Shown: piece by piece, positions 1-64,000 of the stretch | Layout: each line of letters begins with the position of its first letter | Numbering within the stretch: position 1 is the stretch's first letter | Assembly (NCBI GenBank): GCA_015233335.1 | Contig: JADFXX010000006.1 | Coordinates: 1,237 to 65,236 of the forward strand | Reading direction: 5' to 3' | From: Candidatus Omnitrophota bacterium | GTDB taxonomy: Bacteria; Omnitrophota; Gorgyraeia; Zapsychrales; Fredricksoniimonadaceae | Length of the DNA: 64,000 nt | Position numbers and translations under genes: made by a program | Notes under the pieces: model-generated | The model's input: the letters and a program-made list of their open reading frames with translations, nothing else | Databases searched by the model: none | Told to the model about the DNA's origin: nothing

Positions 1-3000
1 GCCGATGCCCACATAGCCATTGCCGTTGTCTAAGATATTATGTTGAGTCGCGACTGAACCACCCTGCCCTTGCAGAGTGAGCACACCAGCCGAAGAATCC
101 CCAATATCTGAGGAACCACCGTTTAAATCTAACGTATAGACGGGAGAATACATCCCGATCCCTAAAGAGCCGGCCATGTAATTTGACGCACTTGCATCAG
201 AAGCATAAATGTCATAAGGATTGTTTATCACACCGCCTGAAGTGTCAATCCCTTGAATATAGATACCATAAAGGTTGTTTACCGTTGCACTAGAGTTATT
301 ATTTATCACACTTACGTTTAATCCATAGACGAGATTGCTCGTGGAAACGGCAGACCCCCCGATCGATGCCAAAATACTCATCCCTGTCACTGTCCCCAAA
401 TTTGCCGCCCCACCGTTATTGCTAGCCGCAAAACTCCCACCATTAAGCGTCCCGGTAAATGCAGACCCATAGTTAGAAGCAGAGGATCTAAAGCCAGTAA
501 TCGTGGCGTTCCAAACTGTCGAATTTGTGGAGGGGACCGTCACAATATTAGTCATGCCCAGTACAGAACTTATAGGAACCGAGGGATTTATATAAACATA
601 GTTTAAATCACTAACGTTATTTATGCCGCTCGCCGTTGTCACGTTCATTGAATTAAAAGTGTTGGCAATATGATATAGAACAGGTGAACCGCCATTGCCA
701 GTATCTATACTGGTCACATTCGGGTTGGCCTGCGCAAACGTGGTCAGCGCTGATGGAGGAGCTGTTGTTCCTATACCAACATTGCCGCCAAAATATGTTG
801 ACCCTTGCACATCCAGCGCATGGCTTGGGCTTGTTGAACCAATGCCCATATTGCCGCCAAAATATGTTGACCCTTGCACATCCAACGCATGGCTGGGCGA
901 GATCGAAGCGATGCCCACATTGCTGTTAAAATAAGCCGTGCCTTCAACGTCAAACTTTTGCGAGGGCAGGGTTGTGCCGACTCCCACATTGCCGGTTTGT
1001 GTCGCCAAAAAGGTGTTGCCCTTGACCGTCAGGGTGTCAAAGACCGAGCCGCCGGTCAGTGTCAGGCCTGATGTGATCGTCAAGCTTGCGATCGTCGCTT
1101 CCATCAAATATGCCGTGCCGTCAACCTCCAAATCGTTCTGTATAAATTCACTGCCTGCTCCCGCTGTGAAAAATTGGGGAGCCCCGGCCCCGACTTGCAG
1201 CTGGACCGCCGCAGCGCTGGTGCCGATGCCCACATTGCCATTGGGACCAAGCAATAACTGGGGACCATTGTTATTAGAATCAAAAACAAGATTCTGTTTT
1301 GTTTTGTCGTAGCTGATCCCGGTAAAATTAGTCGTCGGAGCAAAGCTCATGTTATTAAATAAAGTGGCGCCGTCAAGTGAGATCCCAAAACCGCCGGTAT
1401 TGAAAACCGCCAATGCCGCGCTATTAGCCGCCTGTGTACCGATCCCCACATTGCCGCTCAAATACACTGTGCCTCTTACATCCAGCGCATTGCCGGGTGT
1501 CGTCGTTCCGATACCGACGAGCGTGCCGACGGTAAAGACATTGGTATTGATCTCGGTCCAGCCGCCGCCGGAGCTGACCCCAGTCAGGCCTGAACCGTTG
1601 CCGATAAAGGCAATCGCCTTGACCGTGCCATTGACATCCAATTTATACGCGGGAGTTGCAGAGCCAATACCCACATTGCCTGTGTTTGCGATACGCATGG
1701 CCTCGGCACTATTGGCCACAAACTTTATGTCCGGCGTCGTCGACGCTGATGGCGCGATCGCGGCTGTATTATCACTGCCTAAATTCAAAGAGCTTGTTCC
1801 TGTGATCCTTACCGTCCCATTCACATCAAGCATCTGACCCGGAGCCACTGAGTTGATGCCGACATTACCCGCAAATGTCGCTGATATCGGACTCGCGTTA
1901 AAGGCCGTATTGCCTGTTAATGTATTGGCCCCTGTTCCGCTTTGCGTGTAACTTCCTGAGGTTGAGATCGAGCCTGCCGGTGAAACCGCAAACTGTGATG
2001 CCCCTCCCACTGCCAGCAAATTGCCCGGGGATACTGTTCCGATCCCCACATTCGTCCCTGTGGTATAAACATTAGTTCCGATCTCTGTCCAGCCTGCGCC
2101 GGTTGTGACGCCTGTGATCTGTGTACCGTTGCCAATAAATGATATTGCCTTCACTGAGCCTATTACGTCAAGCTTTTGGGCGGGCAGTACTGTGCCGATG
2201 CCGACATTCCCGTTCGTGGTTGCCAAATAAGTGGGGCCTGTCACTGTCAAAGTATTAAAGAGCGCTGAGCCTGTTGTTAGTGTTATGCCGCTTGTGACCG
2301 TCAGGTTTCCGATCGTGGCATCCACCAAATACGCTGTGCCGTCTACTTCCAAATCGTTCTGGATAAATTCAGAACTTGGTATGGATGTAAAAAATGCGGG
2401 GTTTCCTGAGCCTACCTGCAGCTGGGCCGACGGAGCGCTTGTGCCGATGCCGACGTTGCCTGAAAAATATCCGGTCCCTCCAACATTCAATGTATCAGGA
2501 TATCCAGTAGAGCTTGGGGCTATTCCAATTCCAACAGTCCCCCTATCCATAACCAAATTATTATTGTATGAAACACCATTGTTCACAACGTCGAATGCCC
2601 ACGCTACTACACTTCCGGTCCCCACTTTCTCATTAAAAAATGCATTATAGCTGGTATTCCCAAATATACTTCCTGACTGTATACCACCCACTACATTAAG
2701 TTTTGCCGCTGGATTTGTTACCCCAATACCCATATTGCCACTCAAATAAACCGACCCTTGCACATCTAGTGCGTGGCTGGGACTAGTCGATCCGATGCCG
2801 ACATTCGTCCCAGTCGTATAAACGTTGGTGCCGATCTCTGTCCAGCCGGCCGCGGTCGTGACTCCCATAATCTGCGCCCCGCCGCCTATAAACGACGTCG
2901 CCTTGACCGTCCCATTAACATCCAGATTATAAGCGGGTGACACAGACCCGATGCCCACATTGCCGCTAAAACTGTTGATACCGCTTCCTGTTTGCGTATA

Positions 3001-4527
3001 ACTGCCTGAGGTCAGGACCGCCCCTGACGGAGACACTGTAAATTGCGATGCCGGCCCCACCGCAAACATATTCCCCGGCAACACTGTCCCGATGCCGACG
3101 AGAGTGCCTGTCGAAAAGACATTGGTATTGATCTCTGTCCAGCCGCCGCTTGAACTGACCCCTGTCAAGCCCGCCCCGTTACCGACAAAAGCGATCGCCT
3201 TGACCGTGCCGTTGACATCCAGCGCATAGCCGGGGGATGCGGAGCCTATGCCTACATTGCCGCCATTGGTAATGCGCATGACTTCGGCATTGTTGGTCAG
3301 GAATCTTATGTCCGGTGTTGTCGCCGCAGATGCCGCTATCGAGGCCTTGTTGTCACTGCCTAAATTTAATGCATTTGTTCCTAAAATCCTTACGGTTCCA
3401 TTCACATCAAGTGTCTGACCCGGTGCCACTGAATTGATGCCCACGTTGCCGCTGACCGTTGCCAAATATGTGTTGCCTGTTACTGTCAAAGTACTAAATA
3501 ATGAAGAGCCTGATGTAAATGTCAGGCCTTCTGTAACATTCAAAGTCCCGATCGTCGCTTCCGCCAAAAACGCTGTCCCATCTACTTCCAAATCATGCTG
3601 CATATAGACATTGCCCGGACCTGACTCAAATAACGGGAAGGCTCCCGGTGTTGTGGATATGTCCAATAACGCCTGCGGTACTGCTGTCCCTATGCCGACA
3701 TTATTTGAAAATGTGGTAATCCCCAGCAACGTATTGGCGCCGGCCCCTGTTTGTGTATACCCGCCCGCTGTTTTGATAGCACCTGACGGAGCCACCTGAA
3801 ACTGTGATGCCGGACCTACGGCCAATAGATTTTGCGGAGCGTTTGTACCCACCCCGAGATTGCCCGCAAAGGCATTGATACCGGCCCCGGTTTGCGTATA
3901 ACTTCCTGAGGTTGTTACCGCACCCGTCAATGACACCGCAAACTGCGATGTCGCGCCAACCGCCAGCATACTTCCCGGCACAGTCGTCCCGATGCCTACA
4001 TTGCCGGAGGTCGTCGCCAAAAATGCGTCGTGCAAAACTGTTAAAGTATTAAAGGTCGAGCCTGAGGTTGAGATGCTCTGCCCCCCTGATATCGTCAAAG
4101 AAGCGATCGTTGCCTCTGCCAAATACGCCGTCCCATCGACTTCGAGATCGTTCTGGATATAGACGTTACCGGCCCCTGACTCAAAGGTAGGGCCTGTTGA
4201 ACCTGTTGAAATATCCAATAACGCGTGCGGCACCCATGTGCCGATACCCGTATTGCCGTTTAAAACCACCATCGCCGTGCCCACCCCCACATTGCCATGG
4301 ACAAACAGATTACCGGTGGAGTCGACCCGGGCGACTTCAGATAAATTTAACTTCTGAACGGAAAATCCGCTTGTGCCGTCATTGGAATCCAGCTGGGCTT
4401 GTATGTCTGCGGCTTGAACTGATGCGGGTATAATAAAAAGAATAAAAAGAAAAAATCGGAAAGCGACTCCTGCAATATCATTGCAAAGAGCATTTTTCAG
4501 CAGCGAAGCAATCTTTTTAAAATTCAT
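1..4527 (-). CDS. Giant secreted fibre/beta-helix-like repeat protein, N-terminal 1509 codons (3' end lies beyond window start)
   Basis: Absent from the ORF track because no stop codon falls in the window. Manual translation from ATG at 4527 gives MNFKKIASLLKN...FFLFILFIIPASVQA (signal peptide). At least a dozen GNVGIGT/GNTGIGT motifs follow, with recurring GGWTEI(N/G)TNV(F/Y)T.GT.VGIGT modules. The last in-window codons read ...LDNGNGYVGIG. The + strand ORFs here (PIPTLP repeats) are antisense shadows. Confidence 0.8.
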   Translation of the reverse strand, partial: MNFKKIASLLKNALCNDIAGVAFRFFLFILFIIPASVQAADIQAQLDSNDGTSGFSVQKLNLSEVARVDSTGNLFVHGNVGVGTAMVVLNGNTGIGTWVPHALLDISTGSTGPTFESGAGNVYIQNDLEVDGTAYLAEATIASLTISGGQSISTSGSTFNTLTVLHDAFLATTSGNVGIGTTVPGSMLAVGATSQFAVSLTGAVTTSGSYTQTGAGINAFAGNLGVGTNAPQNLLAVGPASQFQVAPSGAIKTAGGYTQTGAGANTLLGITTFSNNVGIGTAVPQALLDISTTPGAFPLFESGPGNVYMQHDLEVDGTAFLAEATIGTLNVTEGLTFTSGSSLFSTLTVTGNTYLATVSGNVGINSVAPGQTLDVNGTVRILGTNALNLGSDNKASIAASAATTPDIRFLTNNAEVMRITNGGNVGIGSASPGYALDVNGTVKAIAFVGNGAGLTGVSSSGGWTEINTNVFSTGTLVGIGTVLPGNMFAVGPASQFTVSPSGAVLTSGSYTQTGSGINSFSGNVGIGSVSPAYNLDVNGTVKATSFIGGGAQIMGVTTAAGWTEIGTNVYTTGTNVGIGSTSPSHALDVQGSVYLSGNMGIGVTNPAAKLNVVGGIQSGSIFGNTSYNAFFNEKVGTGSVVAWAFDVVNNGVSYNNNLVMDRGTVGIGIAPSSTGYPDTLNVGGTGYFSGNVGIGTSAPSAQLQVGSGNPAFFTSIPSSEFIQNDLEVDGTAYLVDATIGNLTVTSGITLTTGSALFNTLTVTGPTYLATTNGNVGIGTVLPAQKLDVIGSVKAISFIGNGTQITGVTTGAGWTEIGTNVYTTGTNVGIGTVSPGNLLAVGGASQFAVSPAGSISTSGSYTQSGTGANTLTGNTAFNASPISATFAGNVGINSVAPGQMLDVNGTVRITGTSSLNLGSDNTAAIAPSASTTPDIKFVANSAEAMRIANTGNVGIGSATPAYKLDVNGTVKAIAFIGNGSGLTGVSSGGGWTEINTNVFTVGTLVGIGTTTPGNALDVRGTVYLSGNVGIGTQAANSAALAVFNTGGFGISLDGATLFNNMSFAPTTNFTGISYDKTKQNLVFDSNNNGPQLLLGPNGNVGIGTSAAAVQLQVGAGAPQFFTAGAGSEFIQNDLEVDGTAYLMEATIASLTITSGLTLTGGSVFDTLTVKGNTFLATQTGNVGVGTTLPSQKFDVEGTAYFNSNVGIASISPSHALDVQGSTYFGGNMGIGSTSPSHALDVQGSTYFGGNVGIGTTAPPSALTTFAQANPNVTSIDTGNGGSPVLYHIANTFNSMNVTTASGINNVSDLNYVYINPSVPISSVLGMTNIVTVPSTNSTVWNATITGFRSSASNYGSAFTGTLNGGSFAASNNGGAANLGTVTGMSILASIGGSAVSTSNLVYGLNVSVINNNSSATVNNLYGIYIQGIDTSGGVINNPYDIYASDASASNYMAGSLGIGMYSPVYTLDLNGGSSDIGDSSAGVLTLQGQGGSVATQHNILDNGNGYVGIG

Positions 4528-4681
4528 CTTTAGAGTAAAAGGGGAAATAAGAATTTATATTCTATTAAATTCATATTAACAAAATATGAACCTCTTACAA
4601 TACTTATTCAATCTTTTTTACTCTTTTTTTAAGTAATTTACCGTCGGACTACAGAAAAGCAACCTTAAGGGGGAGAACAAC

Positions 4682-6397
4682 TTATATAATTTGCAATGTT
4701 TGAAGCTTTAAAAGAAGATCACGGGCTTTTATAACCGCATTTTCGGATGATCCGCCATATTCCAGAAAAACACAAAATGCGATATTCTCTTTTTTAGGAG
4801 ACCGGGTATATCCGGCAAACCACGCATGGTTAGGTTTTCCATGGACACTTTGAGCCGTACCTGTTTTTCCGTAGATCTCTAAGCCCTTGATATCCCTCAA
4901 AGAATGGCCTGTTCCTTCCTGATCATCCACCACCGCTTTTAAGCCCTTCTCTACCGCATCCCAAGTTTCATCACGCAAACGGACAATGGGCCTTTGGGAA
5001 AAGTCCAAAGGAAGAATTTGCCGCTCCCCTACCGCTTGGACCAAACGCGGGCGCAGGATCACTCCCTTATTGGCAACAGCGGCCATCAGCACCGTTAACT
5101 GCAGGGGCGTTGTTAACGTGTACCCTTGCCCTATGGACAGGTTAAGGGTGTCTCCGGTATACCAGCCCAGACCCTGAGGGGAACTGGTGATGAGCTTGCC
5201 GCTGGCTTCAAAAGGCAGATCGATTCCTGTCGGCCGATTAAGCCCAAAGGCTTTTGAATAAGCGCCGATGATAGGGGCGCCTACAAGCTCTCCTAAATGA
5301 AAAAAATAAACATTGCAGGAGCGCGCCAGCGCACCCGTCAAATCCTGAACACCGTGGACATGCGAACATCCGAATTTCCGATGCCCTACCATCATGTATC
5401 CGGGACAATCAAATCTCGTCGAAGGTGTGATCTTATGGCGCTCAAGGGCGGCTAAGGCGAGCGGGATTTTAAACACCGAACCCGGCGGGTACTGGCCGGA
5501 TACCGCACGGTTGAGCAAAGGGGTCTCGGTGTCTTTAAAATAAACATCCAGATGATCGCGTTTATTCTTGTTGGTAAATACATTCGGGTCATAGGAAGGG
5601 GAACTCACCAGACACAAAACATCCGCACGGTCTAATCCCAAGACCACAATGCTTCCCCTTGAGCCTTTGAGCAATTCCTGGGCGGCCTCCTGAAGCCGCT
5701 GGTCGACTGTTAAGGTAACATCAAGGCCACCAACGGCGTCCTTAAGCCCAAGCAGGCGCACCTGACGGCCCCGGCTGTTGATCTCGATCTGACGGCCGCC
5801 GGGAGTGCCCTGAAGATCGGCATCATATTCATTCTCGATCCCGGTCTTACCGACGATACTTAACGGTGTCACCCCATAGAGGTCCTGGTCCTGCAACTGG
5901 GTGTCATCGATTTTTCCGACATACCCGAGTATATGCGCCCCTATGTCATCCTTCGGATAAAAACGCTGGAAGCCCTGCTGGATCTCCAGTCCCGGATAAA
6001 GGAATTTTTCTTCTTCGATCTTGACCGCCAGCTCACGCGGGATATCTTCCGCCAGAATGACAGGGGCAAAAGGAGCTGTTTTTTTGCGCAAAAACTGGCG
6101 CTCAAGCAGCGCCGGATCACGATTGAGCACGCGTCCTAAATAATCAAACAATACCTTTTTGTTTTCTATGTCCTGAGCGATAACCCCCAAATGAAAAGCC
6201 ATGCGGTTATCCGCAAGGACGATGCCGCGACGGTCAAGGATCCTGCCGCGCAGGGCATCAGAGACGACAACACGAATGCGGTTGTTGGTGCTCTGGCGAT
6301 GATAATAGTCGCCATGAATGATCTGCAGATAAAACAACCCGCCGACGATCAGGCTTAAGAAGAAAAAAATAACGGATTCGATCAATTTAAAACGCAT
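4682..6397 (-). CDS. mrdA: Penicillin-binding protein 2 (elongasome transpeptidase)
   Basis: 571 aa with an N-terminal TM anchor. Carries SxxK (SVFK), SxN (SCN) and KTG (KTGT) motifs. Directly downstream of an MreD-like gene. Confidence 0.9.
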   Translation of the reverse strand: MRFKLIESVIFFFLSLIVGGLFYLQIIHGDYYHRQSTNNRIRVVVSDALRGRILDRRGIVLADNRMAFHLGVIAQDIENKKVLFDYLGRVLNRDPALLERQFLRKKTAPFAPVILAEDIPRELAVKIEEEKFLYPGLEIQQGFQRFYPKDDIGAHILGYVGKIDDTQLQDQDLYGVTPLSIVGKTGIENEYDADLQGTPGGRQIEINSRGRQVRLLGLKDAVGGLDVTLTVDQRLQEAAQELLKGSRGSIVVLGLDRADVLCLVSSPSYDPNVFTNKNKRDHLDVYFKDTETPLLNRAVSGQYPPGSVFKIPLALAALERHKITPSTRFDCPGYMMVGHRKFGCSHVHGVQDLTGALARSCNVYFFHLGELVGAPIIGAYSKAFGLNRPTGIDLPFEASGKLITSSPQGLGWYTGDTLNLSIGQGYTLTTPLQLTVLMAAVANKGVILRPRLVQAVGERQILPLDFSQRPIVRLRDETWDAVEKGLKAVVDDQEGTGHSLRDIKGLEIYGKTGTAQSVHGKPNHAWFAGYTRSPKKENIAFCVFLEYGGSSENAVIKARDLLLKLQTLQII

Positions 6398-6398
6398 A

Positions 6399-6890
6399 TC
6401 AGCTTTTTAAACTAAAAAAGACACTTATATCCCTTAGCTTTTGAAAAACAAATGTCGCCACAATCATGGTCGTTAATACCTGCGGGACTAAAAGACCCAG
6501 AAACAATTGGGAAAATCGGACCTGACGGTTGGCGCTGACCAATATGGCCTGTACGATAAAACACACGATGATAACCAAAAACGCCACCAGTCCCCGGGAA
6601 AACCTTGACCCCTTCTGATATAAATACCGGCGTACCAGTGTGGTCACGTAAGCCGCTGTGACATACACCAGTATATAAGTCCCCAAGGGCGCAATGCCTG
6701 AAGCATCTTTTAAGAGACCGCAAAACACCGCCGCAATAATACTAAAGCGTATGCCCAAATACAAATTGAAGAATATAACGACGAGGATCAAAAACTCGGG
6801 CTTGCCCCAACTGCCGAAAGCGTTAAACAACACAAATTCCAGCACAAAGGCCAGATAACTGACCAGGGCTATAACCGCAATGCGTTTCAT
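6399..6890 (-). CDS. mreD: MreD-like rod-shape membrane protein
   Basis: 163-aa polytopic hydrophobic protein immediately upstream of mrdA with a 1-nt gap. The call rests on context and size only. Confidence 0.55.
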   Translation of the reverse strand: MKRIAVIALVSYLAFVLEFVLFNAFGSWGKPEFLILVVIFFNLYLGIRFSIIAAVFCGLLKDASGIAPLGTYILVYVTAAYVTTLVRRYLYQKGSRFSRGLVAFLVIIVCFIVQAILVSANRQVRFSQLFLGLLVPQVLTTMIVATFVFQKLRDISVFFSLKS

Positions 6891-7294
6891 AAATTCTGTT
6901 TTCCTAATAGCATATTTTCCATGCTGCGCATTTGGATTGTGTCTTTTGGGTTATGGTCGTCGAAGCCCTGCAAATGCAGAAGGCCGTGGATCACGTATAA
7001 GATTATTTCTTTTTCCGTCGATGTTTTATAAAAATCAGCGTTGGCTGATGCCATCCGGGGGCAGATGATGATCTCGCCCAAGCCTTTGCTTAGCTCAAAG
7101 CTCAAAACATCCGTCACATAATCATGGCCCAGATATTTTTTGTTGATCGTCCGCATGCGCCTGACGCCGACAAAAACGATGGAAAGGCTGCCTGAGGGGC
7201 ACTTGAACTTAGATAGCGCCGAGCTAAGGGCCCTGCGGATCTTTGTCTCGGGGATAGAGATCTTCTTTTGAAGATTTTTTATATTGATTTCCAT
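6887..7294 (-). CDS. ybeY: rRNA maturation endoribonuclease YbeY
   Basis: HGLLHLQGFDDH zinc-binding motif. The likely true start is MEINIKNLQKK at 7294; the track ORF extends to 7363, inside the upstream gene. Conserved phoH-pgpH-ybeY order. Confidence 0.85.
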   Translation of the reverse strand: MEINIKNLQKKISIPETKIRRALSSALSKFKCPSGSLSIVFVGVRRMRTINKKYLGHDYVTDVLSFELSKGLGEIIICPRMASANADFYKTSTEKEIILYVIHGLLHLQGFDDHNPKDTIQMRSMENMLLGKQNL

Positions 7295-8627
7295 TGGACT
7301 TTTCGGGATATTTGACACGGGTATGGTACATGGCCCCAAGCACCCGTACAAATGTGGAGGCAATAATATCGATCTCTCTTAAGGTCAGATTACATTCGTC
7401 AAGCTGGCCGTCGATGAATTTGTTGTTGATCACCTTGCGCACCACGTCCTCAATGCGCTGGGGAGTGTGTTCGTCGAGCACCCGGGTGGCCGCTTCGACA
7501 GAGTCGGCCAAAAGAACAATGGCGGTCTCCTTGCTCTGGGGTTTCGGCCCCGGATAACGGTAGTCCTTTTCTTCCAAACCCTCCAGCTCGCCTTCCAGCA
7601 GGGCCTTCTGATAAAAATAATGGATGAGACTCGTCCCGTGATGCTCGGGGATAAAATCAATGATCCGCTCGTTTAAATGATACTGACGGGCCATTTCCAT
7701 GCCTTCTTTAATATGGTTTAAAATCACAAGCCGGCTCATGGAGGGCTCGAGGTCATCATGTTTGTTACCGATCAACATCTGGTTCTCGGTAAAATAAGCG
7801 GGGCTTACCATCTTTCCGATATCATGATAATACGCCCCCACCCGTACCAGCAGGGAGTGCGCGTCAATGGCATCGGCCGCGGTTTCCGCCAGATTGCTTA
7901 CGATCAAACTATGATGATAACTGCCCGGCGCCTCTCCGACCATGCGCTTGAGCAGCGGATGGGACGTGTCCGACATCTCAAGCAGGGTAAAATTGGTGAT
8001 CTGGCCGAATACCGTCTCAAACACCTTGAGGGTTGTGATCAGCACCACTGCACTAATCAGGCCGTTGATCGCCAGCGGCTGGAGGGTATGCTCCCAAATG
8101 CCCCTGTTTATGACCGGATGGATCAAAAGCGCACAAACAACCTGAACCAAGGACACAATGGTCCCGGCGGTGATCAATACGCCGCGGGTGCGCGCATCTC
8201 GCACCTTGTAAGCACCGGCCAGCCCCCCCAAGAAAAAAATAAGCATGGTATTCAGCTCAAAGCCCAGAAGAATTCCGGAGATCGCGGCGCTTAAAAAAGC
8301 CATGATAAAACTGATCTGAACGTCGTTAAACAACAGCATCGTCAGCATCGGGACCGCAGCAATGGGCAGATAGGAAAGCACCAGAGAAGGATAAGCGCCC
8401 AAGGCGTGGGCCGCAAATACCAAGAGCGCTAACAGCAGGGCCAAATGCAGAAAAAGCCGCGGATTGGCTTTTTTGAAAATATAGAGATGGGCCCCCAGAA
8501 AAAAAACCAGCAGAGGAACGATGAGAGGAATGAGGGCAAAATAACAGAACACCACAAGACCCAAAAATGAAAGCGCGATCATGATCATTTGATCACGGGA
8601 AACAGGATTATCGGAGCGGAAACTCAT
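7224..8627 (-). CDS. 7TM-HD (HDIG) membrane phosphohydrolase, PgpH/YqfF-like
   Basis: 467 aa. N-terminal multi-TM region followed by an HD domain (YYHDIGK, EHHG). Lies between phoH and ybeY. Confidence 0.8.
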   Translation of the reverse strand: MSFRSDNPVSRDQMIMIALSFLGLVVFCYFALIPLIVPLLVFFLGAHLYIFKKANPRLFLHLALLLALLVFAAHALGAYPSLVLSYLPIAAVPMLTMLLFNDVQISFIMAFLSAAISGILLGFELNTMLIFFLGGLAGAYKVRDARTRGVLITAGTIVSLVQVVCALLIHPVINRGIWEHTLQPLAINGLISAVVLITTLKVFETVFGQITNFTLLEMSDTSHPLLKRMVGEAPGSYHHSLIVSNLAETAADAIDAHSLLVRVGAYYHDIGKMVSPAYFTENQMLIGNKHDDLEPSMSRLVILNHIKEGMEMARQYHLNERIIDFIPEHHGTSLIHYFYQKALLEGELEGLEEKDYRYPGPKPQSKETAIVLLADSVEAATRVLDEHTPQRIEDVVRKVINNKFIDGQLDECNLTLREIDIIASTFVRVLGAMYHTRVKYPEKSNGNQYKKSSKEDLYPRDKDPQGP

Positions 8628-8633
8628 GGGACC

Positions 8634-9593
8634 TTAATGTTTATGGTTGCCGTTGAACTGGGCGTAAGCTTCAATGATCTTTTGCACCAATTCATGACGG
8701 ACAGTGTCTTCACTGGTCAAATGAATGAATTTGATCTCAGGAACGCCGCCTAAAATCCGGTCAGCATCGGCCAAACCGTTATTTTCATTGGCCGGCAGAT
8801 CGCTTTGGGTCACGTCCCCGATGACCACGACCTTGGAATCAAAACCCATGCGCGTCAAAAACATTTTCATCTGGTCAGGACGGGCATTTTGGGCCTCATC
8901 CAAAATAACAAAAGCTTCATTCAGGGTCCTGCCGCGCATGAAGGCCAACGGAGCCACTTCAATGATCCCCTGCTCGCTGTAATGCTCGACTTTGTCGGGC
9001 TCCATCATGTCATAGAGGGCATCATACAGCGGACGCAGGTAAGGCAGTACTTTTTCGACCATGTTCCCGGGCAAAAAACCCAGAGACTCGCCGGCCTCGA
9101 CAGCGGGACGGGTCAGAATAATGCGGCGCACGAGCCCTTTTTTAAGGGCATTGACCGCCATGGCAATGGCCAAAAAGGTCTTGCCGGTACCCGCCGGGCC
9201 GATACAGAAGACCAAATCATTGGTCTTGATGGCTTCAATGTATTCGATCTGTCCGCGGGTCTTGGGAGTCACGAGCCCCCCCTGCACCGACACCTCAATC
9301 TTTTCCTTGGCTAAACGCTTGAAATCAATTTCTTTTTCTTTGTCGACGAGCCTTAAGGCATAGACGATGTCTGCCTTCTTGACGTCCCGGCCCTTTTCGA
9401 CAAAGGTCATGAGGTAATGAAACAAATCCACGGCCCTCTGGACCTGCGGGTCGCCCCCCGTTATCTTAATGCCGTTCTCGGCACGGACAATCCGCACCCC
9501 GAGTTCCTTTTCAATGATCTTTATATTCTGGTCATACCGGCCGAAAAGGAGCTGCAAATCACGGTTATTGTCAAGGTCTAAACGAAATTCCAT
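8634..9593 (-). CDS. phoH: PhoH-like ATPase
   Basis: 319 aa with Walker A GPAGTGKT and Walker B ILDEAQN. Confidence 0.9.
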   Translation of the reverse strand: MEFRLDLDNNRDLQLLFGRYDQNIKIIEKELGVRIVRAENGIKITGGDPQVQRAVDLFHYLMTFVEKGRDVKKADIVYALRLVDKEKEIDFKRLAKEKIEVSVQGGLVTPKTRGQIEYIEAIKTNDLVFCIGPAGTGKTFLAIAMAVNALKKGLVRRIILTRPAVEAGESLGFLPGNMVEKVLPYLRPLYDALYDMMEPDKVEHYSEQGIIEVAPLAFMRGRTLNEAFVILDEAQNARPDQMKMFLTRMGFDSKVVVIGDVTQSDLPANENNGLADADRILGGVPEIKFIHLTSEDTVRHELVQKIIEAYAQFNGNHKH

Positions 9594-10190
9594 CTATTTC
9601 ACCGCCGGAATGGTTAGCACCGTGCCGGGCTTGACAAAATTCGGGTTCTTGATCTTGTCTTTGTTCGCCTCATAAATTTTGTACCATTTGCCGTAAGAAC
9701 CAAAAAGCTTCTTAGAAATTTTCTGCAGGGTGTCATCTTTCTGCACTGTGTACGTATCTGCCTGCAGATTGCCCCCGTTCTGTGCGCCTGTAACAGCGGC
9801 AGGGGCAGGCTGGTCGCCCACCACCGGAACCACCACGGCAGGTGTAGTTGCGGCAGGTGCACTTGCGGCAGGTGCGCTCGCGGCAGGTTCACTTGCGGCT
9901 GACGCGCCCGATGCCGGCGGTTTTGCGGTCGTATCCGTTATGGCGTTAACCGCGCTCTCCTCTATCTTCCTGACCTCGGATTCAGGGACGGGCTTGGTGA
10001 CCTCCAGCACATAAATCTTCCGTGTTTTCTCGGCAGGCTCAACCTGGGGGCATTTGCCCTCGAGACAGCCTCCGTTTTTGATCTGGTCATACCCCACGCG
10101 GTTTTTATTCATCACGTACGTATGCGCTTCCAGACCGCATCCGGCGGCAAAGACCGATAAAATAATAAGAATGAAATTTTTGTTTAACAT
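9594..10190 (-). CDS. LysM-domain lipoprotein with Ala/Pro/Ser-rich linker
   Basis: Signal peptide plus lipobox (FAAGC). ASAPAASAPAA low-complexity linker. C-terminal LysM (YTVQKDDTLQKISKK...YEANKDKI...PGTVLTIP). Confidence 0.75.
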   Translation of the reverse strand: MLNKNFILIILSVFAAGCGLEAHTYVMNKNRVGYDQIKNGGCLEGKCPQVEPAEKTRKIYVLEVTKPVPESEVRKIEESAVNAITDTTAKPPASGASAASEPAASAPAASAPAATTPAVVVPVVGDQPAPAAVTGAQNGGNLQADTYTVQKDDTLQKISKKLFGSYGKWYKIYEANKDKIKNPNFVKPGTVLTIPAVK

Positions 10191-10191
10191 G

Positions 10192-11598
10192 TTATCCTCC
10201 GTTAACTGTTTTTTTCAGGACCACCAATCCCAAATCTTTTAACTGTTTAGCATCCACATCAGACGGCGCGTCCGTCATCAGGCATGTCCCCTTCTGGGTC
10301 TTGGGAAAAGCAATGCAGTCCCGGATGGATTCATGGCCTGTGATGATGGTCACAAGACGGTCAATGCCGTAGGCGACCCCTGCATGGGGCGGCGCGCCGT
10401 ATTCAAAAGCCTTAAGCAAAAACCCGAAGCGCTTTTCTGCCTCCTCGGGGGCGATTCCGATCGTGTCAAAAATCTTCTGTTGTAATTCCCGACGGTGGAT
10501 ACGCACCGACCCGCTGCCTATCTCATTGCCGTTTAAAACCAGATCATAACAGCGGCCGCGGATTTTGTCCAACTCCCCGGCTTCAAAGCGTGGCAGATCC
10601 TCAGGGTTGATCCCCGTAAAGGGATGGTGCTCAGAATCCCAGCGTTTTTCTTCGTTATTATACTTGAACAAAGGAAAATCCACAACCCACAAAAAGGCAA
10701 ATTCTTTGGGGTTATTTTTGTCCTGACGCGTGTCCGGTTTATCGGAATTATACCGGGCCATCGCCTCGGCATGGGTGATCCGGCCAAAAGGGATCGTCAG
10801 GTCGATATTCAATACTTCTTTAAATATTTTCTGATACATGCGTTCGGTCAAACTCAGGACAAAATCCTGGTCGACAAAAGACATTTCCATATCCAGCTGG
10901 GTAAATTCCGGCTGGCGGTCGGCACGCAGGTCCTCATCGCGGAAACATTTGACAATCTGATAATAGCGGTCCATCCCCGACACCATAAGGATCTGCTTAA
11001 ACAATTGCGGCGACTGGGGAAGAGCGTAAAAAGTCCCGGGATTTAGTCGGGAGGGAACCAGAAAATCGCGGGCCCCTTCGGGCGTTGATTTAGTCAATAC
11101 CGGCGTTTCGATCTCGGTAAATTTCTCGCCGTTTAAAAAAGACCTCATGGAGGCGCAAAGCTGATGGCGCAGGATCAGAGAATCCCTCACTTTTTTGCGG
11201 CGTATGTCGAGATAACGATAGGTCAGACGCACATCTTCGGCCGCCTCGATATTGTCATCGATCTCAAAAACAGGGACACGAGCGGTGTTTAAGATCTCGA
11301 GCTTTTGGGCCAGAAGTTCAATGTCTCCGGTGATGGCGTCGGGATTGACGTTCTTAGGCGGCCGGACATTGACCGTGCCTGTGATCTTGACGACGAATTC
11401 CGGGCCCAGTTTCTGCGCCTCGTTATGGGCATCAGGGCTGACCGAGGGGACAAAGACCACCTGGGTAATCCCGTAACGGTCGCGGATGTCGATAAAAATA
11501 AGTTTGCCGTGGTCACGCCGGCGATGCACCCAGCCGCAGAGCGTCACTTGCTCATCTTTAAAATTCTTATTCAATTCTCCGCACGTATGCGTTCTCAT
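10192..11598 (-). CDS. aspS: Aspartyl-tRNA synthetase, bacterial-type but short (468 aa)
   Basis: Bacterial-type N-terminus MRTHTCGEL...CGWVHRRRDHG. Class II motif 2 FRDEDLRADRQPEFTQLD and motif 3 GVAYGIDRL. The insertion domain between SDKPD and HHPFT is missing. Confidence 0.9.
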   Translation of the reverse strand: MRTHTCGELNKNFKDEQVTLCGWVHRRRDHGKLIFIDIRDRYGITQVVFVPSVSPDAHNEAQKLGPEFVVKITGTVNVRPPKNVNPDAITGDIELLAQKLEILNTARVPVFEIDDNIEAAEDVRLTYRYLDIRRKKVRDSLILRHQLCASMRSFLNGEKFTEIETPVLTKSTPEGARDFLVPSRLNPGTFYALPQSPQLFKQILMVSGMDRYYQIVKCFRDEDLRADRQPEFTQLDMEMSFVDQDFVLSLTERMYQKIFKEVLNIDLTIPFGRITHAEAMARYNSDKPDTRQDKNNPKEFAFLWVVDFPLFKYNNEEKRWDSEHHPFTGINPEDLPRFEAGELDKIRGRCYDLVLNGNEIGSGSVRIHRRELQQKIFDTIGIAPEEAEKRFGFLLKAFEYGAPPHAGVAYGIDRLVTIITGHESIRDCIAFPKTQKGTCLMTDAPSDVDAKQLKDLGLVVLKKTVNGG

Positions 11599-11613
11599 AT
11601 CAACCTTTCTATA

Positions 11614-11758
11614 CAGCGGGTCCTGTCTAGGCCTTGATGTTAAGGTGCTCCTAATTAAAATGCGTACGTTACAGCCTTATAGAACGGAGATCCCCTTGTT
11701 CGCCCTAACATCAGTCACCGTCCGCCCCTTAACATCAATTCCGAGCCACCCGCCGCCG
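11614..11758. repeat. Family A structured intergenic element, copy 1 (divergent subtype)
   Basis: Termini GCGGGTCCTGTC.../...GCCACCCGCC. Helix CCTTGATGTTAAGG / CCTTAACATCAA. Conserved AAGGTGCTCCT. Lies between the hisS stop and the aspS start. Confidence 0.75.
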
Positions 11759-11771
11759 CAATTTTCCTGGA

Positions 11772-13049
11772 TTAATTACACAGCTTATCTTTTAAACTGC
11801 TTACTAGATTCTCTACGGCCAATGTTTCCTGCTGGCCTGTGCGCATATCCTTGAGCGACACGGTATTGTTCTTTATTTCTTCTTCTCCTAAAATCAGGGC
11901 AAAACGCGCACCGGCTTTGTCACAACGGCCCATCTGGGACTTCATAGACCCGACGGTGAAACTCATATCCGCGCGGATTGCCTCACGGCGCAGTTCCTGC
12001 AATATCAAAAACCCCCGAGACTGGTATTCTTCCTTCATGGCAATGACAAAAGCATCCAAACCCTTGGGCTTTGATGCCGCCTTGCCGCTTGCGAGCAAAA
12101 TACGTTCTATACCTAAGGCAAAACCAATAGCCCCGTAATTGATCTTTTCATTCCCGCCTAATTCCTGCACCAGTCCGTTATAACGGCCGCCGGCACCCAC
12201 CGCATCCTGACTGCCCAGACCTTCGGCCGTGATCTCAAAAACCGTATGGGTGTAATAATCGAGGCCCCTCACCAGATGCGCGGACACCTCAAAAGCCACC
12301 CCTATGCCCTTAAGAGAAGCCTGCACCTGCCCGAAATAATCCTGACTTTCGGGGGACAATGGCAGATCTTTCACAACTGCAGCCACTTCTTTACGACAGG
12401 ATTCATTCTTGCAATCTAATACTCGAAACACATTGCGTTCAAAACGGTTTTGGCACTCTTCACATAAATTGTCTTTATGATGAGCAAAAGTCTCACGCAG
12501 CCATAGGGATATATGGGCTTTATCTTCCCGGGAGCCTAAACTATTGATCTTAAGCCGCAGGCCCTTGACCCCGAATTCTTTTAACAGATGCATGGCCAGA
12601 GCTATCAGCTCAGCATCAAGGAAGGCCGAAGTTGAATTAGGTCCAATGGCCTCGGCTCCGATCTGGTGGAACTGGCGCAGACGGCCTTTTTGAGGGCGTT
12701 CGCCGCGGAACATCGCTCCTATATAAAATAATTTTGATAAGCTTTCCTTACCATCCATCGAGTTTTCAATATAAGAACGTACAACAGCCGCAGTCCCCTC
12801 CGGACGAAGGGCATAACCTTCATCTTCTTTTGAGCCGGCCAGTTCTAAAAGCTGTTTATTGACTACGTCGCTGGCGGCCCCCAGAGATCTTTTGAAAAGA
12901 TTGATATCTTCATAAATGGGCGTACGGATTTCCCGATAGCCGTAGGATTGGCAGACAAGCCGGGCCTTGGATTCTAATTCTTCCCAGAGACCGGCTTGAT
13001 CGGGTAATATGTCGGATGTCCCGCGGGGGACTGCGAATTTTTTGGGCAT
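11772..13049 (-). CDS. hisS: Histidyl-tRNA synthetase
   Basis: 425 aa with PRGTSDILP, FRGERPQKGRLRQFHQ and GGRYNGL motifs. Confidence 0.9.
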   Translation of the reverse strand: MPKKFAVPRGTSDILPDQAGLWEELESKARLVCQSYGYREIRTPIYEDINLFKRSLGAASDVVNKQLLELAGSKEDEGYALRPEGTAAVVRSYIENSMDGKESLSKLFYIGAMFRGERPQKGRLRQFHQIGAEAIGPNSTSAFLDAELIALAMHLLKEFGVKGLRLKINSLGSREDKAHISLWLRETFAHHKDNLCEECQNRFERNVFRVLDCKNESCRKEVAAVVKDLPLSPESQDYFGQVQASLKGIGVAFEVSAHLVRGLDYYTHTVFEITAEGLGSQDAVGAGGRYNGLVQELGGNEKINYGAIGFALGIERILLASGKAASKPKGLDAFVIAMKEEYQSRGFLILQELRREAIRADMSFTVGSMKSQMGRCDKAGARFALILGEEEIKNNTVSLKDMRTGQQETLAVENLVSSLKDKLCN

Positions 13050-13056
13050 ATATTAT

Positions 13057-13138
13057 GTCATTCTGAGCGTAGCGAAGGATCTCTTCATAAGAGATCCTTC
13101 GGCCGTTGCCTCAGGATGACCCCTGACATTTCGTCAGG
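13057..13138. repeat. Short palindromic repeat pair (GTCATTCTGAGCG..GAAGGATCTC type) plus small hairpin
   Basis: gtcattctgagcgtagcgaaggatctc and its inverted partner gagatccttcggccgttgcctcaggatgac form a hairpin. A second hairpin, cctgacatttcgtcagg, follows. The right half is homologous to 39228-39277. Confidence 0.7.
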
Positions 13139-13140
13139 TG

Positions 13141-13413
13141 TCATTTGACCTTCTGCTTCATTTCTAAACCAGATTTAAATACCACTACTTTCCGGGGAGG
13201 GACGGGAACACTTTGTCCTGTGCGGGGATTGCGGCCGAAACGGGCACGGCGCTCTTTGATCTTAAAAACTCCAAAATTACGTAACTCCACCTTGTCGCCT
13301 TTCATCAACGAATCGACGATGACATCAAAAGTTTTCTGAACGATCTTTTTAACGTCCACCTGTTTGATGCCGGTTGCATCAGTAATTTTTAATACAATGT
13401 CCTTTTTGGTCAT
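13141..13413 (-). CDS. hup: HU/IHF-family DNA-binding protein
   Basis: 90 aa with RNFGVFKIKERRARFGRNPRTGQSVPVPPRKVVVFKSG, the arm signature of the HU/IHF fold. Confidence 0.9.
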   Translation of the reverse strand: MTKKDIVLKITDATGIKQVDVKKIVQKTFDVIVDSLMKGDKVELRNFGVFKIKERRARFGRNPRTGQSVPVPPRKVVVFKSGLEMKQKVK

Positions 13414-13471
13414 TACGACTCTCCTGATTGGAGCCCCACTTAAGGGTCCATAATTAAATTTAATTGCAACT

Positions 13472-13500
13472 ATCGTACCAGCAAGGACTTACAGTGTCAA
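13472..13500 (-). promoter_or_regulatory. Candidate sigma70 promoter for the HU gene
   Basis: The minus strand reads TTGACA, a 17-nt spacer, then TACGAT, about 60 nt upstream of the ATG at 13413. Confidence 0.35.
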
Positions 13501-13520
13501 ATTCTTTTTGGCCACGGCCT

Positions 13521-13910
13521 TTATTCTTTGATTTCCTGCTCTAAAGCATTAAAAATGCTTTCTGCCAGACGATCATTGCGCGCCTTAGGGCCAAATCGGA
13601 TTTCCACGTCGCAGATATTTTCAAAACAATGGACAAAAACGTTCAAATGCTTCTTCCTGCCGGCCATGATCAACACATTCTGGTATCCATTATTTTCATA
13701 GCGCTCATCACGCTCGAAAACCTCCGGGTCAACCTCTCGGCTCACCTCCCAGCCTTTATGGTGCAGGACTAACAGGACACAACTGGTGACCTTCTCAAAG
13801 GTGCCGTATATTTTCCGCACGTAAGGATGCTCGGACTTAACATAGTCCGTCATCGACACCGATGCGCATCCAACGAACACAAGTATAAGCAATACCCCTA
13901 AGTAGCGCAT
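13521..13910 (-). CDS. Hypothetical lipoprotein
   Basis: Likely start MRYLGVLLILVFVGCASV (lipobox). The track ORF extends to 14015 into the upstream gene. Confidence 0.5.
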   Translation of the reverse strand: MRYLGVLLILVFVGCASVSMTDYVKSEHPYVRKIYGTFEKVTSCVLLVLHHKGWEVSREVDPEVFERDERYENNGYQNVLIMAGRKKHLNVFVHCFENICDVEIRFGPKARNDRLAESIFNALEQEIKE

Positions 13911-13914
13911 ATTC

Positions 13915-14220
13915 TTAACAGATTTTCCCGTGCTTATAGGGACGTAGTTTATTTTTCTCGGATTTCCTGATGATCTCGGATTGAATATCAATGCCCAGCC
14001 CCCCGCACAGATCAAATAAACGGATCAGGGTATCGGCTAACTCCTCGCGGAAATTATCCTGGTCCTGATGCCGGTGGGCCTCCATGGCCTCGGCTAATTC
14101 AGTCACAACAAGCATCAGAGCTTCCCCTATATTACGGTCCTGATCCCAAAAACCTTTTTCCTTAGCAATACTGTGGCAGAGCTCGCACCATTCTTTTAGA
14201 CTCAATTTATCATAATCCAT
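13915..14220 (-). CDS. MazG-like nucleotide pyrophosphohydrolase (small all-alpha NTP-PPase)
   Basis: EALMLVVTELAEAMEAHR and REELADTLIRLFDL helices are typical of the MazG/NTP-PPase fold. Likely start MDYDKLSLKEW. Confidence 0.6.
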   Translation of the reverse strand: MDYDKLSLKEWCELCHSIAKEKGFWDQDRNIGEALMLVVTELAEAMEAHRHQDQDNFREELADTLIRLFDLCGGLGIDIQSEIIRKSEKNKLRPYKHGKIC

Positions 14221-14230
14221 ACATAGTCTC

Positions 14231-14920
14231 CTATTTTTCAGCCCGTCCCAAAAAATCAACCATATCTTGCGCCAAAGGGGCCTCGGCGCAGAGCATTCCT
14301 GTGCCTTTAATGTCCGGCCATTCTAAACGCAAGGCATGCAGTGCCGTACGCCTGAACCTTAGGGCAAAGTCGCGCCTGAACGCATACTTGTCTTCCCCCA
14401 CCAGAGGATGACCAATCTTGGAAAAGTGGATACGGATCTGATTGGTCCTTCCGGTGACAGGCATGACCCGGACCACAGTAAAATTTTTGTAATACTCGAT
14501 CACCTCAAAATGCGTCAGAGCGCTTTGGGCCGGAAGATGAGGCGCAAATTTGCGCTGATGAAAATCTTTGATGGGAATGCGGATCTTGCCGCTTTGTTCC
14601 TTGAGATGACCATGAACAAAAGCGATATATGTTTTTTTAACTTTTTTTTCTTTAAAAAACTGCATCAGTCTCTGCTGACATTCACGGCCACGGGCAAATA
14701 GGATAACCCCTGAGGTGTCGCGGTCAAGCCTGTGCGCCGGATATAAACGGCCCTCCTCCCCTTGCTGTCCATTGACCAAATCAACCAAGGTGTGATGTTC
14801 GTTCTTATCGGTAGGTATGACCAAAAGCCCTGATGGTTTGTTGAACACCAGACAATTCTCGTCTTGGTAAATGACGGGAACCTGGACCTTAGGCGCTGGG
14901 TGGGTTGCTTTGATGTTCAT
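14231..14920 (-). CDS. RluA-family pseudouridine synthase
   Basis: 229 aa with catalytic HRLDRDTSGV. Confidence 0.85.
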   Translation of the reverse strand: MNIKATHPAPKVQVPVIYQDENCLVFNKPSGLLVIPTDKNEHHTLVDLVNGQQGEEGRLYPAHRLDRDTSGVILFARGRECQQRLMQFFKEKKVKKTYIAFVHGHLKEQSGKIRIPIKDFHQRKFAPHLPAQSALTHFEVIEYYKNFTVVRVMPVTGRTNQIRIHFSKIGHPLVGEDKYAFRRDFALRFRRTALHALRLEWPDIKGTGMLCAEAPLAQDMVDFLGRAEK

Positions 14921-15059
14921 CCAAATGCTCGTGGATCAAATCCGTTAAATAATTAATCTTCCGGATGAGCAGGATAGGAAACACGATCATCCACACCTGA
15001 AAAGCCAAAGCCAAAATCGCCTGAAATGGGGTTACGGATAAATTAATTGTATTTTCCAT
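14889..15059 (-). CDS. Candidate 56-aa single-TM small protein (below the ORF-track cutoff)
   Basis: Manual translation: MENTINLSVTPFQAILALAFQVWMIVFPILLIRKINYLTDLIHEHLDEHQSNPPSA. It overlaps the PilZ gene end by 17 nt and the rluA-family start by 32 nt, suggesting translational coupling. Confidence 0.3.
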   Translation of the reverse strand: MENTINLSVTPFQAILALAFQVWMIVFPILLIRKINYLTDLIHEHLDEHQSNPPSA

Positions 15060-15438
15060 GGTCTTTGTTATTGGTTACACTCTCTATAAATTCACTGATG
15101 TTCCGGGTGTCCTTGGGCGCGATATCGCTAAAGAAAATCGCTGTATCAAAATAATCTTTGGAATCCGCAGCTGCCTCGACCCTTACCACAATCCCCTGAC
15201 AGGTGATCCTTTTAGTCGTGACCTTGTCATTTTTACGCATGGGTAGAAGCAAATGGATCCGCAGACGGGTCATCGGCTCAAGCCTCTGACTGACACGGCA
15301 ATACGCCCCGGAACAGCTTAAGTTCTTGGTCTCTGTGAGAATATCCCCCAGATCACTGGTTATTTTGAGCGGGATTTTCTCTTCTAGACGGGGATTACGA
15401 CGCTTCTCCTGAGGCCAAGGTGCCGATGGTTGCGGCAT
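15043..15438 (-). CDS. PilZ-domain protein (c-di-GMP receptor type)
   Basis: RRNPR (RxxxR) and NLSCSG (D/NxSxxG) motifs. Confidence 0.7.
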   Translation of the reverse strand: MPQPSAPWPQEKRRNPRLEEKIPLKITSDLGDILTETKNLSCSGAYCRVSQRLEPMTRLRIHLLLPMRKNDKVTTKRITCQGIVVRVEAAADSKDYFDTAIFFSDIAPKDTRNISEFIESVTNNKDHGKYN

Positions 15439-15444
15439 AAACCC

Positions 15445-15648
15445 TTACTTCCCTTCTTTGGATTGCTCCGCTGAAGCGGATGCCTCACTCGCTGCCGCTT
15501 TAGCCGTGGCCTGGGCTTTTTTAAAACAATTGTTATTGCAATAATAGGCACCGTTGCGATAAAAGCGCCTTGCCTTTTTTAACGGTTTTTTACATACGGG
15601 ACAATTCTTTACTTCTTCGACCACTGGGGCTTGGGGGGCATCTGCCAT
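15445..15648 (-). CDS. Small zinc-ribbon protein
   Basis: 67 aa with CPVCKK...YYCNNNC and an Ala/Ser/Glu-rich tail. Sandwiched between two PilZ genes. Confidence 0.45.
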   Translation of the reverse strand: MADAPQAPVVEEVKNCPVCKKPLKKARRFYRNGAYYCNNNCFKKAQATAKAAASEASASAEQSKEGK

Positions 15649-15654
15649 AACTGT

Positions 15655-16011
15655 TTAACTCCTTGCTTGATTTGTTGATTCCAATTGGTTTGTTTTGATA
15701 TAATGACCGATAGACCTTATCACTTCTTCATCATAAACAAATTTAATTCCGATCTCGTAACAATCGACAGCCAAAACTTCCCGCACCCGGACCACTTGGC
15801 CTTTGACCCAGACGACTTCGGGATGCGGCCCTAAAGAGATCTGCATTTCTAATAAAGTTCCTATCGGGACGAAGCCCAAAACCCTTAAAGATATGCCGCT
15901 TAAACTGATGTTCCCTGCGACACTGCCATTCACTGTCACTTCCGGATAGGTATTATACCCTACAGGCTGGCAAAACAAATAACGCGGATGGGCCCGCTTG
16001 TCCTCATACAT
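15655..16011 (-). CDS. PilZ-domain protein
   Basis: RAHPR (RxxxR) and NISLSG (D/NxSxxG) motifs. Confidence 0.7.
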   Translation of the reverse strand: MYEDKRAHPRYLFCQPVGYNTYPEVTVNGSVAGNISLSGISLRVLGFVPIGTLLEMQISLGPHPEVVWVKGQVVRVREVLAVDCYEIGIKFVYDEEVIRSIGHYIKTNQLESTNQARS

Positions 16012-16067
16012 AATTTTTATAGTATAGCAGAATCAAGTTCCTGTACAATATAAAAAAAGCTCCGATT

Positions 16068-16106
16068 TAAAAAAAGGTCGGGCGGTAACCTTGCGATCAC
16101 CGCCCA
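16068..16106 (-). terminator. Intrinsic terminator (end of candidate sRNA or leader)
   Basis: Minus strand GGGCGGUGA-UCGCAAGG-UUACCGCCC stem-loop followed by GACCUUUUUUU. Confidence 0.55.
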
Positions 16107-16254
16107 GTGGATGCCGTCCCGCCCCATTTCGGAACGGCGAGGGAGATCTTATTATCTATTCCCTTTGGGATATACCTCCCGGGGTCTACTTAAAGGATAC
16201 CACCCTTTTTGGGAAAAACAAGGCAAGGGGGGAGATTTTAAGAAAACGCTACCA
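16107..16254 (-). ncRNA. Candidate structured RNA (unclassified sRNA or riboswitch-like leader)
   Basis: GC-rich stretch between two minus-strand terminators. Local hairpins: CCCAAAGGG, GGGAG..CUCCC, GCCGU..ACGGC. No ORF is present. It sits upstream of a PilZ gene. Confidence 0.3.
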
Positions 16255-16286
16255 ATAAAAACCCCGTCGGAGAAATCCAACGGGGT
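16255..16286 (-). terminator. Intrinsic terminator after yceI-family gene
   Basis: Minus strand CCCCGUUGG-AUUUCU-CCGACGGGG followed by UUUUUAUU. Confidence 0.6.
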
Positions 16287-16313
16287 TTAAAATCGGGATA
16301 AAATTCTGGATAA

Positions 16314-16889
16314 TTATTTCTGGTCAGCTTCGATACTGATATTGACCAGGACATCATTGGAGACAGCCACACCGCCTTGATCAAGGATTTTATTCCAATT
16401 GATGCCGTAGTCCTGACGATTGACCGTGACGGAGCCCGTAATGCCGATGGCTTGAGAGCCCATCATGGTCTTGACCGGACCGGAAATGGTGACCGGGATC
16501 GTCACTTCGCGGGTCACCCCTTTCATCGTCAAATGACCCGTAATGGCCGAGGAGGTGAACTTTGTGCTGACAAAGGTGATCTTAGGAAATTTCTCCGCAT
16601 CAAAAAAATCCGGGCTTTTTAGGTGAGCATCACGCTTGTCAATGCGGGTATTAATACTGGAAACATCAATGGTGATATTTGCCTTAGCATTATTCAAATC
16701 AGCCGGACTGTAGGTGATCTGCCCTTCAAATTTGTCAAAATTGCCCGGCACATTGCTGATCATCATATGCTTGACCGTAAATCCAAAAGTCGTATGTGCG
16801 GGATCAATCGTATAAGTGTCCGCCGCAAAAACAGCGGGCGCTATTAATAGGGAAAAGACCATGAGAACTGCTTGGATTGTTTGACGCAT
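16314..16889 (-). CDS. YceI-family periplasmic protein
   Basis: 191 aa with a signal peptide. YTIDPAHTTFGFTVKHMMISNVPGNF is typical of the YceI lipocalin-like fold. Confidence 0.85.
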   Translation of the reverse strand: MRQTIQAVLMVFSLLIAPAVFAADTYTIDPAHTTFGFTVKHMMISNVPGNFDKFEGQITYSPADLNNAKANITIDVSSINTRIDKRDAHLKSPDFFDAEKFPKITFVSTKFTSSAITGHLTMKGVTREVTIPVTISGPVKTMMGSQAIGITGSVTVNRQDYGINWNKILDQGGVAVSNDVLVNISIEADQK

Positions 16890-16900
16890 AGGAAGCCTCC

Positions 16901-17674
16901 TTAATTTTTTATACCGATACCTTTTTTGAACAAAAATAGATTAACTAACCCTAAGATGATTGTCAAGATAACTAATACACCCAGACAAAAAAACGGATCC
17001 ACATCCGAAAACCCGAAAAACCCATACCTGAAACCGTTAACCATATAAACCAGCGGATTATACAAAGATGCTTTCTGGCATAATTCCGGCAGGCTGTGAA
17101 TGGAATAAAAGACCCCGCCCAGATAAATAAAGGGAGTCAGGATAAAATTCTGAAAAAACGCCACTTCATCGAAATTGCGCGCATACATACCGTTGATCAA
17201 GGCCGCCTGAGAAAAGACCACCGCGCTTAAAGTCATGAACAACAAAATCGCCCACCAATGGGTCACCACCGGATGCACAAAAAACAAAGAAACCAAGAAG
17301 ACCAAAACCCCCACGACGATACCGCGCACTACACCGCCTAGGACATACCCGGCAATAATGACCCAGTCGGGCGTAGGAGACACTAACACTTCTTCGATAT
17401 TGCGCTGGAATTTGGCCCCAAAAAAAGAACTGACCACATTGCCATAGGAGTTGCTGATCACCGCCATCATCACAAGCCCCGGCACAATAAAGGCCATATA
17501 GCTGACCCCGTTAATGGCCCTGACCTGTGAGCCTATGAATTTCCCAAATATAACAAAATACAAGGTCTGGGTGATCAAGGGCGGCAGAAGCGTCTGGCTC
17601 CAGATCCGTATGATCCGGGTGGTTTCCTTGCGAACAATGGTTTTTAACGCAATGTAATGCTCGTAGCTGATCAT
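16901..17674 (-). CDS. ABC-2 type transporter permease
   Basis: 257 aa, six hydrophobic segments, 4-nt overlap with the upstream ATPase gene. Confidence 0.8.
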   Translation of the reverse strand: MISYEHYIALKTIVRKETTRIIRIWSQTLLPPLITQTLYFVIFGKFIGSQVRAINGVSYMAFIVPGLVMMAVISNSYGNVVSSFFGAKFQRNIEEVLVSPTPDWVIIAGYVLGGVVRGIVVGVLVFLVSLFFVHPVVTHWWAILLFMTLSAVVFSQAALINGMYARNFDEVAFFQNFILTPFIYLGGVFYSIHSLPELCQKASLYNPLVYMVNGFRYGFFGFSDVDPFFCLGVLVILTIILGLVNLFLFKKGIGIKN

Positions 17675-18609
17675 TTTCTGAGTATCTCCAAAAATAATTT
17701 CTCCAGACGGTTGCCTTTAGGGTGAAAATCCGTGATCACAAAACCGCTTTGGGCCAATTTAAGGATGAGCTCATTGAGCTCTTCCCGTTTTTGGATCTCA
17801 ATATCGAGCGTGTGCTCATCTATTTGAACGGGATTATACGCGCGGACACCTTCCAAAGAGAGCATTTCCTTGACGGTCACACGGTAGGTGTCCTGAGGGA
17901 TCGTCCTTAAAAGGTTGCGGACACTGTCGAGACGCACAATTTCACCTTCCTTGATGATGGCACATTTGCGGCACATTTGCTCGACTTCTTCCAGATAATG
18001 GGTGGTCAGAAGAATGGTCGTGCCCGAAGCATTGATCTCGCTTAAATATTTCCACATGCCGTGGCGCAGTTCGACATCCACTCCTGCGGTGGGTTCGTCT
18101 AAGATCAGCATGCGCGGATGATGGATCAGGCCCCGCGCTATCATCAACCGGCGCTTCATACCACCCGACAGGGTGCGGGCCATGGCTTTGCGTTTTTCCC
18201 AGAGCCCTACCCTTTTGAGGATCTCTTGGGAGTCTTTCAAAGCAATTTTATAGTCAATGCCGAAATATCCTGCCTGATTGACCACGATGTCCTGTACCTG
18301 CTCAAACATATTGAAATTGAACTCCTGCGGAACAACACCGATGCATTTCTTGGCGGCTTCAAAATCAGTGTCGATGCTGTGCCCAAAAATCTTGACACTG
18401 CCTTGAGACTTGGTGACCAAGCCCGTCAAAATGCCGATGATCGTGGTCTTGCCGGCGCCATTGGCCCCCAACAGTGCAAAAAAATCGCCATCAGCGACGG
18501 TCAGATCAACCCCTTTAAGCGCCTTGGTCCCGGTGCGGTAAGTCTTGACTAAATTCTTGATTTCAATTGCGTTCATGTTTAACCTATTCATCCTTCCCTT
18601 ACCGCTCAC
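17671..18609 (-). CDS. ABC transporter ATP-binding protein
   Basis: GANGAGKTT, LSGGMKRRL and LILDEPT motifs. The start may be an internal Met (MNAIEIKNL). Confidence 0.9.
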   Translation of the reverse strand: MSGKGRMNRLNMNAIEIKNLVKTYRTGTKALKGVDLTVADGDFFALLGANGAGKTTIIGILTGLVTKSQGSVKIFGHSIDTDFEAAKKCIGVVPQEFNFNMFEQVQDIVVNQAGYFGIDYKIALKDSQEILKRVGLWEKRKAMARTLSGGMKRRLMIARGLIHHPRMLILDEPTAGVDVELRHGMWKYLSEINASGTTILLTTHYLEEVEQMCRKCAIIKEGEIVRLDSVRNLLRTIPQDTYRVTVKEMLSLEGVRAYNPVQIDEHTLDIEIQKREELNELILKLAQSGFVITDFHPKGNRLEKLFLEILRK

Positions 18610-18639
18610 TTATAGCCTTTGTAACACTACGCAAGCGGG

Positions 18640-18861
18640 CTGCAGGGATAGGATTGTTATTTTTAACTCACTGTCATTTTTAGTTAAAAATTCGTTACTT
18701 TTTGGGGAATCCCGAGCCGAAGGGCGAGGGATGTCTGAACTTGCTTGAGCTCTTTATTTCCAGGGAAATAAAGAGCGAGTTGTTCAGACACCCAAAAAAT
18801 AATGAATTTTTGACGTTAAAAAAATGACCGTGAGTTAAAAATAACAATCCTATCCCTGCAG
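18640..18861. repeat. Family B nested-hairpin element, copy 1
   Basis: Outer stem ctgcagggataggattgttatttttaactcac / gtgagttaaaaataacaatcctatccctgcag. The conserved core is shared with 35094-35334. Confidence 0.8.
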
Positions 18862-18882
18862 CCTCACCGCAAATTCTAGGAA

Positions 18883-19662
18883 CTACTTCATTTTAATAAC
18901 GATCACTTCTTCCAACTGCGAAAGATCGACTGCCGGTTCGACTAGGCATTCGGCGGTGTGGCTGTTGCTGGAGGCCTGCACATCGGTGATCTGTCCTATC
19001 AGAATGCCCTCGGGAAAGGCGGAGCTTAGCCTTGAGGTTAAAAGCTCGTCGCCTACTTTAACGTCCGCGTTGATAGTCAAATACTGCAGACGGCAGATCC
19101 CCTGCAGGGTCCCTGTTAAAAGTCCGTTCTCCCGTGAACGCCCGACAACTGCCGCAACGGCAAATGCCGGATCTGACAAAAGGATCACCTTGGCGGTATT
19201 TTTTCCTGCCTCAAAGATCCTGCCCACCACCCCCAAAGGGCTGACCACCGGCTGTCCTACACTTACCCCCTCGGCACTTCCTTTATCAATGATTAAAGAC
19301 GCATTCCAGTTAGAGGGATCCCGCCCTATAACATTAGCTGTGATCGAGACATAATTCTGATTGCGGCGAAAGGCCTGGATCTTGTCAAACCTCTCTGCCC
19401 TTTTTTCGCTCTCCTTGATAGCCAATAGCTCAGCTTTCAAGAGATCATTCTGCTTCCTTAAATGCACGCAGTCATCATAAGTTTCCCGATAGTAGAATAA
19501 TTTCTTTAACTCAAAGACCGGCACCTGCCATAGACCTACCGGTCTTATCATCGTATCCAAAACAGCCCCGGCTTTAAAATTCTTCGGATGAAAAAAAAGG
19601 ATCAGGAGAGGGACAACAAGGATGCTGACGTAAAGAAATTTTTTGAAAGTTTTGCGCCACAC
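18883..19662 (-). CDS. mreC: Rod shape-determining protein MreC
   Basis: 259 aa with an N-terminal TM, a coiled-coil and beta-barrel repeats. Directly downstream of mreB. Confidence 0.85.
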   Translation of the reverse strand: MWRKTFKKFLYVSILVVPLLILFFHPKNFKAGAVLDTMIRPVGLWQVPVFELKKLFYYRETYDDCVHLRKQNDLLKAELLAIKESEKRAERFDKIQAFRRNQNYVSITANVIGRDPSNWNASLIIDKGSAEGVSVGQPVVSPLGVVGRIFEAGKNTAKVILLSDPAFAVAAVVGRSRENGLLTGTLQGICRLQYLTINADVKVGDELLTSRLSSAFPEGILIGQITDVQASSNSHTAECLVEPAVDLSQLEEVIVIKMK

Positions 19663-19672
19663 GATTTATTTC

Positions 19673-20782
19673 TTAGAAGTCTAATTTGGCCTGGGCTGTA
19701 AAACGACGGCGCATCGCGGGGGTCATATTCAGTGTCGCCCCTGTTCCGTTGACAACTGCCGTCAGGGGATCATCCGCCACATGCACAGGCAAACCTGTTT
19801 CTTCGGCAATGCGCTTATCCAAACCCCGAAGCAATGAACCTCCGCCGGCCATGACAATGCCGCGGTCAATCAGGTCGGCCGCCAACTCCGGAGGCGTATG
19901 CTCAAGCGTTGACTTAGAGGCATCCACAATGGCCTGAACCGGATCCTGCAGGGCCTCACGGATCTCGACCGATGTCACATTGATCGTTTTAGGCAGGCCT
20001 GCAATGAGATCACGTCCGCGTACATCCATGTTCAACTCTTCTTCCAGCGGATAGGCAGAACCAAGACGGATCTTGATCTCCTCTGCCGTGCGCTCGCCGA
20101 TCATCAGATTATACGTTTTACGCAAGTATTCTATAATGGCCATGTCCATTTCATCCCCGGCAATACGGATGGATTTGGCATAAACCAGTCCTCCTAAGGA
20201 TATCACCGCAAACTCCGTCGTACCGCCGCCGATGTCAATGATCATGTTGCCGGCCGGTTCATGCACGGGAAGACCCACCCCGATGGCCGCGGCCTTGGGC
20301 TCCTCAATCAAAATGACGTTACGCGCTCCTGCATGCTCGGCAGAATCAATGACCGCGCGTTTTTCAACCTGGGTAATCCCGGAAGGAATGGCGATCACAA
20401 TCGTTGGCCTGAAAGAAAACCTGTTGGGCTGGACTTTCTTAATAAAATATTTGAGCATGGCCTCGGTCACTTCAAAATCCGAAATAACGCCGTCTTTCAT
20501 GGGGCGGATGGCCACGATACTGCCCGGTGTACGGCCGAGCATCCGTTTGGCTTCTTCGCCCACTGCCAGCACACGGTTTGTTTCTTTTTCGATCGCCACG
20601 ACAGAAGGCTCACACAAAACCACCCCTTCCCCTTTAACATAGACAAGGGTCGTGGCAGTCCCTAAATCGATCCCGATATCCTTGGAAAAAACCCCGAGAA
20701 CTTGATCGTATATAAATTTAAAAAACTTTTTGATCGTATTAATCATGGGCACCATCTTATCGAAAAGGCCATAGACTGTCAA
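19673..20782 (-). CDS. mreB: Rod shape-determining protein MreB
   Basis: Actin-fold motifs [14 protein letters not shown] and [11 protein letters not shown]. The start may be an internal Met. Confidence 0.92.
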
Positions 20783-20849
20783 ACGATTTTTAGGTATGGG
20801 AATTCGCTAAGTTATTGGATTTGAGATAGTTTCATTGAAGGACGTCAAA

Positions 20850-20877
20850 AGATTGCTTCGCTTCACTCGCAATGACA
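20850..20877. repeat. Short repeat AGATTGCTTCG...CTCGCAATGACAC, copy 1
   Basis: Same motif as at 55900-55964 and 56834-56869. Confidence 0.6.
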
Positions 20878-20889
20878 CGGGACTAACCA

Positions 20890-22173
20890 CTATAATCTTG
20901 GGGTCAATTTTTTTATATCCCTTACAAAAGCGGGATAGGATTTACGACAAGATTCGATTGTACCGACGCGGCAGCCTAATTTCAGGCCCAGCACGGCGAA
21001 GGCCATGGCCAAACGATGGTCGTGATGGGAGTCGAGCAAAACCCCGCTTTTATACGCGGCTTGCGGCTCGATCATTAAAGCATCAGGGGTTTCACTGACA
21101 CAGGCCCCGATCTTTAAAAGCTCATGCCTCAAGTCACTGATGCGGTCTGATTCTTTGGCGCGGGCATGGCGGATACCGACAAGTTTTGTTCTGCCCTTTG
21201 CAAAAAGGGCCAGAATGCTCATGACCGGCACAAGGTCCGGACAATCTTTTAAAGAAAAAGTGCCGCCCTTGAGATCAAAAGGCCCTTTGATTTGGACGGA
21301 CCTCCCGGTCGTTTTTAAACGGACCCCCATACGGTCCAGAAAATCCAGTATATGCCCGTCGGACTGGATCAAATGATCGTCGAATTTTCCCTGCAATACA
21401 ACCCGGGAGGGCAAAAGCGCACAGGCGGCCAGCCAATAGGCCGCGAGACCATAATCCGACGGCACATAAAAATCCTTTAGTCCTTTGAAAACCTGAGCTC
21501 CTTTAATTTCAAATTCTCTTTGCGATAGACGCCTAACAAGAATCCCTGACTTGGCTAAAATTTCTTGCGTCATCTGAACATACTCACGGGAAACCAGTTT
21601 TTTACCGCTTAAGACAAGACGGGAATCGACCCCCAAAGAAGGCAAAGCGATCATCAAAGCAGAGATAAATTGAGAACTCAAAGAGCCGTCAATGGACAAA
21701 CGCCCCCCCTGCAGTGAACCTCCTTTAAATAAAATAGGGACAGACTCCTGTTTTCCAGTCCCCTTGATCTGCATGCCCTGTCGACGCAACGTTTCACATA
21801 AGTGCCGGCAGGGACGGCCCACCAAGGTGCCTTTCCCTCGCACCTTGGCCTTATGCGTAAAGAGCCCCAGCAAAGGCAGTAAAAATCGTAACGTGGTCCC
21901 TGATTCACCGACGAAGAATGTTTCTTGAGGATTCGGGATGACGAGAGGATAAGAGGCTTTGACGACGTAGACATCCCCTTTACAACTGATCTTTGCTCCC
22001 AAAGCTTGGGCGGTTTGAATGGCGATGAGCGCGTCCTCGCAATCCGAGGCATGCCTGATACGGGACGTCCCTCCAAGGGCCGCTATGAGGAATGCACGAA
22101 TGGAATAGGATTTGGAGGCAGGCAGATGGATACGGCCATAAAGACCTTTGAGAGCTCGGAGATTGAGAATCAC
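20890..22173 (-). CDS. aroA: 3-phosphoshikimate 1-carboxyvinyltransferase (EPSP synthase)
   Basis: 427 aa with LPASKSYSIRAFLIAAL and DHRLAMAFAVLGL. Confidence 0.9.
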   Translation of the reverse strand: MILNLRALKGLYGRIHLPASKSYSIRAFLIAALGGTSRIRHASDCEDALIAIQTAQALGAKISCKGDVYVVKASYPLVIPNPQETFFVGESGTTLRFLLPLLGLFTHKAKVRGKGTLVGRPCRHLCETLRRQGMQIKGTGKQESVPILFKGGSLQGGRLSIDGSLSSQFISALMIALPSLGVDSRLVLSGKKLVSREYVQMTQEILAKSGILVRRLSQREFEIKGAQVFKGLKDFYVPSDYGLAAYWLAACALLPSRVVLQGKFDDHLIQSDGHILDFLDRMGVRLKTTGRSVQIKGPFDLKGGTFSLKDCPDLVPVMSILALFAKGRTKLVGIRHARAKESDRISDLRHELLKIGACVSETPDALMIEPQAAYKSGVLLDSHHDHRLAMAFAVLGLKLGCRVGTIESCRKSYPAFVRDIKKLTPRL

Positions 22174-23030
22174 GGCTTTAAAACCACGGTATCATTTTTA
22201 CGCACTTCACCGCTGGAAAAGGGAGGAATAAGGTCGGCCGCTGACATTTCATCCTGCACCCGGGTGGCTTTAACATCCCCTAAATATTCGTCCCCCCGGT
22301 AGACGGAAAGGATGTCTTCGGGTTTAACCCCCTGCTTTTGACCCAAATTAAAGACCACAAACTGGGCATCCTTGTCCACACTTAAAATATGCCCTTTGGT
22401 GCCTTCCTGAGGATTGACCACGATCTTGTCTAACTCCAGCTTATCATGGCCGCTACGGGCGGGCGAGACGACTTCATTCGCAATTTGTTCGGCCGGTGTA
22501 CGCTTGTCATAAGGTCTCATCTGGGCTTTGAGCTCGTCGATCTGGGCTGCCATGCTCTTTTTGGTTTCCAGCAATTGCCCCAAGCGCGCCTCTAAATCTT
22601 TAGACTTGTCCTGTGCCGCTTTTAAAAATTCCTGATACTGGGCTAATTTGGCGCCGGAGTCATCGAGATCCGCCCTGATTTTTTCTTTGGTCTTGTTGAG
22701 CGTTTCCATTTGTTCTTTGAGCTCGTTATTTTCTTTTTTCAGAGCGTTACGCAGTCCTTCATTGAGGTCCCGCTCATCAAGCAGGCTGTTAATCTTCTGG
22801 TCCGCTTCTTTATTCTTATCTAAAGCCAGACCCAGCTTACCCTGAATATCTTTAACCTGAGCCTGCAGTTTGAGCTCGCTGGCACGACTGGCTTCCAGGT
22901 CTGACTCAGCATTTTTACGCCAGTGCTCTTCTTTATGGTATAAATAAAAACCGATGCTGGTTGATGACACCAATAAAATGATGATCAGCACGACAAAAAT
23001 GCTAAGGGTTTTTCCGGCTTTGTTGATCAT
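22170..23030 (-). CDS. Membrane-anchored coiled-coil protein, unknown function
   Basis: N-terminal TM (LSIFVVLIIILLVSS), about 170 aa of heptad-like K/E/L/Q-rich sequence, and a C-terminal small beta domain. Confidence 0.5.
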   Translation of the reverse strand: MINKAGKTLSIFVVLIIILLVSSTSIGFYLYHKEEHWRKNAESDLEASRASELKLQAQVKDIQGKLGLALDKNKEADQKINSLLDERDLNEGLRNALKKENNELKEQMETLNKTKEKIRADLDDSGAKLAQYQEFLKAAQDKSKDLEARLGQLLETKKSMAAQIDELKAQMRPYDKRTPAEQIANEVVSPARSGHDKLELDKIVVNPQEGTKGHILSVDKDAQFVVFNLGQKQGVKPEDILSVYRGDEYLGDVKATRVQDEMSAADLIPPFSSGEVRKNDTVVLKP

Positions 23031-23125
23031 AGAATCCCTGAAATTTATACGATCCAGTCAGATATAAAATTTTCCTATTAAGTATACATTATAGCAAAGA
23101 AGAAAAACAGCAGTAAAGTTTAAAT

Positions 23126-24028
23126 TTACAAATCGTCCTTATTGAATTCCTGCGGGATGGGACAGGAAAATTCAACAAAAGCTTTGCGGATGGGATGTAT
23201 AAAACCAATACTTTGCGCATGCAGGGCCAGGCGCGGGAAACTTTCTTTTCGGCCGTATTTTTCATCTCCTAAAATCGGATGGCCTAAATGTTTCATGTGG
23301 ACACGCAGCTGATGCGTGCGTCCGGTTTGGGGAAAAAGTGCCACTAAGGTCGATTTAGAAAAACGCTTAAGCACCTCGTACAAAGTCAGGGCCTCCTTAC
23401 CGCCGCCTTCTTGGGCGATCTGGCGTTGGTCGTGGTATTTTCGATGCCGCTCCAAGGGAGCTTCAATGATCCCCTCGTCAAACTGCACGCTTCCCTGCAC
23501 GCGGGCCACATAGCGCTTGATGACCGTATGTTTTTCAAACTGCCGGCCTAAACGGGCGTGGGCCACATTGGTCTTGGCAATGAGGATCAGACCCGAAGTG
23601 TCACGGTCCAGCCGATGCACAATGCCGGGCCTCACCGGACCGTTGATATCGGACAATTCTTCCTTAAAACGGAACATCAAACCATTGACCAAGGTGCCGC
23701 TCTGGGAACCGCTGGCCGGATGCACGGTCAGGCCCGCAGGCTTGTTAATGACCACCAAATCCTCATCTTCATAAAAAATATCCAGGTCCATTTTCTCGCT
23801 GGGAATGTCTTTAGGGGCAAATGCCTCTTCCTTAATATCAACTTCGATACGGTCCCCGGCATTCACTTTATATTTGACCTTCTGCAGGCGGCCGTTGACC
23901 CGGACCTGGCCGGCCTCGACCATTTTTTTGATGAATACCCGCGAAGGCACTTCGGGAATCGCATTGGCCAGATAAACGTCCAAACGTAAATCCCTATACT
24001 CCTGAGGCACTGTCAGTGTTTGTTTCAT
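23126..24028 (-). CDS. rluD: 23S rRNA pseudouridine synthase RluD-like
   Basis: N-terminal S4-like domain and catalytic HRLDRDTSGL. Confidence 0.88.
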   Translation of the reverse strand: MKQTLTVPQEYRDLRLDVYLANAIPEVPSRVFIKKMVEAGQVRVNGRLQKVKYKVNAGDRIEVDIKEEAFAPKDIPSEKMDLDIFYEDEDLVVINKPAGLTVHPASGSQSGTLVNGLMFRFKEELSDINGPVRPGIVHRLDRDTSGLILIAKTNVAHARLGRQFEKHTVIKRYVARVQGSVQFDEGIIEAPLERHRKYHDQRQIAQEGGGKEALTLYEVLKRFSKSTLVALFPQTGRTHQLRVHMKHLGHPILGDEKYGRKESFPRLALHAQSIGFIHPIRKAFVEFSCPIPQEFNKDDL

Positions 24029-24747
24029 TTTTTAAATGCCCTCATCAATATCAAACCCGCGGTAAAAACACCTAAAGCCACATATTGGGCCAGACTCAAC
24101 CCCCACCAGACCATGTCATGGTCGGCCCGATAAAACTCGACGATAAAGCGCTCTAGGGCCGCCAGCCACAGATAAAGAATAAAAATAAAACCGGGCTCAT
24201 ATTTTTTTTTCTGGGCCTCTTTAAGAATTAAAAAGATCAAAAAAAGCCCGGCCGTTTCATACAGCTGGGTCGGATGCAGGCGGGCCCCGTGCACCGGATA
24301 ATAGATCCCCCATGAGACGCTCCTGCCGTAACAGCAGCCGTTAAAAAAACACCCGATGCGGCCGATCGACTGGCCCAAGGCGATATAGGGGGCAACCAGA
24401 TCCATCACCGGTTTTAAGAAAAGCTTTTTACGGCGGGCAAACCACACCCCCGCCAACGTCCCTCCTAAAAATCCACCCTGCCAGGCCAGACCGCCTTTTT
24501 GCAGCATCAGCATTTCCATGAGATTATTGCTGTAATAGGACCATGTGATAAAAATATAAAATATCCTGGCCCCGATGATCCCCCAAAGCATGCACCAGAA
24601 GACCAGATCATACGCGGTGTCCTGAGAGATGTTGTAGCGGGCGGCGTCACGGCTTAATAAATACGTGCAGACCAAAACGGACAAGGCCAGCATGACGCCG
24701 TAGCTGTAGATGGTGAAGGATCCGATCGTAAAAAGTATAGGATGCAT
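24025..24747 (-). CDS. lgt: Prolipoprotein diacylglyceryl transferase
   Basis: 240 aa polytopic protein with HPTQLYE and GRIGCFFNGCCYG motifs. Confidence 0.9.
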   Translation of the reverse strand: MHPILFTIGSFTIYSYGVMLALSVLVCTYLLSRDAARYNISQDTAYDLVFWCMLWGIIGARIFYIFITWSYYSNNLMEMLMLQKGGLAWQGGFLGGTLAGVWFARRKKLFLKPVMDLVAPYIALGQSIGRIGCFFNGCCYGRSVSWGIYYPVHGARLHPTQLYETAGLFLIFLILKEAQKKKYEPGFIFILYLWLAALERFIVEFYRADHDMVWWGLSLAQYVALGVFTAGLILMRAFKK

Positions 24748-24791
24748 GGTTTTATGGTTCTTTGTAGTTTTATGCTGGTCAGGTAATCTAT

Positions 24792-24980
24792 GTGCGTGGG
24801 ATGGAAGGGCAGCTATTATGTTTTCGGAACATTCGGGGATTTTTGGCCAAAAGTTTGCGAGGATTTACAACAAATTTTTTCCAAATGAAGAGAATCTTTA
24901 GAAAAAATTTGTTGTAAACCGAAGCAAACGGCCAAAATATCCCGTTCCGAGAACATAATAGCTGCCCTTCCATCCCTGCA
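24792..24980. repeat. Family C foldback element, copy 1
   Basis: Arms gggatggaagggcagctattatg... / ...cataatagctgcccttccatccc. Apical loop ccaaatgaagagaatctttag. Lies between the lspA stop and the lgt start. Confidence 0.8.
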
Positions 24981-25010
24981 TGACGTACCCATTTAAAATC
25001 CCAAAAAACT

Positions 25011-25487
25011 TCATTTTGATGCCGGGATACATCTTAACAGAATTATCGCGGCACCGATAGTGATCGCGCTGTCGGCCACATTGAAGACCGGCCAGATACG
25101 AAAATCAATGAAATCAATCACGTAGCCTAAAAAGATGCGGTCGATCAAATTGCCGATGGCCCCGCCTAAGATCAAGGAAAACGCAATGACGTAGGTGCGG
25201 CTAAGCTGGGGGCTGTTACGGTAGTAATAAATATTATAAATCAAAAGACCGGTCAAGATCACAGGGATGATGATGAAGACTGCCCCGCAATCCTTGAAAA
25301 ATCCAAAAGCAATACCGGTATTGTGGACTAAGGTAAAATGAAAAATATTGCGGATAACCGCAATCGACTCATTAAGGTCGAGAAATCCGGAAAAGAAATT
25401 CTTGGTCAGACGGTCTAAAAGGACGACCCCTGAAACCCCTGATAAGAAAAATATAATGTCCCACTGGGAACGCTTGGGATCTCGCAT
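25011..25487 (-). CDS. lspA: Lipoprotein signal peptidase II
   Basis: 158 aa with NTGIAFG and FNVADSAITIG motifs. Confidence 0.9.
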   Translation of the reverse strand: MRDPKRSQWDIIFFLSGVSGVVLLDRLTKNFFSGFLDLNESIAVIRNIFHFTLVHNTGIAFGFFKDCGAVFIIIPVILTGLLIYNIYYYRNSPQLSRTYVIAFSLILGGAIGNLIDRIFLGYVIDFIDFRIWPVFNVADSAITIGAAIILLRCIPASK

Positions 25488-25497
25488 TGTAGGAGGC

Positions 25498-25905
25498 CTA
25501 GCGTTTTTTGGATTCCAGCTGCTCCTGGCATTTCAGGCAGGTTTTTGCATGCGGAATCGCCTTCAGACGGGTCGCTGGAATTGTTTTTTTGCAGGAAATA
25601 CACAAGCCGTAATTACCTTCTTCGATACGGTCTAAAGCTTCATTCACCTGATAAAGAAGTTCTCTGTCATTAGAGGCTAACCCTAATGTAAATTCACGGT
25701 CATACATATCTGTCGCCACATCCGCCATATGCAGAGCATGACCCGAAACATCCCCTCCCCTGTCATTACCGCTTCCGGTATTCTCCTCGGACAAATGATG
25801 GATATCACCGGTGATCTGCTCTTTGATTTTCAAAAGGGCCTTTTTAAACGGTTCAAGTTTCGGATCTATTTTTTTCTTCTTTACGGCCATTTTTTCCCTC
25901 CTCAA
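25498..25905 (-). CDS. DksA/TraR-family C4 zinc-finger protein
   Basis: 135 aa. Coiled-coil N-terminus and CISC...(17)...CLKC zinc finger. Confidence 0.8.
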   Translation of the reverse strand: MRREKMAVKKKKIDPKLEPFKKALLKIKEQITGDIHHLSEENTGSGNDRGGDVSGHALHMADVATDMYDREFTLGLASNDRELLYQVNEALDRIEEGNYGLCISCKKTIPATRLKAIPHAKTCLKCQEQLESKKR

Positions 25906-25911
25906 GGAACA

Positions 25912-28710
25912 CTATTCTACAGTTTGTGTACAACGCGCGCATAGCGACGGATGTTGCTGGGACATTCCGACATCCACACGCCAATTCCAACAACGCGCAC
26001 ATTTTACCCCATCCGCCGGATAAATCTCAACTTGGGTCTGATTAAAATAATCACTTAGTCCGGCGTCGATCTTCGGGACCTGCTTTAATTCAACCTGAGA
26101 GACGATAAAAATTGATGCCAAATGGTCTTTAAAAGAATTGAAATATTCAAAATCGCGCGCGCTTGACGTTAAAATCACCGCTTTAGCTTCCAAACCGCTG
26201 CCGATCTTCCCTGCTTTTCTGTGTTCATCTAAGGCCTTCAGGACATAGCCTCGCATATCCAGAAGGACACTAAACTTTCCATCCATATCCCCGGATATCC
26301 AGCGCTCATCAACCACGGGCCAGTCCAGACAATGCACACTGGCAAAAGACTCATCCCTCTTTAACCTCGGAGCGAACCTTAATGTTTCCTCGGCGGTAAA
26401 AGGCATGACCGGAGCTAAAACCCGCGTCAAAGCATCAAGAATATAGTAAAGAACTGTCTGGGCGCTCAGACGTTGCTTCGAATGAGCGGGGCAAGTATAC
26501 AGCCGGTCTTTAAGGATGTCAAGATAAATGCTCGAAAGATCTTCATTGCAAAAACTATAAACCGCCTTAAAAACCTGCACGAAATCATAGCGCTCGTAGG
26601 CTTGGTCTAATGCTTCAATTGTCCGGCCCAAACGGTTTAAAGCCCAGCGGTCAAGTTCCAGGATCTGGGCATACTCTAATATATGTTCATCCGGATTGAA
26701 TCCATGCAGATTGCCCAGCAAATAACGCAGGGTGTTACGGATCTTGCGGTAGGCATCGACCAAACGGTCTATGATCTCTTTGGAGATGCGCACATCCTCA
26801 TTGTAGGAACTGGAAGCCACCCACAAACGCAGGATCTCGGCGCCATGGGTATCGATGATCTCCTGGGGCTTGATGACATTCCCCAGAGATTTGGACATTT
26901 TCCGGCCGGCACCATCGACGACAAAACCGTGGGTCAAAACCTGCCGGTAGGGCGCGTGTCCCCTGACGGCGACGGACGGGATCAAAGACGACTGGAACCA
27001 GCCGCGATGCTGATCAGAACCTTCCAAATAAAGGTCCGCAGGCCATGGGCTTTTGATCATTTCACCAAAAACCGCCTCATGGCTGACACCGGAATCGAAC
27101 CAAACGTCTAGGATATCCTGGGTCTTTTGGAAATCACGGCCCCCGCAATCAGGACATTTAAAACCATCCGGCACAAGCTCCTTAATGTCCCGTTCAAACC
27201 ATACGTCACTGCCGTGCTTTTTAACGAGACCGGCCACATGCTCGATCACCTCAACAAAAAGTTTTTGTTGGTTGGCGCACCCCGTACAGATCACGGCCGG
27301 GATCGGCACCCCCCAAAGACGCTGTCTGGAAAGACACCAGTCCGGCCGGGTGCTGATCATCCCCTCAATGCGCTCGCGCCCTGCTGAGGGGAACCACCGG
27401 ACTTCATGGTCAATCACCTGCCTTAATTGACCGCGTAAATGATTGTGGTCAATATTCAAAAACCATTGCTCGGTCGCCCGGAAAATAATGGGATTCTTGC
27501 AGCGCCAGCAGTGGGGGTAACTGTGCCCAATATTATCCGCAGCGAACAATAGTCCCCTTTCTTTCAGATCCGCCATGATGGGCCCGTTGGCTTTGAACAC
27601 GTGCTGACCGGCAAAGGGAGAGCCTTCTTCGGTGAAAACCCCTTTTGAATTGACCGGCATGAGTACGGGCAAATGGTTGCGTAAGCCCGTCTGAAAGTCC
27701 TCCTGGCCGTGGCCGGGGGCCGTATGCACAATACCTGTACCGTCCTGGTTTGTCACATAATCCGCACAGACCACCGGACAATGTTCCCTCTTTGCAAAAG
27801 GATGGATATAGGTCAGCCGGGTTAAATCCCGGCCCTTAAAAAAAGAAACTGCTTTTATTTTTTCCGTCTGGGAATCTCGGTTTAATACAATCTCTGCGCG
27901 ATTCTTCTCCACAATGATGATCTCGCCGTTAACCTCCCAGGCGCCATATTCAAAATCCGGATGGACTGCGGCGGCCACATTCGCAAGCAGGGTCCAAGGC
28001 GTTGTCGTCCAGATGAGCAGAGAAACCTTACGCTCGTGGGGAATCCCCAGCACTGACGGATTTTCAACCTCGAAACGCACAAAAACCGTTGATGATGTGT
28101 GGTCTTCATATTCCACTTCCGCCTCGGCCAAAGCGGTTTCACAGCTGAAACACCAGTTGACTGGCTTGAGGCTGCGATAGACATAGCCTTGCCGGGTCAG
28201 TTGGGAGAGTGATTTTAAGATCCAATATTCATAAGAAGGATTTAAAGTCAGGTACGGGTCGTCCCACTGGGCAAAAATCCCCAAACGCTTGAATTCCTCG
28301 CGCTGAACACCGACGAACTTCATAGCGTAATCATGCGCTTTTTTACGAAAGACGAGGGTATCAAAATCGGTTTTGGATGCTTTCATATCCTTGAGCAGTT
28401 GATGCTCAATGGGCAGGCCATGGCAGTCCCAGCCCGGGATATACAAAGCATCAAAACCTTTCATCGTCTTGTATCGGACGATCATGTCCTTGAGGATCTT
28501 GTTGAGCGCATGTCCGATGTGGATATGGCCGTTGGCATACGGAGGGCCGTCGTGCAGAATAAAAGGCGTCCGGCCCCGGCTCTTCTGGCGGATGTGGTCA
28601 TAGATTCTGTCTTCCTGCCAGGCTGCAAGGGTTTGCGGCTCCCTTACGACTAGCCCCGCCTTCATAGGAAAATCCGTCTTGGGAAGATTTAATGTCTTTT
28701 GATAGTCCAT
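25912..28710 (-). CDS. ileS: Isoleucyl-tRNA synthetase
   Basis: 932 aa with HIGH (HIGHALNK), KMSKS (KMSKSLGN) and a C-terminal CxxC...CxxC zinc motif. Confidence 0.95.
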
Positions 28711-28716
28711 AGAGTC

Positions 28717-29577
28717 CTATTTAATATACTTTCCGATGATCAGGCCCAGCTCTTTTTTCTTTTTGGCCGGGATCATCTTGGGGTTTGTTACGATCGCGAA
28801 TTTTAAAGCATCGCAGGCGCTAAAATGTTTTAGTTTCCCGACTTGGACGATCGCTGATCTTAAAATGGCTTTAGCATTGGCCACATTTTTACCCAAATAT
28901 TCAAGGATCATCTCAATCGTCACGGCATCATGCGACGGATGCCAGCAGTCATAGTCGGTCACAGCCGCGAGAGTCGCGTAAGAGATCTCTGCTTCCCTGG
29001 CGAGTTTGGCCTCGGTCAAATTTGTCATTCCAATGATGTCCATGCCCCAGCTGCGATAAAGATTGGACTCGGCTTTGGTCGAAAACTGCGGGCCCTCCAT
29101 GTTCACATAGGTAGCCTTGCGGTGGACTTTGATATTTAATTTCTTGGCGCTTTGCTCGAGAATGTCCGCAATCTCTTTGGAAACAGGGTCGGCAAAAGCC
29201 ACGTGGGCCACAATGCCGCGGGTAAAAAAAGTGTCCTGGCGCGCACGACGCGTACGGTCGAGGAATTGATCGGGAATAACAAAATCCATGGGCTTATATT
29301 TTTCTTTAAGGCTTCCGCAGGCTGAGACGGACATGATCGCTTCGACCCCTAATTTTTTCATGCCGTAAATATTGGCGCGATAGTTGATCTCTGAAGGACT
29401 GATGCGATGCCCCCGGCCGTGGCGCGGCAGGAAGACCACGGGAATGCCCTCTAGTGTTCCGGTCATGAATTTATCTGACGGCGCACCAAACGGTGTTTTG
29501 ACAATGACTTCTTTGAGCTTCGCTATCCCTTCGATCTGATATAAACCACTGCCTCCGATGATCCCGACTGTTGCCAT
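28717..29577 (-). CDS. mtnP: S-methyl-5'-thioadenosine phosphorylase
   Basis: 286 aa with IGIIGGSGLY...FLPRHGRGH, the PNP/MTAP family signature. Confidence 0.85.
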   Translation of the reverse strand: MATVGIIGGSGLYQIEGIAKLKEVIVKTPFGAPSDKFMTGTLEGIPVVFLPRHGRGHRISPSEINYRANIYGMKKLGVEAIMSVSACGSLKEKYKPMDFVIPDQFLDRTRRARQDTFFTRGIVAHVAFADPVSKEIADILEQSAKKLNIKVHRKATYVNMEGPQFSTKAESNLYRSWGMDIIGMTNLTEAKLAREAEISYATLAAVTDYDCWHPSHDAVTIEMILEYLGKNVANAKAILRSAIVQVGKLKHFSACDALKFAIVTNPKMIPAKKKKELGLIIGKYIK

Positions 29578-29630
29578 ATATCCCTCCGTCTTTATTTAGG
29601 TTCTGTCAAAAGTACGCTTAGGTCATTGAC

Positions 29631-29772
29631 GCGGGGCCTGTCCTTAGCCTCAATACTAAGGTGCTCCTCCGTCGGGGGCTGCCCTGACGGAAGCTCCGAT
29701 GGTGGTTTGCCCTCAACCGCCCCTTTGAACAGGGGCCGTGCGCGCCTTAGTATTGAGGCTAAGGACACCCGC
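29631..29772. repeat. Family A structured intergenic element, copy 3
   Basis: Termini gcggggcctgtcc...ggacacccgc. 20-bp helix ccttagcctcaatactaagg / ccttagtattgaggctaagg. Lies between the proC stop and the mtnP start. Confidence 0.8.
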
Positions 29773-29784
29773 TAATCCACATAT

Positions 29785-30573
29785 TTATTTAGCAAGTTTT
29801 CCGGAGCGCTTTCTTGCGGCGCTCAAAGCAGCCTTCATTAACTTTTCAAACACATTATTTTTAAAGAACACCTTCATGGCCGCCTCTGTCGTGCCGCCCT
29901 TGGATGTGACTTTGGCGCGTAACTGGGCGGCGTCCAATGAGCCGGCCTTTAATAAATGGGCACTTCCAAGTAAAGTATTATAGACCAATAGCTTGGCTTG
30001 CTCTTTGTTAAAACCCAATTTTTCAGCCGCGGCGGTCCATTTTTCGACCAGTAAAAACACATACGCCGGCCCGCTGCCTGAAACGGCGGTCAAGGCATCC
30101 ATCTGGGCTTCCCTGACAACGACGGTCCGGCCGATCGTTCCTAAAATGGTCTCTGCTAGTTTTAAATCCGCCGGTTTGGCATAACGGCCTCCCGATATGC
30201 CGATCGTCCCCTCTCGGATCAACGCCGGTAAATTGGGCATGGCACGCACCACTTTTGTCTTGCCGCCCAAATGCTTCTCAAAATATCTTGTTGTCAGTCC
30301 CGCGGCAATCGAAATAAACAGTTTCTTTTCAGGCGCAGTGACTTGTTCTAAAAGGGGTGCCATATCCTGCGGTTTGACTGCCAGAATAAGCACGCCTGAG
30401 GATTCTACCACTTTCGTGTCCCCAACGACAATGTTGTGGTATTTTTCTTTCAAATATTTCACACGTGCGGGATTTGATTCACAAATATGCACATCATACT
30501 TGGGAGCAAGCCCCTTAATCAAAGCCTCCCCCATATTACCGCCGCCGATCAATCCGATTGTCTTCTTTGTCAT
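29785..30573 (-). CDS. proC: Pyrroline-5-carboxylate reductase
   Basis: 262 aa with Rossmann motif IGLIGGGNMGEAL and C-terminal SKGGTTEAA. Confidence 0.9.
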   Translation of the reverse strand: MTKKTIGLIGGGNMGEALIKGLAPKYDVHICESNPARVKYLKEKYHNIVVGDTKVVESSGVLILAVKPQDMAPLLEQVTAPEKKLFISIAAGLTTRYFEKHLGGKTKVVRAMPNLPALIREGTIGISGGRYAKPADLKLAETILGTIGRTVVVREAQMDALTAVSGSGPAYVFLLVEKWTAAAEKLGFNKEQAKLLVYNTLLGSAHLLKAGSLDAAQLRAKVTSKGGTTEAAMKVFFKNNVFEKLMKAALSAARKRSGKLAK

Positions 30574-30574
30574 A

Positions 30575-31273
30575 TTAGTCCTCTTTAAAAATGGCTCTCC
30601 CCAGACGCACCATGGTTGAGCCTTCTTCGATTGCGATCTGATAATCGCTCGTCATGCCCATCGATAAAATGCCCACATCGACCCCGGGATGCCCGGCAAA
30701 ACGCGACTGGATTTCCTCTTTGACCGCGCGCAGGTCTGAAAATGTTTTGCGGATCTTCCCCTCATCTTCGGTATAGGGGGCCATACACATAAGCCCCTTG
30801 ACCCTGACATGCCTAAGCCCCGAGATGCTCTCGATCAAAACACACGCTTCTTGCGGCGCGGCGCCGAATTTCTGTTCTTCCCGGGCGGTATTAAACTGCA
30901 CCAAAATTTCAACAGTGCCTCCTGTTTTAGCGGCTTGTTTCTCGATCTCCTGTGCCAGTTTCAGACTGTCCACCGATTGGATCAAAGAAGATACTTGAAT
31001 CGCATCTTTAGCTTTATTTGTCTGTAAATGACCGATCAAATGAGCTTTGATATGCGGATTCTGCTTTAAAAGCAAAGGAAATTTCATCTGGGCTTCCTGT
31101 ACACGGTTTTCCGCAATATGCCCAATGCCGGCATCAATGGCCTCCTGAATCATCTTAAGAGGCACATTCTTGGTCACCCCTACGACGGTTATGTCTTTGG
31201 CGACACGGCCGCCTTTACGGCATGCCGTTTCTATACCGGCTAAAACTGTTCTGATATTCTCTTTAATCATCAT
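30575..31273 (-). CDS. yggS: YggS-family pyridoxal-phosphate homeostasis protein
   Basis: VVGVTKNVP (PLP lysine) and a TIM-barrel alanine-racemase N-domain pattern. Likely start MMIKENI; the track ORF extends to 31333. Confidence 0.85.
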   Translation of the reverse strand: MMIKENIRTVLAGIETACRKGGRVAKDITVVGVTKNVPLKMIQEAIDAGIGHIAENRVQEAQMKFPLLLKQNPHIKAHLIGHLQTNKAKDAIQVSSLIQSVDSLKLAQEIEKQAAKTGGTVEILVQFNTAREEQKFGAAPQEACVLIESISGLRHVRVKGLMCMAPYTEDEGKIRKTFSDLRAVKEEIQSRFAGHPGVDVGILSMGMTSDYQIAIEEGSTMVRLGRAIFKED

Positions 31274-31329
31274 CAGCTCATCATCACTATTTAAATAATG
31301 GACAAGGGTAGCACAAATCTGCGGACAGG

Positions 31330-31704
31330 TCAACGAAGAGCTGGCGGGCCTACCACTTCAACGACTTTATCAATAAGGGCCTGCAGTTTAAGGGGCTTGA
31401 GAAGATAGGCCTTGACACCGTGGCGTACAAACAGGGGCTCTAACTCATTATAAGCGGTCAGAACGACGACCGGGATATTGACGTATTCGGGAATTTTGGA
31501 TTTCTCCATGATGAAGGTATACCCGTTCATCTTGGGCATTTGGACATCCAGAATGATCAAATCCGGTGTTTTAGTCTTCAGACACTCCAGGGCTTCGTTA
31601 CCGTCGAAGGCCGTCAGCACAGCATACCCCCGCTCTTCCAATTTACGTTTGGAAATTTCCACCACTACGGGTTCATCGTCAACAACTAAAATCGTTTTAG
31701 GCAT
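31330..31704 (-). CDS. Single-domain response regulator (CheY-like), paralog 1
   Basis: ILVVDDEP..., DLIILDVQMP and LLKP receiver motifs. About two-thirds identical to its neighbour. Confidence 0.85.
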   Translation of the reverse strand: MPKTILVVDDEPVVVEISKRKLEERGYAVLTAFDGNEALECLKTKTPDLIILDVQMPKMNGYTFIMEKSKIPEYVNIPVVVLTAYNELEPLFVRHGVKAYLLKPLKLQALIDKVVEVVGPPALR

Positions 31705-31713
31705 AGGAATATC

Positions 31714-32082
31714 TTAAGCCGCAGGCCCCACCACTTCAGAGACTTTATCAAGGAGTTCCTGCATATTAATAGGTTTAAGCAAATAGCCCTTGACGCGATG
31801 GCGTTTAAACAACGGCCCTGTTTCACTGGAGGCGGTCACCATCACGACAGGAATATTGACGTATTGAGGATTTTTATTCTTTTCTATGATAAAGGTGTAT
31901 CCGTTCATATCAGGCATATGAACATCCAAAATAATGAGGTCAGGGATTTGGGCCTTCAGGCATTCTAAAGCTTCATTGCCGTTGGAAGCCACAAGTACGC
32001 CATATCCGCGCTCCTCTAACTTGCGCTTGGAAAGTTCTGTCGCCAAACGGTCATCGTCAACCACTAAAATGGTCTTTAACAT
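31714..32082 (-). CDS. Single-domain response regulator (CheY-like), paralog 2
   Basis: ILVVDDD..., DLIILDVHMP and LLKP receiver motifs. Confidence 0.85.
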   Translation of the reverse strand: MLKTILVVDDDRLATELSKRKLEERGYGVLVASNGNEALECLKAQIPDLIILDVHMPDMNGYTFIIEKNKNPQYVNIPVVMVTASSETGPLFKRHRVKGYLLKPINMQELLDKVSEVVGPAA

Positions 32083-32086
32083 ATAA

Positions 32087-34885
32087 TTATTTTATACTAC
32101 CCGAGTCATCTACAAAAGGAATTTCTAAATTAAATATCTCGGCCGTGATAAACTCCAGGGCTTGCTTGTAAGCTCCCAGACGCTCTTGACTGTTTTTAGC
32201 CCCTGAGGGATCAAAAAACAGGTCCATACTTGTTGTCCTTAAATAGTAAAGAGCGCTGTTAACACAACACCCGGGAAATTGCCGGCATAAATAATCCGCG
32301 TACAAGGGCATCTGGAATGATTTAACATGCTCGCGGATATAGTCACGGTTTAATTTAAGCCCGGGAATCCCGGAAATGTCTTGGGGCATGCTCTCCACAG
32401 AGCCTGTTTTATAATCTAAAATTAAAATGGTTCCGTCAGTCAATTCATCAACACGGTCAACCCTGTAGGTCCAATGCACCTTTTGGCCTGCCAGTGTGAG
32501 GGTCTCTTCAAACTTCTTTTCTACCCAAAGCACCTTTTGGACCTGATCCCGGCAACGGGCGGCTTCAAAATTTAAAAACCTTTCTAGTCTTGTTTTTAAG
32601 ACCGTTTCCATCAAAAAAGCATCGCTGCGCCCTGCGCGGCCGAAGACAGCGGCAAACTTGCTTTCGTAAATTTTCTGGAAATATTTACGGAAAGTTTCAT
32701 CGAGCAATGGTTTTTTCCCGACAAACCCGCCAAACGCTTCCTCAAGCAGGTCATGAATGAACGTACCAATATGACGAGCCTCGGGATTGTCCAATAAATC
32801 ATCCTTGGGCCTCAATCCCAGAATATACTGGCAATAAAAAGCGTACGGATTTTTGAGATACGTGTTGATGCTGGTGGAAGAAAACCTGAAACTTTTAAGA
32901 TATTCCAGCATCGATGCTGTTTTGGGGATGCTTCGGCTTTTCTTTTCTACGGAAACATCAAAAGCTCCCCTGATGATCTCAAGGCCCCCTATCACACCCA
33001 AACGCTGTTCCTTCTCCCAGATGAGTTCTTCCAAAAACCGGCTTCGCACGCGGTCATTGTTCTGCTGATAGATCAGATGCACGTTTTGGGCCGCACTGAT
33101 TAAGCGCATGAAACCATAGCGCTGGATCTCTTCTTCCAGCTCAAGACGGTCAAGATCCAGTTTGATCATCACCTCCCGGGGTATCAAGGGCTCATAAATG
33201 TTTAAATTAGGCAACAGGCCTTCATTGACGTCCACTACGATCACATTCTTAAAATTCAAAGCACGGGTTTCAAAAAGCCCTAAAATCTGCACGCCCTTGA
33301 GCGGTGAGCCTGAAAACGCCACCATTTCGGCCGACAAACGCTCTTTTAAAACCCGGAACAATTCCCTGGGCTCGAAGACCTCCCGGGCAAAGCTGCAGGA
33401 TGCCAATTCATCAGCAATGTCCTTCATACGCAGGGCAATCTCGGCGTTAAACGGATATTGATCCATGGCGCTATTGCTTTGCATCAAATCGACAAACCCT
33501 CCCAAGGCCCGGGCCAAATCCTCCGGAGAACATATATTTTCAAAATCTTTAAAAAATACTTGATGGACCAAGTGCGCCTCTTTCTTGAGTTCACTTAAAG
33601 AAACGCTGACATCCATCGCCTGCAAGGTTTCAAGAACCAAACTTAAAAGCTTCTCATCCCGGATAATTTCGCCTAAATCCAAAAATATGCGGCCGGACAG
33701 GTCGCTCAATACCTCACCTTTGAGCACTTCTTCTATTTTTGAAACCAACACACGCGTAAGACCGGGTTTATCTGCGGCACTCAAATTCCTGACCAGAGCC
33801 TGCCCTAAGAGGCGCAAATAGTCCCTGGTATAATACAGCGAGCCCTTACGGTGATTCTGGGCTTCTATCACCAATGTCAAAAGCGTATATAAAGCGCTGC
33901 GTTTAAGCGGATACCCCATGGATATATTAAATTCCCCGAGCTCCTCTCCCAGCGCGGTCAAGAGCGTCAGAAGAAATTCACCGTCGGGCAAAACAATGAC
34001 CGTTGACTCAATATCCCCGATCCCCTGCAGGATCCGGTTGACCATGCCCGCCTGAAGGTGGCTGTCAAAAGCTTCATAGACCTTTAGCTCAAATTTACCG
34101 GGTTTAACCCGGGGACCTTCAAGAATCGGAGTCCCAAAAGTCTTGGCAATGCGCTCAAGTGCCGGCCAACGCCTCTGATCACCCTGCATGAACAGAACTG
34201 CTGAGGCCCGCCCATAAATATTCCTGATAACCGCATTTTCAGTCCGGTGAAGATAAAAGAAATTGCAAAATAAGATTTCATCGAAGGGACTTAAGTCACA
34301 GGCACTGACACGGCGTGAGGCCTCTAGGTATCTAAACCCGCGCGGGGCTAATTGCCGCTGTTGAAGATGCCGGTGATAGGCCCCCCGCAATACAAACAAA
34401 TTCATCAGAAGCTTATTGATATCTTCGGGTACGCTGTAACCTATTTGGGCGTGCTCTTTAATGCGGCTCAAGGATTCCGACGGCACATCCTCCAGATCCA
34501 ACTGCTCGATAAAATGAAGGATCTCCCGGGCCCATGGTAAAAACTGGGCGAAAGTCTCGCGATTGTGACAAACCCAAGGGCATAGTTCACGCGCTAACCG
34601 ATAAATGGTATAGCAGTGGTCCAGTTCACTGCCCGCTGAAAACGGCTTTAGGCCATACGCCACATAAGCCATCCAGTCATCGATGGTAAAAAACTTGGGC
34701 GGCACAAATGCACGGCCGATGCGGCGCGCCAATTCCTTCTTGATAAACAGCTGGGGACGCCGACCGCCGAAAACAAGACATAGTCGGGAGAGATCCCCGC
34801 CCTTCTCACTATAATAACGATAGATATAGTCCACTACATGAGGGAGAAACTCTTCGGTAAATGGAACTGTAATAATCTTGCTCAT
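32087..34885 (-). CDS. AddB-like PD-(D/E)xK nuclease subunit (no Walker A)
   Basis: 932 aa. C-terminal RVDRVDEL...ILILDYKTGS nuclease motif. Cysteines (FYCQY...LCRQFPGCC) are compatible with an Fe-S staple. Follows the UvrD-like subunit. Confidence 0.7.
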   Translation of the reverse strand: MSKIITVPFTEEFLPHVVDYIYRYYSEKGGDLSRLCLVFGGRRPQLFIKKELARRIGRAFVPPKFFTIDDWMAYVAYGLKPFSAGSELDHCYTIYRLARELCPWVCHNRETFAQFLPWAREILHFIEQLDLEDVPSESLSRIKEHAQIGYSVPEDINKLLMNLFVLRGAYHRHLQQRQLAPRGFRYLEASRRVSACDLSPFDEILFCNFFYLHRTENAVIRNIYGRASAVLFMQGDQRRWPALERIAKTFGTPILEGPRVKPGKFELKVYEAFDSHLQAGMVNRILQGIGDIESTVIVLPDGEFLLTLLTALGEELGEFNISMGYPLKRSALYTLLTLVIEAQNHRKGSLYYTRDYLRLLGQALVRNLSAADKPGLTRVLVSKIEEVLKGEVLSDLSGRIFLDLGEIIRDEKLLSLVLETLQAMDVSVSLSELKKEAHLVHQVFFKDFENICSPEDLARALGGFVDLMQSNSAMDQYPFNAEIALRMKDIADELASCSFAREVFEPRELFRVLKERLSAEMVAFSGSPLKGVQILGLFETRALNFKNVIVVDVNEGLLPNLNIYEPLIPREVMIKLDLDRLELEEEIQRYGFMRLISAAQNVHLIYQQNNDRVRSRFLEELIWEKEQRLGVIGGLEIIRGAFDVSVEKKSRSIPKTASMLEYLKSFRFSSTSINTYLKNPYAFYCQYILGLRPKDDLLDNPEARHIGTFIHDLLEEAFGGFVGKKPLLDETFRKYFQKIYESKFAAVFGRAGRSDAFLMETVLKTRLERFLNFEAARCRDQVQKVLWVEKKFEETLTLAGQKVHWTYRVDRVDELTDGTILILDYKTGSVESMPQDISGIPGLKLNRDYIREHVKSFQMPLYADYLCRQFPGCCVNSALYYLRTTSMDLFFDPSGAKNSQERLGAYKQALEFITAEIFNLEIPFVDDSGSIK

Positions 34886-34898
34886 AGCCCTGTGCCCT

Positions 34899-35044
34899 GC
34901 AGGTCCTGTCTCGGACTTGCCATTAAGGTACTCCTAATTGAACCGCGTTTGTTAAAGCCCTACAGAACGGTGGTTTCCCATAACAAGCCCCTTGGGCAGT
35001 CACCGTCCGCCCCTTAATGGCAAAACTCCAAGCCACCCGCCGCA
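34899..35044. repeat. Family A structured intergenic element, copy 2 (divergent subtype)
   Basis: Begins caggtcctgtctcgg. Helix cttgccattaagg / ccttaatggcaa. AAGGTACTCCT junction. Ends gccacccgcc. About 13 nt upstream of the addB-like start. Confidence 0.75.
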
Positions 35045-35093
35045 ATGTACAAAGAAAAGTAGTGCCTGTCCCTACTTTTTAAGCGTTTCCTTG

Positions 35094-35334
35094 CGTGCAT
35101 TGCAAGTGATAAATTTGTTATTATGAGCGACCTGTCATTTTTTAGTCAAAAGGTCTTTATTTTTTCGGGAATCCCTCGACTTTTTTGTCGAGGGATGGCT
35201 GAACTTGTTTGTGCCTTAAAGTTCCAGAGAACTTTAAGGCGAGTTGTTCAGCCACCGAAAAAAAAAGAGCTTTTGACGTTAAAAAAATGACCGCGAGCGA
35301 ATAATAACAAATTTATCACTTGCAATGCATGCGC
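35094..35334. repeat. Family B nested-hairpin element, copy 2
   Basis: Outer stem gcattgcaagtgataaatttgttattatgagcg / cgcgagcgaataataacaaatttatcacttgcaatgc. The conserved core (gtcattttt..., ggaatccc..., ctgaacttg..., cgagttgttcag..., ttttgacgttaaaaaaatgacc) is shared with copy 1. Confidence 0.8.
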
Positions 35335-35339
35335 GCCGC

Positions 35340-38300
35340 TCATTGATCTTGTAAATATAAAACATGCCCCGAAATTTTATACTTCGGGTAAAATTGTCGG
35401 ACTAATTCGATATAGCCTTCCATCTGCTTTTGATGTTCGCCGGAAGCGGCGCCGGACAATTTATAGTCTACGATCCAGACTTCGTCCTTGAGCACGATCA
35501 GGCGGTCTATGCGCTTGGTGTCTCCGCATGCATTCACAAATTCTTTTTCGCATAAAACCTCTGCATCAGCCGGAAGATAAAAGAACCGTCGCACGTCCTG
35601 ACGGTTAATAAAAGAAAGGATCTGCGCAATAGCGCTCTCCCCTTCCTTATCTTCCCCACAAGGACGAGGGATTAGCTGACAGGAGCAATTCCATGCTTCT
35701 TTGATTGCGGCCTCGGCATTGCTGTCGCTCAAAGACCTGATGAACATCAAGACCGCATGATAAAATTCCCCCTTGCGCGCCCGGTCCGCGGATCTCGCAG
35801 GACGGTCCAAAAATTCTTCCCGTAATCCCTTCCACCCAGAAAATTTGAAAGGTTTGATCTTCCAGCGAGTTTCTTGGGGGACATGAGACGCCAGACGTTG
35901 GCGGGGCGTGCCTGTGCCCAGACATTCCTCCGGTATCAAAAACCGCGCTGGATTAACGCTGTTGCCTACTTTAGAAGGCACAAAAATATAAAGCTCCTCG
36001 ATGGCACGCGTTAACGCCACATAAGCGGTATTCAATTCAATCAAAAAAGCTTTTTTATATTCCTGCTCATACCTGTCCTGCAGTTGAGGACAAAACTGCC
36101 GGTAGCTTTCCTTAAGCCTTAAAAGCCCCATACCCTCTTGTTTAATATCCAGAATATAGGCCTGACTGCCATCGCGTCCGCCGCTTGAAGCTTTAATATC
36201 CATCTCGAAATACGGCACGATCACCACCGGGAATTCCAGCCCCTTTGCTTTATGCACCGTTAACACCCTGAGGGCATCCACATCCGCCATCGGGACGAAA
36301 CGCTCTTCTCCCTCAAGCTTCTCATAATAATCCAGAAAATAAGACAGGTCACAGCTTTGAGATTCCTGCCTTTTGACCAACTCCAAAAAATGCATGAAGA
36401 ATCCCAGAGAACCGGGGAAATGTTTTTCTAACCCCAAGCGCCCAATGATTGCGGCTGTTAGCTCGTATAGAGGATAAATCCCTGCCTGCCCTAGAGATTC
36501 TTCAAAGAACGACTCCCATGCCGCCGGAAATATATCACGGAAATGTTTGTAAAAACATACGGCTTTGTTTTGCTTGGAAAGCAGAGCACAGTCAAAAAGA
36601 AAATCGCGCAAGACTTCGGGGGCGAGACCCGTGGCTTTGGGTAGAAGCTCTCCTAAACAAAACTGCGCAAAAGCATTATTGTCCGTGGGAGAAGCTAAAA
36701 AAGTCAACAGGTCTATCAGCTCAGCGATCAGCGGATTATTCTTAATATCGCTCGTCCGCTCGGACTGGGCCCAAAGCCCTTCTTGCAAAAGCCATTGGGT
36801 GATCTCTTCGACTTCCTCATTGCCGCGGGTCAAGACTGCGATGTCTTTTAGAGAAAAACGCCTGCGCAAATCCGCCACTAGAGCTGTCAGCTGTCCACGA
36901 AGCTCCAAGGCCCTTTCCTGTTTAACACGTCCCTGCAGATGAACCACCCTCACCACCCCGCCGGCTAAATCCTTGCCCGGCAATTGTTGGGCGTTGGCAA
37001 AGGTATCGGCAATTGACGCAAATTCACTTTCTGAAAAATGAATATCCTTATGACGTTTGCTGCCTTTAGAATCTTGCAGACGCCGATCTAAAAAGCCGCG
37101 TAAATTGTCCAAACTAAACACGCGGTTATTAAACCTGATGATCTGTTCATAACTTCGGTAGTTGTGGTCAAGGCTCCTGACTTTGACATTAAAATGCGCC
37201 AGCTGGCTCTGTAAGGCATCGAATAAACGGCTCTCCCCGCCGCGAAAGGCATAGATCGCCTGCTTCTTGTCCCCCACATAAAAAAGAGAACCGCCATGGG
37301 CCAACGCTTCCTCAACCATTGTTGATAGATTGCGCCACTGGGAAAGTGAAGTATCTTGAAACTCATCTATCAAATAATGTTCGAAGCGTGCGGCCAGACG
37401 GAAATACAACTCCTCAACCGTGACCAACCCGTCCTCAAAAAGAGAAGCGGCGCGACGGTTAAGCTCTTCTAAGAACAGCACATCATCCCTTTGGGACAGC
37501 CGTCCAAAACAGGATAAGAGCCGGCCGAATAAAACAACATACGGGTCAAACATGCTTTGCGCTTCCCAAAGACAAAGATCATGGATTTCCCCCCGAAGTT
37601 TTAGCCACAACTTCTCAAGCGAGGGGGAAATCGTCCCCCCTTTATTCATAGGAAAATCCTCTTTAGCCCAACAGGCGTTAAGTTGATCCACATCAAAAAC
37701 ACCTTTTTGACAATCCACCAGCTCCTCTAAATGATCAAGGAGATTTTTTTTAGTCTCTGGGGGACAAATGTTCTTTAACTCCTGCATGAGAGCGTAAATT
37801 CTTTTCTTACGCGATAAAGAGTCCTCATCCGACGGGGATACTAAAAAGGCCTTCTGGTAAGTGTTGTATTGCCTGAATAATTCACTGATGACTAAAAGAA
37901 GGTCCTCCTTGGGAAACCACCCCCAACGGTTTTCCAGAAATAAATACTGGCGCACAAAATCCTCGAAAGCCCGGCGCAGGGATATATCATGGTCCGCTTC
38001 TTCTAAAAGCTCATCAAGGCTTAGCTGCAGGTATTCCTTGGAGTTGCGCTGGATCTTAAAGCGGGCTGAAAGCCCTATCTTGAATGAACAGCCGGATAAT
38101 AATACATTAATAAAACTATCAATGGTCTGGACCCCAAAATAATGATACTGACGGATCACATCATTCATCACAGCAAAAGCCAGAGGACTTGCAGCGGCAG
38201 AATCCAATCCCAAGGGCTCAAGGATGTCCCGGACTTCAAAAAGTTTTAATTGTTGAAGGGCAATGCGTTTGAGGAAATCCAAAATCCGGGATTTCATGGC

Positions 38301-38507
38301 CCAGGCGGCCTTATTCGTAAAAGTAATGGCCAAAATAGACTGTATGGCCGTCATTCTAAGCCCCAAGGCAGAAAAATCCCGGGATTGCCGGGCGGCTAAA
38401 TAAAGGCTTAGCTGTACATATCGGCGGGCCAGCTCATAGGTCTTGCCGCTGCCGGCGGACGCCTCAACGACAAGCACTTGCGGACTTTCTAAAAAACTAC
38501 TTTTCAT
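35340..38507 (-). CDS. UvrD/AddA-like helicase-nuclease subunit
   Basis: Walker A EASAGSGKTYEL, UvrD helicase motifs and a C-terminal PD-(D/E)xK (IDRLIVLKDEVWIVDYK). Likely start MKSSFLESPQ at 38507; the track ORF extends to 38609. Confidence 0.8.
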   Translation of the reverse strand: MKSSFLESPQVLVVEASAGSGKTYELARRYVQLSLYLAARQSRDFSALGLRMTAIQSILAITFTNKAAWAMKSRILDFLKRIALQQLKLFEVRDILEPLGLDSAAASPLAFAVMNDVIRQYHYFGVQTIDSFINVLLSGCSFKIGLSARFKIQRNSKEYLQLSLDELLEEADHDISLRRAFEDFVRQYLFLENRWGWFPKEDLLLVISELFRQYNTYQKAFLVSPSDEDSLSRKKRIYALMQELKNICPPETKKNLLDHLEELVDCQKGVFDVDQLNACWAKEDFPMNKGGTISPSLEKLWLKLRGEIHDLCLWEAQSMFDPYVVLFGRLLSCFGRLSQRDDVLFLEELNRRAASLFEDGLVTVEELYFRLAARFEHYLIDEFQDTSLSQWRNLSTMVEEALAHGGSLFYVGDKKQAIYAFRGGESRLFDALQSQLAHFNVKVRSLDHNYRSYEQIIRFNNRVFSLDNLRGFLDRRLQDSKGSKRHKDIHFSESEFASIADTFANAQQLPGKDLAGGVVRVVHLQGRVKQERALELRGQLTALVADLRRRFSLKDIAVLTRGNEEVEEITQWLLQEGLWAQSERTSDIKNNPLIAELIDLLTFLASPTDNNAFAQFCLGELLPKATGLAPEVLRDFLFDCALLSKQNKAVCFYKHFRDIFPAAWESFFEESLGQAGIYPLYELTAAIIGRLGLEKHFPGSLGFFMHFLELVKRQESQSCDLSYFLDYYEKLEGEERFVPMADVDALRVLTVHKAKGLEFPVVIVPYFEMDIKASSGGRDGSQAYILDIKQEGMGLLRLKESYRQFCPQLQDRYEQEYKKAFLIELNTAYVALTRAIEELYIFVPSKVGNSVNPARFLIPEECLGTGTPRQRLASHVPQETRWKIKPFKFSGWKGLREEFLDRPARSADRARKGEFYHAVLMFIRSLSDSNAEAAIKEAWNCSCQLIPRPCGEDKEGESAIAQILSFINRQDVRRFFYLPADAEVLCEKEFVNACGDTKRIDRLIVLKDEVWIVDYKLSGAASGEHQKQMEGYIELVRQFYPKYKISGHVLYLQDQ

Positions 38508-39210
38508 CGATGGAGAGCCAAATAGAATCTTCCAGAATTTCGCGGATGACGGCAATGGACGCTTCCAGTGATCTCTGTCCGGGCTTGAGACCCCAATCAA
38601 GGGTGTCACGGCCGTAAGAATCCAGCTTATCTAAGAGCTTCTGACGCTGCTGGGCGGTCACGGCCAAACGATGACCGCGGCCATTGACATTTTTATCGCT
38701 GATCAAGACCTTGGTCATTAATACAGTGGCCTGAACGATATCTCTGTTGATGTCTTTGCGTTTTAAGGCCAAGACACGCTGGGCCTTGACGAATTCAATT
38801 TCTTTGGGCCTTGTCGCCTGACCTGCGGTATTGAGCTCATTCCATTTTTCCCACAGGACTTTTTCCTGATCATTGACATCAATTTCACGAACGCAGTCTT
38901 TGACGACCATATTGGCGACCCTGCGTATCAGAGCATTGGGTGAAGCAAGGTACTTGACTAGATAATTCTTGATAATGCGAAGATCAGTGTTATCAAGCGC
39001 TAAGTCATTGATGCTGGCCTTGATCAGTTTGACCTTTTTGTTCCAACGGTCATCAATGTCTTTCAAATAGCTCAATGCCGTAATATAACTGCGGGCAAAC
39101 TCGTATTTTTTGATATCCGGGTTGTTTTTGCGAAATTCGTCAACGGCGAAGGCCGGATGAAAGCTCATGAAGCCATAAACGGCAAGCAATAACAGCAGGC
39201 GTCGGAACAT
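38497..39210 (-). CDS. Hypothetical secreted protein
   Basis: 237 aa with signal peptide MFRRLLLLLAVYGFMSFHPAFA. Helical composition and no recognised motif. Confidence 0.5.
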   Translation of the reverse strand: MFRRLLLLLAVYGFMSFHPAFAVDEFRKNNPDIKKYEFARSYITALSYLKDIDDRWNKKVKLIKASINDLALDNTDLRIIKNYLVKYLASPNALIRRVANMVVKDCVREIDVNDQEKVLWEKWNELNTAGQATRPKEIEFVKAQRVLALKRKDINRDIVQATVLMTKVLISDKNVNGRGHRLAVTAQQRQKLLDKLDSYGRDTLDWGLKPGQRSLEASIAVIREILEDSIWLSIDEK

Positions 39211-39227
39211 AACAAAAATCCTACTAA

Positions 39228-39277
39228 GATCCTTCGCCTTCAGGCTCAGGATGCCCCCGACATTACGTCGGGGTCAT
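39228..39277. repeat. Short stop-codon-adjacent repeat (homolog of 13091-13143)
   Basis: agatccttcgccttcaggctcaggatgcc followed by hairpin ccccgacattacgtcgggg, directly abutting the stop codon of the response-regulator gene. Confidence 0.65.
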
Positions 39278-39651
39278 TTAAACGCGTTTTGAATTTTTTC
39301 CAGAAGGATCTTGCGGTCAATAGGTTTTTGCATATAATCGATCCCCATCAGCGAACCGATCCTCTCATCTAATTCCCGGTCACGGGATGTCAAGACAATG
39401 ATGGGGATATGCTTATACTTCTGGTCAAATTTAAGATTGCTGCAGACATCATATCCATTGACCTCCGGCATCATAATATCAAGGACGATCAGATCAGGAA
39501 CGTTTTTTTTCACCTGGACCATGCAGTCAAGGCCGTCATAAGCCGTCAGCACCGAATACCCCTGGGCGCCCAGCACCCCTTCAAGCATGGTCGTGACCGC
39601 CCGGTCATCATCTACGACTAGAATTTTCTTTGGATTGTTTAATTCCGCCAT
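39274..39651 (-). CDS. Single-domain response regulator
   Basis: Likely start MAELNNPKKILVVDDD. DLIVLDIMMP and YMQKP receiver motifs. Confidence 0.8.
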   Translation of the reverse strand: MAELNNPKKILVVDDDRAVTTMLEGVLGAQGYSVLTAYDGLDCMVQVKKNVPDLIVLDIMMPEVNGYDVCSNLKFDQKYKHIPIIVLTSRDRELDERIGSLMGIDYMQKPIDRKILLEKIQNAFK

Positions 39652-39735
39652 TTTCGTGCCCCCCTTATTAACGATATCTTTTTGACAGTATAACACTGTC
39701 TACCAAAAAATTTCAAGCCTGAATAATATTATTGA

Positions 39736-40467
39736 TTAATTAAAATGGGCTACGCAACCGGCCCCGGGGGTTCCCGGGTTGCCGCATCCGGCACCGGTCG
39801 AAGATGCGACAGTGATGTGTCCAAGCGTGCCCGGGCACATGGCATGATCCTGACGATTTTCTGAATTATTATGGGGATCGGCTGCCACAGTGTATCCCAT
39901 GGCACAGCCGGGATCACATCCGATCGTTTGTCCTACAGTTGAAGCGCAACCGACACCTGTTGAAGCCAAACATGTCTGCACCCCGCCGCTTCCGCAGGTC
40001 ACACTACACGGTGTCCAAGAAGTACAGGCGCCGCCACCCGATGCTCCGCACGTCCTGCAGCAGACTTGGGCTACAGTGATGGTCGCGGCATCTATAGGAA
40101 ACTGGTCCGGCGGGCCTAACATCGGCTGATACCCACCGGCGCAAGCAGGAACACAAGGTATAACAGCGCCATTCACATAATTGCAAAAACTGTTGTAACA
40201 TTGCTGGGGGTAGACCGTTGAATTGCCGTTGCCGTCGCATACTTCCAAATTCTCGGTCGGATTCCCCGCCGGTGTCGTGTCCACAAAAAGAGCCCCTTTA
40301 TTGGCCGCGTTTGCACAGTTGGGATTGGCTTGGGTCTTCATATGGACTTTATTATACGCCCCGACCGGGGCAGGATAGTGGGTCACAAGGGAGACTGTGC
40401 CGGCCCGGGCACTCGCCGCCGACAGGAGGAAAAAAGAAAAAAACAGTATGATGACAATTTTTTTCAT
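39736..40467 (-). CDS. Secreted Cys-rich protein, paralog 1 (with TSP1-like CSVTCG motif)
   Basis: Signal peptide. Shared N-module YPAPVGAY...ALFVD...LEVCDGNG...YPQQCYNSFC...CVPACAGGY...VCCRTC, followed by CTSWTPCSVTCGSGGVQTC. The mature part has many cysteines. Confidence 0.6.
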   Translation of the reverse strand: MKKIVIILFFSFFLLSAASARAGTVSLVTHYPAPVGAYNKVHMKTQANPNCANAANKGALFVDTTPAGNPTENLEVCDGNGNSTVYPQQCYNSFCNYVNGAVIPCVPACAGGYQPMLGPPDQFPIDAATITVAQVCCRTCGASGGGACTSWTPCSVTCGSGGVQTCLASTGVGCASTVGQTIGCDPGCAMGYTVAADPHNNSENRQDHAMCPGTLGHITVASSTGAGCGNPGTPGAGCVAHFN

Positions 40468-40519
40468 AGCCCTAATTCAAGTATATACGATTCACACAAT
40501 TCAATCAATCTCCCTCCCC

Positions 40520-40960
40520 TTACGTAGGGAAAGAATATTTCCCTGTTTCACAACAGACTATAGAAGTGACCCAATAACCGGGAGATACGGGTATAATCGA
40601 AGTGCTTCGTACCGCGGGAGCTTGAGAATACCCTGCAGGGCACCCCGGATTGCAGCCATTGCCCGAGCAGAACCGATTGAAACACTGCTCTCCGTATAGA
40701 ATCATAGCTCCCTTATTATCGCACATGACCAATTGGCCTGTAGCCGGGTCGACAAATATCGCTCCCGCATTAATAAACTGATTGGCGGCATTCTTTGTTC
40801 CACAGAGAGTGGCCGGAGTCTGCTGATTCGTCAGCAGGACTTGGCTATATTCTCCAATAGGCGCCGGATAAGGCGCGGTAATAGAATTTTGTCCGGCGAA
40901 AGCGGAAACAGTAAGTAGAGTAAATAAGATGAAAGATAATTTAGCCCTAAGTTTAATCAT
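40520..40960 (-). CDS. Secreted Cys-rich protein, paralog 2 (minimal core)
   Basis: Signal peptide, then PYPAPIGEY...AIFVDPATGQLVMCDNKG...EQCFNRFC...CNPGCPAGY...VCCETG. Confidence 0.6.
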   Translation of the reverse strand: MIKLRAKLSFILFTLLTVSAFAGQNSITAPYPAPIGEYSQVLLTNQQTPATLCGTKNAANQFINAGAIFVDPATGQLVMCDNKGAMILYGEQCFNRFCSGNGCNPGCPAGYSQAPAVRSTSIIPVSPGYWVTSIVCCETGKYSFPT

Positions 40961-40987
40961 AGTTCACATACCAAAAATTGTCCCCCT

Positions 40988-41926
40988 TTAGCATGCTGCC
41001 GGCGGACAAACTCCGTTATAAAGGACTTCACACGTTTCTCCGGTCGGTGCCGCGGTGTTTCCCGGTATATCAATGCATCCTCCTCCGCTATAATCCTTCA
41101 AAATTACTGATGAGACAGGAACACAAGACGGACATGAAGGGCACAACGCGGCACTTGTTGCCGCGCTGGTGTCGTTTGTGTTATTAGCAATAATAGGAGC
41201 CGCAACGAAGGTTGAGGCAACAGACCCATAGGCCGGGCATGCGGATACCGCACCTAAGGGAAGACCGGCTCCTTTTGCGTTAAAGCAACAGGTTCTTACC
41301 ATTGTCCTGCATACTAAAACAGTGCTGCATCCCATATCATAGGCATTAGGATCAACGGTAGTACACGCAGGCGGTGGCGCTGCCGCGGGAGAGGTGAATG
41401 GGGTATCAGTATTGGTCGAATACAATGAAAAACACCCTGATTGGGTCCATTGGCTATACATGGCCCCTGTCGGCGGGTTCAGATTGGTAAAACAACAATC
41501 ATAGGCCATCGTGCCGGGAAACGGCGCCGTTCCCGTAAGGAGCACGACCGCATAATTACGCGGGCAAGAATTAGGATTAGCACCCGTAGGGGGGGGGCAG
41601 TTGGCGCCAACACAGAAACGCTGAAAACAAGCTCCCGGGTAGCTGGCCACTGCACCGTCGCTTTTACAAACTTCCATATATTTGCTCGTTGGATCAACAA
41701 AAATAGTCCCCGCATTATTAGCCGGATTAGCGGCACAATAACGGGCGGCTCCATTTTCGTTCGGCCCGCCTGCGGCATTCATAAGAATGACTTTAGTGTA
41801 TGCGCCTTTTTGAGAAGGATAATAAGTGGTAAGGGTGGCTGATCTGGCAGATGCCATGGTCGATATCAGCATGCCGCCAAGGCCGAAGGAAAGAATAAAG
41901 ATTATAAGATGTTTCTTCATATCCAT
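40988..41926 (-). CDS. Secreted Cys-rich protein, paralog 3
   Basis: Signal peptide, then YYPSQKGAY...TIFVDPTSKYMEVCKSDG...YPGACFQRFC...SCPRNY...DCCFTN, plus a 180-aa Cys/Pro/Ala/Thr-rich extension. Confidence 0.6.
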   Translation of the reverse strand: MDMKKHLIIFILSFGLGGMLISTMASARSATLTTYYPSQKGAYTKVILMNAAGGPNENGAARYCAANPANNAGTIFVDPTSKYMEVCKSDGAVASYPGACFQRFCVGANCPPPTGANPNSCPRNYAVVLLTGTAPFPGTMAYDCCFTNLNPPTGAMYSQWTQSGCFSLYSTNTDTPFTSPAAAPPPACTTVDPNAYDMGCSTVLVCRTMVRTCCFNAKGAGLPLGAVSACPAYGSVASTFVAAPIIANNTNDTSAATSAALCPSCPSCVPVSSVILKDYSGGGCIDIPGNTAAPTGETCEVLYNGVCPPAAC

Positions 41927-42105
41927 TTATAGAAACCAGGAACCATTCCTCCACTTTGAGTATAAACTATAAATCATCGCCAATCAACGAAAAATAAAAA
42001 AACGTTAATGCCCTAAATATATAAAAAACGCTGGAAATTGCTTCATTGGACTGTATAATTAAAATTGCAATCATACTTAACCTTATCATCATTAAGGAGT
42101 GGAAT

Positions 42106-42507
42106 ATGTTTACTCAAAAAAGGACAAAGGGCTTTACACTCGTGGAAATCATGATCGTGGTTGCGATCATCGCACTGCTTGCCGCGATCGCTATCCCCAA
42201 CCTGCTACGCTCCAAAATGTCTTCCAATGATTCTTTGGCCAAGGCGACTTTACGGGCAATTTCAACTGCGGCTGAATCCTATGGAACAGCCAATAACGGC
42301 AACTACCCCGGAGCTGTTGACTCGTTGACAACCGCAACTCCCCCATTTCTTAACACTAACTATTGCACCGGTAATCTGATTTCCGGATATGTTTATGCCT
42401 GCGGCATGGCCAGCACCGGTTATACGGTCACCGCCACACCCGGAACTGTCGGTACCACTGGTTCTACCACCTATACCATCACAACCGGTGGTGTTTTAAC
42501 TCCGTAA
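42106..42507 (+). CDS. Type IV pilin / T2SS pseudopilin-like protein, copy 1
   Basis: Start MFTQKRTKGFTLVEIMIVVAIIALLAAIAIPNL carries the prepilin G/F cleavage site and Glu+5. GGAG RBS. C-terminal Cys pair (YCTGNLISGYVYAC). Confidence 0.85.
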   Translation: MFTQKRTKGFTLVEIMIVVAIIALLAAIAIPNLLRSKMSSNDSLAKATLRAISTAAESYGTANNGNYPGAVDSLTTATPPFLNTNYCTGNLISGYVYACGMASTGYTVTATPGTVGTTGSTTYTITTGGVLTP

Positions 42508-42532
42508 TCTTTTTTAGGATTAGGATTCTACT

Positions 42533-42567
42533 AAAAAGGCTATTTTTTAAAAAAAATAGCCTTTTTC
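42533..42567 (+). terminator. Intrinsic terminator after pilin copy 1
   Basis: The near-perfect palindrome aaaaaggctatttttt/aaaaaatagccttttt forms an A/T-flanked hairpin. Confidence 0.5.
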
Positions 42568-42630
42568 CCTAATAATAGTGTATACTTAATTCGGAGTCAT
42601 AATTAACCATATAACCGTAAGGAGGGTACT

Positions 42631-43032
42631 ATGTTTACTCGGAGAAAAGAAAAGGGCTTTACACTCGTGGAAATCATGATCGTAGTTGCAATCATCGCTT
42701 TACTCGCGGCGATCGCTATCCCCAACCTGCTGCGCGCCAAAATGTCTTCCAATGATTCTTTGGCCAAAGCGACTTTGCGGGCAATTTCTACCGCATCTGA
42801 GTCCTATGGAACTGCCAATAACGGTAATTATCCAGGGAGCGTCAACTCGTTGACAACCGCAACTCCCCCGTTTCTTAACACTAACTATTGCACCGGTAAT
42901 CTGATTTCCGGATATGTCTATGCCTGCGGCATGGCCAGCACCGGTTATACGGTCACCGCCACACCCGGAACTGTCGGCACTACGGGTTCTACCACCTATA
43001 CCATTACAACCGGTGGTGTATTAACTCCGTAA
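42631..43032 (+). CDS. Type IV pilin / pseudopilin-like protein, copy 2
   Basis: MFTRRKEKGFTLVEIMIVVAII... Only a handful of aa differences from copy 1. GGAGGG RBS. Confidence 0.85.
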   Translation: MFTRRKEKGFTLVEIMIVVAIIALLAAIAIPNLLRAKMSSNDSLAKATLRAISTASESYGTANNGNYPGSVNSLTTATPPFLNTNYCTGNLISGYVYACGMASTGYTVTATPGTVGTTGSTTYTITTGGVLTP

Positions 43033-43055
43033 TCTTTTTATAAAATTAAGATTAC

Positions 43056-43093
43056 AAAAAGGGGACATGATATCATGTCCCCTTTCTTTTTTA
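43056..43093 (+). terminator. Bidirectional intrinsic terminator between convergent genes
   Basis: ggggacatga/tcatgtcccc stem flanked by an A-run (left) and a T-run (right). Confidence 0.65.
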
Positions 43094-43095
43094 TT

Positions 43096-43476
43096 TTAGT
43101 TTGGGCTTCCTATCAGGCCTTCAATGCGCTTTTGGGCCATATCAGCCCAAAACGCGTCCCCTTCCCGGGCCTGATCGATCACCTTGTGATAAAGAAGCAT
43201 TGCTTGGGTTTTGTCGCCTAGTTGCTGATAACAGTAGGCCAGATAGTAAAGGCAGGTCACATACAAAGGAGTGTCCGAATACTCGGCCAGATATTGATGA
43301 AGGTATTCCTTGGCCGCATCCCAGTGCCGGTCTTCATAAAAAGCTACTGCCTTGTTGTAGGTTTCAATGGCGGGCGGCAAAGAAGCTTCATCGGACCATG
43401 CGTATGACAAAAATAACAACCAAAAACAAATAAAAAAGAGCTCTGTCGTATATTTATTTTTGAGGGCCCTGTTCAT
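43096..43476 (-). CDS. TPR-like periplasmic protein
   Basis: Likely start MNRALKNKYTTELFFICFWLLFLSYAW (signal/anchor). TPR-like helices follow (AIETYNKAVAFYEDRHWDAAKEYL..., YYLAYCYQQLGDKTQAMLLY). Confidence 0.5.
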   Translation of the reverse strand: MNRALKNKYTTELFFICFWLLFLSYAWSDEASLPPAIETYNKAVAFYEDRHWDAAKEYLHQYLAEYSDTPLYVTCLYYLAYCYQQLGDKTQAMLLYHKVIDQAREGDAFWADMAQKRIEGLIGSPN

Positions 43477-43684
43477 TGAACTCTTCATCATTGACCAGAT
43501 CATCCTTACTGCCGTAGTATTCTGCGTCCGCATTGCCGTAGCCCTCATCATGTATAGGCCCAAACCCTATAGCCTCATTATCGGGGGCTGTCGATACGAT
43601 CGTCTGGGCCCAAGAAAAAGAGATCGCCCAAAATCCCACTGCTAATCCTGCCAGCAAAATAAGCATTGCGCTTTTTTTTATCAT
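43454..43684 (-). CDS. Small secreted acidic protein
   Basis: Likely start MIKKSAMLILLAGLAVGFWAISFSWA. The part of the track ORF upstream of this Met is read-through of family A copy 4. Confidence 0.4.
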   Translation of the reverse strand: MIKKSAMLILLAGLAVGFWAISFSWAQTIVSTAPDNEAIGFGPIHDEGYGNADAEYYGSKDDLVNDEEFNEQGPQK

Positions 43685-43753
43685 AATTTCCCTCTCTTTC
43701 CCTTCAAGTTTCTGCCAAAAGTTCGCATGCCTAAAATTCATTTGCCTGATTAC

Positions 43754-43895
43754 GCGGGGCCTGTCCTTAGCCTCAACATTAGGGTGCTCCTCAGGCGAGG
43801 GCAGACCTAAAGGAAGCTCCAATAGTAGTTATCCCTTAATCGCCCCCTTGTGCAGGTGCCGTGCGCGCCCTAACATTGAGGCCAAGGACACCCGC
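43754..43895. repeat. Family A structured intergenic element, copy 4
   Basis: Termini gcggggcctgtcc...ggacacccgc. Helix ccttagcctcaacattagg / cctaacattgaggccaagg. Confidence 0.8.
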
Positions 43896-43978
43896 TGATC
43901 CTCGTACTTATAAAGCTTTTGATACTACTTCTTTAAGCCTAGCAAAAATTTCTTGATCAGGCAAGTCATCTTGAAAAA

Positions 43979-44542
43979 TTAACAAAAAACATGAAAGGTT
44001 GTGCAAAACCAGGCGGGAAAGACTTCAAGGCCTTGAGCATCCCTTGAATCTGATCGGCTGGTGTCCCATAAGTACTCAAAACGCTCCTCGTATTTCTCGA
44101 TCGTCCCTGTATCAGCGATGATCAAAAGATTTTCTTCGTTCTTTTCCTGGGCCGTTCTTGTCCAGTTAAAGGAACCAGTGATCAATACCTTGCGGTCAAT
44201 GATCGCAAATTTATTGTGCATAAGGCCAAACCCCAAATGGTATTTGACCTTACAACCATGTTTTATCAGATACCCGCTTTTTGAAGAGGATTCAATCTCC
44301 TGACTTTGGTCTAAAACAATCCTCAACCGGACCTGACGTTCATAGGCATCTTTTAGGGCCCGCGCGATCGGGCCTGAGGAGAGATAATACATGGCGATAT
44401 CGATTGTTTGAACGGCGCTTTTTATTTTGGAAATAACCGCCTCTTGGCATGCGCCGTTGGGAGAAAAATAAACATCGATATCACCGGCCGTTGACAGCGG
44501 TGGCATCACATAAAAACACAAAAATAACAGCCATTTCTTCAT
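43979..44542 (-). CDS. Secreted PLD-family (Nuc-like, single HKD) endonuclease/phospholipase
   Basis: Signal peptide and HKD motif HNKFAIIDRKVLITGSFNWT. The 187-aa size is typical of Nuc-type enzymes. Confidence 0.8.
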   Translation of the reverse strand: MKKWLLFLCFYVMPPLSTAGDIDVYFSPNGACQEAVISKIKSAVQTIDIAMYYLSSGPIARALKDAYERQVRLRIVLDQSQEIESSSKSGYLIKHGCKVKYHLGFGLMHNKFAIIDRKVLITGSFNWTRTAQEKNEENLLIIADTGTIEKYEERFEYLWDTSRSDSRDAQGLEVFPAWFCTTFHVFC

Positions 44543-44666
44543 TTGATATTATTATAATATAATATTGATTTTATATCAATAACAATTTTATCAATAAACT
44601 CGAACAATCTAAAAAATATGGTATAATTTCTCTTAACAGAACATTAAATTTAGGGTAACATGCGAC

Positions 44667-46130
44667 ATGGGCCCAAAAAATAAAAAACTGCTGTTCATCG
44701 CATCCTTTGAAGACGCCTCCATCCTGCGCAAATTCACGATCCTTTTCCTTGTCGCCTCCATCATCCCAATGGTGCTTCTCTATTATATTTACGTCCAGAA
44801 TAATCAGCACGGACACATCGGCATTGCCTCTATCAACTTTACGGTTGCCATGGTCCTCATGGTCCTTGGCGTATTGGTGGGATTCATGTCCATGCGTTCA
44901 TTGCTTCAAAAAGTCATCAACATTTCCAAAGAAAACAGCGCGGCGCTAGGCAATCTGTTAAGCCCCGATACCATCAAAGAGCTTAATCAGGGCGAAAATG
45001 AAATCGTTATTTTAAGCCGCTCTTTTTCCGCGGTCACACAGCAATTGGAAGAAAATGTCCGCAGCCTGGAGCTTGCCAAAAAAACGCTCCATGCCGTCAT
45101 GTCCAAAGTGGGCCAAGGCATCTCCAACATGGAAAACATCGACACCTTCCTTGAACTCATTGTCGAAACCATGACCAATGCGCTCAACGGGAAAGTCGGC
45201 ACACTGCTGCTTTTAAACGAAAAAAAGACGGAATTAACGCTCCATGCCGTTCACGGCGCTAATTATGATGTAAAAAAACGCCTCCATTTGAAATTTTCCG
45301 AGAATTCACCGCTTTTTCGCGTCATCAAAGACAAGCGCCCCGCTATCATCTCCGGCATTTTTTTACAAAATACCCATGAGCCGCAATTGAGCCAATTTTT
45401 CGGCGATACCTTGCTTTGCGTCCCCCTGATTTATCACGACCGCGTCAGTGGTGTTATGACCCTCAGCAAACCGGAGTCTACGGATGAAAATGCCTTAAAA
45501 GAAGATCTGGAGCTGGTTTTCAATCTTGCTTCCCAGACTGCCGTGGCTATTGAAAATTCCAAGCTCAACAGTGATATTGAAAAAACTTATTTTGAGACCA
45601 TTTCGGCGCTGGCACTGGCCGTCGATGCCAAGGATGAATATTCCCGCGGCCATCTTGACCGGGTGTCCCAATACGCGCTTATGATAGGCCGGGGACTGGG
45701 GCTTGATGATGAGGACTTAAATACCCTGCGGGATGCCGCCCGTTTGCATGACTTGGGCAAAATAGGCGTCCCCGATGAAATCTTAAAAAAACAAACTCAT
45801 TTAAGCGATGAGGAGTGGGTCATTATGCGCCGCCATCCCCAGATCGGCGAAAGCATCATCAAACCGATCCGCTCTCTGCAGCATTTATGCGACCCGATAC
45901 GCCATCACCATGAAAAAATGGATGGGACCGGATACCCGGACGGACTTAAAGGCGAGGAAATCTCCCCCCTTGTACGCATCCTTTGTGTTGCCGATGTTTG
46001 GGACTCTTTGACCACCGAACGGTCTTACCGGGCTAAAAAATCAAAGGCTGAAGCGATCAGCGTTATACGCTCGATGAAGGCCCATCTCGATCAGGATATC
46101 GTTGATATCCTTTTGGAAGAGTTAAAATAA
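44667..46130 (+). CDS. Membrane-anchored GAF + HD-GYP domain protein (putative c-di-GMP phosphodiesterase)
   Basis: Two N-terminal TM segments and a central GAF-like region. HD-GYP motifs HDLGKIGVPDEIL and HHEKMDGTGYPDGL. Confidence 0.85.
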   Translation: MGPKNKKLLFIASFEDASILRKFTILFLVASIIPMVLLYYIYVQNNQHGHIGIASINFTVAMVLMVLGVLVGFMSMRSLLQKVINISKENSAALGNLLSPDTIKELNQGENEIVILSRSFSAVTQQLEENVRSLELAKKTLHAVMSKVGQGISNMENIDTFLELIVETMTNALNGKVGTLLLLNEKKTELTLHAVHGANYDVKKRLHLKFSENSPLFRVIKDKRPAIISGIFLQNTHEPQLSQFFGDTLLCVPLIYHDRVSGVMTLSKPESTDENALKEDLELVFNLASQTAVAIENSKLNSDIEKTYFETISALALAVDAKDEYSRGHLDRVSQYALMIGRGLGLDDEDLNTLRDAARLHDLGKIGVPDEILKKQTHLSDEEWVIMRRHPQIGESIIKPIRSLQHLCDPIRHHHEKMDGTGYPDGLKGEEISPLVRILCVADVWDSLTTERSYRAKKSKAEAISVIRSMKAHLDQDIVDILLEELK

Positions 46131-46148
46131 ACAGGGGTTTCGAAGGGT

Positions 46149-46727
46149 TTATTTTTCCTGACAAGCGGCGGGGTCGCCTTTTTTCTGACCAAAAAGTCGG
46201 CTGGCTTCCTGAAATTCTTTCTTAAATCCCCATTCCTTGATCAAGGCATTGGACCGGCGCTCTGCATCGCAGTTAACATTTCCCTTTTTGATATGATCTA
46301 AAACGCGATGCGCTATTTCATGGGCCACCACTCCTTCGATCGGCCCTTTACTCCCTGCCCCTTCAAGACCCATACCTAATTTTATTATGGTAAAACCCTC
46401 TTTGCAGCAAGGCGGATCATTGGGGGTCACAATAAATTCAGAAGAGCTGGCAAAACGGGCCGTCCCTGAAATATAGAATTCTGTAAAGATAATCGGCCTT
46501 TGACGGTCTGTGACATTAAGGAAATCTTTGTAAGGCATCCTTTGTAATACATCACTAATCGCCTGATAAATCAAGGATGGCTCTTGAAAAAAACAAAACT
46601 CGTCCAAATATTTCTTAATGAAGTCCGAACGGTCATTAGGGTTCACTGAAGCCCTTACCAAAGGACTTGGGGAACAAGTCCAAACAACAACCGCGAGCAT
46701 ACCTATGACCCAGCGCTTCATCGTCAC
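46149..46727 (-). CDS. Secreted HExxH-motif protein (putative zinc metallopeptidase)
   Basis: Signal peptide and VVAHEIAHRVLDH motif. No further family assignment is possible by eye. Confidence 0.45.
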   Translation of the reverse strand: MTMKRWVIGMLAVVVWTCSPSPLVRASVNPNDRSDFIKKYLDEFCFFQEPSLIYQAISDVLQRMPYKDFLNVTDRQRPIIFTEFYISGTARFASSSEFIVTPNDPPCCKEGFTIIKLGMGLEGAGSKGPIEGVVAHEIAHRVLDHIKKGNVNCDAERRSNALIKEWGFKKEFQEASRLFGQKKGDPAACQEK

Positions 46728-47089
46728 TTATCACTTTCATCAGCCATTTTCATCAATCCTTTAGCAATTTCAGGATAGGTTGGCTTAAGGATTTGGGCCG
46801 TGTCCCTTAAGAGTTTTGTCCGCTTGGTCTTAAGCTTTTGAATGTCCCTAGCTTCTGATTCTTGAGGCTCATCCTTGCCGACATTGGCATCTTCCAATGC
46901 TTTTTCTTTCTCATCCGCAAATTGAGCCAGATCACGGGCCATTTGAGGGTTCGATTCCTCAAGGGCCGCAGCTGAATCATTTAAAAGGATGATCTGGCCC
47001 CTTGCATCGCCGCCCTTGGCCCAGGACAGTGTTGTCACCAGTGCGACCATAGCTCCGATCGCCAATAGTCCCTTTATATAATTTGACAT
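46724..47089 (-). CDS. Small secreted helical protein
   Basis: 121 aa with a signal peptide and charged helical sequence. 4-nt overlap with the downstream gene. Confidence 0.4.
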   Translation of the reverse strand: MSNYIKGLLAIGAMVALVTTLSWAKGGDARGQIILLNDSAAALEESNPQMARDLAQFADEKEKALEDANVGKDEPQESEARDIQKLKTKRTKLLRDTAQILKPTYPEIAKGLMKMADESDK

Positions 47090-47445
47090 GGGATCAGAGC
47101 ATCCTCATTATAAAAATAAACCGCGCACAAACGATGATACCCGTCCGCAATGATCACTCTCCCATTTTGACTGTCACGAACAAGCAGTATCGGAGACACC
47201 TTGTCTTTCGATAATATCTTCTTCTTGTCCTTAAGCACATGAGGATTTTTGACGCTTAACAGGGGAAGGCCTGAGGCCCGAAAAATATCTTTGGCTTTAA
47301 ATTCAGACATGGCCGCTCGTCTGAGTTTCCCTACATACCCTTCTGTTCTTTTCTTGTCATACAGCAGGCCCAAGAAAGACGCGGCCGCCGTATAATCGTG
47401 ATCTTCCGGCCGGCTGAGCCATACTATTTTGACTGGATTTTTCAT
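47074..47445 (-). CDS. ParB/sulfiredoxin-like domain protein
   Basis: 123 aa with PILLVRDSQNGRVIIADGYHRLCA, which resembles the ParB N-terminal (DGHHR) core. Confidence 0.4.
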   Translation of the reverse strand: MKNPVKIVWLSRPEDHDYTAAASFLGLLYDKKRTEGYVGKLRRAAMSEFKAKDIFRASGLPLLSVKNPHVLKDKKKILSKDKVSPILLVRDSQNGRVIIADGYHRLCAVYFYNEDALIPCQII

Positions 47446-47508
47446 ATTTATTTATTATATACGATTAAGATAAAAAATCAGCTTATTATTACAATGCGAT
47501 AGGGACCA

Positions 47509-47991
47509 TCAAACTACGTGGGCGTTTTGGTGGAACTCCATTTCACGGCGCAGGTATTTCATCTCTTCCATGCTGTCTTGAAGAAAAATGGATAAGAGCT
47601 CGCGATGTTCCCGGTCTGTGGCACAGAACTCTTTATAAATATCAGTTTTATACGCGGTCAGGCTCATGGCGAGATTAATGACAGCTCTCAAAAACAAATG
47701 AGGAGACTTTAGCTGCAGCAAATATTGATACACCTTGCTGGCAATTGCCGTTTCTCTTTCTTTCGAAAGAGGAAACAGTTTCCTCAGCTCTTTTTGATGC
47801 TCTTGCACGCACTCTTCATAACGCAGGCATTCCTGGCGGTGAGTCTCGTTGTTAAGAAGCCCCCTCAAAGCCTGATAGCAGATATCAAGCAAAGCTTCAA
47901 TACAAATAAGCGTTTCTAATTTATCCGGATCTTCATGCTGTTCGGGCGGATTTTCCATTGGGAAGACACGATTTTTTACAAATGACACCAC
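47509..47991 (-). CDS. Hypothetical all-helical protein
   Basis: 160 aa with no recognised motif. Possible four-helix-bundle-like composition. Confidence 0.4.
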   Translation of the reverse strand: MVSFVKNRVFPMENPPEQHEDPDKLETLICIEALLDICYQALRGLLNNETHRQECLRYEECVQEHQKELRKLFPLSKERETAIASKVYQYLLQLKSPHLFLRAVINLAMSLTAYKTDIYKEFCATDREHRELLSIFLQDSMEEMKYLRREMEFHQNAHVV

Positions 47992-48084
47992 CTTACGCCT
48001 CCTTGCTTAATTTTTACAAGTTCAGATTACTCCAAAAGGCCAAAGGTCTTCCATTGGGTAATGCTACTTTTTATTGACTTATTT

Positions 48085-48822
48085 CTACTTTGCCGGCTTT
48101 TTTAGGCCTTTTTTTTGATGTTTGCGGCGGTATTGGGTGGGGCTGACTGATTCAATTTTCTCAAACATGCGGATAAATGATTCCAAATTCTGGTAACCCA
48201 GCCTGCTTGCAATTTCTGTGACTGTATAATCGGAATTTTTCAAAAGATCACAAGCTTGGGCGATCTTCACGGAAAGCCGGTACTCATTAAATCCCTGACC
48301 GGAAATCTCTTTAAAAATACGGCTGAAATATTTTGGGCTTAAACAAATTTGTTCTGCAACATCTTCCAGTGTGACTTTCTTGTCAAAATTGCGCTTAACA
48401 AACTGCCGGGCCTGCTCGATTTTGGCATGAATGCCATGTCCATAAGTAAAATTCTGGACTGCTTTCCCGGCAAGAAGTGATCGGATGGTCTCAAGGAGTT
48501 TAGCGGCATTAACAGGTTTTTCAATATAATCATCCGCACGGCCTTTAAGGGCGTCAATGGCAATGTCCTTGTTGCTCTGTCCGGTCAAAACGATCGTGGT
48601 CATTGAAGGCTTGATCCTCTTGATCTGGCGCAAAACTTCCATTCCAGGTATCTGAGGCATCACAGCATCAAGGATCACGAGATCAATCGCATTGGGTTTT
48701 TTTAAAATGGCTAATGCCTGAATCCCATCGGCCGCTTCTATCACAGCATACCCCTCCAGGCAATCCCGCAGCTCTTCACGGAATTCCTCATCGTCATCCA
48801 CAATTAAAATTTGGTAGGCCAT
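48085..48822 (-). CDS. Response regulator with AraC-type HTH output
   Basis: Receiver (ILIVDDDEEF, DLVILDAVMP) plus an AraC HTH pair (LSPKYFSRIFKE..., VTEIASRLGYQNLESFIRMFEK). Confidence 0.85.
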   Translation of the reverse strand: MAYQILIVDDDEEFREELRDCLEGYAVIEAADGIQALAILKKPNAIDLVILDAVMPQIPGMEVLRQIKRIKPSMTTIVLTGQSNKDIAIDALKGRADDYIEKPVNAAKLLETIRSLLAGKAVQNFTYGHGIHAKIEQARQFVKRNFDKKVTLEDVAEQICLSPKYFSRIFKEISGQGFNEYRLSVKIAQACDLLKNSDYTVTEIASRLGYQNLESFIRMFEKIESVSPTQYRRKHQKKGLKKPAK

Positions 48823-48860
48823 TCGATAAGTATACCCATTATTCCCCGATAAAACAATGA

Positions 48861-48893
48861 AAAAACCCGATCCTATTGCGGGATCGGGTTTTT
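48861..48893 (-). terminator. Intrinsic terminator between receiver gene and AraC-type regulator
   Basis: cccgatcc-tattgc-gggatcggg stem flanked by A- and T-runs. Confidence 0.55.
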
Positions 48894-48922
48894 CGACGAG
48901 AAGCCGGTTCTCCCATCAGAGA

Positions 48923-49378
48923 CTACGTCCCATCGGAATCATACTCCTTAACACGATTTCCTAGGGCAAACTCGATTTTACTGATGAGATTGACCGGCCT
49001 GAAGGGCTTAAGGATGGATGTTTTAATGCCGCATAATTTCATCATCAAAAGATGCTGTTTTTCCGTAAAGAAACCTGTCATCGCGATAATAGGAACGTCT
49101 TTTAAGAACATCGAATTGGTGAACTCATCAGCGATCTGAAAACCGCTTTTGGGGCTCATTTTCAAATCCAATAAAATAAGATCGGGTTTATTCTTAAGGG
49201 CGGCATCAAAGGCCTTACTGCCGTCGTTGATCGCAAGAACATCGTAGCCTCCGAGTTCCAGCATATGCTTTAATTCTTCTAGGAGCTCAACATTATCATC
49301 GACGATCAATATCCGTGGTTTTGGTATAGTCATTGAATTTATCTCATCCTGCTGATTTTTTAAATATGGACTTGGCAT
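48923..49378 (-). CDS. Single-domain response regulator
   Basis: RILIVDDN, DLILLDLKMSP and ILKP motifs. The start may be the internal MTIPKPR. Confidence 0.8.
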   Translation of the reverse strand: MPSPYLKNQQDEINSMTIPKPRILIVDDNVELLEELKHMLELGGYDVLAINDGSKAFDAALKNKPDLILLDLKMSPKSGFQIADEFTNSMFLKDVPIIAMTGFFTEKQHLLMMKLCGIKTSILKPFRPVNLISKIEFALGNRVKEYDSDGT

Positions 49379-49430
49379 GTCACTAATTTACTCTGCCAAT
49401 CTCCAACTGACAATGTCCCCTTTCCTCTTT

Positions 49431-49835
49431 TTACTGACTGTTTTCCACTATTCCTTTTGTCAATGTTTTAATCTGCCTCAAAAACTCTTTGACTATAAAA
49501 GGCTTATTCATCACCGCATCTGCCATTTTCAGAATCTGTTCTTCCCCATTGCCATCGACACCATTTTCTTTGAGCAACGCATTCCCCATAGGTTTTCCCG
49601 AAAGCACCAAAACTTTGAGAGGATGGGCACTTTTTTTGACGCTTTCAAGCACTCCATAGCCGCTCAATCCGGGAAGTTTCAAATCAAGCACGATGATCTG
49701 GTATTGCCTGACTCGTAAATACTTGAGCCCCTGTGCTCCGTCAAAGACGGTATCTACCTCAAAGCCCTCTGCCTCAAGGACTTCGGAGAGCTCTGTACAC
49801 AGTTCCTCATCATCATCAATGAGAAGGACTTTCAC
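49431..49835 (-). CDS. Single-domain response regulator
   Basis: VLLIDDDEEL, QIIVLDLKLPG and MNKP motifs. Overlaps the kinase gene by 20 nt. Confidence 0.85.
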   Translation of the reverse strand: MKVLLIDDDEELCTELSEVLEAEGFEVDTVFDGAQGLKYLRVRQYQIIVLDLKLPGLSGYGVLESVKKSAHPLKVLVLSGKPMGNALLKENGVDGNGEEQILKMADAVMNKPFIVKEFLRQIKTLTKGIVENSQ

Positions 49836-51006
49836 TTATATTTCTACTATGGATCGGCAATGCCACGGTCACGCTAGTCCCATGGCCCTGACAGCTCGTG
49901 ATCAGGATCTTGCCCTGATGTAAATGAACCAATTCGTTACAGATAGCCAGTCCCAACCCTGTGCCTTTGGATTTACGGGTGAAAAAAGGCTCAAAAACTT
50001 TGTCTAAATCTTCCGGGGCAATGCCTTCACCGGTGTCCTCAAAGATGACCTCAACCGTCTGGCTATCCTTACTGCATACTTTTAATTCCACACGTCCGTT
50101 GGGATGATGGATGGCCTGACAGGCGTTATTTAGAATATTAATAAAAACTTCCCTGATCTGATTGGCATCCGCATCTATAAAATCGAGCCCTTGAGCATAT
50201 TTTTTCTCAATGATGACCCCCTTCTGGCCAAAACGTTCCTGGGCCGTCGTAACGCATTCATCAAGAATATTAAGGAGATTAACATGTTCATAATTAGGGA
50301 TCTTAATGCGCGCGTAACTTAAAAGATTGTCGATGATCTGGTTGCCTTCCCAGACCTTTTTTTCAATATTCACCAGATGCTTGTTGGTGCTCAAATCGCT
50401 TTTCTCTCTTTTTAAATTATACGCGGCCAAATGAATGACCCCCAGCGGATTGCGCAGTTCGTGGGCCACGGTCGCGGCCAATGTCCCAATATCCGCCAAG
50501 CGGCTGTGATGCTTGAGCTCTTTCTGTGTCTTGAGCAGCTCCTTGGAACGTTCATCCACCAGCTGTGCCATAATCTTGTTGTCGCGTCTTAAGAATTCTT
50601 CAACCAGTTTTCTATCAGTAATGTCCACAATAGAGGCCAAAACACAAAGCCCCTGTTCGGTTTCAACCGGGGTCAATCCGATCTGGACCAAAATGTGCCT
50701 GCCGTCTTTTCTTAAAGCGGTAAGATCACGCCCGGCACCCATAGGCCGTGCTTGAGGATCATTGAGGAAACCGGAGCGCAGATCAGGATGATTGGCCCGG
50801 AATTGTTCAGGCATCAAACTTTCTACCTTCATGCCCAACAGCTCCTGACGGGTATATCCAAATAATGTTTCCGTAATTTTGTTGACCAGCAGGACCTGCC
50901 CTTTTTGGTCAACCATAACGTTTGCAACGGGGGAGAATTCAATGACCTCTTCTAAGACCGCGAGGGCGCTTGGAGACATAAGCTTGAGTATCTTATGCGC
51001 TGACAT
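49816..51006 (-). CDS. Cytoplasmic PAS-domain sensor histidine kinase
   Basis: PAS region, H-box VAHELRNPL, N-box NILNNACQA and G-box GTGLGLAIC. No TM segment. Confidence 0.85.
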   Translation of the reverse strand: MSAHKILKLMSPSALAVLEEVIEFSPVANVMVDQKGQVLLVNKITETLFGYTRQELLGMKVESLMPEQFRANHPDLRSGFLNDPQARPMGAGRDLTALRKDGRHILVQIGLTPVETEQGLCVLASIVDITDRKLVEEFLRRDNKIMAQLVDERSKELLKTQKELKHHSRLADIGTLAATVAHELRNPLGVIHLAAYNLKREKSDLSTNKHLVNIEKKVWEGNQIIDNLLSYARIKIPNYEHVNLLNILDECVTTAQERFGQKGVIIEKKYAQGLDFIDADANQIREVFINILNNACQAIHHPNGRVELKVCSKDSQTVEVIFEDTGEGIAPEDLDKVFEPFFTRKSKGTGLGLAICNELVHLHQGKILITSCQGHGTSVTVALPIHSRNISESPSH

Positions 51007-51073
51007 AAAAACACCTTATTGATATGTTTTCTGATGTGCCCCATAGTATATATTCCCACCATTTATTAAGCAA

Positions 51074-51137
51074 TAAAAAAACCCTGACAGGGTTTCCTGT
51101 CAGGGTTAAAAAGTAGGGGCCGAGATAAACTCGGCCC
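51074..51137 (-). terminator. Tandem intrinsic terminators after the 1522-aa gene
   Basis: Minus-strand hairpin gggccgag-tttat-ctcggccc is followed by ccctgacagg-aaa-ccctgtcaggg and UUUUUUU. Confidence 0.65.
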
Positions 51138-51146
51138 ATGCTTAGC

Positions 51147-54100
51147 TTATTTCACTAATTCATAAAGCGCCGGGACATTCTCCGGTGTCAACGGCGATAT
51201 CCTACGAATGATCGACGTCAAGCCGTTTAAATTCAGCATGGCCTTGTCCTGGAATTGCGGAGGCAGGGGCATCCCTGCACCGTCGACTTTGATGTTAATC
51301 GTCAAGTTTTCGTCGCTTAAGTTGATACCACCGACGTTCTTATTCAAAGGATTCATCGCCGGATTCACCGGTGCCGCAGGTGCGACTACCACAGGAGCCG
51401 GCACAACAGGAGCGGCTGGCACAGGCGCAAGACTTGCCTTAACAACAGGACTTGCATTGATCATACTGCCCATGTTTCTTAATCCATTCCTCTCGCGCTC
51501 CAACTGCCTATTTAGTCTTTTGTTAGCAGCTTCAAGCGAAGCTAGACTATCCTCAGCAGCCGAGACCGCGGCATTTAATAATGTGTCGTTACGATTTGGA
51601 ACTGTTAACCCAATCAGCTGACCTGTGACATCATTTCTTGTTTTTACGATCGTTCCTCTTTTAGCATTTTCAACCTGATCAACTAAAGCGGCGACTTGAT
51701 CTTTTATATCGACCTTCTTGCTGCCGATACTACGACCAAGCTTTGCGTTGATCTTTGCTGTCTTCACAGCCGGAGTGATCGTTTTATCAGCGAGAATACC
51801 ACTCACTATATCCCCTAACCTAGCATTATAATTTTCAATCTCACGGTCCAAGTCTTCCTGTACCTTTCTAGCTTGGGCTTGTTGGGCCATCATATTTCGT
51901 CTAATTTCTAGAACACCTGTCTCGTTGAAGCCATTTAACAATGCCCTTTGGGTTCCCGTAGTTCTATTCCAGGCTGTCAAATGACTAAAGGCAGGAGACG
52001 CTTTTGTTCCCGCCGCTATTGCCGATGCACGTGCAGCTTCTACTCTTTCACGTTCATCTTGGATATCACGCAAATACTGCCCAACATGGGCTCCTGATTT
52101 AAACTCTTCTTCAAAAGTAACCCCATGTTCGAAAGCACCTTTGGCTACAGCCAAAAGATCATCTCGTTTGACTGTTTTCTCGCTTTCAGTAAGGGCTGTG
52201 TCGCGATTCACTTGTGCTATCGCATCTCTGAAGGCCTTGTCTATAGCGTTGACGCTGTCCCTCAAGACACCGACATTTTTTGCATCAACTTGGGGAAGAT
52301 TCTGAATATCAGATTTCACCTGGCTGATCTGTTCATCCACATCTCTTAGTTCTGCCTGAAACCTGAGAACTCGGGCCCTGGAAGCATCAACTTCCTTTGC
52401 TAGATCTCTCCACTCGGGAGTATTCCGAAAATTTGCTTCTTCAATACCTTGGGCCTGTTGATCTCTGACCCATTGATCACGTTTAGCCTCTGAGCGGCTC
52501 AACACGCCTCTAACCTGTTGCAAAACATCATCCCTCTGCTTGCGCAGTTTAGTTAAGTCATCCAGCTGTCCGGTCAAACCTACAACGAGAAGCTTAGTTC
52601 CGGATGCCATGCTTTTAATTTGGTCTTCCAAGTCTCTGACTTTATTACTCGCTGCAATCACTTGCGGCGCAAGCGCGTCATTTATGGCTCTGGTATTATT
52701 AGGATTGCTCGCCAAAGCGAACAATTGATTATATTGCGCCCTTGCCGCATTTAATTGAGCTTGTAAATTATGCAGCGATGTTTGAGTAGCGGCAGTTGCG
52801 GCGGGTGTCGGCGTCGGCGTCGGAGTTGGTGTCGGAGTTGGTGTTGGTGTTGATGTTGATGTTGCTGCCGGCGCCGGTGCTGCCGACGGTAAAGCGGTCG
52901 CAGGCACAAAAGGAATACCCGCTCGAAGCGCTATAATTTCTTGTTCAAAATTATGGTGCTTTAACCTTAACACTGATTCTCGGGACTTGGATGCATCAAT
53001 TGCATCCTGAGTTGGTGCTGCAGCTCCTGATTTCGCCACTTGGTTCTGCATTTCTGCCAAAGTCTCGGTTTCAACAGCCCTAATCCCTTGTCTTAAATCT
53101 CTAATTCTTCTTTCAACACGTCTTTTTTCTCTATCTTCAGCTATTTTTAAATTGCGTTCCAGAACCCCTTTTTTCCCTATAAAGAAGCTTAGGAATTTAT
53201 CCTTTGCACGAGACAGCATTGAATTACATTTTGCCAAGGCATCTTTTGTAGCTGCTATTTGTGCGGCTCCAACTTCCCCTTGCCTCTGGTTTTGAGCAAG
53301 TCTTTCTTCTACAACAGGCAAAGGTTCTTCTGCATTTTTCTTCGTCCCTGCCCTATATGAACCATAAGCACCGGCGGCCCCTACAAGTACCAACGCGGCT
53401 AGTCCAAACTCTAAAGCTCTTTCTCGAGTTAGGTCATTTTGAACAGTCGCTACCAGTTTTTGTTCGTCCGCAATTTTTGTCTGGGTGAGTAAATTATCAG
53501 CTTTACTTTTTGCATCTGTCATGTTATCCAGCTGAGTTTGAAGACTCGAGATATCTTGTTCTTGGTCATCAAGTTGTAGCTTTTGGGAAGCATTATCAGC
53601 TATAAGCCCGTTGATTCTATCGAGATCTGCTTTCTTTTCTGCATCAGTTCTTGTTTTGTCATCTACTATCTGCTGTTTAGCCGCTGCAAGATTCTTAGAT
53701 GCATCTGCAAGCTGCTGTTTGCTTGTCGATAGATCACCTTTCAATCCTGTTATTTGTGTATTAAGATTTGTTCTTTCCGTTTCGAAATTCTTTTGTTGTT
53801 GATTATAGGCTTGAACATCTTGGGCGTGTTTCTGCTGTGCTACTGTCAAGAGACCATTGACCCTGTCTAACTCTGCTCCGGGCACCATATGCGATATTTG
53901 GTCCTCTAAACCTGCAATTTCTATGGTATCTTGATGCACGGTATTCGCTAAAGCTTGTATGGCCTCTGCATCACTTTGATGCTGAGCATTTAGATTAGCA
54001 ATTGTTGCCTTCATCTCTCTTTTGATGGCACCATCGGATTTTCCGCCAAACACGACCCGGAAAGTTCCGCCAATATTATCTACTATTACCTGCTCACCCA

Positions 54101-55715
54101 AATTCCCACCATAATCTACCACATGTCCTACCTGTACCAGTACCCATGGACCAGCTTTATCTCTGGTAAAACGATATACCCCTCCTGCCGCGTCCCATGT
54201 AAGTTTAGCAGCACCAACTGTTAATTCACCGACTGCCACAATAGGCACAACGATGATCTCACCGGTCCCGGTAACAAATAACTGAACATTCTTTAATTGT
54301 TCACGGTTGGAACCCACAAAACCTGCATACTGTTGATCTTTTGCGGCTTCTTCCGGCGTAATTTTTCTCCACATACTTTTACCAACATTATCCAAACCGT
54401 CTTGAGCTAATTTGAAAGTAAGCGGTCTATTGTCGGCAGGAGCTGTTGCGGTTGCGGGAGTGCCTGCAAAAACCTTACCAGACAAAGTTGCAAAAAGGGT
54501 AGCGACCATTAATATTCTGGCAGTTTTGCCCGCCATGGCACCTAATATCCGTGTTCCAAAACTCCGGCGCTCTGTGGTGACCCTTGCCCTCTCTTCAACC
54601 GGTAATGAGGCCATCGCATTTTCATTATAGCCCTTTACTCCTTCGCTAGGCGTCATGATCAACCCGCCCGAAAAATATTTCCTCGGGATCACCTGGCCGT
54701 CAGGGGTCGGGTCTTCTTTAATAAAGTTAAACACACCTTTTTTGTAGGCCCTTAAATACTGTTGATATATTTTCTCTTTAGCCTGCGGGTCATCCACCTG
54801 CTGGCCTGCTACCTTTGATTTATTTGCGAAAACTTGTCCTAAAAGGCTTTCTCTAAGCGTCTTTTTGAACCATGTGGCCATGATCTGTGCGTTATAAGCC
54901 TGACGGACAGCGGCAAAACTCTGGCCCTCATTAACTTCCTTCTCGATCGCCGGGATGATGATCTCACGAACGATGTCGGAGGCCATTTTTGTTTTTGCAT
55001 CAGCTATAGCATCTGTATTTGCCGGCTGAGCGCTGCCAAACTGTTCTTTATTTTTCTCTATGGCCATGTAGTCCTGCTCCAGCATGACCTTCAGATGGCT
55101 GGCCACTAAAAATGCGGTGTCATCTTTCTGATAAACATCCGCGTGATCAGCTACGATCCACACCTTATTAAAGGTATTGACATTGATATCGGTGGTGCCG
55201 AAACGGGCCTGCGCTTCACTGTAAACTTTTTCCCAAAACTTTTTACCTAAGCCATCTTCCGGATACATTAGGGAAGCTGTGAACTGCTTGAGGATATAGT
55301 CCTGAGCTAAAAGATCACGGCCCATTTCAGTTTGGCCAAAAATTTCAGGGATGAGACGGTTGGATTCATAAGGAGAAAGGTTGACCCACATGTCCTGATT
55401 AGGCATAGCCAAAGAAACCAAGAAATATTTAATGATCTTATTAAATTCATCTTTCTTGGCATCATCAGACATCGGGTTTTCGCCCTGATCCATAATAAAA
55501 TTAAAACTAAATGGATCCTTAAGGTCGACCTTAAGGCCCACCATTTGAGGCGGCTCAAAATGATGCGTGACATGGATCATCTGGCCAGGAGGAGGCATAA
55601 TGATCTGCACCTGTGCATAACTGGGCTGGGCCGGAAGCATCGCGGCAAACGCAGTCAAGACCGTAAACGCAATAACGCGAAATAACGGGGATTTTCTAAA
55701 GGTGTTTGTTCTCAT
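51147..55715 (-). CDS. Giant secreted/membrane-associated coiled-coil protein with conserved N- and C-terminal modules
   Basis: 1522 aa. Signal peptide and a ~350-aa globular N-domain (PPQMVGLKVDLKDPFSFNFIMDQGE...WVNLSPYE...GRDLLAQDYILKQ). Two internal hydrophobic segments and >900 aa of Q/K/D/A-rich coiled coil. (TP)n linker. C-terminal VGGINLSDENLTINIKVDGAGMPLP...module. Confidence 0.8.
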   Translation of the reverse strand: MRTNTFRKSPLFRVIAFTVLTAFAAMLPAQPSYAQVQIIMPPPGQMIHVTHHFEPPQMVGLKVDLKDPFSFNFIMDQGENPMSDDAKKDEFNKIIKYFLVSLAMPNQDMWVNLSPYESNRLIPEIFGQTEMGRDLLAQDYILKQFTASLMYPEDGLGKKFWEKVYSEAQARFGTTDINVNTFNKVWIVADHADVYQKDDTAFLVASHLKVMLEQDYMAIEKNKEQFGSAQPANTDAIADAKTKMASDIVREIIIPAIEKEVNEGQSFAAVRQAYNAQIMATWFKKTLRESLLGQVFANKSKVAGQQVDDPQAKEKIYQQYLRAYKKGVFNFIKEDPTPDGQVIPRKYFSGGLIMTPSEGVKGYNENAMASLPVEERARVTTERRSFGTRILGAMAGKTARILMVATLFATLSGKVFAGTPATATAPADNRPLTFKLAQDGLDNVGKSMWRKITPEEAAKDQQYAGFVGSNREQLKNVQLFVTGTGEIIVVPIVAVGELTVGAAKLTWDAAGGVYRFTRDKAGPWVLVQVGHVVDYGGNLGEQVIVDNIGGTFRVVFGGKSDGAIKREMKATIANLNAQHQSDAEAIQALANTVHQDTIEIAGLEDQISHMVPGAELDRVNGLLTVAQQKHAQDVQAYNQQQKNFETERTNLNTQITGLKGDLSTSKQQLADASKNLAAAKQQIVDDKTRTDAEKKADLDRINGLIADNASQKLQLDDQEQDISSLQTQLDNMTDAKSKADNLLTQTKIADEQKLVATVQNDLTRERALEFGLAALVLVGAAGAYGSYRAGTKKNAEEPLPVVEERLAQNQRQGEVGAAQIAATKDALAKCNSMLSRAKDKFLSFFIGKKGVLERNLKIAEDREKRRVERRIRDLRQGIRAVETETLAEMQNQVAKSGAAAPTQDAIDASKSRESVLRLKHHNFEQEIIALRAGIPFVPATALPSAAPAPAATSTSTPTPTPTPTPTPTPTPAATAATQTSLHNLQAQLNAARAQYNQLFALASNPNNTRAINDALAPQVIAASNKVRDLEDQIKSMASGTKLLVVGLTGQLDDLTKLRKQRDDVLQQVRGVLSRSEAKRDQWVRDQQAQGIEEANFRNTPEWRDLAKEVDASRARVLRFQAELRDVDEQISQVKSDIQNLPQVDAKNVGVLRDSVNAIDKAFRDAIAQVNRDTALTESEKTVKRDDLLAVAKGAFEHGVTFEEEFKSGAHVGQYLRDIQDERERVEAARASAIAAGTKASPAFSHLTAWNRTTGTQRALLNGFNETGVLEIRRNMMAQQAQARKVQEDLDREIENYNARLGDIVSGILADKTITPAVKTAKINAKLGRSIGSKKVDIKDQVAALVDQVENAKRGTIVKTRNDVTGQLIGLTVPNRNDTLLNAAVSAAEDSLASLEAANKRLNRQLERERNGLRNMGSMINASPVVKASLAPVPAAPVVPAPVVVAPAAPVNPAMNPLNKNVGGINLSDENLTINIKVDGAGMPLPPQFQDKAMLNLNGLTSIIRRISPLTPENVPALYELVK

Positions 55716-55899
55716 TTTATTCTCCTGGTTGATCCTTATATTTGCAATTGCATAGGGTTTAATAAATCTTTATATCTATCCACTTAATGGGGCCAACTAG
55801 ACCTCATTTAGTTGAAGTATAACATATGACTTTTCAAAATGCCAATCGACATTAAAAATTATTATAAGTCATTGGATTGTATGTAGTTATGAAATAAGA

Positions 55900-55964
55900 A
55901 GATTGCTTCGTCACCCTGCGGGCTCCTCTCAATGACACCACAAGAAGATCTCCCCGCAATGACA
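55900..55964. repeat. Short repeats AGATTGCTTCG...CAATGACAC (1.5 copies)
   Basis: agattgcttcgtcaccctgcgggctcctctcaatgacac plus agatctccccgcaatgacac, directly flanking the ctaB stop. Confidence 0.6.
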
Positions 55965-56849
55965 CTAAAAAAATAATTTTAGAAAACCGTCAGCTATGAT
56001 CAGGACTAGTAATAAAGGAAGGTAGATAATGGATGCCCCTAAAATCTTGCGGGCATCTGCATTGGAGCGGCTCTGTTGGAATAAAAAAGCTGTCAATAGA
56101 AGCATTGCTCCTAAAACTAATGCCCCCCAAAAATATATTTTCCCGGCCATACCCATCAGGGAGGGCAAAAGAGAAAATGCCGTTAACAAAAAACAAAATG
56201 GGATGATTTGTGAAAAAGTGAATTTGGCATCAGGATAAACAACGGGAAGCATTTTAAATCCGGCCTTTTTGTAGTCTTCCTTGAATATCCAGGCAATGGC
56301 ATAGAAATGCGGATGCTGCCAGGTGAATAGGATAAAAAAAAGCACCCATCCGCCGGGATCTAGATGATTCGCCGCCGCGGCCCATCCTCCCAAAGGCGGC
56401 AATGCGCCGGGAATGGCCCCGATGGTCGTGCAAACCCACGTCATTTTTTTCATGGGCGTATAAACTAAAACATATAAAAAACAGGCCAGCAGACTTAAAA
56501 AAGCTGTCAGTAGATTGACCTTCCAGCAAAGTGCCAATAGTCCTATTAAGATTAAACTGCTGCCAAATCCTAATGCAGAGGCCGGGGCTATAACACCCGT
56601 CGGCATAGGACGGTTTTTAGTGCGCCGCATCAAAGCGTCGGTGTCGCGTTCTAAATATTGATTAAGCACAGACGACCCCCCGCAGGTGCATGCCGAGCCC
56701 ACTAATGTCCATAACAATAAGCCCAAATGATGGATGCCATGGTCGGCAAAATAGAACCCTAAGGATGTGGTCACGAGAACCAGCATCACAATACCGGGCT
56801 TGGTCATTTCCCAATAGGCTTTATATAAATTTGGAGATTGCTTCGTCAC
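55965..56849 (-). CDS. ctaB: Protoheme IX farnesyltransferase (heme O synthase)
   Basis: UbiA-family motif NQYLERDTDALMRRTKNRP in a 294-aa polytopic protein. Confidence 0.9.
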   Translation of the reverse strand: MTKQSPNLYKAYWEMTKPGIVMLVLVTTSLGFYFADHGIHHLGLLLWTLVGSACTCGGSSVLNQYLERDTDALMRRTKNRPMPTGVIAPASALGFGSSLILIGLLALCWKVNLLTAFLSLLACFLYVLVYTPMKKMTWVCTTIGAIPGALPPLGGWAAAANHLDPGGWVLFFILFTWQHPHFYAIAWIFKEDYKKAGFKMLPVVYPDAKFTFSQIIPFCFLLTAFSLLPSLMGMAGKIYFWGALVLGAMLLLTAFLFQQSRSNADARKILGASIIYLPLLLVLIIADGFLKLFF

Positions 56850-56869
56850 TTCGTTCCTCGCAATGACAC
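56834..56869. repeat. Short repeat GAGATTGCTTCG...CTCGCAATGACAC
   Basis: Overlaps the ctaB start region. Same family as 20850 and 55900. Confidence 0.6.
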
Positions 56870-56876
56870 TATTTGT

Positions 56877-57878
56877 TCATCGTTTTGTAAATATGGTTTT
56901 AAATTGACCCCATGTTAAAGGGGCCGCACGCAAGACCATTAAAAAAGATACCCCTAAAACAATAGCTCCCAGTGTCACATGCAGGGTCGTTGTATAACTT
57001 TCCTTATGCGATAAAACAGTGGCGGCGCCTAAGGTAATCTGAATGAACACCGCCATATTCAACCAAAACAAAGATTGCAGGATCATAGGCCGGTTGAGGC
57101 ATTCTTTATAAACGATTTTGTTCAACCATAATAATTTTAAGAAAATCAATAGGGCCCAGAAGCGGTGTAAAAAATGAATGACCACCTGCCCCATGGTGAC
57201 CTCATCCATATTATTTTCAAAACGCCAGGCATTGATCCTGTTGAGCATCGCCTGATCAAAGGTCGGGATCAAGCCTCCTGCCATGGTGGGAAAATCCGGT
57301 ATGGCTAGGCCCGCCTGAGCATGGCGCATAAAATTTCCGATCACCAGCTGAATATAGATCATCCCCAATAAAAGCAGTGAAAAACGTAAAACCCGAGGGT
57401 TGGAGTTATCCCTACCGCTTTGATTTCTTTCTTGACTTAAAGCGTACGCTATGAAAATCAGAATGAGCAAGAATGTCTGAGCCAAGACCCCGTGAAAAAC
57501 GGCCAGCCATACCGGTAAAAAATATCTGACGGCCAAGCCTCCTAAAATGCCCTGTGCCGTCACTGTCACGAACGCGGCTATCCCAAGTCGTTTGATCCAT
57601 GCAGGCAACTCTTTTAGTTTGAGAAGCCATAGCGTTAAGATCAACGTCAGAAGTCCGATGATGGAAGCCAGCATGCGATGGGTGTGTTCGTACTTGATGC
57701 CTCCTGCCATTTTGTCCAAAGGATAAGCGAACATGAATTTGCCGTAGGTGGTGGGCCAATCAGGGACTGACAAGCCGGATTCGGTACTTTTGACCAAAGC
57801 GCCTAGCAGGATCAGAAGCAATGTTAAAAGGCAAAGGATTTTTGAAAAATGTTTTAGAGCTGTCAATTGAGATGCCAT
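56877..57878 (-). CDS. ctaA: Heme A synthase (COX15/CtaA family)
   Basis: Eight-TM protein with conserved His pairs. Likely start MASQLTALKHF; the 32 codons of the track ORF upstream of it read into family A copy 5. Confidence 0.8.
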   Translation of the reverse strand: MASQLTALKHFSKILCLLTLLLILLGALVKSTESGLSVPDWPTTYGKFMFAYPLDKMAGGIKYEHTHRMLASIIGLLTLILTLWLLKLKELPAWIKRLGIAAFVTVTAQGILGGLAVRYFLPVWLAVFHGVLAQTFLLILIFIAYALSQERNQSGRDNSNPRVLRFSLLLLGMIYIQLVIGNFMRHAQAGLAIPDFPTMAGGLIPTFDQAMLNRINAWRFENNMDEVTMGQVVIHFLHRFWALLIFLKLLWLNKIVYKECLNRPMILQSLFWLNMAVFIQITLGAATVLSHKESYTTTLHVTLGAIVLGVSFLMVLRAAPLTWGQFKTIFTKR

Positions 57879-57923
57879 AAAAAACTCCTTTAGCTTAGGA
57901 CTTACTCGAAAATGATGCATGGC

Positions 57924-58064
57924 GCGGGGCCTGTCCTTAGACTCAATACTAAGGTGCTCCTCCGTCGATGGCAACCCTAACGGCAGCTTCTACGGTAGTT
58001 CCACTTAACCGCCCACTTGGGCAGGGGCCGTGCGCGCCTTAGTATTGAGTCTAAGGACACCCGC
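57924..58064. repeat. Family A structured intergenic element, copy 5
   Basis: Termini gcggggcctgtcc...ggacacccgc. Helix ccttagactcaatactaagg / ccttagtattgagtctaagg. Confidence 0.8.
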
Positions 58065-58119
58065 TAATCCTTGTACTTATGAAAAGTAGCGTCTTCCCTG
58101 CTTTTTGTCAGGTAAGCTA

Positions 58120-58309
58120 TGTGCGCGGGATGGAGGTACAGCTATTATGTTTTTGGCACAATAAGGAATTTTTTGCCAAAAGTCTTCTTAATTTTACGGC
58201 AAGAATGTTCCAAATAAAGAGAATCTTTAGAACATTGTTGCCGTAAATTTAATAAGACGGCAAAAATATTCCGTGGCGAAAACATAATAGCTGTACCTCC
58301 ATCCCTGCA
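58120..58309. repeat. Family C foldback element, copy 2
   Basis: Arms gggatggaggtacagctattatg... / ...cataatagctgtacctccatccc. Loop ccaaataaagagaatctttag. Confidence 0.8.
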
Positions 58310-58338
58310 CGGCACACCCATTCAAGATTTAAAGAGCG

Positions 58339-60627
58339 TTATAGTTTAAGCAACTTTGGGATCCACCAGAATAGTCCGGCTAACAGGACTATGATCGATG
58401 TGCCTCCCAGCAGCATAAAGAAGAATTCTTTTGGATCTATTCCCGGATTAATAATTTTCGTGCGATCGACTCCGTTTAGATATAAGACATAGCTTTCCAG
58501 ATCAGCGATCTGGGCTTGGGTTAATGCATGGGAATCGCCGAAATTGGGCATATTGGGGCCTCCCTCGGTGTTGGGGATGCCGTGCTGGATATAACGGTCC
58601 ACATGCTCTGCAAAAACCTGCGCGTCTTCGTTTTTGACGGCAGGATCTATCGGATTAAGAGCAGGGACGCCTCTCGGAGCGTTAAATCCCGGAGTATTAG
58701 GGATGCCGCGCGGGCCGTGGCACATAATACATGACTGATGGAATAAAATAGCTCCGTGTTCACGGTCGCCGATAAGACCTACGGATTGGGGAGCGATCCC
58801 ATTTGTGCTCGAGGGTGGATTGCCCTGCCCTTCAGCGGCTTGGGCCTGTTCTTCTGCTTTAGTCACAGGCGTTGGTTTTCTCGTTGCAAGACTGCTTAAG
58901 AAAAGTGTCATCGCATCGATCTGGTCATCTTTGAGACGATTGGCGTAAGACGGCATAATGCTCATAGGGTTATGCTGCTGCGGCGCTGTGAGTTGGACTT
59001 TAAGCCAATCTTGGGCGGGTTTATCCTTGGCTATGGCCATGATCAAATCCGGGCCTGATTTATTGCTCGGCCGTCCTTGGATGGTGTGACACTGAACACA
59101 TCCTTGAGTGTTAAATAATTGTTCGCCATATTTGATCAAAACGTCCTTGTTATCGACTGATTCTTGGGCTGTTGTCGGCTTAGGCGGCGGCAAAGGGACG
59201 GAAGCAGGCTTTAGATTTTCCAGATAACCTAATAAGAGTTCAACATTTTGATCACTTAAATCGGAATATGGCGGCATGATGGTGCGGGGATTATGCAATT
59301 GAGGCGCTATCACTTGGATAGAAAGCCACTGATGTGAACGATTGTTCCCGCGGGCCATGACCAAATCCGGACCCTGTTTATTGCCGGCGATCCCCGTCGT
59401 TGAGTGACATTCGGTACAGCCTAATGTTTTAAATAACTGCTGGCCTGTCAGTTTTTTATCGACATTAACCAAGGCCATAGTCTTGGGGATATCCAGATCC
59501 GGTAATTTCTTATTGGTCAGATCTACGATCGTCCGATTAGGGGCCTCCATTTGGGCCGCTTCGGCAGGGCTTCTATAAATATAGCCCAGCCATGTCAAAT
59601 AAAGAATCATGCCTACAAAAGTAAAACCGCCTAAAATGATAAACCCTCGTTTAAAAGGGTTTTTCTGCGGGTTAGAATCCGCAAAAGGCAGGGAAGCAAA
59701 AAGCAAAATGATCATCAAAGGCACACCCGCCGTGCCCAAAGGCTCCAGAGGCCCGGGAAGAAATTTTAATATTTGATAAAGGAACAGGAAGCTCCACGCT
59801 GGTTTTGGAGTTATCAACGTATCGGTGGGGTCCGCTAACCCGGAAAACGGCGGGGGGAAAAAAGCAGATAAAAAAACCAGCAGTAAAAAAATCAAAAAAG
59901 AGACCAGAACATCTTTGAAAATCTGTTCCGGCCAGAAATATCCTATTTTTTTGCGTTTGTCCTCATCCCACGGCCCGGACTCACCGAACTGGCGAAAAGC
60001 GATCAAGTGCAGCGTGACAAATAATCCGACCATGGCCGGAATAATGGCCACATGAAGGACGTAAATACGTAACAATGCCATCTGCCCCATTTTATCAGCC
60101 CCCTGCAGGATCATTTGTGTCATGGGGCCGACAATGGGAACTGAACCGGCTATACCAATGCCTACCTGCCCCGCCCAATAACCATTCTTGTCCCAAGGCA
60201 GAACGGGTCCGGTGAACATGAACATCGCGGTCAGAACAATAAGAACTATCCCGATGAGCCATACCATTTCTCTGGGTTTTTTATAGGAGCCCCAGATGAA
60301 TACACGCAGAACATGCAGCCCCACAACGATCGTAAACAAAGTCCCGCCCCAATAATGGATGCCATGCACAAGCCATCCAAAAGGAACTTGGAGGCGCAGA
60401 TAGTTCAAACTTGTGTACGCGTAATCAATGGTGGGCACATAATAAAAAAGCTGCCAGACCCCTGTGACAATCTGCATGGTCAAAAGAAACATGCAAGCAC
60501 TGCCTAAGGTGTAGGAAAATCTGGTGCCGCCGGGGATCTCTTCATGCAAGAATTCACTAAAAAATGTGATCAATGAAGTACGCTCATTGATCCAGCCTAT
60601 CATTTTTTGTAACAAAGGCGTTTTCAT
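58339..60627 (-). CDS. Cytochrome b fused to three c-type cytochrome domains
   Basis: N-terminal ~380 aa is cytochrome b (GSYKKPREMVWLIG, PAWSFLFLYQILK). Three CxxCH sites follow (CTECH, CVQCH, CIMCH), then a C-terminal TM. Confidence 0.8.
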   Translation of the reverse strand: MKTPLLQKMIGWINERTSLITFFSEFLHEEIPGGTRFSYTLGSACMFLLTMQIVTGVWQLFYYVPTIDYAYTSLNYLRLQVPFGWLVHGIHYWGGTLFTIVVGLHVLRVFIWGSYKKPREMVWLIGIVLIVLTAMFMFTGPVLPWDKNGYWAGQVGIGIAGSVPIVGPMTQMILQGADKMGQMALLRIYVLHVAIIPAMVGLFVTLHLIAFRQFGESGPWDEDKRKKIGYFWPEQIFKDVLVSFLIFLLLVFLSAFFPPPFSGLADPTDTLITPKPAWSFLFLYQILKFLPGPLEPLGTAGVPLMIILLFASLPFADSNPQKNPFKRGFIILGGFTFVGMILYLTWLGYIYRSPAEAAQMEAPNRTIVDLTNKKLPDLDIPKTMALVNVDKKLTGQQLFKTLGCTECHSTTGIAGNKQGPDLVMARGNNRSHQWLSIQVIAPQLHNPRTIMPPYSDLSDQNVELLLGYLENLKPASVPLPPPKPTTAQESVDNKDVLIKYGEQLFNTQGCVQCHTIQGRPSNKSGPDLIMAIAKDKPAQDWLKVQLTAPQQHNPMSIMPSYANRLKDDQIDAMTLFLSSLATRKPTPVTKAEEQAQAAEGQGNPPSSTNGIAPQSVGLIGDREHGAILFHQSCIMCHGPRGIPNTPGFNAPRGVPALNPIDPAVKNEDAQVFAEHVDRYIQHGIPNTEGGPNMPNFGDSHALTQAQIADLESYVLYLNGVDRTKIINPGIDPKEFFFMLLGGTSIIVLLAGLFWWIPKLLKL

Positions 60628-60632
60628 AAGAA

Positions 60633-61205
60633 TTAGGCCTCAACCTTTTGGGGGATGCCGGCTTTAAACAGTTTCCATTGCACGTACAATTCTCCTGATT
60701 CAATTTTATATGCCAGTGTATCCAGAGGCCTTGGCGACGGCCCACCTATCACCTTGCCGTTCTCATCAAACAGGCTTCCATGGCAGGGGCAGTTAAATTG
60801 ATTGTTAATGAAGGTGTAGCGGCAGTTTAAATGCGGACATAACGGTGAATAGACGGTTGCCTGTGTATCGGAGTGTTTGATCACCCAAACATCATAAACC
60901 ACCTGACTGCGGATAAAGGCCTGCACATCTAAGTCCTCAAAAGTCATTTTCGTCGGCTTTCCGACGGGAATAGCGGAAAAATTGGGGACCTTAATGAATT
61001 TCCTGTCCGCGCCCTCGTTGGAAGCGGGAATAAGATAGGAGACAAACGGCAAACTCAATCCCAGTGTTAGAAAACCCAGCAGGGCCGCGGTCAGGCCTTT
61101 AATGAAATTACGTTTCTGAATATCCTCGGGTTCCTCGGATCTGGGTGTCGGCGTATGATCAGTCATGGATTCCTTTATTTTGCTGTATCCATTGGTCGAA
61201 ATCAC
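60633..61205 (-). CDS. Rieske [2Fe-2S] protein
   Basis: CPHLNC...CPCHGS motif boxes and an N-terminal TM anchor. The start may be the internal MTDHTP. Confidence 0.85.
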   Translation of the reverse strand: MISTNGYSKIKESMTDHTPTPRSEEPEDIQKRNFIKGLTAALLGFLTLGLSLPFVSYLIPASNEGADRKFIKVPNFSAIPVGKPTKMTFEDLDVQAFIRSQVVYDVWVIKHSDTQATVYSPLCPHLNCRYTFINNQFNCPCHGSLFDENGKVIGGPSPRPLDTLAYKIESGELYVQWKLFKAGIPQKVEA

Positions 61206-61908
61206 TTTGAGACACTACACTTAAAACGCCTCTCATGCGGTAGTGCCCCACACCGCACAATTGAGAGCAGACGATTTCAAATTGGCCTATTTTATTGGGA
61301 GTAAACCAAACGGACGTTGTCATTCCCGGAATGACGTCCTGTTTCACACGCATGGCCGGCAGGGCGAAACTGTGGATAACATCTTTACTGGTCATGCGCA
61401 GAATGACTGTTTTATTGACCGGCAGATACATCTGATTCATGGTTGTAATATCATCACGCCCGTTGGGGTCATTAGGATCTAGCCCCAAAGGGTTGTCCTC
61501 AAGGAATCGGGCTGAGGCGCGGCCGAATTTTCCGTCTGGACCGGCATAATGAAAATTCCAGGCAAACTGCTGGGCTACCACCTTGACTTCCATAATATTG
61601 CGGCCTTCTGGAATGGAGGCCACATGGACAGCCCAAAAAGGAATGGAAAATGCGAATAACAGCAGGAATTCAAATGCCGCCACCCCCCACTCAACTGCCG
61701 ATGAAATCTTGTGGGCGGCCGGGACGTGGACCACCTGCGGGTTTTTGGACCGGCGGAATTTGATCAAGACCACAATATAATAAATGGCCCAGCCTACAAA
61801 AAGGACGAGAATCAGGCCATGGATCAAATACATCAAAGTATCGTTATCACGGCCTTCGATAGAGGCTAAAGGCTGCATGGGAAAAATTAATTTTAAGATA
61901 TTGTCCAT
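61159..61908 (-). CDS. ctaC: Cytochrome c oxidase subunit II (no fused cytochrome c)
   Basis: Two TM helices and CuA site HSFALP...CSQLCGVGHYRM. Confidence 0.85.
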   Translation of the reverse strand: MDNILKLIFPMQPLASIEGRDNDTLMYLIHGLILVLFVGWAIYYIVVLIKFRRSKNPQVVHVPAAHKISSAVEWGVAAFEFLLLFAFSIPFWAVHVASIPEGRNIMEVKVVAQQFAWNFHYAGPDGKFGRASARFLEDNPLGLDPNDPNGRDDITTMNQMYLPVNKTVILRMTSKDVIHSFALPAMRVKQDVIPGMTTSVWFTPNKIGQFEIVCSQLCGVGHYRMRGVLSVVSQSDFDQWIQQNKGIHD

Positions 61909-61911
61909 AAA

Positions 61912-62214
61912 TTAATACGTCGTAAATTCACTGGGTGTTCGCGGGGAATTGGCGATATCCCAGGCCGGCAAAAACAATAAAGACAAAAAAACCACAAATG
62001 TCAAAAATAGGATCAGATGAATGGTTTTCTTCTTGGTCATTAAATGCATGAAATAATAGCCCACGATCAAAGCCTCACAGGAGGCGATCGTTAGAATCAA
62101 AACCATCCCTAGGGACTTGAGCCTCAAATGGTTGATCGTGACGATCAGGGCTGTCAGGCAGATGATGCCAAGATAGATTGCGATATCTCTTTTAAATTCC
62201 GAGCGTTGTTCCAT
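61912..62214 (-). CDS. Small cytochrome oxidase subunit IV-like membrane protein
   Basis: 100 aa with three TM segments and a YFMHL motif. Lies between coxIII and coxII. Confidence 0.55.
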   Translation of the reverse strand: MEQRSEFKRDIAIYLGIICLTALIVTINHLRLKSLGMVLILTIASCEALIVGYYFMHLMTKKKTIHLILFLTFVVFLSLLFLPAWDIANSPRTPSEFTTY

Positions 62215-62217
62215 AAT

Positions 62218-62820
62218 TTAGAGCAGGTACAGGATTGAAAATAAAAAGATCCAAATGATATCCACAAAATGCCAATAAAGACCGGCCACTTCAAGGCGAT
62301 TGATGAACCATTGTTTATTGATGGTCCTCAATCGGGTGCCGGGGCCGGCATAATAAATATTGATCCCGATGCCGGCCAAGATGTGTAAGGCATGCAAACC
62401 CGTTAACAAAAAATAAAGGGCCAGAAAAACACTTGTTTTAGGGTATTCCTGACGGCTGAAATGTTGGTAATATTCGATCCCCTTGAAAAACAAAAAAAGA
62501 CCAGCCAGGGATATCACCCACCACATCAGTCTTTTATATTTGGCCAAATCATCCGCTTTCAATGCAACCCAGGCGCGTATGAAAAATATACTGGATGACA
62601 AAAGAATAACGCTGTTCAATGCGCCTATGGGGACGTTCAGATAATCTGATTGCTGAGGCCATGAAAAAGATCCCACTCTTAGAAGGATATACGCAGAAAA
62701 CAGCGAGCCAAAAAGCATGATCTCTGAAGCTAAAAAAAGCCAGAGCCCAAACTTGGCATTATAAAGCCCGGTATCTTCGCGGGCTTCTACTTTATATGGA
62801 ACTAGTTCTGTGTCATGCAT
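62218..62820 (-). CDS. ctaE: Cytochrome c oxidase subunit III
   Basis: 200 aa with five TM segments and YWHFVDIIWIFLF motif. Confidence 0.85.
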   Translation of the reverse strand: MHDTELVPYKVEAREDTGLYNAKFGLWLFLASEIMLFGSLFSAYILLRVGSFSWPQQSDYLNVPIGALNSVILLSSSIFFIRAWVALKADDLAKYKRLMWWVISLAGLFLFFKGIEYYQHFSRQEYPKTSVFLALYFLLTGLHALHILAGIGINIYYAGPGTRLRTINKQWFINRLEVAGLYWHFVDIIWIFLFSILYLL

Positions 62821-62837
62821 ATTTTTATATCCTCTAA

Positions 62838-63023
62838 CGTGGGGCCTGTCTTGAGCCTCAACACCAACTGGTCCCCCCTGCTTTGGTCGTTAACGACCAA
62901 GGGGGGATTAAGGTGCTCCTCCTCCGGGGACAGCCCTGACGGCAGCTTCAACGGGGGTTTCACTGGACTGCCCACTTGGGCAGGTGCCGTGCGTGCCTTA
63001 ATATTGAGGCTCAAGACACCCGC
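62838..63023. repeat. Family A structured intergenic element, copy 6 (with nested ~45-nt hairpin insertion)
   Basis: Termini cgtggggcctgtc...agacacccgc. The helix cttgagcctcaa...attaagg / ccttaatattgaggctcaag is interrupted by cccccctgctttggtcgttaacgaccaagggggg. Confidence 0.8.
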
Positions 63024-63068
63024 TCTTTGCGGTAATACTGAAATATGTTAAACCATTGCTAATCATTA

Positions 63069-63250
63069 GCAGGGATGGATAGCTGCTATTATGTATTCGG
63101 CACATTAAGGAATTTTTCGCCAAAAGTCTTCTTAATTTTACGGCAAGAATGTTCCAAATAAAGAGAATCTTTAGAACATTGTTGCCGTAAATTTAAGAAG
63201 ACGGCGAAAATATTCCGTGCCGAATACATAATAGCAGCTATCCATCCTTC
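63069..63250. repeat. Family C foldback element, copy 3
   Basis: Arms gcagggatggatagctgctattatg... / ...cataatagcagctatccatcc. The core is nearly identical to copy 2. Confidence 0.8.
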
Positions 63251-63275
63251 ACTAGCAACAAGCATGACTAAATGT

Positions 63276-64000
63276 CTAAATCTCCTTTTGATCTTGCGGG
63301 CTGTAATCTTTAGCCGCTCCCTTAAGACTGTAACTATACGGTCCTCGATAAACGTGGACCGGTTTGGTAAAATTCCCATGGGGCGGCGGCGTTGGAGTGG
63401 CCCATTCAAGGGTCGTTGCCTCCCAAGGGTTATCTGAGTTGACTTTTGGTCCGTTAAACATGCTATAGAAAAAATTAAAAATGAAGGCAAACTGCGCAAT
63501 GGCAAGAAACCACGCGGCCCAGGAGATGATCACATTCCAGTAAAGCACATTATGCATAAATAAATACGTCACCCCTCCGTCATATAATCTGCGGTTGACC
63601 CCGGCCAATCCCTGAAGAAGCATAGGAAAAAAGATCAGGTTCATGGCGATCAAGGTCGGCCAAAAATGCAGTTGGCCTAATCTGTCGTTCATGAAACGGC
63701 CAGTAACCTTAGGGAACCAATAATAAATGCCGGCAAATATCGCCAAAATAACCCCCGGCGCCACCACATAATGAAAATGCCCGATTACATAATAGGTGTC
63801 ATGCAAAGGGATATCGGTTGCCGCAAGCCCCAAAGGCAGGCCGGTCAACCCGCCAAAACCGAACATGGGCAGGAACGCCAAGGCAAAAAGCATGGGTGTG
63901 GTAAAACGGATCGAACCTCCCCACAGGGTAATGAACAAGGAAGTGATCACAATGATCGAGGGTATGGAAACGATCATGGTGGTAGTTTGGAAAAATGCCG
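63276..64000 (-). CDS. ctaD: Cytochrome c oxidase subunit I, C-terminal part (5' end beyond window)
   Basis: HDTYYVIGHFHYV and GLAGVNRRLYD motifs. The ORF remains open to nt 64000; the track lists only the portion from an internal Met. Confidence 0.9.
   Translation of the reverse strand, partial: AFFQTTTMIVSIPSIIVITSLFITLWGGSIRFTTPMLFALAFLPMFGFGGLTGLPLGLAATDIPLHDTYYVIGHFHYVVAPGVILAIFAGIYYWFPKVTGRFMNDRLGQLHFWPTLIAMNLIFFPMLLQGLAGVNRRLYDGGVTYLFMHNVLYWNVIISWAAWFLAIAQFAFIFNFFYSMFNGPKVNSDNPWEATTLEWATPTPPPHGNFTKPVHVYRGPYSYSLKGAAKDYSPQDQKEI

Follow-up and report, generated by a model that had tools for sequence, protein, structure and literature searches.

What kind of element is the GC-rich hairpin that recurs between co-directional genes of a Candidatus Omnitrophota genome: a functional RNA that the host retains, or a mobile repeat? 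The question arises from a 64,000-nt stretch of DNA (the whole stretch that we analysed, called the window here), in which a first-pass annotation had described six copies of such a hairpin, here named family A. When we searched the whole 64 kb with a covariance model made from 29 family A copies (filters off), we found six copies, all on the minus (gene-sense) strand and either exactly where they had been placed or within 1–3 nt of that, and no cryptic further copies. Five of the six match at 119–137 bits with E-values of 4e-24 to 5e-28, and the match to the sixth is split by an insertion. The six copies align full-length (MAFFT) and are 58–86% identical to each other. The single six-copy family that had been proposed does have these six members, but it falls into two subfamilies, A1 (two window copies) and A2 (four window copies):

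11616-11756, minus strand: A1 copy, 137.4 bits; core 11616-11753, with a conserved 5' leader (sense strand ...AAUUGCGGCG) to ~11760; in the gap between hisS (11772-13049) and aspS (10192-11598).
34899-35044, minus strand: A1 copy, 127.9 bits; ends 13 nt before the start of an addB-like PD-(D/E)XK gene (32087-34885).
29599-29784, minus strand: A2 copy, 121.3 bits; core 29631-29772, with A2-specific flanks at 29773-29784 (AUAUGUGGAUUA) and 29599-29630 (GUCAAUGACC...UUUUGACAGAACC); in the gap between proC (29785-30573) and an MTAP-like phosphorylase gene (28717-29577).
43708-43925, minus strand: A2 copy, 121.0 bits; core 43754-43895, with flanks UAUCAAAAGC / CUUUUGGCA that partially match, by eye, the A2 outer helix of the JADFXH01 copies; in the gap between a PLD-like gene (43979-44542) and a 76-codon ORF starting at ~43684.
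57924-58086, minus strand: A2 copy, 119.4 bits; core 57924-58064, 5' flank ...CAUAAGUACAAGGAUUA; in the gap between a cytochrome b/c fusion gene (58339-60627) and ctaA (ATG at 57878).
62839-63023, minus strand: A2 copy, split model matches at 62907-63002 and 62839-62868; in the gap between COX1 (stop at 63276) and COX3 (62218-62820), interrupted by a nested hairpin.
62865-62908, minus strand: nested foreign GC-rich hairpin of 44 nt (sense strand CCCCCCUUGGUCGUUAACGACCAAAGCAGGGGGG...), in one arm of the sixth copy.

In the order listed, the six copies end 17, 13, 53, 70, 45 and 18 nt before the next start codon, which agrees with the distances of 13–70 nt given earlier, and their sense-upstream partners are hisS, a UvrD-like helicase gene, proC, the PLD-like gene, the cytochrome b/c fusion gene and COX1. 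The downstream genes have their own Shine-Dalgarno sequence (SD) directly after the element. The sixth copy had been annotated as a long one; it is indeed present, but its extra length (185 nt) is due solely to the foreign 44-nt hairpin, and alignment with the 57924 copy showed that this insertion is clean.

To describe the anatomy of the element, we give the boxes first on the plus strand and then on the gene-sense strand. On the plus strand the termini are invariant in the six copies (GCGGGKCCTGTC and GMCACCCGC in the MAFFT alignment), as are the inner boxes (GGTGCTCCT and CGTSCGCNCC). The termini, the AAGGTGCTCCT junction and the CCGTGCGCGCC and CACCGTCCGCCCC inner segments that had been picked out earlier are all real. 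On the gene-sense strand, the outer box pairs GCGGGUG with CA[GGM]CCCGC (the GACAGGMCCCGC side), and the three bracketed nucleotides, GGM, form a bulge at the base of the helix in every copy. The two termini are related to each other as inverted copies, and neither is itself a palindrome or has a GTAG-type motif; they are also unequal, as one terminus has 3 extra nt (positions 6–8) in every copy. Between the outer and inner box lies an arm of ~17 bp that can have any sequence provided that pairing is kept. The inner box places GGSGCGSACG(G) opposite AGGAGCACC with one constant mismatch, which is C·A in A2 and G·A in A1. The apical part beyond the inner box is ~67 nt in the Omnitrophota forms and 2 nt in short forms described below.

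We found that one hairpin spans both ends of the element and that the folds are far more stable than those of shuffled sequences (z of –2.6 to –9.0). The outer helix consists of 23 pairs, and in the alignment of 29 copies 99.6% of its cells are paired. Ten of the 23 pairs change on both sides, and none of 500 shuffles attains the observed values; when the partner strand is slid by 1–3 columns as a control, pairing falls to 30–52%. The helix is therefore variable in sequence and complementary, as the first-pass annotation had it, and the covariation that it had wanted to see supported is strong in these 29 copies. Compensated arms are nevertheless no proof of a function in RNA, because they are also common in REPIN DNA hairpins (PMC3116915). 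Most window copies have well-paired stems, and two A2 copies are without any mismatch. The 67-nt inner domain behaves differently from the helix: RNAalifold gave no common fold for A1 and only a weak, subfamily-specific fold for A2, and a scan of column pairs in this domain was swamped by the split between A1 and A2. In A2 copies of other genomes, conserved flanks pair as an additional outer helix (sense strand; 5' flank UGUCAAAAGUU...GGAUUA, 3' flank GUCAUCUAGAAGCGGAAUUUUGACAGAACC), and this brings the unit to ~205 nt. In the window these outer flanks survive only in part, at 29631 and 43754, where their conservation is seen against the JADFXH01 copies; RNAfold did not draw the A2 outer helix for the window copies (43700-43930 was folded for the 43754 copy).

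To see how widely the family is distributed, we searched a single genome of each species with the pattern GCGGGKCCTGTC-N14-22-GGTGCTCCT, which gave 46 loci. Some 30 of these are true copies, several per genome, from six Omnitrophota metagenome-assembled genomes (MAGs) and three MAGs labelled Planctomycetales; apart from the short forms, the remaining loci are chance matches in GC-rich genomes. Altogether family A is found in at least 10 Omnitrophota or 'Planctomycetales' MAGs, and the copies are thus not restricted to the locus where they were first noticed. The window itself belongs with the Omnitrophota MAGs: its AspS shares up to 90% identity with proteins from Candidatus Omnitrophota MAGs, and a protein 100% identical to its CtaA is listed from an NCBI Omnitrophica MAG. 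The short forms, of 74–81 nt, come from a Saccharimonadales MAG, a Vicinamibacterales MAG and a metagenome contig of 39% GC. They have all four boxes and complementary arms of their own, with only UA or CA between the inner boxes. The short form on the 39%-GC contig (L047, 81 nt) is a sense-oriented, in-frame part of a carbamoyltransferase gene, where it inserts 27 codons exactly at a short loop of solved carbamoyltransferase homologues. Searches of viral contigs, plasmids and phages, including blastn of plasmid and phage collections, found no family A.

Relatives lack the element at three of the window sites, and there the flanking genes overlap or come close to abutting. At hisS-aspS, three relatives (AspS 82–90% identical to that of the window) have no element: the hisS stop overlaps the aspS start (AGAAAGGTTTTGTAATG), and the covariance model found no copy in the 21 kb searched in each. 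In the window the same gap is 173 nt. The window insert is followed by a second instance of the aspS ribosome-binding region (TAGAAAGGTTGATATG), and at this one site there is a ~17-nt duplication that spans the region. In a further relative (L052), COX1 and COX3 overlap as TGATG, and the cytochrome b/c gene is separated from ctaA by 22 nt; the corresponding window gaps are 455 nt and 460 nt. Each of these two window gaps holds a family B hairpin and an A2 copy, followed by a new SD and start codon. Family B is a different family from A at the same insertion site:

58127-58305: family B hairpin repeat of ~180 nt with 33-nt arms, adjoining the 57924 copy on its sense-upstream side.
63073-63247: family B hairpin repeat, adjoining the 62839 copy.

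The order B-then-A2 is seen at 57924, at 62839 and in locus L008.

We next consider how similarity is distributed among the copies. Almost every copy is closest to a paralogue in its own genome (87–98% identity). Three pairs of copies at orthologous sites are merely 58, 73 and 86% identical, and in two of the three pairs the two copies are of differing sequence types: the proC-mtnP site carries A2 in the window and A1 in locus L001, and the other type-switched site carries a third type in L023 and A1 in L042. L001 has no equivalent of the 34899 copy because its synteny with the window ends after the addB-like gene. To judge from their 58–86% identity, the window copies themselves are not the product of a recent burst.

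The element has a strand. In the arms of 32 copies, we counted 459 Watson-Crick pairs, 24 G·U pairs on the gene-sense strand and 1 in the reverse sense; a G·U on the sense strand is an A·C on the other. In the arms of the 43754 copy, for example, all three G·U pairs belong to the sense strand. Several of these wobbles are inherited from genome-specific master copies, and we judge that there are ~15 independent events, still a strong bias to one side. Of 38 copies, about 34 are co-oriented with their flanking genes; L014 (between prfA and prmC), L027, L046 and the Saccharimonadales short form are not. The antisense copies L014, L027 and L046 do not differ from the others in their arms or in the strand of their wobble pairs, indicating that the asymmetry belongs to the element and not to the local transcript. 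Thus, one strand is privileged. The strand evidence fits an RNA fold in the operon transcript and a hairpin on the lagging-strand template equally, because for co-directional genes the lagging-strand template has the sequence of the mRNA. IS200/IS605 and REP-type Y1 enzymes act on just such a folded lagging-strand template. In the loci studied here, 83% of genes are co-oriented with the element (55 of 58 genes in the window are on one strand), and GC skew in the 8-kb loci follows the coding strand; effects of replication and transcription are inseparable in such co-directional arrays with a skew that follows the coding strand.

Taken together, these data suggest that family A multiplies within Omnitrophota genomes as a mobile but non-autonomous repeat (MITE/REPIN-like in the broad sense), and we consider this reading likely. 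The first-pass annotation had proposed either a REPIN/MITE-like element or an mRNA-processing or stability module, and the empty sites, the similarity that follows the genome, the nested and decayed copies and the in-frame intragenic copy all point to the former. Family A is a new, previously unnamed repeat family and a known kind of selfish element, without a new principle. Copies would persist at gene junctions, the few places where a compact genome tolerates insertion. The unequal ends, the arms that are free as long as they pair and the loop of either 2 or 67 nt favour an element that is read as a folded single strand, and propagation may accordingly proceed via such a strand, recognised by its structure and two boxes. 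The mobiliser could be a hairpin-specific enzyme, of the HUH Y1 (RAYT/TnpA) type or the attC-integrase type, that acts on the lagging-strand template. Pfam searches found no transposase, integrase or reverse transcriptase among ~50 window ORFs and 17 copy-flanking ORFs elsewhere; the genes next to the copies are all ordinary housekeeping genes, and their synteny is conserved. Using approximate query sequences, which makes this a weak negative, we found no tblastn match to RayT, IS608 or IS200 TnpA in 0.5 Mb of loci. Among the flanks we saw no fixed-length target-site duplication abutting the ends; the words shared by flanks are only slightly longer than those shared by shuffled pairs (5.30 vs 4.86 ± 0.17), and the 5' flank on the sense strand is biased towards AAT-TGCG, with no fixed target evident.

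Whatever moves them, the copies are probably co-transcribed with the operons in which they lie, since they are inside obligate operons (hisS-aspS, COX1-COX3, cytochrome bc-ctaA) and no promoter or intrinsic terminator site was called at any copy on either strand, in a terminator scan limited to loops of 3–8 nt, a range that does not admit the whole element as a terminator. There is no U-run after the stem in the sense direction. In the mRNA, an insertion would replace translational coupling by a ~30-bp rod, which by analogy with Correia and REP elements might be an RNase III substrate or an exonuclease block. A role of the RNA as RNase III substrate or stabiliser is plausible on the same analogy.

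Such a role leads to the first alternative, in which family A is a host-selected cis-acting RNA module, mobility is merely its mode of arrival, and the copies are kept by locus-wise selection. The functions proposed for it would be separation of cistrons by RNase III, a block to 3'-5' exonucleases, or display of the AGGAG box to ribosomes or a protein; by eye, no small ORF behind the AGGAG box is conserved between copies. RNase III needs about two helical turns, and the A2 stem, at ~28 bp, exceeds this. The 24-to-1 bias of G·U pairs towards the gene-sense strand and the 34 of 38 copies oriented with the genes are expected for such a module, although single-stranded DNA explains the strand evidence equally, and the antisense copies L014, L027 and L046 keep both their arms and their wobble strand. 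Intact stems at 58–86% identity, two of the A2 stems being free of mismatches, also speak for it, and well-paired arms in diverged window copies also fit selection on each copy. Three orthologous sites are each occupied in two species; however, the copies at orthologous sites differ in type, and each matches its own genome. The downstream genes do have their own SD directly after the element, but the same essential operons are element-free in close relatives and have overlapping genes instead. Finally, cleavage at the L047 short form, which lies within a coding sequence, would destroy the mRNA, and the 67-nt inner domain is without a consistent fold. On this balance we regard a host-selected RNA module as rather unlikely.

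A bolder version of the mobile reading, which we put forward tentatively and think improbable as a whole, is that the four-box core (GCGGGUG / GGSGCGSACG / AGGAGCACC / GACAGGMCCCGC) is the recognition module of an undescribed hairpin-reading mobilisation system that is neither RAYT nor IntI. The substrate of such a system might be either single-stranded DNA or the transcript. The arms would be free, the apical loop would carry a cargo of 2 to ~70 nt, and the elements would either target or survive at tightly coupled junctions, rebuilding the ribosome-binding site of the downstream gene as they do so.

To a mobile repeat read as a folded strand can be opposed a classical MITE, that is, an internally deleted insertion sequence moved as duplex DNA in trans by a DDE transposase. 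Family A shares with such elements its terminal inverted repeats, an unrelated centre, a small non-coding unit of 140–205 nt, multiple copies between genes, nests and insertion polymorphism between related genomes. The enrichment of direct repeats in the flanks (weak) and the presence of the aspS ribosome-binding region on both sides of the hisS-aspS insertion also agree with it. However, the two ends differ by a constant 3 nt at positions 6–8, and the middle 17 bp are free if paired, unlike what sequence-specific end binding would give. Strand-specific wobbles and an orientation bias are unexpected for duplex cut-and-paste, no duplication of fixed length abuts the ends, and no full-length parent is present among 47 loci. 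We therefore consider a DDE-mobilised MITE quite unlikely. A related candidate, an IS200/IS605-derived PATE-like element, was rejected because a single hairpin covers both ends where separate subterminal hairpins belong, and because no fixed target is evident, whereas such elements insert 3' of a fixed 4–5-nt target without duplicating it.

The structure of family A also invites comparison with attC, the recombination sites of integron-type cassette arrays. attC sites are folded single strands that are defined by structure, with two box pairs, extrahelical bases and a variable apical part. Family A shares the outer and inner box pairs, the constant extrahelical bases, arms that are free but conserved in their pairing and a terminal structure of 2–67 nt, and its copies stand in a single orientation behind the genes of a co-directional array, with genome-specific similarity. 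In contrast to attC, the R'' RYYYAAC and R' GTTRRRY boxes that make up the core sites are missing from the ends of all copies on both strands, and the boxes are spaced differently. Instead of cassettes, core housekeeping genes with conserved synteny flank the copies, which lie 5–18 kb apart and not one per gene, and no integrase was seen among the window ORFs. That these are attC-like sites is very improbable. A riboswitch, small-RNA gene or other known structured RNA is just as hard to credit: conserved sequence and fold close to downstream start codons would suit one, but there are six copies in 64 kb before unrelated genes (the grounds on which a riboswitch had been rejected before), relatives have empty sites, neither a promoter nor a terminator is called at the copies, and Rfam has nothing to offer.

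For the last point, Rfam 15 gave zero matches at the gathering score (window, L001, L011, L028 and L032) and no credible overlap at E<=10 around one A2 copy, one A1 copy and one short form. This agrees with the first-pass annotation, which had recognised no named RNA family in the element, and of the known families that might have claimed it, those in Rfam 15 did not. The boxes are, by eye, unlike those of SRP RNA, K-turns, sarcin-ricin motifs and hairpin and HDV-like ribozymes, which are likewise without an Rfam match here. The window has no tRNA or tmRNA.

Among named repeats, family A resembles REPINs, Correia/ERIC elements and RPEs most, and it does not show the defining features of the named families that were tested. 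REPINs are REP doublets that form hairpins and are moved by a RAYT, a tyrosine transposase (Y1 HUH) whose single-copy gene is typically flanked by repeats. With approximate queries, no such RAYT was found in the 0.5 Mb searched. Like a REPIN, family A is a long intergenic hairpin of ~100–200 nt with conserved ends and variable complementary arms, is non-coding, clusters and forms genome-specific populations. It differs in that its ends are not palindromic REP units and are without a GTAG-type tetranucleotide, in its large non-palindromic inner domain and constant 3-nt bulge, and in its host phylum. In REPINs, the sequence between the ends commonly varies while complementarity is kept by compensated changes, and a single-stranded folded intermediate has been proposed (PMC3116915); compensated arms between copies are in this respect already known (PMC3116915).

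By eye, the family A sequences look unlike the consensus sequences of Correia, ERIC and RPE, and family A is probably without sequence similarity to these families. Correia elements have fixed 26-bp repeats, duplicate a TA target and carry promoters and an IHF site. Neither fixed 26-bp repeats nor a TA duplication is seen in family A, which is otherwise similar to Correia and ERIC elements in being intergenic, ~100–200 nt long and bounded by inverted ends. Correia and ERIC repeats are co-transcribed with their neighbours and form hairpins in mRNA; RNase III cuts transcripts that contain Correia, and RNase E mediates the effect of ERIC insertions on mRNA decay (PMC10969869). RPEs are small palindromic repeats that insert in frame into coding genes and spare the reading frame (PMC10969869). 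The 81-nt L047 short form, in frame inside a gene, is similar to an RPE; however, RPEs are mostly intragenic and of different base composition, whereas the Omnitrophota copies of family A lie between genes.

A last comparison concerns possible action in RNA. Between the co-directional early genes of phage T7 there are repeated, related RNase III hairpins with an internal loop. These serve as a model for how family A might act in a transcript, but the T7 sites are fixed in one phage genome and are not dispersed mobile repeats, and there is no homology.

What goes beyond the textbook picture of such repeats is a four-box core common to several phyla, a modular apical insert, G·U pairs that are almost exclusive to one strand, and the way in which overlapping essential genes have repeatedly been split, a new ribosome-binding site following the element. 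Omnitrophota are an uncultured phylum whose small genomes are colonised by several families of structured mini-repeats, and these separate essential genes that are translationally coupled, among them hisS/aspS and COX1/COX3. For annotation there is now a calibrated model with clear boxes, which guards against mislabelling as riboswitches or small RNAs. The family also offers a clean case for separating RNA from single-stranded DNA as the origin of strand-specific hairpin constraints, and if the mobilising enzyme is new, a design of fixed boxes, free arms and a variable loop could be of interest for structure-guided DNA insertion.

Family A also shares its junctions with elements other than family B, and is itself a target. 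Between the UvrD-like helicase gene and the 34899 copy there is an element of a third family:

35093-35332: family C element with 51-nt terminal inverted repeats (I1; families D15, D19), adjoining the 34899 copy.

The same order, C-then-A1, is found at 34899 and in locus L031. No longer element with family A ends was found among 47 loci; one locus (L012) looked longer and was considered as a possible parent element, and it proved to be a degraded copy with a nested palindrome of its own.

Copies of family A, the ~140-nt intergenic hairpin repeat, lie directly beside other repeats both in the window and in other genomes. The noncoding features and family A variants considered here are as follows (window coordinates unless a locus is named; L numbers are family A candidate loci from other genomes or metagenome contigs).

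24798-24976, 58127-58305 and 63073-63247: family B hairpin repeat, ~180 nt
18638-18863 and 35093-35332: family C element, ~230 nt
14016-14230, 16012-16313 and 55716-55964: three more intergenic gaps, 215-300 nt
L023 611-751 and L041 363-504: third inner-domain type of family A, with the outer and inner boxes of the family
L047 640-720 (contig Ga0315279_10071817): short form of family A, 81 nt, 72% GC

The family B repeat has outer arms of 31-33 nt plus a 33-nt inner palindrome, and its three window copies share a mean identity of 76%. In two of these three copies, a family A copy of subfamily A2 lies immediately downstream in the sense direction (the strand of the flanking genes), and the same B-then-A2 order is found in another genome (L008). 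Family C elements carry terminal inverted repeats of 44-51 nt that are 86-98% complementary. One of them immediately precedes the A1 copy at 34899 in the sense direction, and the C-then-A1 order recurs in locus L031 of the metagenome-assembled genome (MAG) JABDGZ01. In this MAG, we found that a further repeat containing GGCTGATNNCGATATGTTTTCCTGCGTA adjoins A1 copies and is common to L002 (~3400-3460) and L034 (~5470-5530); a similar stretch is present in L039. Many small repeat families seem to nest at the same junctions in these genomes. In the three further window gaps, families A, B and C are absent, and there were no Rfam or tRNA matches.

The third inner-domain type is 89% identical between two MAGs (L023 and L041) and at most 75% identical to A1; thus, family A comprises more subfamilies than the two found in the window. 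The short form in L047, in which 2 nt replace the ~67-nt inner domain, lies in frame within the gene for a carbamoyltransferase in an organism with 39% GC, where it accounts for 27 extra residues (AGGAKGRAPDGAHVRSTGGRETRDRTR) placed in a loop.

Further observations concern genes of the window, several of which contain repeats or are duplicated:

1-4527, minus strand: ORF of >1500 codons, extending past the window start
9836-9910, first copy at 9836: 15-nt tandem unit CGGCAGGTGNANTTG, within a LysM-domain gene (9594-10190)
31330-31704 and 31714-32082: tandem paralogues, two small neighbouring genes
42046-43032, plus strand: neighbouring pair of pilin-like genes, whose products carry an N-terminal methylation motif
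51147-55715, minus strand: 1522-residue ORF

The ORF at 1-4527 contains many diverged internal repeats of ~100-300 nt each (repeat families D1-D14), had no Pfam match and could encode a large repetitive surface protein. For the 1522-residue ORF, Pfam gave no match at E ≤ 1e-5; two strong terminator-like hairpins lie just after it (51080-51137). The tandem paralogues are 71% identical across 300 nt (31339-31638 and 31717-32016). The pilin-like genes, among the very few plus-strand genes in the window, are 87% identical across 300 nt (42093-42392 and 42618-42917), and a bidirectional terminator-like hairpin follows the pair at 43058-43085.

Follow-up and report, generated by a model that had tools for sequence, protein, structure and literature searches.

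A strand-specific nested-hairpin repeat with covarying stems lies between housekeeping genes in Candidatus Omnitrophota

The two nested hairpins found in a 64,000-nucleotide stretch of Omnitrophota DNA (the window, that is the whole stretch that was analysed) belong to a multi-copy family of structured intergenic repeats, family B, in which the loops, a bulge and a three-way junction are conserved in sequence while the stems change freely as long as their pairing is kept. The element is about 230-250 bp long (individual copies 216-243 bp), and the signature of selection is carried by one of its two strands. With a confidence that falls somewhat short of even, we favour the reading of family B as a non-autonomous insertion element. 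Its folded sense strand would be the substrate on which an enzyme encoded elsewhere acts to propagate or maintain the element. Selection on structure notwithstanding, family B still behaves as inserted, multi-copy DNA. The other readings considered below are a small RNA gene, a regulatory part of host mRNA and a classical miniature inverted-repeat element (MITE).

The two window copies, A and B, have the same orientation and are alignable on the + strand (Table 1). An earlier note, made from the letters of the window, had described both nested hairpins, and these are present at the stated places. The inverted-repeat arms of copy B (35093-35143/35282-35332) are 51 nt long and 86% complementary, and those of copy A (18638-18681/18820-18863) are 44 nt long and 98% complementary. 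The RNA folding energies of the two copies are -132 and -131 kcal/mol, compared with -52 and -47 kcal/mol for their shuffles (z -18.4 and -17.8), and none of 200 shuffles was as stable as the window copies. All five core blocks quoted in the note were recovered in both copies, and the two longest occur within the 64-kb window only there, where 0.00-0.01 matches would be expected by chance. The apical hairpins do differ between the copies, each being self-complementary, and the flanking genes had been guessed correctly for both, mreC and an ABC ATPase gene for copy A and addA-like and addB-like genes for copy B. The description of the outer stems as unrelated stands for the outermost 12-16 bp, which cannot be aligned and in which pairing is nevertheless kept, and fails for the inner halves, which are homologous between copies A and B (GATA..TTGTTATT / AATAACAA..TATC). 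Judged from the alignment, the outer stems are diverged homologues and mosaics rather than unrelated sequences.

Table 1. Coordinates of the two family B copies, of the parts of the copy B fold and of the neighbouring features in the window
Feature	Position	Strand	Remark
Family B copy B, complete nested hairpin	35093..35332	+	+ is the better-folding sense strand
Family B copy A	18638..18863	+	Same orientation as copy B; from fold and inverted-repeat arms
Outer stem P1a, 5' arm	35094..35124	+	Pairs with 35301-35331
Outer stem P1a, 3' arm	35301..35331	+	From copy B fold
Conserved internal loop (GAGCGAC), 5' side	35125..35133	+	From copy B fold
Conserved internal loop, 3' side (GCGAGCGA)	35292-35300	+	Carries same-sense AGCGA
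Middle rod P1b/P1c, 5' arm (GTCATTTTTTAGTCAAAAG...)	35134..35168	+	Pairs with 35255-35291
Conserved unpaired GUUA / CGTTAA-type bulge, middle rod 3' arm	35278-35281	+	Invariant columns
Junction nucleotides GA and hairpin P2 (AUCCC...GGGAU)	35169..35196	+	From fold; helix 3
Hairpin P3 (GKCUGAAC/GUUCAGMC stem, internal loop, second YGAG...CGAG motif)	35197..35253	+	Helices 5, 6
Junction A	35254	+	From copy B fold
AddA-like helicase-nuclease gene, UvrD and PD-(D/E)XK	35340..38609	-	Flanks copy B
AddB-like PD-(D/E)XK gene	32087..34885	-	Flanks copy B
mreC	18883..19662	-	Flanks copy A
ABC-transporter ATPase gene	17671..18576	-	ATG at 18576; flanks copy A
Degenerate family C repeat copy	34899..35043	+	Fills spacer on 5' side of copy B

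The fold as a whole is a long rod of three helical segments, set apart by the conserved internal loop and the conserved bulge, and capped by a three-way junction that bears two hairpins. The outer stem, P1a, is about 25-32 bp long and occurs in several sequence types (e.g. ..CATTGTAAGGGATAAATTTG.., ..GCTATTTGGATTCAATTTG.., ..GTCGCTAACGGATAAATTTG...), its sequence varying among copies while pairing is kept, so that 20 of the 22 pairs of helix 1 covary. The two sides of the conserved internal loop cannot pair, because both arms carry AGCGA in the same sense (GAAGCGAC / GGAGCGA); in copy A this loop has been converted to full pairing (AACTCAC/GTGAGTT). The middle rod, in which GTCATTTTTAG.CAAAAG.. 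is paired with ..CTTTTG.CGTTAAAAAAATGAC, is separated by a variable segment of 12-14 bp from the three-way junction, which has the layout GG-GA, P2, P3, A-CC. Hairpin P2 has the consensus form AUCC(C/U)...(G/A)GGAU and, below a 3-bp tip, contains a tandem G•A motif (YGAG...CGAG) in the majority of copies. Hairpin P3 has the consensus form G(G/U)CUGAAC...GUUCAG(A/C)C, and its apical stem of 12-13 bp is highly variable and closed by a conserved loop (CAGA at 35225-35228 in copy B, YAGA in the family). The corresponding parts of copy A are the outer arms at 18640-18671/18830-18861, P2 at 18709-18732 and P3 at 18733-18789.

The YGAG...CGAG motifs of P2 and P3 are read as a tandem G•A pair lying between covarying pairs, and the change of these positions to Watson-Crick pairs in L034 and L035 supports helical stacking of the G•A positions. 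A reading of the motif as a K-turn was rejected, as pairs flank the tandem G•A on both sides and the 3-nt bulge is missing. The coding of a small peptide was likewise discarded: the 55-codon ORF of copy B is not conserved, differences in the length of T runs shift the frame elsewhere, and with no reading frame conserved among copies the element is non-coding.

Far more than two copies exist. When a single genome of each species was scanned with a 19-mer taken from the core, 14 places were returned, of which seven were true members. Three metagenome-assembled genomes (MAGs) of Candidatus Omnitrophota, one of them contributing three contigs, and a single MAG labelled Planctomycetales carry these members, two of which are internally deleted. 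In metagenomes, a second and independent pattern, drawn from the junction (GGGAATCC...GARGGATGKCTGAA), was matched at 76 loci or contigs; peat and bog sites are the source of many of the Ga01820xx and Ga03023xx contigs. A profile search over the collected loci gave 95 non-overlapping matches, of which 74 are full-length, 68 of these being distinct. One contig of 57.7 kb carries three copies, as does another of 29 kb. Some derivatives are deleted, chimeric or decorated, and about a dozen contigs terminate inside the element, as is expected of a multi-copy repeat in assemblies. Searched against Rfam, the whole window gave no match at the gathering threshold, and at permissive thresholds only plant miRNA-precursor hairpins appeared (best 36.5 bits against a threshold of 195); the core is thus no known RNA family as far as Rfam shows. 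Nothing similar to family B was found in plasmid and phage collections, and no description of such Omnitrophota repeats was found in the literature. As far as these resources show, family B is an undescribed structured intergenic repeat.

The evidence for selection on structure comes from the alignment of the 68 copies, for which RNAalifold gave a consensus of 57 pairs. Standard pairing was found in 94.8% of cells, compared with 76.9% in column shuffles, and double compensatory changes were found in 47 of the 57 pairs. The covariation score was 0.50, against 0.18 in the shuffles and 0.08-0.12 when the partner was slid by 1-3 columns, and none of 500 shuffles reached any of the observed measures. 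The covariation extends into the two internal hairpins. The middle rod, misaligned by MAFFT, was left out of these pair counts; matched by eye, it has three or four arm variants which covary. What the earlier note had proposed from two copies, a conserved core with variable yet paired stems under selection for structure, therefore holds across the family, and the selected molecule would be RNA or single-stranded DNA (ssDNA).

That a single strand is involved is indicated by the asymmetry of the fold. The mean RNA folding energy over the 68 copies is -113.6 kcal/mol for the sense strand and -98.2 kcal/mol for the other strand, a difference of 15.4 kcal/mol, and the sense strand folds better in 67 of 68 copies with RNA parameters and in 66 of 68 with DNA parameters. 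At the consensus pairs the sense strand has 186 G•U cells against 35 A•C cells, G•U exceeding A•C in 29 pair columns and the reverse holding in 8, and it has 89 A•G/G•A cells against 12 C•T/T•C cells. Since G•U and G•A mismatches are tolerated on one strand only, selection sees a single strand of fixed polarity. From this pattern of substitutions we infer that the selected molecule is a single-stranded form, either RNA or ssDNA. Double-stranded recognition of terminal repeats, cruciform extrusion and template-switch correction have also to be considered, and none of them predicts a strand asymmetry.

This asymmetry bears directly on the simplest alternative, that family B is a classical cut-and-paste MITE or a plain palindrome in which covariation would simply follow from terminal inverted repeats that match each other, or from the correction of quasi-palindromes by template switching. 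Family B does share with classical MITEs a small size (<~300 bp), the lack of coding capacity, the occurrence in many copies, and presence or absence at orthologous sites; it is also AT-rich and intergenic with inverted-repeat ends, the perfect pairing of the copy A internal loop is what a template switch would give, and a few copies have short flanking direct repeats (for example 9 nt in L090 and 5 nt in L078). The expected conservation of the outermost bases of the inverted repeats and a target-site duplication are missing, however. No direct repeat of at least 3 nt lies beside the maximal hairpin in any of 66 copies, 2-nt direct repeats at this position number 7 against 4.7 expected, and nearby direct repeats show a weak excess only. 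The outermost bases are the most variable part of the element: even the closest copies lose their similarity 12-16 bp before each end, and several unrelated terminal sequence types exist. With termini that are the least conserved part and no target-site duplication beside the hairpin, family B is the reverse of a classical MITE, as had been noted from the window copies. Covariation that reaches the two internal hairpins, and an excess of G•U over A•C and of G•A over C•T that is confined to one strand, also disagree with this alternative, which we consider very improbable and which the data already largely contradict.

The variable termini are accompanied by mosaicism. The interiors of L067 and L062 are 93% identical and their outer stems are different, a pattern which one continuous conversion or replacement tract over the interior would give. 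The outer stems were also considered as palindromes pre-existing at the target, and this was rejected, as none stands alone in the 715 kb scanned and empty sites are without them.

Insertion itself is seen at orthologous junctions. All of the 68 or more copies lie outside ORFs, in either orientation to their neighbours. The MreC / ABC ATPase junction measures 306 nt in the window and 14 nt, without an element, in L017; the junction filled in L002 is empty in L030 and L013, and that filled in L045 is empty in L086, its two genes overlapping there by ATGA. The flanks of such filled and empty pairs are only 75-85% identical, so that exact ends and any duplication cannot be read from them. Other junctions are occupied in more than one genome, such as the addA/addB junction in the window (copy B) and in L048, and further junctions in L051/L073/L076/L078 and in L072/L053/L009, and the jointly occupied junctions differ between genomes in subfamily, copy number or orientation. 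The closest pair of copies is 94.8% identical, and with no pair above 95% there is no sign of recent transposition.

Persistence at a junction might instead point to a host function, family B being a domesticated cis-acting element of mRNA in which the rod would be processed by RNase III, stabilise 3' ends or insulate genes from one another. The copies are always intergenic at a median of 13 nt from a gene end, the same junctions remain occupied across genomes in which the flanking genes are 71-85% identical, and in same-junction copies 70% of the changed pairs are still paired (84 compensatory, 27 wobble and 47 broken). Precedents exist in the cleavage of Correia-containing transcripts by RNase III and in the effect of ERIC on mRNA decay, both of which are documented (PMC10969869). 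The retained pairing could reflect in-place purifying selection, as for a host function, or equally turnover; since the two copies of some same-junction pairs belong to different subfamilies, evolution in place and replacement or repeated insertion are equally likely. The variation of subfamily, number and orientation at a junction from genome to genome looks like turnover rather than like a fixed regulatory part. In addition, of the 39 copies that lie between co-directional genes, 14 are sense and 25, both window copies included, have the selected strand antisense to their neighbours, so that the mRNA of most copies carries the less constrained strand. A primary role in host mRNA is for these reasons improbable in our estimate. 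Under the insertion-element reading, effects on the host, such as those of a highly stable hairpin within an operon transcript, would be of secondary importance.

The element is polar with respect to its surroundings. The distance to the next ORF has a median of 13 nt at the sense-3' end and of 143 nt at the sense-5' end (Wilcoxon p=1.5e-4), and the proximity at the sense-3' end is independent of the direction of the neighbouring ORF. Both window copies, antisense to their neighbours as all four flanking genes are on the - strand, are placed in this way: the sense-3' end of copy B lies 7 nt from the stop codon of the AddA-like gene and its sense-5' end 207 nt from the AddB-like gene, and the corresponding distances for copy A are 19 nt to the mreC stop codon and 61 nt to the ABC ATPase gene. 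Within 80 nt of the 68 copies, 26 further repeats were found on the 5' side and none on the 3' side. The 5' neighbours are 13 family A repeats in one orientation, 12 family B copies forming head-to-head pairs and 1 family C repeat; those head-to-head pairs that were inspected consist of a CATTGTAAG-type copy and a GCTATTTGG-type copy. Window copy B follows the same rule, having in its 5' spacer a degenerate family C copy with 74% identity to positions 11616-11756 of the window. Solo copies show a weaker asymmetry, with medians of 44 nt (5') and 10.5 nt (3'). The accumulation on the 5' side makes it possible either that insertions adjacent to the 3' end are selected against, or that the 5' end is a preferred landing site which controls orientation. 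A sequence of ~30 nt was also observed to recur inside the hairpins of several repeat families.

The additional non-coding DNA on the 5' side is where a promoter would be placed if the copies were independently transcribed genes for a structured small RNA, with the three-way-junction RNA, e.g. a protein-binding or scaffold RNA, as the product. A strand-specific fold in which loops, bulge, junction and tandem G•A motifs are conserved would suit such genes; the 5' flank is also more AT-rich (64% against 58%) and contains 14 promoter-like matches (at least 9 of 12 positions) against 2 in the mirror-image flank. On the other hand, much of this 5' promoter-like signal is supplied by adjacent family A repeats, and half of the solo copies have no more than 26 nt between the 5' end and the neighbouring ORF. 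Neither positionally conserved -35/-10 boxes upstream of the copies nor a terminator downstream of them were found, and the lack of a positionally conserved promoter weakens the RNA-gene reading. Presence and absence at junctions, deleted and chimeric derivatives and assembly breaks are, moreover, typical of mobile repeats. Taken together, we regard RNA genes as an unlikely explanation of the family.

Because the polarity is related neither to gene direction nor to GC skew and a conserved promoter is lacking, the folded strand is taken as the substrate of propagation or maintenance, which is the insertion-element reading that we favour. The copies have been inserted, in either orientation, into very short spacers between housekeeping genes. 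This insertion is probably polar: the 3' end would come to lie against a gene, and repeats arriving later would land at the 5' end only. By analogy with REP/RAYT or IS200/IS605-type systems, the likeliest form of the substrate would be ssDNA recognised by an enzyme encoded elsewhere, and a transcript derived from the element seems less likely. An ssDNA transposon dependent on the replication fork, such as IS608, is expected to show an orientation bias with respect to GC skew. The GC skew on the sense strand of family B is negative at 33 loci and positive at 23, which is not significant, and this absence of bias weakens a fork-dependent model. (A replication origin near the GC-skew minimum at ~58 kb of the window was considered and dropped, as genes remain on the - strand across that point.) A candidate enzyme did not emerge from the loci examined: no transposase, recombinase or reverse transcriptase is encoded among the 54 ORFs of the 64-kb window, which is also without a RAYT (Y1 HUH) gene; no protein family recurs beside the copies among the ORFs of 90 loci, where the clusters are housekeeping orthologues; and neither the window, the ORFs of the 90 loci nor the plasmid and phage records contained an IS with these termini that could be a parent.

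Several known systems can be compared with family B in some respects. ERIC and Correia elements have TA target duplications, and none was found for family B. The repeats known from enterobacteria and Neisseria as ERIC/IRU and Correia (CREE/NEMIS) share with family B a small size, the lack of coding capacity, the occurrence in many copies, an intergenic position, a palindromic make-up over most of the length, insertion in both orientations and very stable hairpins in their transcripts. They have, however, conserved termini and form simple hairpins of 100-160 bp, whereas family B has variable termini and a three-way junction in ~230 nt; there is no sequence similarity, and the strong one-strand asymmetry is a feature of family B. 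Rickettsia palindromic elements (RPE) resemble family B in forming several unrelated palindromic families in a compact genome, with structure more conserved than sequence. The conservation of structure over sequence and the lack of a transposase were reportedly described for RPE by Ogata et al. in 2000. RPE are often found in frame within genes, where they encode a peptide, in contrast to family B, which is always outside ORFs and has no conserved frame. ERIC, Correia and RPE have been reviewed as structured palindromic repeats, with no associated transposase known for RPE (PMC10969869).

Strand-specific folding without target duplications is shared by family B with REP/REPIN sequences. REP, BIME and REPIN are extragenic palindromes thought to be recognised as the folded ssDNA of a given strand by RAYT, an HUH Y1 enzyme; they make no target duplications and are long-lived at their sites, and the enzyme is encoded elsewhere by a single-copy gene. 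In size and architecture family B departs from them: a REP measures 20-40 nt and a REPIN doublet about 70-110 nt, and their 5' tetranucleotide is conserved, while family B has ~230 nt, a three-way junction and no such tetranucleotide; a search at the copies found no conserved flanking motif or tetranucleotide. Folded ssDNA substrates are also used by the non-autonomous elements of IS200/IS605 (PATEs) and by attC sites, where structure and extrahelical bases outweigh the sequence of the stem, and both make no target duplication and insert in a polar manner. With the IS200/IS605 type family B agrees in the absence of target-site duplication and in its polar behaviour; it differs in being a single fold-back where the IS200/IS605 ends are two different subterminal hairpins, and in having neither a fixed flanking motif nor a GC-skew bias. 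The attC sites are 57-141 nt long, have GTTRRRY cores and lie in cassette arrays, whereas family B measures ~230 nt, has varying termini without GTTRRRY and lies in housekeeping operons, so that the cassette context, the R''/R' cores (RYYYAAC / GTTRRRY) and the length of attC are all absent.

A bolder suggestion, which we hold to be doubtful, is that family B, perhaps with its companion families, represents a new class of bacterial element that is propagated or maintained by way of a strand-specific folded intermediate. The three-way-junction core with its conserved loops would then be the recognised substrate and the outer stem would need only to pair; insertion would be polar, and the 5' end of the element would be a landing pad for further repeats. 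The accumulation on the 5' side only, the fixed orientations of the neighbours and the shared ~30-nt sequence together hint at an undescribed mechanism of hairpin-targeting insertion in Omnitrophota.

The Omnitrophota form a widespread phylum whose members are mostly uncultured and have compact genomes, and to our knowledge nothing has been described of their repeats. With ~230 nt, 47 covarying pairs, a three-way junction and tandem G•A motifs, family B is among the better covariation-supported large motifs outside Rfam, and it breaks the usual rule of bacterial MITEs, namely conserved termini around a freely changing interior. Should transposition use the folded strand as its substrate, an enzyme with structure-specific recognition, as yet unknown, would be implied; if the molecule is RNA, it would constitute a new, abundant class of non-coding RNA in a poorly known phylum. 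On the practical side, family B accounts for contig breaks in Omnitrophota assemblies and is usable as a sequence marker for Omnitrophota in metagenomes.

The family B elements, intergenic hairpins of about 230 nt with a three-way-junction fold, are found beside further repeats. One of these, family A, is also a nested hairpin, about 180 nt long, whose ends have the form GGGATGGA...CATAATAGC...TCCATCC; it has 23 non-overlapping matches in the loci collected from MAGs and metagenomes (L-numbers; a number after the colon is the locus position). Family A directly adjoins the 5' end of family B, i.e. the 5' end of its better-folding sense strand, in 13 loci, and the relative orientation is constant. 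Comparison of the folding energies of the two family A strands gave no clear strand asymmetry. Family B is also arranged with itself, in head-to-head pairs whose 5' ends face each other at a distance of 10-100 nt, and each pair inspected consisted of one CATTGTAAG-type and one GCTATTTGG-type copy. In one family B copy (L065:~6600-6640) the conserved CGTTAA bulge on the 3' arm is the site of an additional small hairpin, GCCTGCCGTTAGGCAGGC.

A third hairpin repeat, family C, is about 128 nt long with the form TGTCCTTAG..CTAAGGACA, and has eight matches in the collected sequence. About 90% of the window is coding, and families A, B and C together take up 6-7 of its 13 intergenic gaps of at least 200 nt. 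Between the degenerate family C copy and the family B copy located between the AddA-like and AddB-like genes lies a weak AT-rich hairpin (35047-35075; AAAGTAG-TGCCTGTCC-CTACTTT) with T-runs on both strands, which was not reported by the terminator scan of the window.

The sequence GTCCTCATRCCGGACAYTCRCAGTTGYTC, about 30 nt long, is present as an insertion at nine places. Four of these are within family B copies, where it occupies two or three distinct positions; in two it lies in the loop of a GGATTCCCGC...GCGGGAAT palindrome, and in one within a family C-like repeat. It was not found in the window. The sequence appears to be a very small insertion whose landing sites are hairpins.

A further repeat family of the same genomes consists of short REP-like palindromes, TGGATTCCCGC-TTKC-GCGGGAATGAC, similar in form to the neisserial dRS3-type ATTCCC..GGGAAT repeats. 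The motif GGATTCCCGS has 24 matches in the collected sequence, some of which are not REP-like palindromes of this form; one match lies in the window. Another recurrent hairpin, CCCCTCTTTATA.AAAAGAGGGG, may be a terminator or another small repeat; several of its occurrences are separated by about 20-25 nt from the 5' end of a GTCGCTAACGG-type family B copy.

Coordinates of repeats, insertions and selected genes in the window and in the collected loci
Feature	Location	Strand	Remark
Family A	window 24798-24976, 58127-58305, 63073-63247
Family C	window 11624-11748, 29639-29767, 57932-58059
Family C, degenerate	window about 34899-35043
Family B head-to-head pairs	L019, L072, L078, L053/L063, L032, L022
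Family B head-to-head pairs, partial	L090, L023, L057, L024
GTCCTCATRCCGGACAYTCRCAGTTGYTC	L004:~2986, L049:~148, L020:~185, L022:~3566, L034:~371, L083:~14113, L024:~5033, L015:~10745, L061:~3452
REP-like palindromes (examples)	L037:627 and 860, L040:4438, L044:3490, L045:1656, L048:5944, L062:4833 and 5555, L068:2180
CCCCTCTTTATA.AAAAGAGGGG hairpin	L013:3070, L034:521, L067:455, L028:2359, L049:410, L016:186
Long ORF	window 1-4527	-	at least 1509 codons, runs past window edge
PBP2-like gene	window 4685-6397
mreD	window 6402-6890
mreC	window 18883-19662
mreB	window 19676-20782

All ORFs of the window except three are on the minus strand, and a Pfam search of the long ORF at the window edge gave no match at E<=1e-5. 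The mre genes are split (window 4685-20782), with mreB and mreC separated from mreD and the PBP2-like gene by about 12 kb of unrelated housekeeping genes (ABC transporter, YceI, PilZ, HU, HisRS, AspRS and PhoH). In the related contig L017 the ABC ATPase likewise stands directly after mreC.

Follow-up and report, generated by a model that had tools for sequence, protein, structure and literature searches.

Giant proteins described in the phylum Omnitrophota combine a signal peptide and/or transmembrane (TM) helices with cytoplasm-type domains, including HEAT, HATPase_c, PPDK_N, NUDIX, PGM, methyltransferase, GNAT and response regulator (bioRxiv 10.1101/2023.11.21.568195; 10.64898/2026.06.07.730766). 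These giants measure at least 10–30 kAA, their domains are far diverged from standard homologs, their N-terminal regions 'lack identifiable domains', and no shared N- or C-terminal module is described for them (West-Roberts et al. 2023; Nielsen & Lui 2026). Here we describe a very large protein family, previously without a name and here called 'bookend' proteins, which looks like the small-protein counterpart of these signal-peptide- and TM-bearing multi-enzyme 'Archaeovorin' giants. The two share the phylum, the lack of recognizable domains in the N-terminal region, the divergence of the domains and an overlapping domain repertoire, which in both takes in HEAT, HATPase_c, PPDK_N, NUDIX, PGM, methyltransferase, GNAT and response regulator. 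The longest bookend proteins measure at least 6.4 kAA, and in 9 of 80 loci an ORF with the N-terminal module (N-module) runs for more than 3,650 aa up to the locus edge. The member studied here, encoded in a window of 64,000 nt, is unlike the giants: it measures 1.5 kAA (1522 aa), contains no enzyme domain, and its gene adjoins neither a T2SS/Tad-like locus nor pilZ genes.

Crinkler (CRN) effectors of oomycetes resemble the bookend proteins in their signal peptide, conserved header, short junction motif, unrelated payloads and large paralogous families. The CRN junction motif is HVLVxxP, and the payloads appear swapped by recombination; the bookend junction is D-x-A-M. The two are unrelated in sequence and fold, and CRN proteins lack a conserved C-terminal trailer. 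They are also eukaryotic and act in host nuclei, whereas cross-cell delivery of bookend proteins is putative. Type IX secretion (T9SS) cargo likewise has a Sec signal peptide, arbitrary content and a short C-terminal element common to the proteins of one phylum. However, that element is a 70–100-aa β-sandwich with Pfam/TIGRFAM models, while the bookend C-terminal module (C-module) shows neither such a match nor a β fold. T9SS is a Bacteroidota system for extracellular-type cargo, which lacks a common N-domain. RTX adhesins, exported by type I secretion (T1SS), are similar in having conserved ends, a long middle that is variable or repetitive, and a role as envelope tethers. T1SS substrates have no Sec signal peptide and carry GGxGxDxUx repeat arrays, in contrast to the signal peptide and single GGI[DN]L of the bookend proteins, and no T1SS genes lie near the bookend gene. 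PE/PPE proteins and the polymorphic toxins Rhs and CdiA combine a conserved trafficking header with hypervariable or swapped downstream parts in many paralogs per genome. They use T7SS, T5SS and T6SS routes, lack a conserved C-terminal trailer and show no homology to the bookend proteins, with toxins or surface antigens as payloads instead of housekeeping-type enzymes.

The 1522-aa protein is encoded by an intact ORF with an ATG start. The features of the gene and its product are:

55816–55845, minus strand: sigma-70-like promoter candidate TTGGCA-18-TATACT, TG-extended (consensus match only)
55721–55726, minus strand: Shine-Dalgarno AGGAGA, 6 nt 5' of the ATG (read from the sequence)
51147–55715, minus strand: complete CDS, 1522 aa plus stop codon (ORF and translation)
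55614–55715, minus strand: Sec-type signal peptide, residues 1–34, with n-region (+4), h-region and P-x-S-Y-A↓Q (heuristic)
54663–55613, minus strand: N-module, residues 35–351, ending in the invariant RKYFSGG (alignment, HMM)
54612–54623, minus strand: ENAM, residues 365–368, degenerate copy of the D-x-A-M motif that follows the N-module
54459–54515, minus strand: hydrophobic helix H1, residues 401–419, signal-peptide-like, K/R on its N-side
54036–54458, minus strand: G/V/T-rich, probably β-rich region, residues 420–560, with a hydrophobic stretch at 477–501
53436–54023, minus strand: heptad-rich (coiled-coil-like) block 1, residues 565–760
53361–53417, minus strand: hydrophobic helix H2, residues 767–785, K/R on its C-side
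53034–53267, minus strand: heptad-rich block 2, residues 817–894
52800–52943, minus strand: P/A/T-rich linker with (TP)8, residues 925–972 (6-nt tandem repeat)
51447–52802, minus strand: heptad-rich blocks 3–9, residues 972–1423
51354–51446, minus strand: P/A/V-rich linker (residues 1424–1450), then NPAM, the D-x-A-M copy that precedes the C-module
51150–51332, minus strand: C-module, residues 1462–1522 (alignment)
51117–51137, minus strand: terminator-like hairpin 1, 8 bp (7 GC), then a T-run
51080–51107, minus strand: terminator-like hairpin 2, 12 bp (7 GC), then T7

The ORF is a genuine gene, transcribed on its own. A preliminary description of this DNA had given its coordinates correctly, and the gene lies on the minus strand; all peptides quoted there occur in the translation, and the frame is unbroken in the present contig. 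The tandem terminators it named correspond to the two terminator-like hairpins in tandem 3' of the stop codon, and its 250-nt AT-rich leader to an upstream gap of 249 nt with a GC content of ~0.38–0.40, compared with ~0.45 nearby. Promoter-like sites upstream of the gene are not more numerous than in shuffled sequence. The sole point in favor of an artefact, whether an assembly chimera, a pseudogene or a long ORF arisen by chance, is the orphan middle of the protein. This reading, of negligible probability, is effectively refuted by the 4.5-kb unbroken frame with its ribosome-binding site, promoter-like site and terminators, by strong purifying selection on both ends, by heptad periodicity well above shuffled controls, and by the same architecture in thousands of independent assemblies.

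Judged from alignments, both termini are conserved far above chance: residues 1 to ~440 and ~1452–1522 align to the closest relatives at 70–89% identity, while the residues between them do not align to these relatives. The signal peptide, called by simple heuristic rules (not SignalP or DeepTMHMM), has its predicted cleavage site after residue 34 (SYA↓Q). The same call extends this feature, already noted for the 1522-aa protein, to the family, with an n-region of net charge +2/+3, a hydrophobic 12-mer of mean KD 2.5 and [SG]-[YF]-A↓Q. The N-module contains 43 invariant columns among 66 sequences and is predicted by AF2 to adopt a mixed α/β fold (pLDDT 78, pTM 0.74); pLDDT is also locally raised at the ENAM stretch. 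Across the family the C-module is proline-rich and located at or near the C-terminus. In the 1522-aa protein it reads GGINL...IKVDGAGMPLP..QFQDKAM.NLNGL..II..I.P...NVPALYELVK, where the invariant positions are G-G-I, one more G and one I. Searches of Pfam, NCBIfam, PDB and BFVD gave no match for either module. The AF2 model of the C-module alone (pTM 0.26) has no strands and no globular fold, suggesting that this module lacks an autonomous fold. It could serve as an extended docking peptide. Candidates for its partner are an N-module, bound in cis or head-to-tail in trans, and a common component of the envelope or of a secretion route.

Searches with the N-module returned 7,834 matching clusters (50% identity representatives) at E ≤ 1e-3 and 6,097 at E ≤ 1e-30. 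The matches are 513–6432 aa long and carry the module N-terminally. All 80 genome loci seen are from Omnitrophota metagenome-assembled genomes (MAGs) or coarsely labelled MAGs, in keeping with the uncultivated hosts named in the preliminary description; from these sequences the family is apparently restricted to Omnitrophota. Its genes form tandem arrays, and a MAG contains at least 5 paralogs. Coupling of the N- and C-modules is strict: both are present in 102 of the 120 best matches of a single-sequence search, in 183 of 211 by HMM, and in all 57 complete N-module ORFs of the genome loci. ORFs scored as N-only or C-only are truncated where a contig or locus ends or split by a frameshift, except at one locus (L014), where the C-module was missed by the HMM and recovered by BLASTP. 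The co-occurrence of the conserved ends proposed earlier thus holds. Every member has the same frame of signal peptide, ~320-residue N-module, D-x-A-M, cargo, D-x-A-M and ~60-residue C-module.

The cargo is unrelated between members. Among pairs with N-module identity of at least 80%, the middles are similar in only 9%, and the same-genome paralogs L014/L024 and L045/L046 have N-modules 79–82% identical and unrelated cargo. Identified cargo includes PGK, enolase, PGM/UGPase, PPDK, SAT with a PLP enzyme, SNF2 helicase, HATPase_c and response regulators. Based on these comparisons, the middle is a replaceable cargo between constant ends, with thousands of unrelated versions, probably swapped through recombination or through homogenisation of the ends. 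Compact relatives had been expected, with the modules pushed apart in the 1522-aa protein by a spacer. Instead, complete members span 621–6432 aa (median 1320), which places this protein at the 67th percentile, and the supposed spacer occupies the variable slot that holds enzymes and signalling domains in other members.

The D-x-A-M motif is enriched 7-fold (433 observed, 63 expected), with its occurrences concentrated at the end of the N-module, the start of the C-module and the borders of cargo domains. This distribution would suit a pro-protein or polyprotein, in which the modules are pro-domains cut off at D-x-A-M or at GG (RKYFSGG↓, GG↓I[DN]L) to release the mature cargo. The protease activity could reside in the N-module or come from a C39-type double-glycine peptidase. 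The D-x-A-M signal acts at the peptide rather than the RNA level, the cargo-facing borders of both modules carry an invariant GG, and proteolysis by C39 or S8 domains is proposed in the giant-protein literature. However, searches of the N-module revealed no protease signature, no linked peptidase gene was found, and the junction motifs of the 1522-aa protein are degenerate. We regard such processing as distinctly improbable; it would be compatible with our preferred explanation rather than exclusive of it.

That explanation, to which we give about an even chance, is a family of Sec-exported modular carriers, with a fibrous, membrane-associated payload in the 1522-aa member. Sec would export the protein, with cleavage after SYA, and the N-module would fold outside the cytoplasmic membrane as a constant handling domain, providing the same targeting, anchoring or assembly for every cargo. 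Counting against export, the cargo that can be identified is mostly cytoplasmic in type; such domains need ATP, acetyl-CoA or DNA and are unlikely to work after passage through Sec. An exported frame enclosing whole glycolytic enzymes is hard to reconcile with the normal site of action of such enzymes.

A cytoplasmic scaffold or metabolon, in which the N-terminus is an uncleaved or non-exporting tether and the modules assemble enzymes and signalling domains on the cytoplasmic face, would accommodate this cargo, including a functional-looking receiver (P0058) in which the DD, D, S and K residues are kept when read by eye. The TM helices bear on this reading in two ways. Among 182 complete members, 120 have no internal TM helix, and therefore hold cargo and both modules on one side of the membrane. 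In the 12 members with two helices, K/R residues flank TM1 29 left/12 right and TM2 20 left/43 right, so that by the positive-inside rule the N- and C-sides are 'inside' and the inter-TM loop alone would lie outside. This pattern conflicts with an exported N-module. On the other hand, the 39 members with exactly one helix have their modules on opposite sides whatever the topology. Nearly all members carry a textbook cleavable signal peptide (positive n-region, short h-region, prolines, small-x-A↓Q) in an orientation that exports the downstream part. Taken together, the scaffold is unlikely.

By analogy with CRN/RXLR effectors and AB toxins, cytoplasmic-type enzymes could instead work inside a target cell. 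The bookend proteins might then be trans-kingdom or trans-cell effectors, with the N-module as translocation header and the C-module as targeting trailer delivering the payload into a host or prey; the hydrophobic hairpin of the 1522-aa member would enter the target membrane. Such a role would explain the signal peptide on cytoplasm-type cargo and the exchanged payloads behind a conserved header and junction motif. Host-dependent or predatory lifestyles have been proposed for Omnitrophota, and the enzymes carried as cargo are paralogs that have diverged strongly: identity of the PGK cargo to any PGK does not exceed 40%, and its gene is not part of a gap-pgk-tpi operon. Yet no translocon or injection genes linked to family genes were found, response regulators and histidine-kinase ATPase domains would be odd effectors, and no host is known. 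The genome of the window appears to be that of a free-living aerobe, with aa3 oxidase, bc complex, CtaA/B and the full range of ordinary housekeeping genes. We consider delivery into another cell rather improbable. Against the favored carrier, too, the neighborhoods of family genes show no recurring gene for a dedicated secretion, sortase or protease partner.

The cargo of the 1522-aa member, ~1,100 heptad-rich, low-complexity residues that include hydrophobic helices and (TP)8, is an orphan with no homolog among 5.8 billion proteins; this holds for its G/V/T-rich region (residues 420–560) as well. Matches to LmuB, SbcC and ASRP fall in the heptad-rich blocks and are spurious. The middle is coiled-coil-rich, with 198 high-scoring heptad windows compared with 23 ± 13 in shuffles. 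The ~1000 aa of coiled coil originally reported are not continuous, since the heptad-like, proline-free segments cover ~616 residues in 11 blocks between residues 565 and 1423. Likewise, its hydrophobic stretches are present, but number three internally (401–419, 477–501 and 767–785) rather than two. The closest relatives also have a hydrophobic segment at the position of H1.

The earlier observations were largely accurate, but their interpretation finds support only in part. A dedicated surface stalk or tether, formed when a compact N+C protein was stretched by a giant coiled-coil insertion, is very improbable: the compact protein was not found, the smallest cargo is 224 aa, the 1522-aa protein is mid-range, and the same slot houses enzymes elsewhere. 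The heptad-rich middle with flexible linkers does fit a stalk, as do the coil-rich, TM-bearing middles of the closest relatives, which vary in length from 854 to 1883 aa. The nearest analogue of this idea is an RTX adhesin, with its N-terminal retention module, long extender and C-terminal signal. A stalk or tether role is possible for the coiled-coil cargo of the 1522-aa member, and not for the family as a whole. Under the carrier reading, the cargo would be a ~1,100-residue fibrous element of coiled coils, 2–3 hydrophobic helices and TP and PAV linkers. Given this combination of coils, hydrophobic helices and flexible linkers, the likeliest role of the protein is that of a fibre or tether of the envelope, associated with the membrane and fixed at both ends by the family modules. 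Both linkers were recognized in the preliminary description: the P/A/V-rich linker spans residues 1424–1450, and the (TP)n run is (TP)8 at residues 956–971, whose coding DNA at 52804–52864 is a tandem repeat of 6 nt.

Conservation in the 1522-aa protein is confined to its two ends. BLASTP comparison with the closest relatives detects just two conserved blocks, with no alignment between them: residues 1 to ~440, at 69–82% identity, and residues ~1452–1522, at 70–89%. The first contains the N-module (residues 35–351, 70–82%), which directly follows a signal-peptide-like N-terminus, and the second contains the C-module (residues 1462–1522), which forms the C-terminus. The middle is variable and is referred to here as cargo. 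Searches of Pfam, NCBIfam, PADLOC and PHROGs give no match to the query above noise, PDB sequence searches return no match, and we found no published description of the two modules in the literature.

The preliminary description placed a 1522-aa ORF at 51147..55715. The ORF is present with an ATG start, to which the minus strand has to be added, and the peptides quoted from it are all found in the translation.

Features of the gene and its product (residues of the protein; window positions on the minus strand)
~100 nt upstream, within a 249-nt gap of lower GC: promoter-like TTGGCA-18-TATACT
6 nt 5' of the ATG: Shine-Dalgarno sequence AGGAGA
Residues 1–34: signal-peptide-like N-terminus with four K/R, a 15-residue hydrophobic core, prolines and S-Y-A↓Q
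Residues 35–351: N-module, conserved, ending in RKYFSGG
Residues 365–368 (54612–54623, minus): ENAM motif
Residues 401–419 (54459–54515, minus): hydrophobic helix H1
Residues 420–560: G/V/T-rich region, including a hydrophobic stretch at 477–501
Residues 565–760: heptad-rich block
Residues 767–785 (53361–53417, minus): hydrophobic helix H2
Residues 817–894: heptad-rich block
Residues 925–972: P/A/T linker with (TP)8, a 6-nt tandem repeat in the DNA
Residues 972–1423: more heptad-rich blocks
Residues 1424–1450: P/A/V linker
Residues 1451–1454 (51354–51365, minus): NPAM motif
Residues 1462–1522: C-module, conserved
3' of the stop codon: two terminators, strong hairpin-plus-T-run structures

Given the promoter-like site, the ribosome-binding site and the tandem terminators, the gene looks monocistronic. 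An Rfam search of the 5' region gave no riboswitch or leader RNA near threshold.

The middle contains 198 heptad-like, proline-free windows, compared to 23 ± 13 in shuffled sequences, and ~616 residues lie in such segments. A word-index search of 5.8 billion proteins returned no homolog of residues 420–1440 at E ≤ 1e-3, and no HSP falls in the middle against the 120 best family matches. Hits from the domain libraries (Pfam, NCBIfam, PADLOC, PHROGs) were all composition-driven and were rejected. They match MRPL52, internalin K on the P/A/T-(TP)8 region and a virion protein on the TP linker. Those to ASRP, SbcC and LmuB (1e-8) cover heptad-rich parts only (residues 566–758 or 859–1173) and are far below the cut-offs. 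The payload would consist of a long coiled-coil element, hydrophobic helices and flexible linkers, making the product likely a membrane-associated envelope fibre or tether. The surface stalk or tether originally proposed survives narrowly in this form, as a likely role of the coiled-coil payload of the query.

The ends define a large family, named 'bookend' in this analysis. The whole-protein search scored 8,000 candidates, among them more than 4,200 relatives, and the best local alignments cover only the first ~23–29% of the query. When the N-module alone was searched exhaustively by phmmer, 7,834 of 1.84 billion cluster representatives matched at E ≤ 1e-3, with 6,097 matching at E ≤ 1e-30. 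The matched proteins, whose listed lengths range from 513 to 6,432 aa, always have the module at the N-terminus; its first residue is 25–70 in almost every one of the 150 listed representatives and 1–22 in the others. The family definition takes a C-module (GGI[DN]L...DG.G.PLP...Q....G..P.I..I.P) at most ~76 aa from the C-terminus of the same ORF, which the query has. This module is detected in 102 of the 120 best matches by single-sequence search and in 183 of 211 by HMM.

Scanning one genome per species matched more than 597 stretches. Within the best 80 of these loci, each of the 57 complete N-module ORFs ends in a C-module, so that the two modules are strictly coupled in this set. The sole exception to detection, locus L014, has a C-module that was missed by the HMM and recovered by BLASTP. 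ORFs with only one of the modules are cut by the end of the locus or contig, or split by a frameshift. All of the best 80 loci belong to Omnitrophota MAGs or coarsely labelled TPA MAGs, and the source-named relatives found via the N-module are all Candidatus Omnitrophica or Omnitrophota MAGs. Members often stand in same-strand tandem arrays of two or three, and individual MAGs supply at least five of those within the best 80 loci. The family is multi-copy and, by the taxonomy of these loci, apparently restricted to the phylum.

The nearest relative in this set, from CAWHFJ01 (L006, 86% N-module identity), is read in two overlapping frames, 9857–10681 and 10539–14117 (9857–14117 of CAWHFJ010000013.1), probably due to a long-read assembly frameshift error rather than to a pseudogene. 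Its DNA aligns with the query over the two modules only (~80%), and its flanks show no synteny with the query locus. No recurrent dedicated partner gene is found near family genes in the 80 loci. The recurrent neighbours are generic: two-component genes (14 of 80 loci), ABC-F, TPR, PtsP, glycosyltransferases and integrases.

The two modules differ in character. Across 66 sequences, 43 columns of the N-module are invariant. Many of these columns hold polar or aromatic residues, such as those in WVNLSP.E, DY.LKQ, NK.W, E.N, RQ and Y.SGG, a pattern that fits a binding or catalytic site common to the family. AF2 predicts a mixed alpha/beta fold with long helices for the N-module. The C-module modelled alone (100 aa, 50 sequences) has no strands and a pTM of 0.26 with high local confidence; in the model it behaves like an extended docking peptide, not a domain. 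We propose, as the likeliest mechanism, that the N-module folds as a constant handling domain, onto which the C-module would dock as an extended peptide, in cis or head-to-tail; alternatively, the C-module may dock onto a common component of the envelope or secretion machinery.

Between the two ends, the family middle is a cargo slot. Complete members measure 621–6,432 aa (median 1,320) with a cargo of 224–6,015 aa; by length, the query falls at the 67th percentile. Complete, Pfam-confirmed domains are found between the common ends of other members.

Cargo domains of other family members
SATase and Cys/Met PLP enzyme
PGK and histidine phosphatase
UDPGP and phosphoglucomutase
M48 peptidase and ABC1 kinase
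Enolase
PPDK/PEP-utilising domains
Glu/Leu dehydrogenase, AlaDH and RmlD
SNF2/ResIII helicase
HATPase_c and response-regulator receivers
Protein kinase
Methyltransferases, NUDIX and HEAT repeats

The sequences indicate that cargo and ends do not descend together. Where the N-modules of a pair are at least 80% identical, the middles show any similarity in only 9% of such pairs, and at 50–60% identity in 0.1%. The same-genome paralogs L014/L024 and L045/L046 have N-modules 79–82% and C-modules 55–60% identical, with unrelated cargos of very different lengths. Recombination may swap the cargo between the conserved ends, or the ends may be homogenised.

The PGK cargo of the family protein P0100 (residues 450–885; locus L081, 327–7457) is full length and 36–40% identical to PGKs, with 40% the maximum. 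It contains insertions and has SHLENP where the substrate-binding motif is usually SHLGRP. P0100 also carries a histidine phosphatase domain, as well as segments that, read by eye, are SIS/PGI-like and P-loop kinase-like; one polypeptide with a predicted signal peptide would thereby line up several glycolysis-type enzymes. A housekeeping context was rejected for the PGK-bearing members, which lie outside gap-pgk-tpi operons. Another of them, P0072 (L082, L083), is located in a variable island with tyrosine integrase, AbiEii, DUF1016 and toxin-antitoxin-like genes, a setting which suggests that certain members move with mobile DNA.

The junctions between modules and cargo carry a short motif. 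In family proteins totalling 304,000 residues, 63 copies of D-x-[AS]-M would be expected and 433 are present, a 7-fold excess. It clusters 0–60 residues past RKYFSGG and 1–25 residues ahead of GGI[DN]L, and is also found at the borders of cargo domains (P0076: 428, 975, 1536, 1577; P0058: 436, 694, 806, 933). In the query, degenerate ENAM (residue 365) and NPAM (residue 1451) are located at the expected sites, and a full QDKAM lies inside the C-module. Both Asp and all Ala codons are in use, and a Shine-Dalgarno-like sequence precedes 12% of the motif Met codons, compared to 8% of other internal Met and 32% of true starts. Judged by codon use and the lack of such enrichment, the motif is selected as a peptide-level signal, which may act as a cleavage site, a latch or a docking motif. 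Its use as an internal start producing cytoplasmic cargo was rejected on the same figures.

The module edges facing the cargo both carry an invariant Gly-Gly, and putative processing at these boundaries is an attractive idea. That the whole family is a system of processed pro-proteins, which the junction motif and Gly-Gly edges could serve, we regard as improbable.

The location of the cargo presents a paradox. Nearly all members have the features of a predicted cleavable Sec signal peptide: an n-region that mostly carries a net +2 or +3 charge, a hydrophobic 12-mer with a mean KD of 2.5, a proline-rich c-region and [SG]-[YF]-A↓Q. In the mechanism that we favour, Sec would export the protein, and signal peptidase would cleave after SYA. 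No further hydrophobic helix is present in 120 of 182 complete members, which would put the cargo and both modules together on the exported side. The recognisable cargo is mostly of cytoplasmic type, and in the receiver of P0058 the acidic pocket, phospho-acceptor Asp, Ser and Lys are, by eye, all retained. In the 12 members with two internal helices, K/R residues flank TM1 29 left/12 right and TM2 20 left/43 right. By the positive-inside rule, the sides of both modules would be 'inside', which contradicts a textbook N-terminal signal peptide. In the 39 members with one internal helix, the modules would lie on opposite sides under any topology.

A family of scaffolds tethered to the membrane on its cytoplasmic side would agree with the cytoplasmic type of the cargo and the K/R flanks, and is opposed by the signal-peptide features and the members with a single internal helix; we consider it unlikely. 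More radical, and also less likely than not, is the reading that the modules are a phylum-wide Sec carrier for proteins of cytoplasmic type (glycolytic enzymes, two-component signalling domains, helicases, kinases), which delivers them to a host or prey cell or to an extracytoplasmic space in which they are active, and which also frames the giant multi-enzyme Archaeovorins. If true, Omnitrophota enzymology would lie partly outside their own cytoplasm, in one universal frame with swappable payloads, and this would be a new kind of protein-handling system. That the members are specifically effectors acting across cells is more doubtful than the scaffold reading. In its working, the family is closest to carrier-payload families, for example CRN effectors, T9SS cargo and PE/PPE proteins. 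It is a natural fixed carrier frame that takes almost any payload.

Omnitrophota are a widespread, mostly uncultivated phylum with tiny cells and giant, puzzling proteins. The query is similar to these giants in style, and the bookend family poses the same export paradox. Glycolytic, PGM and PPDK domains of the giants are predicted to be extracellular and are highly divergent (West-Roberts et al., bioRxiv 10.1101/2023.11.21.568195); the divergence (at most 40%) and non-operon setting of the P0100 PGK are consistent with this. Of 916 proteins of at least 10 kAA, 39% are SP+TM, and their domains include methyltransferase, HATPase_c, GNAT, PGM and receiver (Nielsen & Lui, bioRxiv 10.64898/2026.06.07.730766). 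Both preprints note signal peptides together with metabolic enzyme domains in the giants and found no unifying sequence feature; neither describes a common N- or C-terminal module, and in one the N-terminal regions 'lack identifiable domains' (bioRxiv 10.1101/2023.11.21.568195; 10.64898/2026.06.07.730766). The head-and-tail pair is a candidate for such a feature, marking at least 7,800 protein clusters of 0.6 to 6.4 kAA or more. As 9 of the 80 best loci have N-module ORFs that exceed 3,650 aa before they meet the locus edge, the family may reach into the giant class. The pair gives a handle for a family model, a census of complete genomes, the membership of the giants, protein location and D-x-A-M/GG cleavage, and actual export of cytoplasm-type enzymes in Omnitrophota becomes a testable question.

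The query itself differs from the known systems. Archaeovorins measure at least 10–30 kAA, compared to 1522 aa here. Their domains (glycosyltransferase, methyltransferase, glycosyl hydrolase, peptidase, NUDIX) are present in other bookend members, while the query has no Pfam domain. Their loci have T2SS/Tad-like genes upstream and pilZ downstream; the query locus has neither, only a lone prepilin-type gene. T9SS cargo has a C-terminal beta-sandwich CTD, whereas the query C-module has no Pfam/TIGRFAM match or AF2 strands. Autotransporters (T5SS) end in a beta-barrel of at least ~250 aa; here the C-module is 61 aa, and the N-module is mixed alpha/beta with no Pfam match. T1SS RTX adhesins lack a Sec signal peptide and carry GGxGxDxUx arrays and a C-terminal T1SS signal, unlike the query with its predicted signal peptide, single GGINL and no repeat array. 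SMC, SbcC and LmuB have Walker A/B heads flanking the coil, and the query has no ATPase domain. What is new is a defined, coupled head-and-tail pair without detectable relatives among signal-peptide-bearing multi-domain Omnitrophota proteins.

The gene is flanked by a respiratory cluster on one side and by a PAS histidine kinase and three response regulators on the other. Upstream are CtaB, CtaA, a bc complex and an aa3 oxidase. The gene at 58339–60627 (minus) encodes a 762-aa protein in which cytochrome b (N and C parts) is fused to three cytochrome c domains and a FixO-like segment; genes for a Rieske protein and aa3-type oxidase subunits (COX1, 2, 3, 4), then CtaA and CtaB, adjoin it. The ORFs that accompany the fusion gene lie at these window positions:
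60633–61205
61159–61908
61912–62214
62218–62820
63276–63977

These genes form an aerobic respiratory cluster. Complete Omnitrophota genomes, most of them from class Gorgyraeia, were reported in a 2026 survey to have no terminal oxidases, so the window genome probably represents a different, respiring lineage. The remaining window is ordinary chromosome, with genes for PBP2, MreB, EPSP synthase, AddAB-like helicase and nuclease, and Asp-, His- and Ile-tRNA synthetases; it contains no paralog of the query.

Directly 3' of the gene, 48085–51006 (minus) encodes a PAS-HisKA-HATPase kinase, two stand-alone receivers and a receiver-AraC regulator. Family members have two-component genes nearby in 14 of the 80 related loci, and such genes occur as cargo within family proteins; since they are abundant, this proximity may be coincidence. 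Four consecutive small ORFs at 46149–47991 (minus; 192, 121, 123 and 160 aa, without Pfam match), of which the first three overlap end to start with a 63-nt gap before the fourth, look like an uncharacterised operon. The product of the lone prepilin-type gene at 42631–43032 (plus), a pseudopilin or pilin, has 133 aa and a prepilin-type N-terminal methylation motif; the scanned window ORFs showed no further T2SS or T4P gene. The sole sizeable plus-strand gene in that part, 44667–46130, encodes a GAF plus HD-GYP-type (HD_5) protein, likely a cyclic-di-GMP phosphodiesterase.

Follow-up and report, generated by a model that had tools for sequence, protein, structure and literature searches.

The 64,000-nt stretch of DNA analysed here (the window) contains three near-perfect hairpins of about 180–190 nt each, which belong to a family of small non-coding hairpin repeats inserted between genes in many Omnitrophota genomes. 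We estimate a probability of about 0.7 that these elements are a non-autonomous, hairpin-forming dispersed DNA repeat, of the broad MITE/REPIN-like palindromic class, whose copies have spread among uncultured members of the Omnitrophota. Most probably the copies are mobile, 'junk-like' DNA and not a dedicated regulatory RNA. The repeat family is previously undescribed, and a full-text search with phylum names and repeat terms returned no published account of dispersed repeats in Omnitrophota among its 15 best-ranked matches.

Anatomy of the hairpins and their family

Reading the sequence directly, we located the hairpins at 24792–24980, 58120–58309 and 63069–63250 (copies 1, 2 and 3), and found them to be three ~190-nt foldbacks of one family, as the initial annotation had described. 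Each copy consists of two arms of about 85 nt, nearly perfectly paired and capped by the 21-nt loop CCAAAT(A/G)AAGAGAATCTTTAG; the basal parts of the arms are 94–100% complementary. The loop occurs three times in the window against 0.02 occurrences expected by chance. RNA folding of the three copies gave minimum free energies of −106 to −115 kcal/mol (z = −15 to −18; 0/200 shuffles as good), and folding of copy 2 as single-stranded DNA gave −74.6 kcal/mol (z = −18). The similarity of copies 1 and 2 also extends about 20 nt beyond the palindrome on either side (24778–24999 and 58107–58328), so the repeated unit in their subfamily is about 222 nt. A covariance model of the central 143 nt matched copies 1, 2 and 3 with 163, 140 (at 58145–58287) and 155 bits, and detected no fourth copy in the window. 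The features are as follows.

24778..24999, plus strand: copy 1, full unit, between lspA and lgt (repeat family, from alignment)
24798-24976, plus strand: copy 1, hairpin, with its loop at 24881-24901
24798-24830 and 24944-24976: copy 1, basal inverted arms, 97% complementary
58107..58328, plus strand: copy 2 (the focal copy), full repeated unit, hairpin plus ~20 nt of flank per side (repeat family, from alignment)
58127..58159, plus strand: copy 2, basal (outer) stem, 5' arm GGGATGGAGGTACAGCTATTATGTTTTTGGCAC, inverted repeat 94% complementary to 58273-58305
58160..58181, plus strand: copy 2, 5' half of the mid-stem core, with bulge AATAA, helix GGAATTTTTTGCC and bulge AAAA (from alignments)
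58182..58209, plus strand: copy 2, inner helix and apical stem, 5' arm GTCTTCTTAATTTTACGGCAAGAATGTT (inverted repeat, alignment)
58210..58230, plus strand: copy 2, loop at the apex, CCAAATAAAGAGAATCTTTAG, the most frequent apical module in the family
58231..58272, plus strand: copy 2, 3' arm of the apical stem and inner helix, and 3' half of the core (GACGGCAAAAATATTCC)
58273..58305, plus strand: copy 2, basal stem, 3' arm (inverted repeat)
63069..63250, plus strand: copy 3, between coxI and coxIII (covariance model)
63073-63247, plus strand: copy 3, hairpin, with its loop at 63154-63174
63073-63103 and 63217-63247: copy 3, basal inverted arms, 100% complementary
25011-25487, minus strand: lspA, upstream neighbour of copy 1
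24025-24747, minus strand: lgt, downstream neighbour of copy 1
63276 onwards, minus strand: coxI, upstream neighbour of copy 3
62218-62820, minus strand: coxIII, downstream neighbour of copy 3

Pfam agreed with the initial annotation on the upstream genes (lspA, a cytochrome b/c fusion and coxI). All flanking genes are encoded by the minus strand: lspA is followed by lgt, the cytochrome b/c fusion by ctaA, and coxI by coxIII. The copies lie inside the lspA–lgt and cox/bc operons. All three hairpins lie 26–35 nt from the stop codon of the upstream gene, close to the ~25–30 nt first given.

Members of the family were collected in two scans. The first, for the exact loop in one genome per species, returned 49 matches in 48 loci, of which 48 were the element, in 11 Omnitrophota MAGs. 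All true matches were full hairpins of one design; a loop match on a Woesearchaeota contig had no element around it and was set aside as chance. Some of the host MAGs are labelled 'uncultured Planctomycetales', yet they are syntenic with Omnitrophota at ~85–90% amino-acid identity. The covariance model recovered three divergent copies from the fetched loci, each with a different apex. One MAG (JADFXH) holds at least 13 exact-loop copies and three divergent copies. Because this first set had been selected by its loop, we rescanned metagenomes with a right-hand core pattern, GACGGCNAAAATATYCCGT. Among the 105 full-length matching regions, about 30 of which were still chance hits on unrelated coding sequence, 35 had the exact canonical loop and many more had it with 1–3 changes; there were no core-pattern matches in viral contigs. 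The two scans together yielded about 110 non-redundant copies from uncultured Omnitrophota genomes and metagenomes. Three contigs (L006, L015 and L034) terminate inside copies.

Alignments of the copies revealed a layered design. At the base is a stem of about 30 bp and variable sequence, for which identity between copies over the terminal ~30 bp was 51% within an assembly and 40% between assemblies. Above it lies a conserved, asymmetric mid-stem (5' …ACATTCAGGGATTTTTNGCCAAANGTCTGCGAGGNTTTAC on one arm and GTAAACCGAAGCAGACGGCNAAAATATCCCGT on the other) with fixed irregularities: ATTCA (5 nt) and AAAT (4 nt) bulge out of the 5' arm, a single nucleotide bulges out of the 3' arm, and the internal loop GAGGA/CCGAA is 5×5. 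The bulges were present in all aligned copies. The hairpin then continues into a variable apical helix of 14–17 bp and an apical module, which is usually the loop CCAAATRAAGAGAATCTTTAG. Identity between copies was 83–87% in the mid-stem core, 70–75% in the apical stem and 40–51% at the ends. Both scans were seeded with the loop or the right core, so part of the conservation of these two parts is ascertainment. Copies 2 and 3 are unusual in the family in having exchanged the internal loop GAGGA/CCGAA for paired sequence (GTCTTCTTAATTTTAC/GTAAATTTAAGAAGAC).

We also observed that parts of the element are exchanged around the core. The metagenome scan revealed at least six other apical modules on the same core (for example, …GCCGCGAATGCCTTATCGCGATAGC…, AAATCTGTTCATATACCAGTGCTGCTATAAAACAGATTT and CCGTTACACCTCCCGGAGGTGTAACGG). 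The conserved 21-nt loop reported previously thus holds for the three window copies but is common rather than universal across the family. The canonical loop is only the commonest of several interchangeable apical modules, and the bulged mid-stem core is the invariant part. Basal stems were likewise exchanged. At least three unrelated types sit on the same core in JADFXH, and the nearest neighbour of a basal stem was in the same assembly for 29 of 42 copies. No conserved termini were found across copies.

Maintenance of pairing, and placement

Across 45 aligned sequences, 98.4% of cells were paired and 30 of 57 pairs had changed on both sides, which bears out the earlier observation that the stems differ with compensation. 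Double-change cells numbered 316, compared with 103 ± 7.5 in shuffles (0/500 shuffles reached the observed value), and structures slid by 1–3 columns gave only 39–46% pairing. Helix 2 of the core was 99% paired with five covarying pairs, and RNAalifold found compensatory changes in 40 of 68 pairs over the full length. Because these statistics far exceed the shuffled and slid controls, the hairpin is a maintained feature beyond doubt. Two details of the initial annotation needed revision. The apical helix does differ between the window copies, but at 6 of 17 positions per arm rather than about 8, and five of these changes are compensated and the sixth is a G.G mismatch. Additionally, the proposed mini-stem within the loop never covaries and so has no comparative support.

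Maintained pairing does not by itself identify the selected molecule. The initial annotation had implied an RNA selected for its structure, and a strand-specific RNA would be expected to have a fixed orientation and G-U pairs on one strand only. Instead, G:T and A:C mismatches were equally rare (75 cells giving G-U on the plus strand and 59 giving it on the minus strand), and grouping the copies by the direction of adjacent genes left this symmetry intact (46 versus 41 and 18 versus 13). Where pairs covaried, one Watson–Crick type was replaced by another and G-U intermediates were nearly absent (as in CG 24, AU 20 and UG 1). Between co-directional genes, both orientations occurred: 46 copies had the complement of the loop in the mRNA sense and 25 had the loop itself (65:35, p = 0.017). 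The tests that could separate RNA from DNA selection were neutral or spoke against RNA, and gave the implied RNA reading no support. Compensation is equally expected for a self-complementary DNA repeat if only foldable copies propagate.

Some of these observations would also suit a site acting at the DNA level, at which a nucleoid protein, gyrase or a recombinase might bind the paired inverted cores or an extruded cruciform, with the host using it in chromosome organisation or in handling replication or transcription stress, by analogy with REP/BIME and Correia–IHF. Such a site would work in either orientation and would maintain only Watson–Crick complementarity, and the single-stranded DNA fold is strong. 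It would also fit the scattering of copies over intergenic regions and their clustering with repeats of other kinds: a REP-like CTGGATTCCCG…CGGGAATGACA abuts the right flank in 12 of 107 copies, and the ends of a ~230-nt foldback family adjoin the left flank in about eight. However, the conserved asymmetry of the arms, that is, the bulges, would be meaningless in ordinary duplex DNA, and we identified no binding-site consensus. We consider this explanation very unlikely.

Most copies lie between genes that are co-directional or convergent, shortly downstream of a stop codon. Median distances are ~15 nt from the preceding stop codon and ~44 nt to the next start, and among ~83 copies scored on both flanks, 10 were in convergent and 2 in divergent contexts. 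The position just past stop codons, noted earlier for the window copies, is non-random. This 3'-proximal placement is the usual pattern for bacterial intergenic repeats, and could reflect selection against promoter disruption, a target preference or use by the host.

A rival explanation is a host-selected, cis-acting RNA, either an intercistronic RNase III processing site or a 3' stability barrier that sets the expression of neighbouring cistrons, in which the conserved bulges and loop would be the features of the RNA recognised by a protein. The distance from stop codons, the scarcity of divergent contexts and the orientation bias would agree with such a role, as would the location of the window copies within operons and the way in which bulges and internal loop are kept from species to species although the helices covary. 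Correia and ERIC repeats are documented to affect mRNAs through RNase III and RNase E (PMC10969869). However, 35% of copies are in the other orientation, neither strand has an excess of G-U pairs, apical modules are interchangeable, truncated copies exist and the window has no Rfam match at the gathering score; RNA effects of this kind could also be an unselected by-product of a mobile repeat. We regard a host-selected RNA as unlikely, and an RNA-level function in processing or stabilising operon transcripts, arising as a by-product or by co-option, as likewise unlikely.

An independently transcribed gene for a small RNA or hairpin precursor, in which the variable stems would serve as guide or antisense sequences on a core scaffold, was suggested by the modular build of conserved scaffold and variable helices. 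The only Rfam likenesses, obtained in E-value mode, were generic plant and animal pre-miRNA hairpins, which are long hairpins too, but their scores were far under gathering (35–62 versus 84–195 bits). We found no sigma-70-type promoter match within copy 1 or copy 2, the two copies scanned, nor any other promoter- or terminator-like signal in or beside them that belongs to the long hairpin; the sole terminator-like match was a 5-bp stem inside copy 1 (24952–24940, minus strand), separate from the long hairpin. Furthermore, the variable stems are a few subfamilies common to copies and genomes rather than diverse guides, and copies occur inside operons in both orientations. These findings make such a gene extremely improbable.

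Two simpler functions were rejected. The elements are not intrinsic (Rho-independent) terminators, as the initial annotation had already concluded, since no U-tract follows the long hairpin on either strand and copies lie inside operons. A small apical ORF (an SD-like GAGGA followed by ATG…TAA, 10–13 codons) was discarded because its ATGs vary among copies: many have ATA for ATG in the loop, and the apical stem of others has no ATG. There is no conserved ORF in the element, and the copies encode nothing.

Insertion, turnover and mode of copying

Comparison with relatives revealed that all three junctions in the window lack the family in the closest relatives fetched, and the window copies are therefore insertions. 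The lspA–lgt spacer measures 263 nt in the window and 13, 15, 53 or 66 nt in four related lineages, represented by seven contigs with the synteny ileS–dksA–lspA–lgt–rluD and Lgt proteins 80–83% identical to that of the window; the protein collection contained no closer strain of the window organism, the next Lgt being 83% identical. Relatives with the order coxI–coxIII–x–coxII–Rieske–cyt b/c–ctaA–ctaB have cytochrome b/c proteins 75–79% identical. Here, cyt b/c and ctaA overlap or are 3 nt apart in L178 and L177, compared with at least 365 nt in the window, and L176 has no element at this junction. Between coxI and coxIII, the window has 455 nt and L177 has 3 nt, and in L176 a 164-nt gap holds an unrelated 148-nt foldback. 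In the initial annotation, relatives showing the elements as insertions were an outcome that would tell against its own reading; this outcome was obtained for all three copies, but without an annotated MITE or a target-site duplication.

Seven further junctions were filled in one genome and element-free in another (for example, L037, L027, L015/L034 and L032 versus L012, L030, L048 and L029). In four other cases, the same junction was occupied in both genomes, with flanks 71–88% identical (L014/L021, L114/L123, L081/L126 and L167/L173); basal stems differed in all four pairs and apical modules in three. Copies in a fifth such pair (L030/L046) differed in both basal and apical stems. We also found an internally deleted copy (L021:4470–4540, deleted between GTTGT repeats) and several solo right halves. 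Copies are thus gained, lost and replaced at intergenic junctions. That relatives do without the element at the window junctions, with genes overlapping or separated by 3 nt, counts against a cis-acting RNA, and presence, absence and replacement at orthologous sites argue against position-specific roles for a DNA-level site. By contrast, the junctions occupied in two species by different variants could mean that occupancy itself is selected. Conservation of the bulges and internal loop across many species, 3'-proximal placement and orientation bias would likewise fit a host function as well as a mobile repeat.

Signatures of a known mode of transposition were scarce. Direct repeats of 3 nt flanked 40 of 110 copies compared with 17 expected, although the element ends are fuzzy, and no direct repeats of 6 nt or more were found around the 110 copies. 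The excess of 2–3-nt repeats probably reflects a recurrent GCG/TGC flank motif. Beyond this excess, neither the systematic search nor a comparison of filled and empty sites, whose available pairs are too diverged to align precisely, detected a target-site duplication. A 9-bp direct repeat around copy 3 (TCATTAGCA/TCACTAGCA) was rejected as a target duplication because its flank motif, CAT(T/G)(A/C)G/CAC(G/T)(C/A), recurs in other copies. Across approximately 1.2 Mb of loci, which cover about 8–15 kb around each copy, no cargo was found between a left and a right core and no protein family recurred within 3 kb; these loci also revealed no parent IS or linked transposase. A recurrent ORF cluster at distance 0 was discounted as the translation of the element itself, and we dropped a domain of paralogous proteins that lies near 5 of 48 loci and resembles window positions 51147–55715, as it had no Pfam match and no fixed distance to the element.

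With no target duplication, conserved termini, parent or neighbouring protein found, the mode of copying can only be inferred. One possible explanation is that an enzyme whose gene lies elsewhere acts in trans to generate new copies; it would recognise the bulged mid-stem of the folded single strand rather than the termini. The core is the probable recognition site because basal stems of several unrelated types share the same core within a single genome. If only well-paired copies propagate, nearly all copies would be almost perfect hairpins with stems that differ between subfamilies, and no selection on RNA would be needed. Recombination between copies inside the conserved core may then shuffle the apical and basal modules. 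As for effects on the host, insertion into the lspA–lgt and cytochrome oxidase/bc operons should leave polycistronic mRNAs carrying ~85-bp duplexes, which would be potential RNase III sites or barriers to decay.

The elements break assemblies and inflate intergenic spacers within core operons. Because their covariation statistics are excellent, they could be mistaken for structured RNAs, and near-perfect compensated stems arising in mobile palindromic DNA are a caution for covariation-based RNA discovery. On a broader and decidedly speculative reading, to which we assign a low likelihood, the elements and the other long-hairpin families of the same genomes might together be a distinct, structure-recognised replicator, with the bulged mid-stem as its determinant and exchangeable helices; or Omnitrophota might have co-opted hairpins of this kind to signal intercistronic processing or insulation, which would account for junctions that stay occupied by changing variants. 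Omnitrophota are an uncultured and ecologically widespread phylum, and a cognate enzyme, if found, would provide a new element–enzyme pair from a poorly known group.

Relation to known palindromic repeats

The dispersed DNA repeat described here has several features of classical MITEs. It is small (~190–222 nt, in a class of 50–500 bp), non-coding and present in many copies per genome, and it shows presence and absence at orthologous sites (the three window junctions and at least seven others). In classical MITEs, the terminal inverted repeats are conserved and the target site is duplicated (PMC10969869). Here, the ends of each copy pair with one another, yet the terminal sequence is not common among copies. 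Without a target duplication, conserved termini, a parent IS or a linked transposase among our findings, the element matches neither classical MITEs nor REPINs exactly.

Certain mechanistic parallels are offered by the IS200/IS605 (HUH/Y1) elements, although the likeness is purely mechanistic. In both cases, a folded single strand with extrahelical bases would be recognised (for the present element, this is our proposal), classical terminal inverted repeats are absent, and an orientation bias can arise from the direction of replication. IS200/IS605 elements make no target-site duplication, and none was detected for the present element. IS200/IS605 elements, however, carry a pair of short subterminal hairpins and use a defined target of four or five nucleotides, whereas here one ~85-bp hairpin is the whole element; no enzyme or target motif of this type was identified at the loci of the copies.

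Correia/NEMIS repeats of Neisseria and the ERIC and RU-2 (YPAL) repeats of enterobacteria are also 100–200-bp palindromic intergenic repeats, often co-transcribed with flanking genes as long RNA hairpins and polymorphic in insertion between strains (PMC10969869, PMC3184786). Their effects on mRNA processing are the best analogy for possible effects of our element on the cox and lsp operons. The two groups have no sequence similarity to it. Correia elements are bounded by conserved terminal inverted repeats of 26 bp, with a TA duplication, and contain an IHF site; the termini of ERIC elements are conserved too. Neither conserved termini nor a duplication was found here; in the Omnitrophota family, apical and basal parts are instead exchangeable around a conserved core.

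REPINs, which are REP doublets that form hairpins and are mobilised by RAYT transposases (Bertels & Rainey 2011, PMC3116915), are similar in that both are non-coding, multi-copy, extragenic long hairpins in which the whole unit is the hairpin and the arms carry compensatory changes between copies. Both also have partly genome-specific sequence types, decayed singlets or half copies and no obvious target-site duplication, and the mobilising enzyme, by our proposal for the present element, would be encoded elsewhere as a single gene rather than within the repeat. In REPIN systems, RAYT (a Y1 transposase) is a single-copy gene that the repeats typically flank; no RAYT gene was seen within 3 kb of the ~110 copies. 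REPINs are ~70–110 nt with conserved REP 16–25-mer ends, compared with ~190 nt here, and are found in other phyla. Their ends are highly conserved and their spacer less so (PMC3116915), whereas this pattern is reversed in our element, in which the ends are the most variable part and the bulged mid-stem is kept. This profile of variable ends, a conserved bulged middle and a swappable apex is unlike that of REPINs or classical MITEs and points to a mobilising activity that reads hairpin structure. The best-supported placement of the element is therefore as a relative in kind of REPINs and of Correia/ERIC-type MITEs that is a member of neither group.

Hairpins at and beside the repeat's junctions

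The lspA–lgt and cox junctions of relatives were occupied by other hairpins, unrelated to the ~190-nt hairpin repeat (L numbers denote loci fetched from other genomes or metagenomes):

L054:590-657, unrelated junction hairpin
L055:704-771, unrelated junction hairpin
L051:2947-3001, unrelated junction hairpin
L176:2384-2531, unrelated junction hairpin
L176:4758-4901, unrelated junction hairpin

One of these hairpins has a 20-bp stem (GGGACACTCAACATAACC...GGGTATGTTGAGTGTCCC), and another reads GACACTGAC...GTCAGTGTC followed by GTCATCCTGAG. A third is a 148-nt foldback, present in L176 as two copies in opposite orientations. Different palindromic elements seem to colonise intercistronic junctions repeatedly in this clade. 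We also found that two copies of the ~190-nt repeat, at L047:6693-6903 and in L056 (oriented position ~10700-10830), carry a second, small hairpin, ATTCCCTGTT...AACAGGGAAT, as a nested insertion in one arm, which indicates that these elements insert into each other.

Of 107 copies of the ~190-nt repeat, 12 are directly followed by a short REP-like hairpin, CTGGATTCCCG(N6-9)CGGGAATGACA, which in some cases is present in tandem; it lies on the right flank in L058, L097, L103, L115, L125, L161, L163, L171 and others. Its side and orientation relative to the repeat are constant. Possible roles for this hairpin are that of a companion repeat or of a target for insertion. Many contigs, including L006, L015, L034, L070, L074 and L075, end inside copies of the ~190-nt repeat; one junction, unbroken in the species of L048, is split between L015 and L034, with one half in each. 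These repeats therefore break short-read assemblies of the metagenome-assembled genomes that carry them.

A third repeat family upstream of minus-strand genes

Another family, of ~128-135 nt and the third in the window, lies immediately upstream of minus-strand genes:

57932-58059, third-family repeat
29639-29767, third-family repeat
11624-11748, third-family repeat
~43781-43915, third-family repeat
62909-63043, third-family repeat

Its stem of 25-26 bp (TGTCCTTAGACTCAATACTAAGGTGC / GCGCCTTAGTATTGAGTCTAAGGACA) closes a branched interior of 75-77 nt, and the RNA fold reaches -75 kcal/mol (z = -5.7). At two places, ctaA and coxIII, this repeat stands between the ~190-nt hairpin and the next start codon, and it overlaps the predicted TTG start of ctaA. 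We noted a weak sigma-70-like match at 57974-57946; the third-family repeat could carry a promoter or leader. Related elements of the GCGGGTG... type occur in L030, L101, L094 and L156.

Other features of the window

Two further regions were recorded:

1-4200, dense diverged direct repeats (families D1, D3, D4, D6, D8, D10 and D11)
51147-55715, minus strand, 1522-aa ORF

The direct repeats have periods of ~69-141 nt and multiples thereof, and the plus strand there holds only short ORFs; the region looks like repetitive protein-coding sequence or a decayed repeat-protein region. Pfam gave no match for the 1522-aa ORF. Paralogues of its N-terminal ~200 aa, at 52-66% identity (tblastx), occur in other Omnitrophota (L006, L022, L023, L042 and L044), at no fixed distance from the ~190-nt repeats. 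This family is abundant in the clade and uncharacterised.

A second foldback family of ~230 nt

The window contains two copies of a second foldback family:

18638-18863, ~230-nt foldback
35093-35332, ~230-nt foldback

Basal arms of 44-51 bp (86-98% complementarity in the two copies) enclose a conserved 138-nt interior with its own inner hairpin, GAGGGATG.CTGAAC...GTTCAG.CACC, and the family ends in ...ACAAATTTATC.CTTRCAATGCA. Such ends directly adjoin the ~190-nt repeat in L017, L024, L027 and L033, and one junction holds the ~190-nt repeat in L027 and a full ~230-nt copy in L030. The basal arms differ between the two window copies, the same design as that of the ~190-nt family, in which basal arms also vary between copies.
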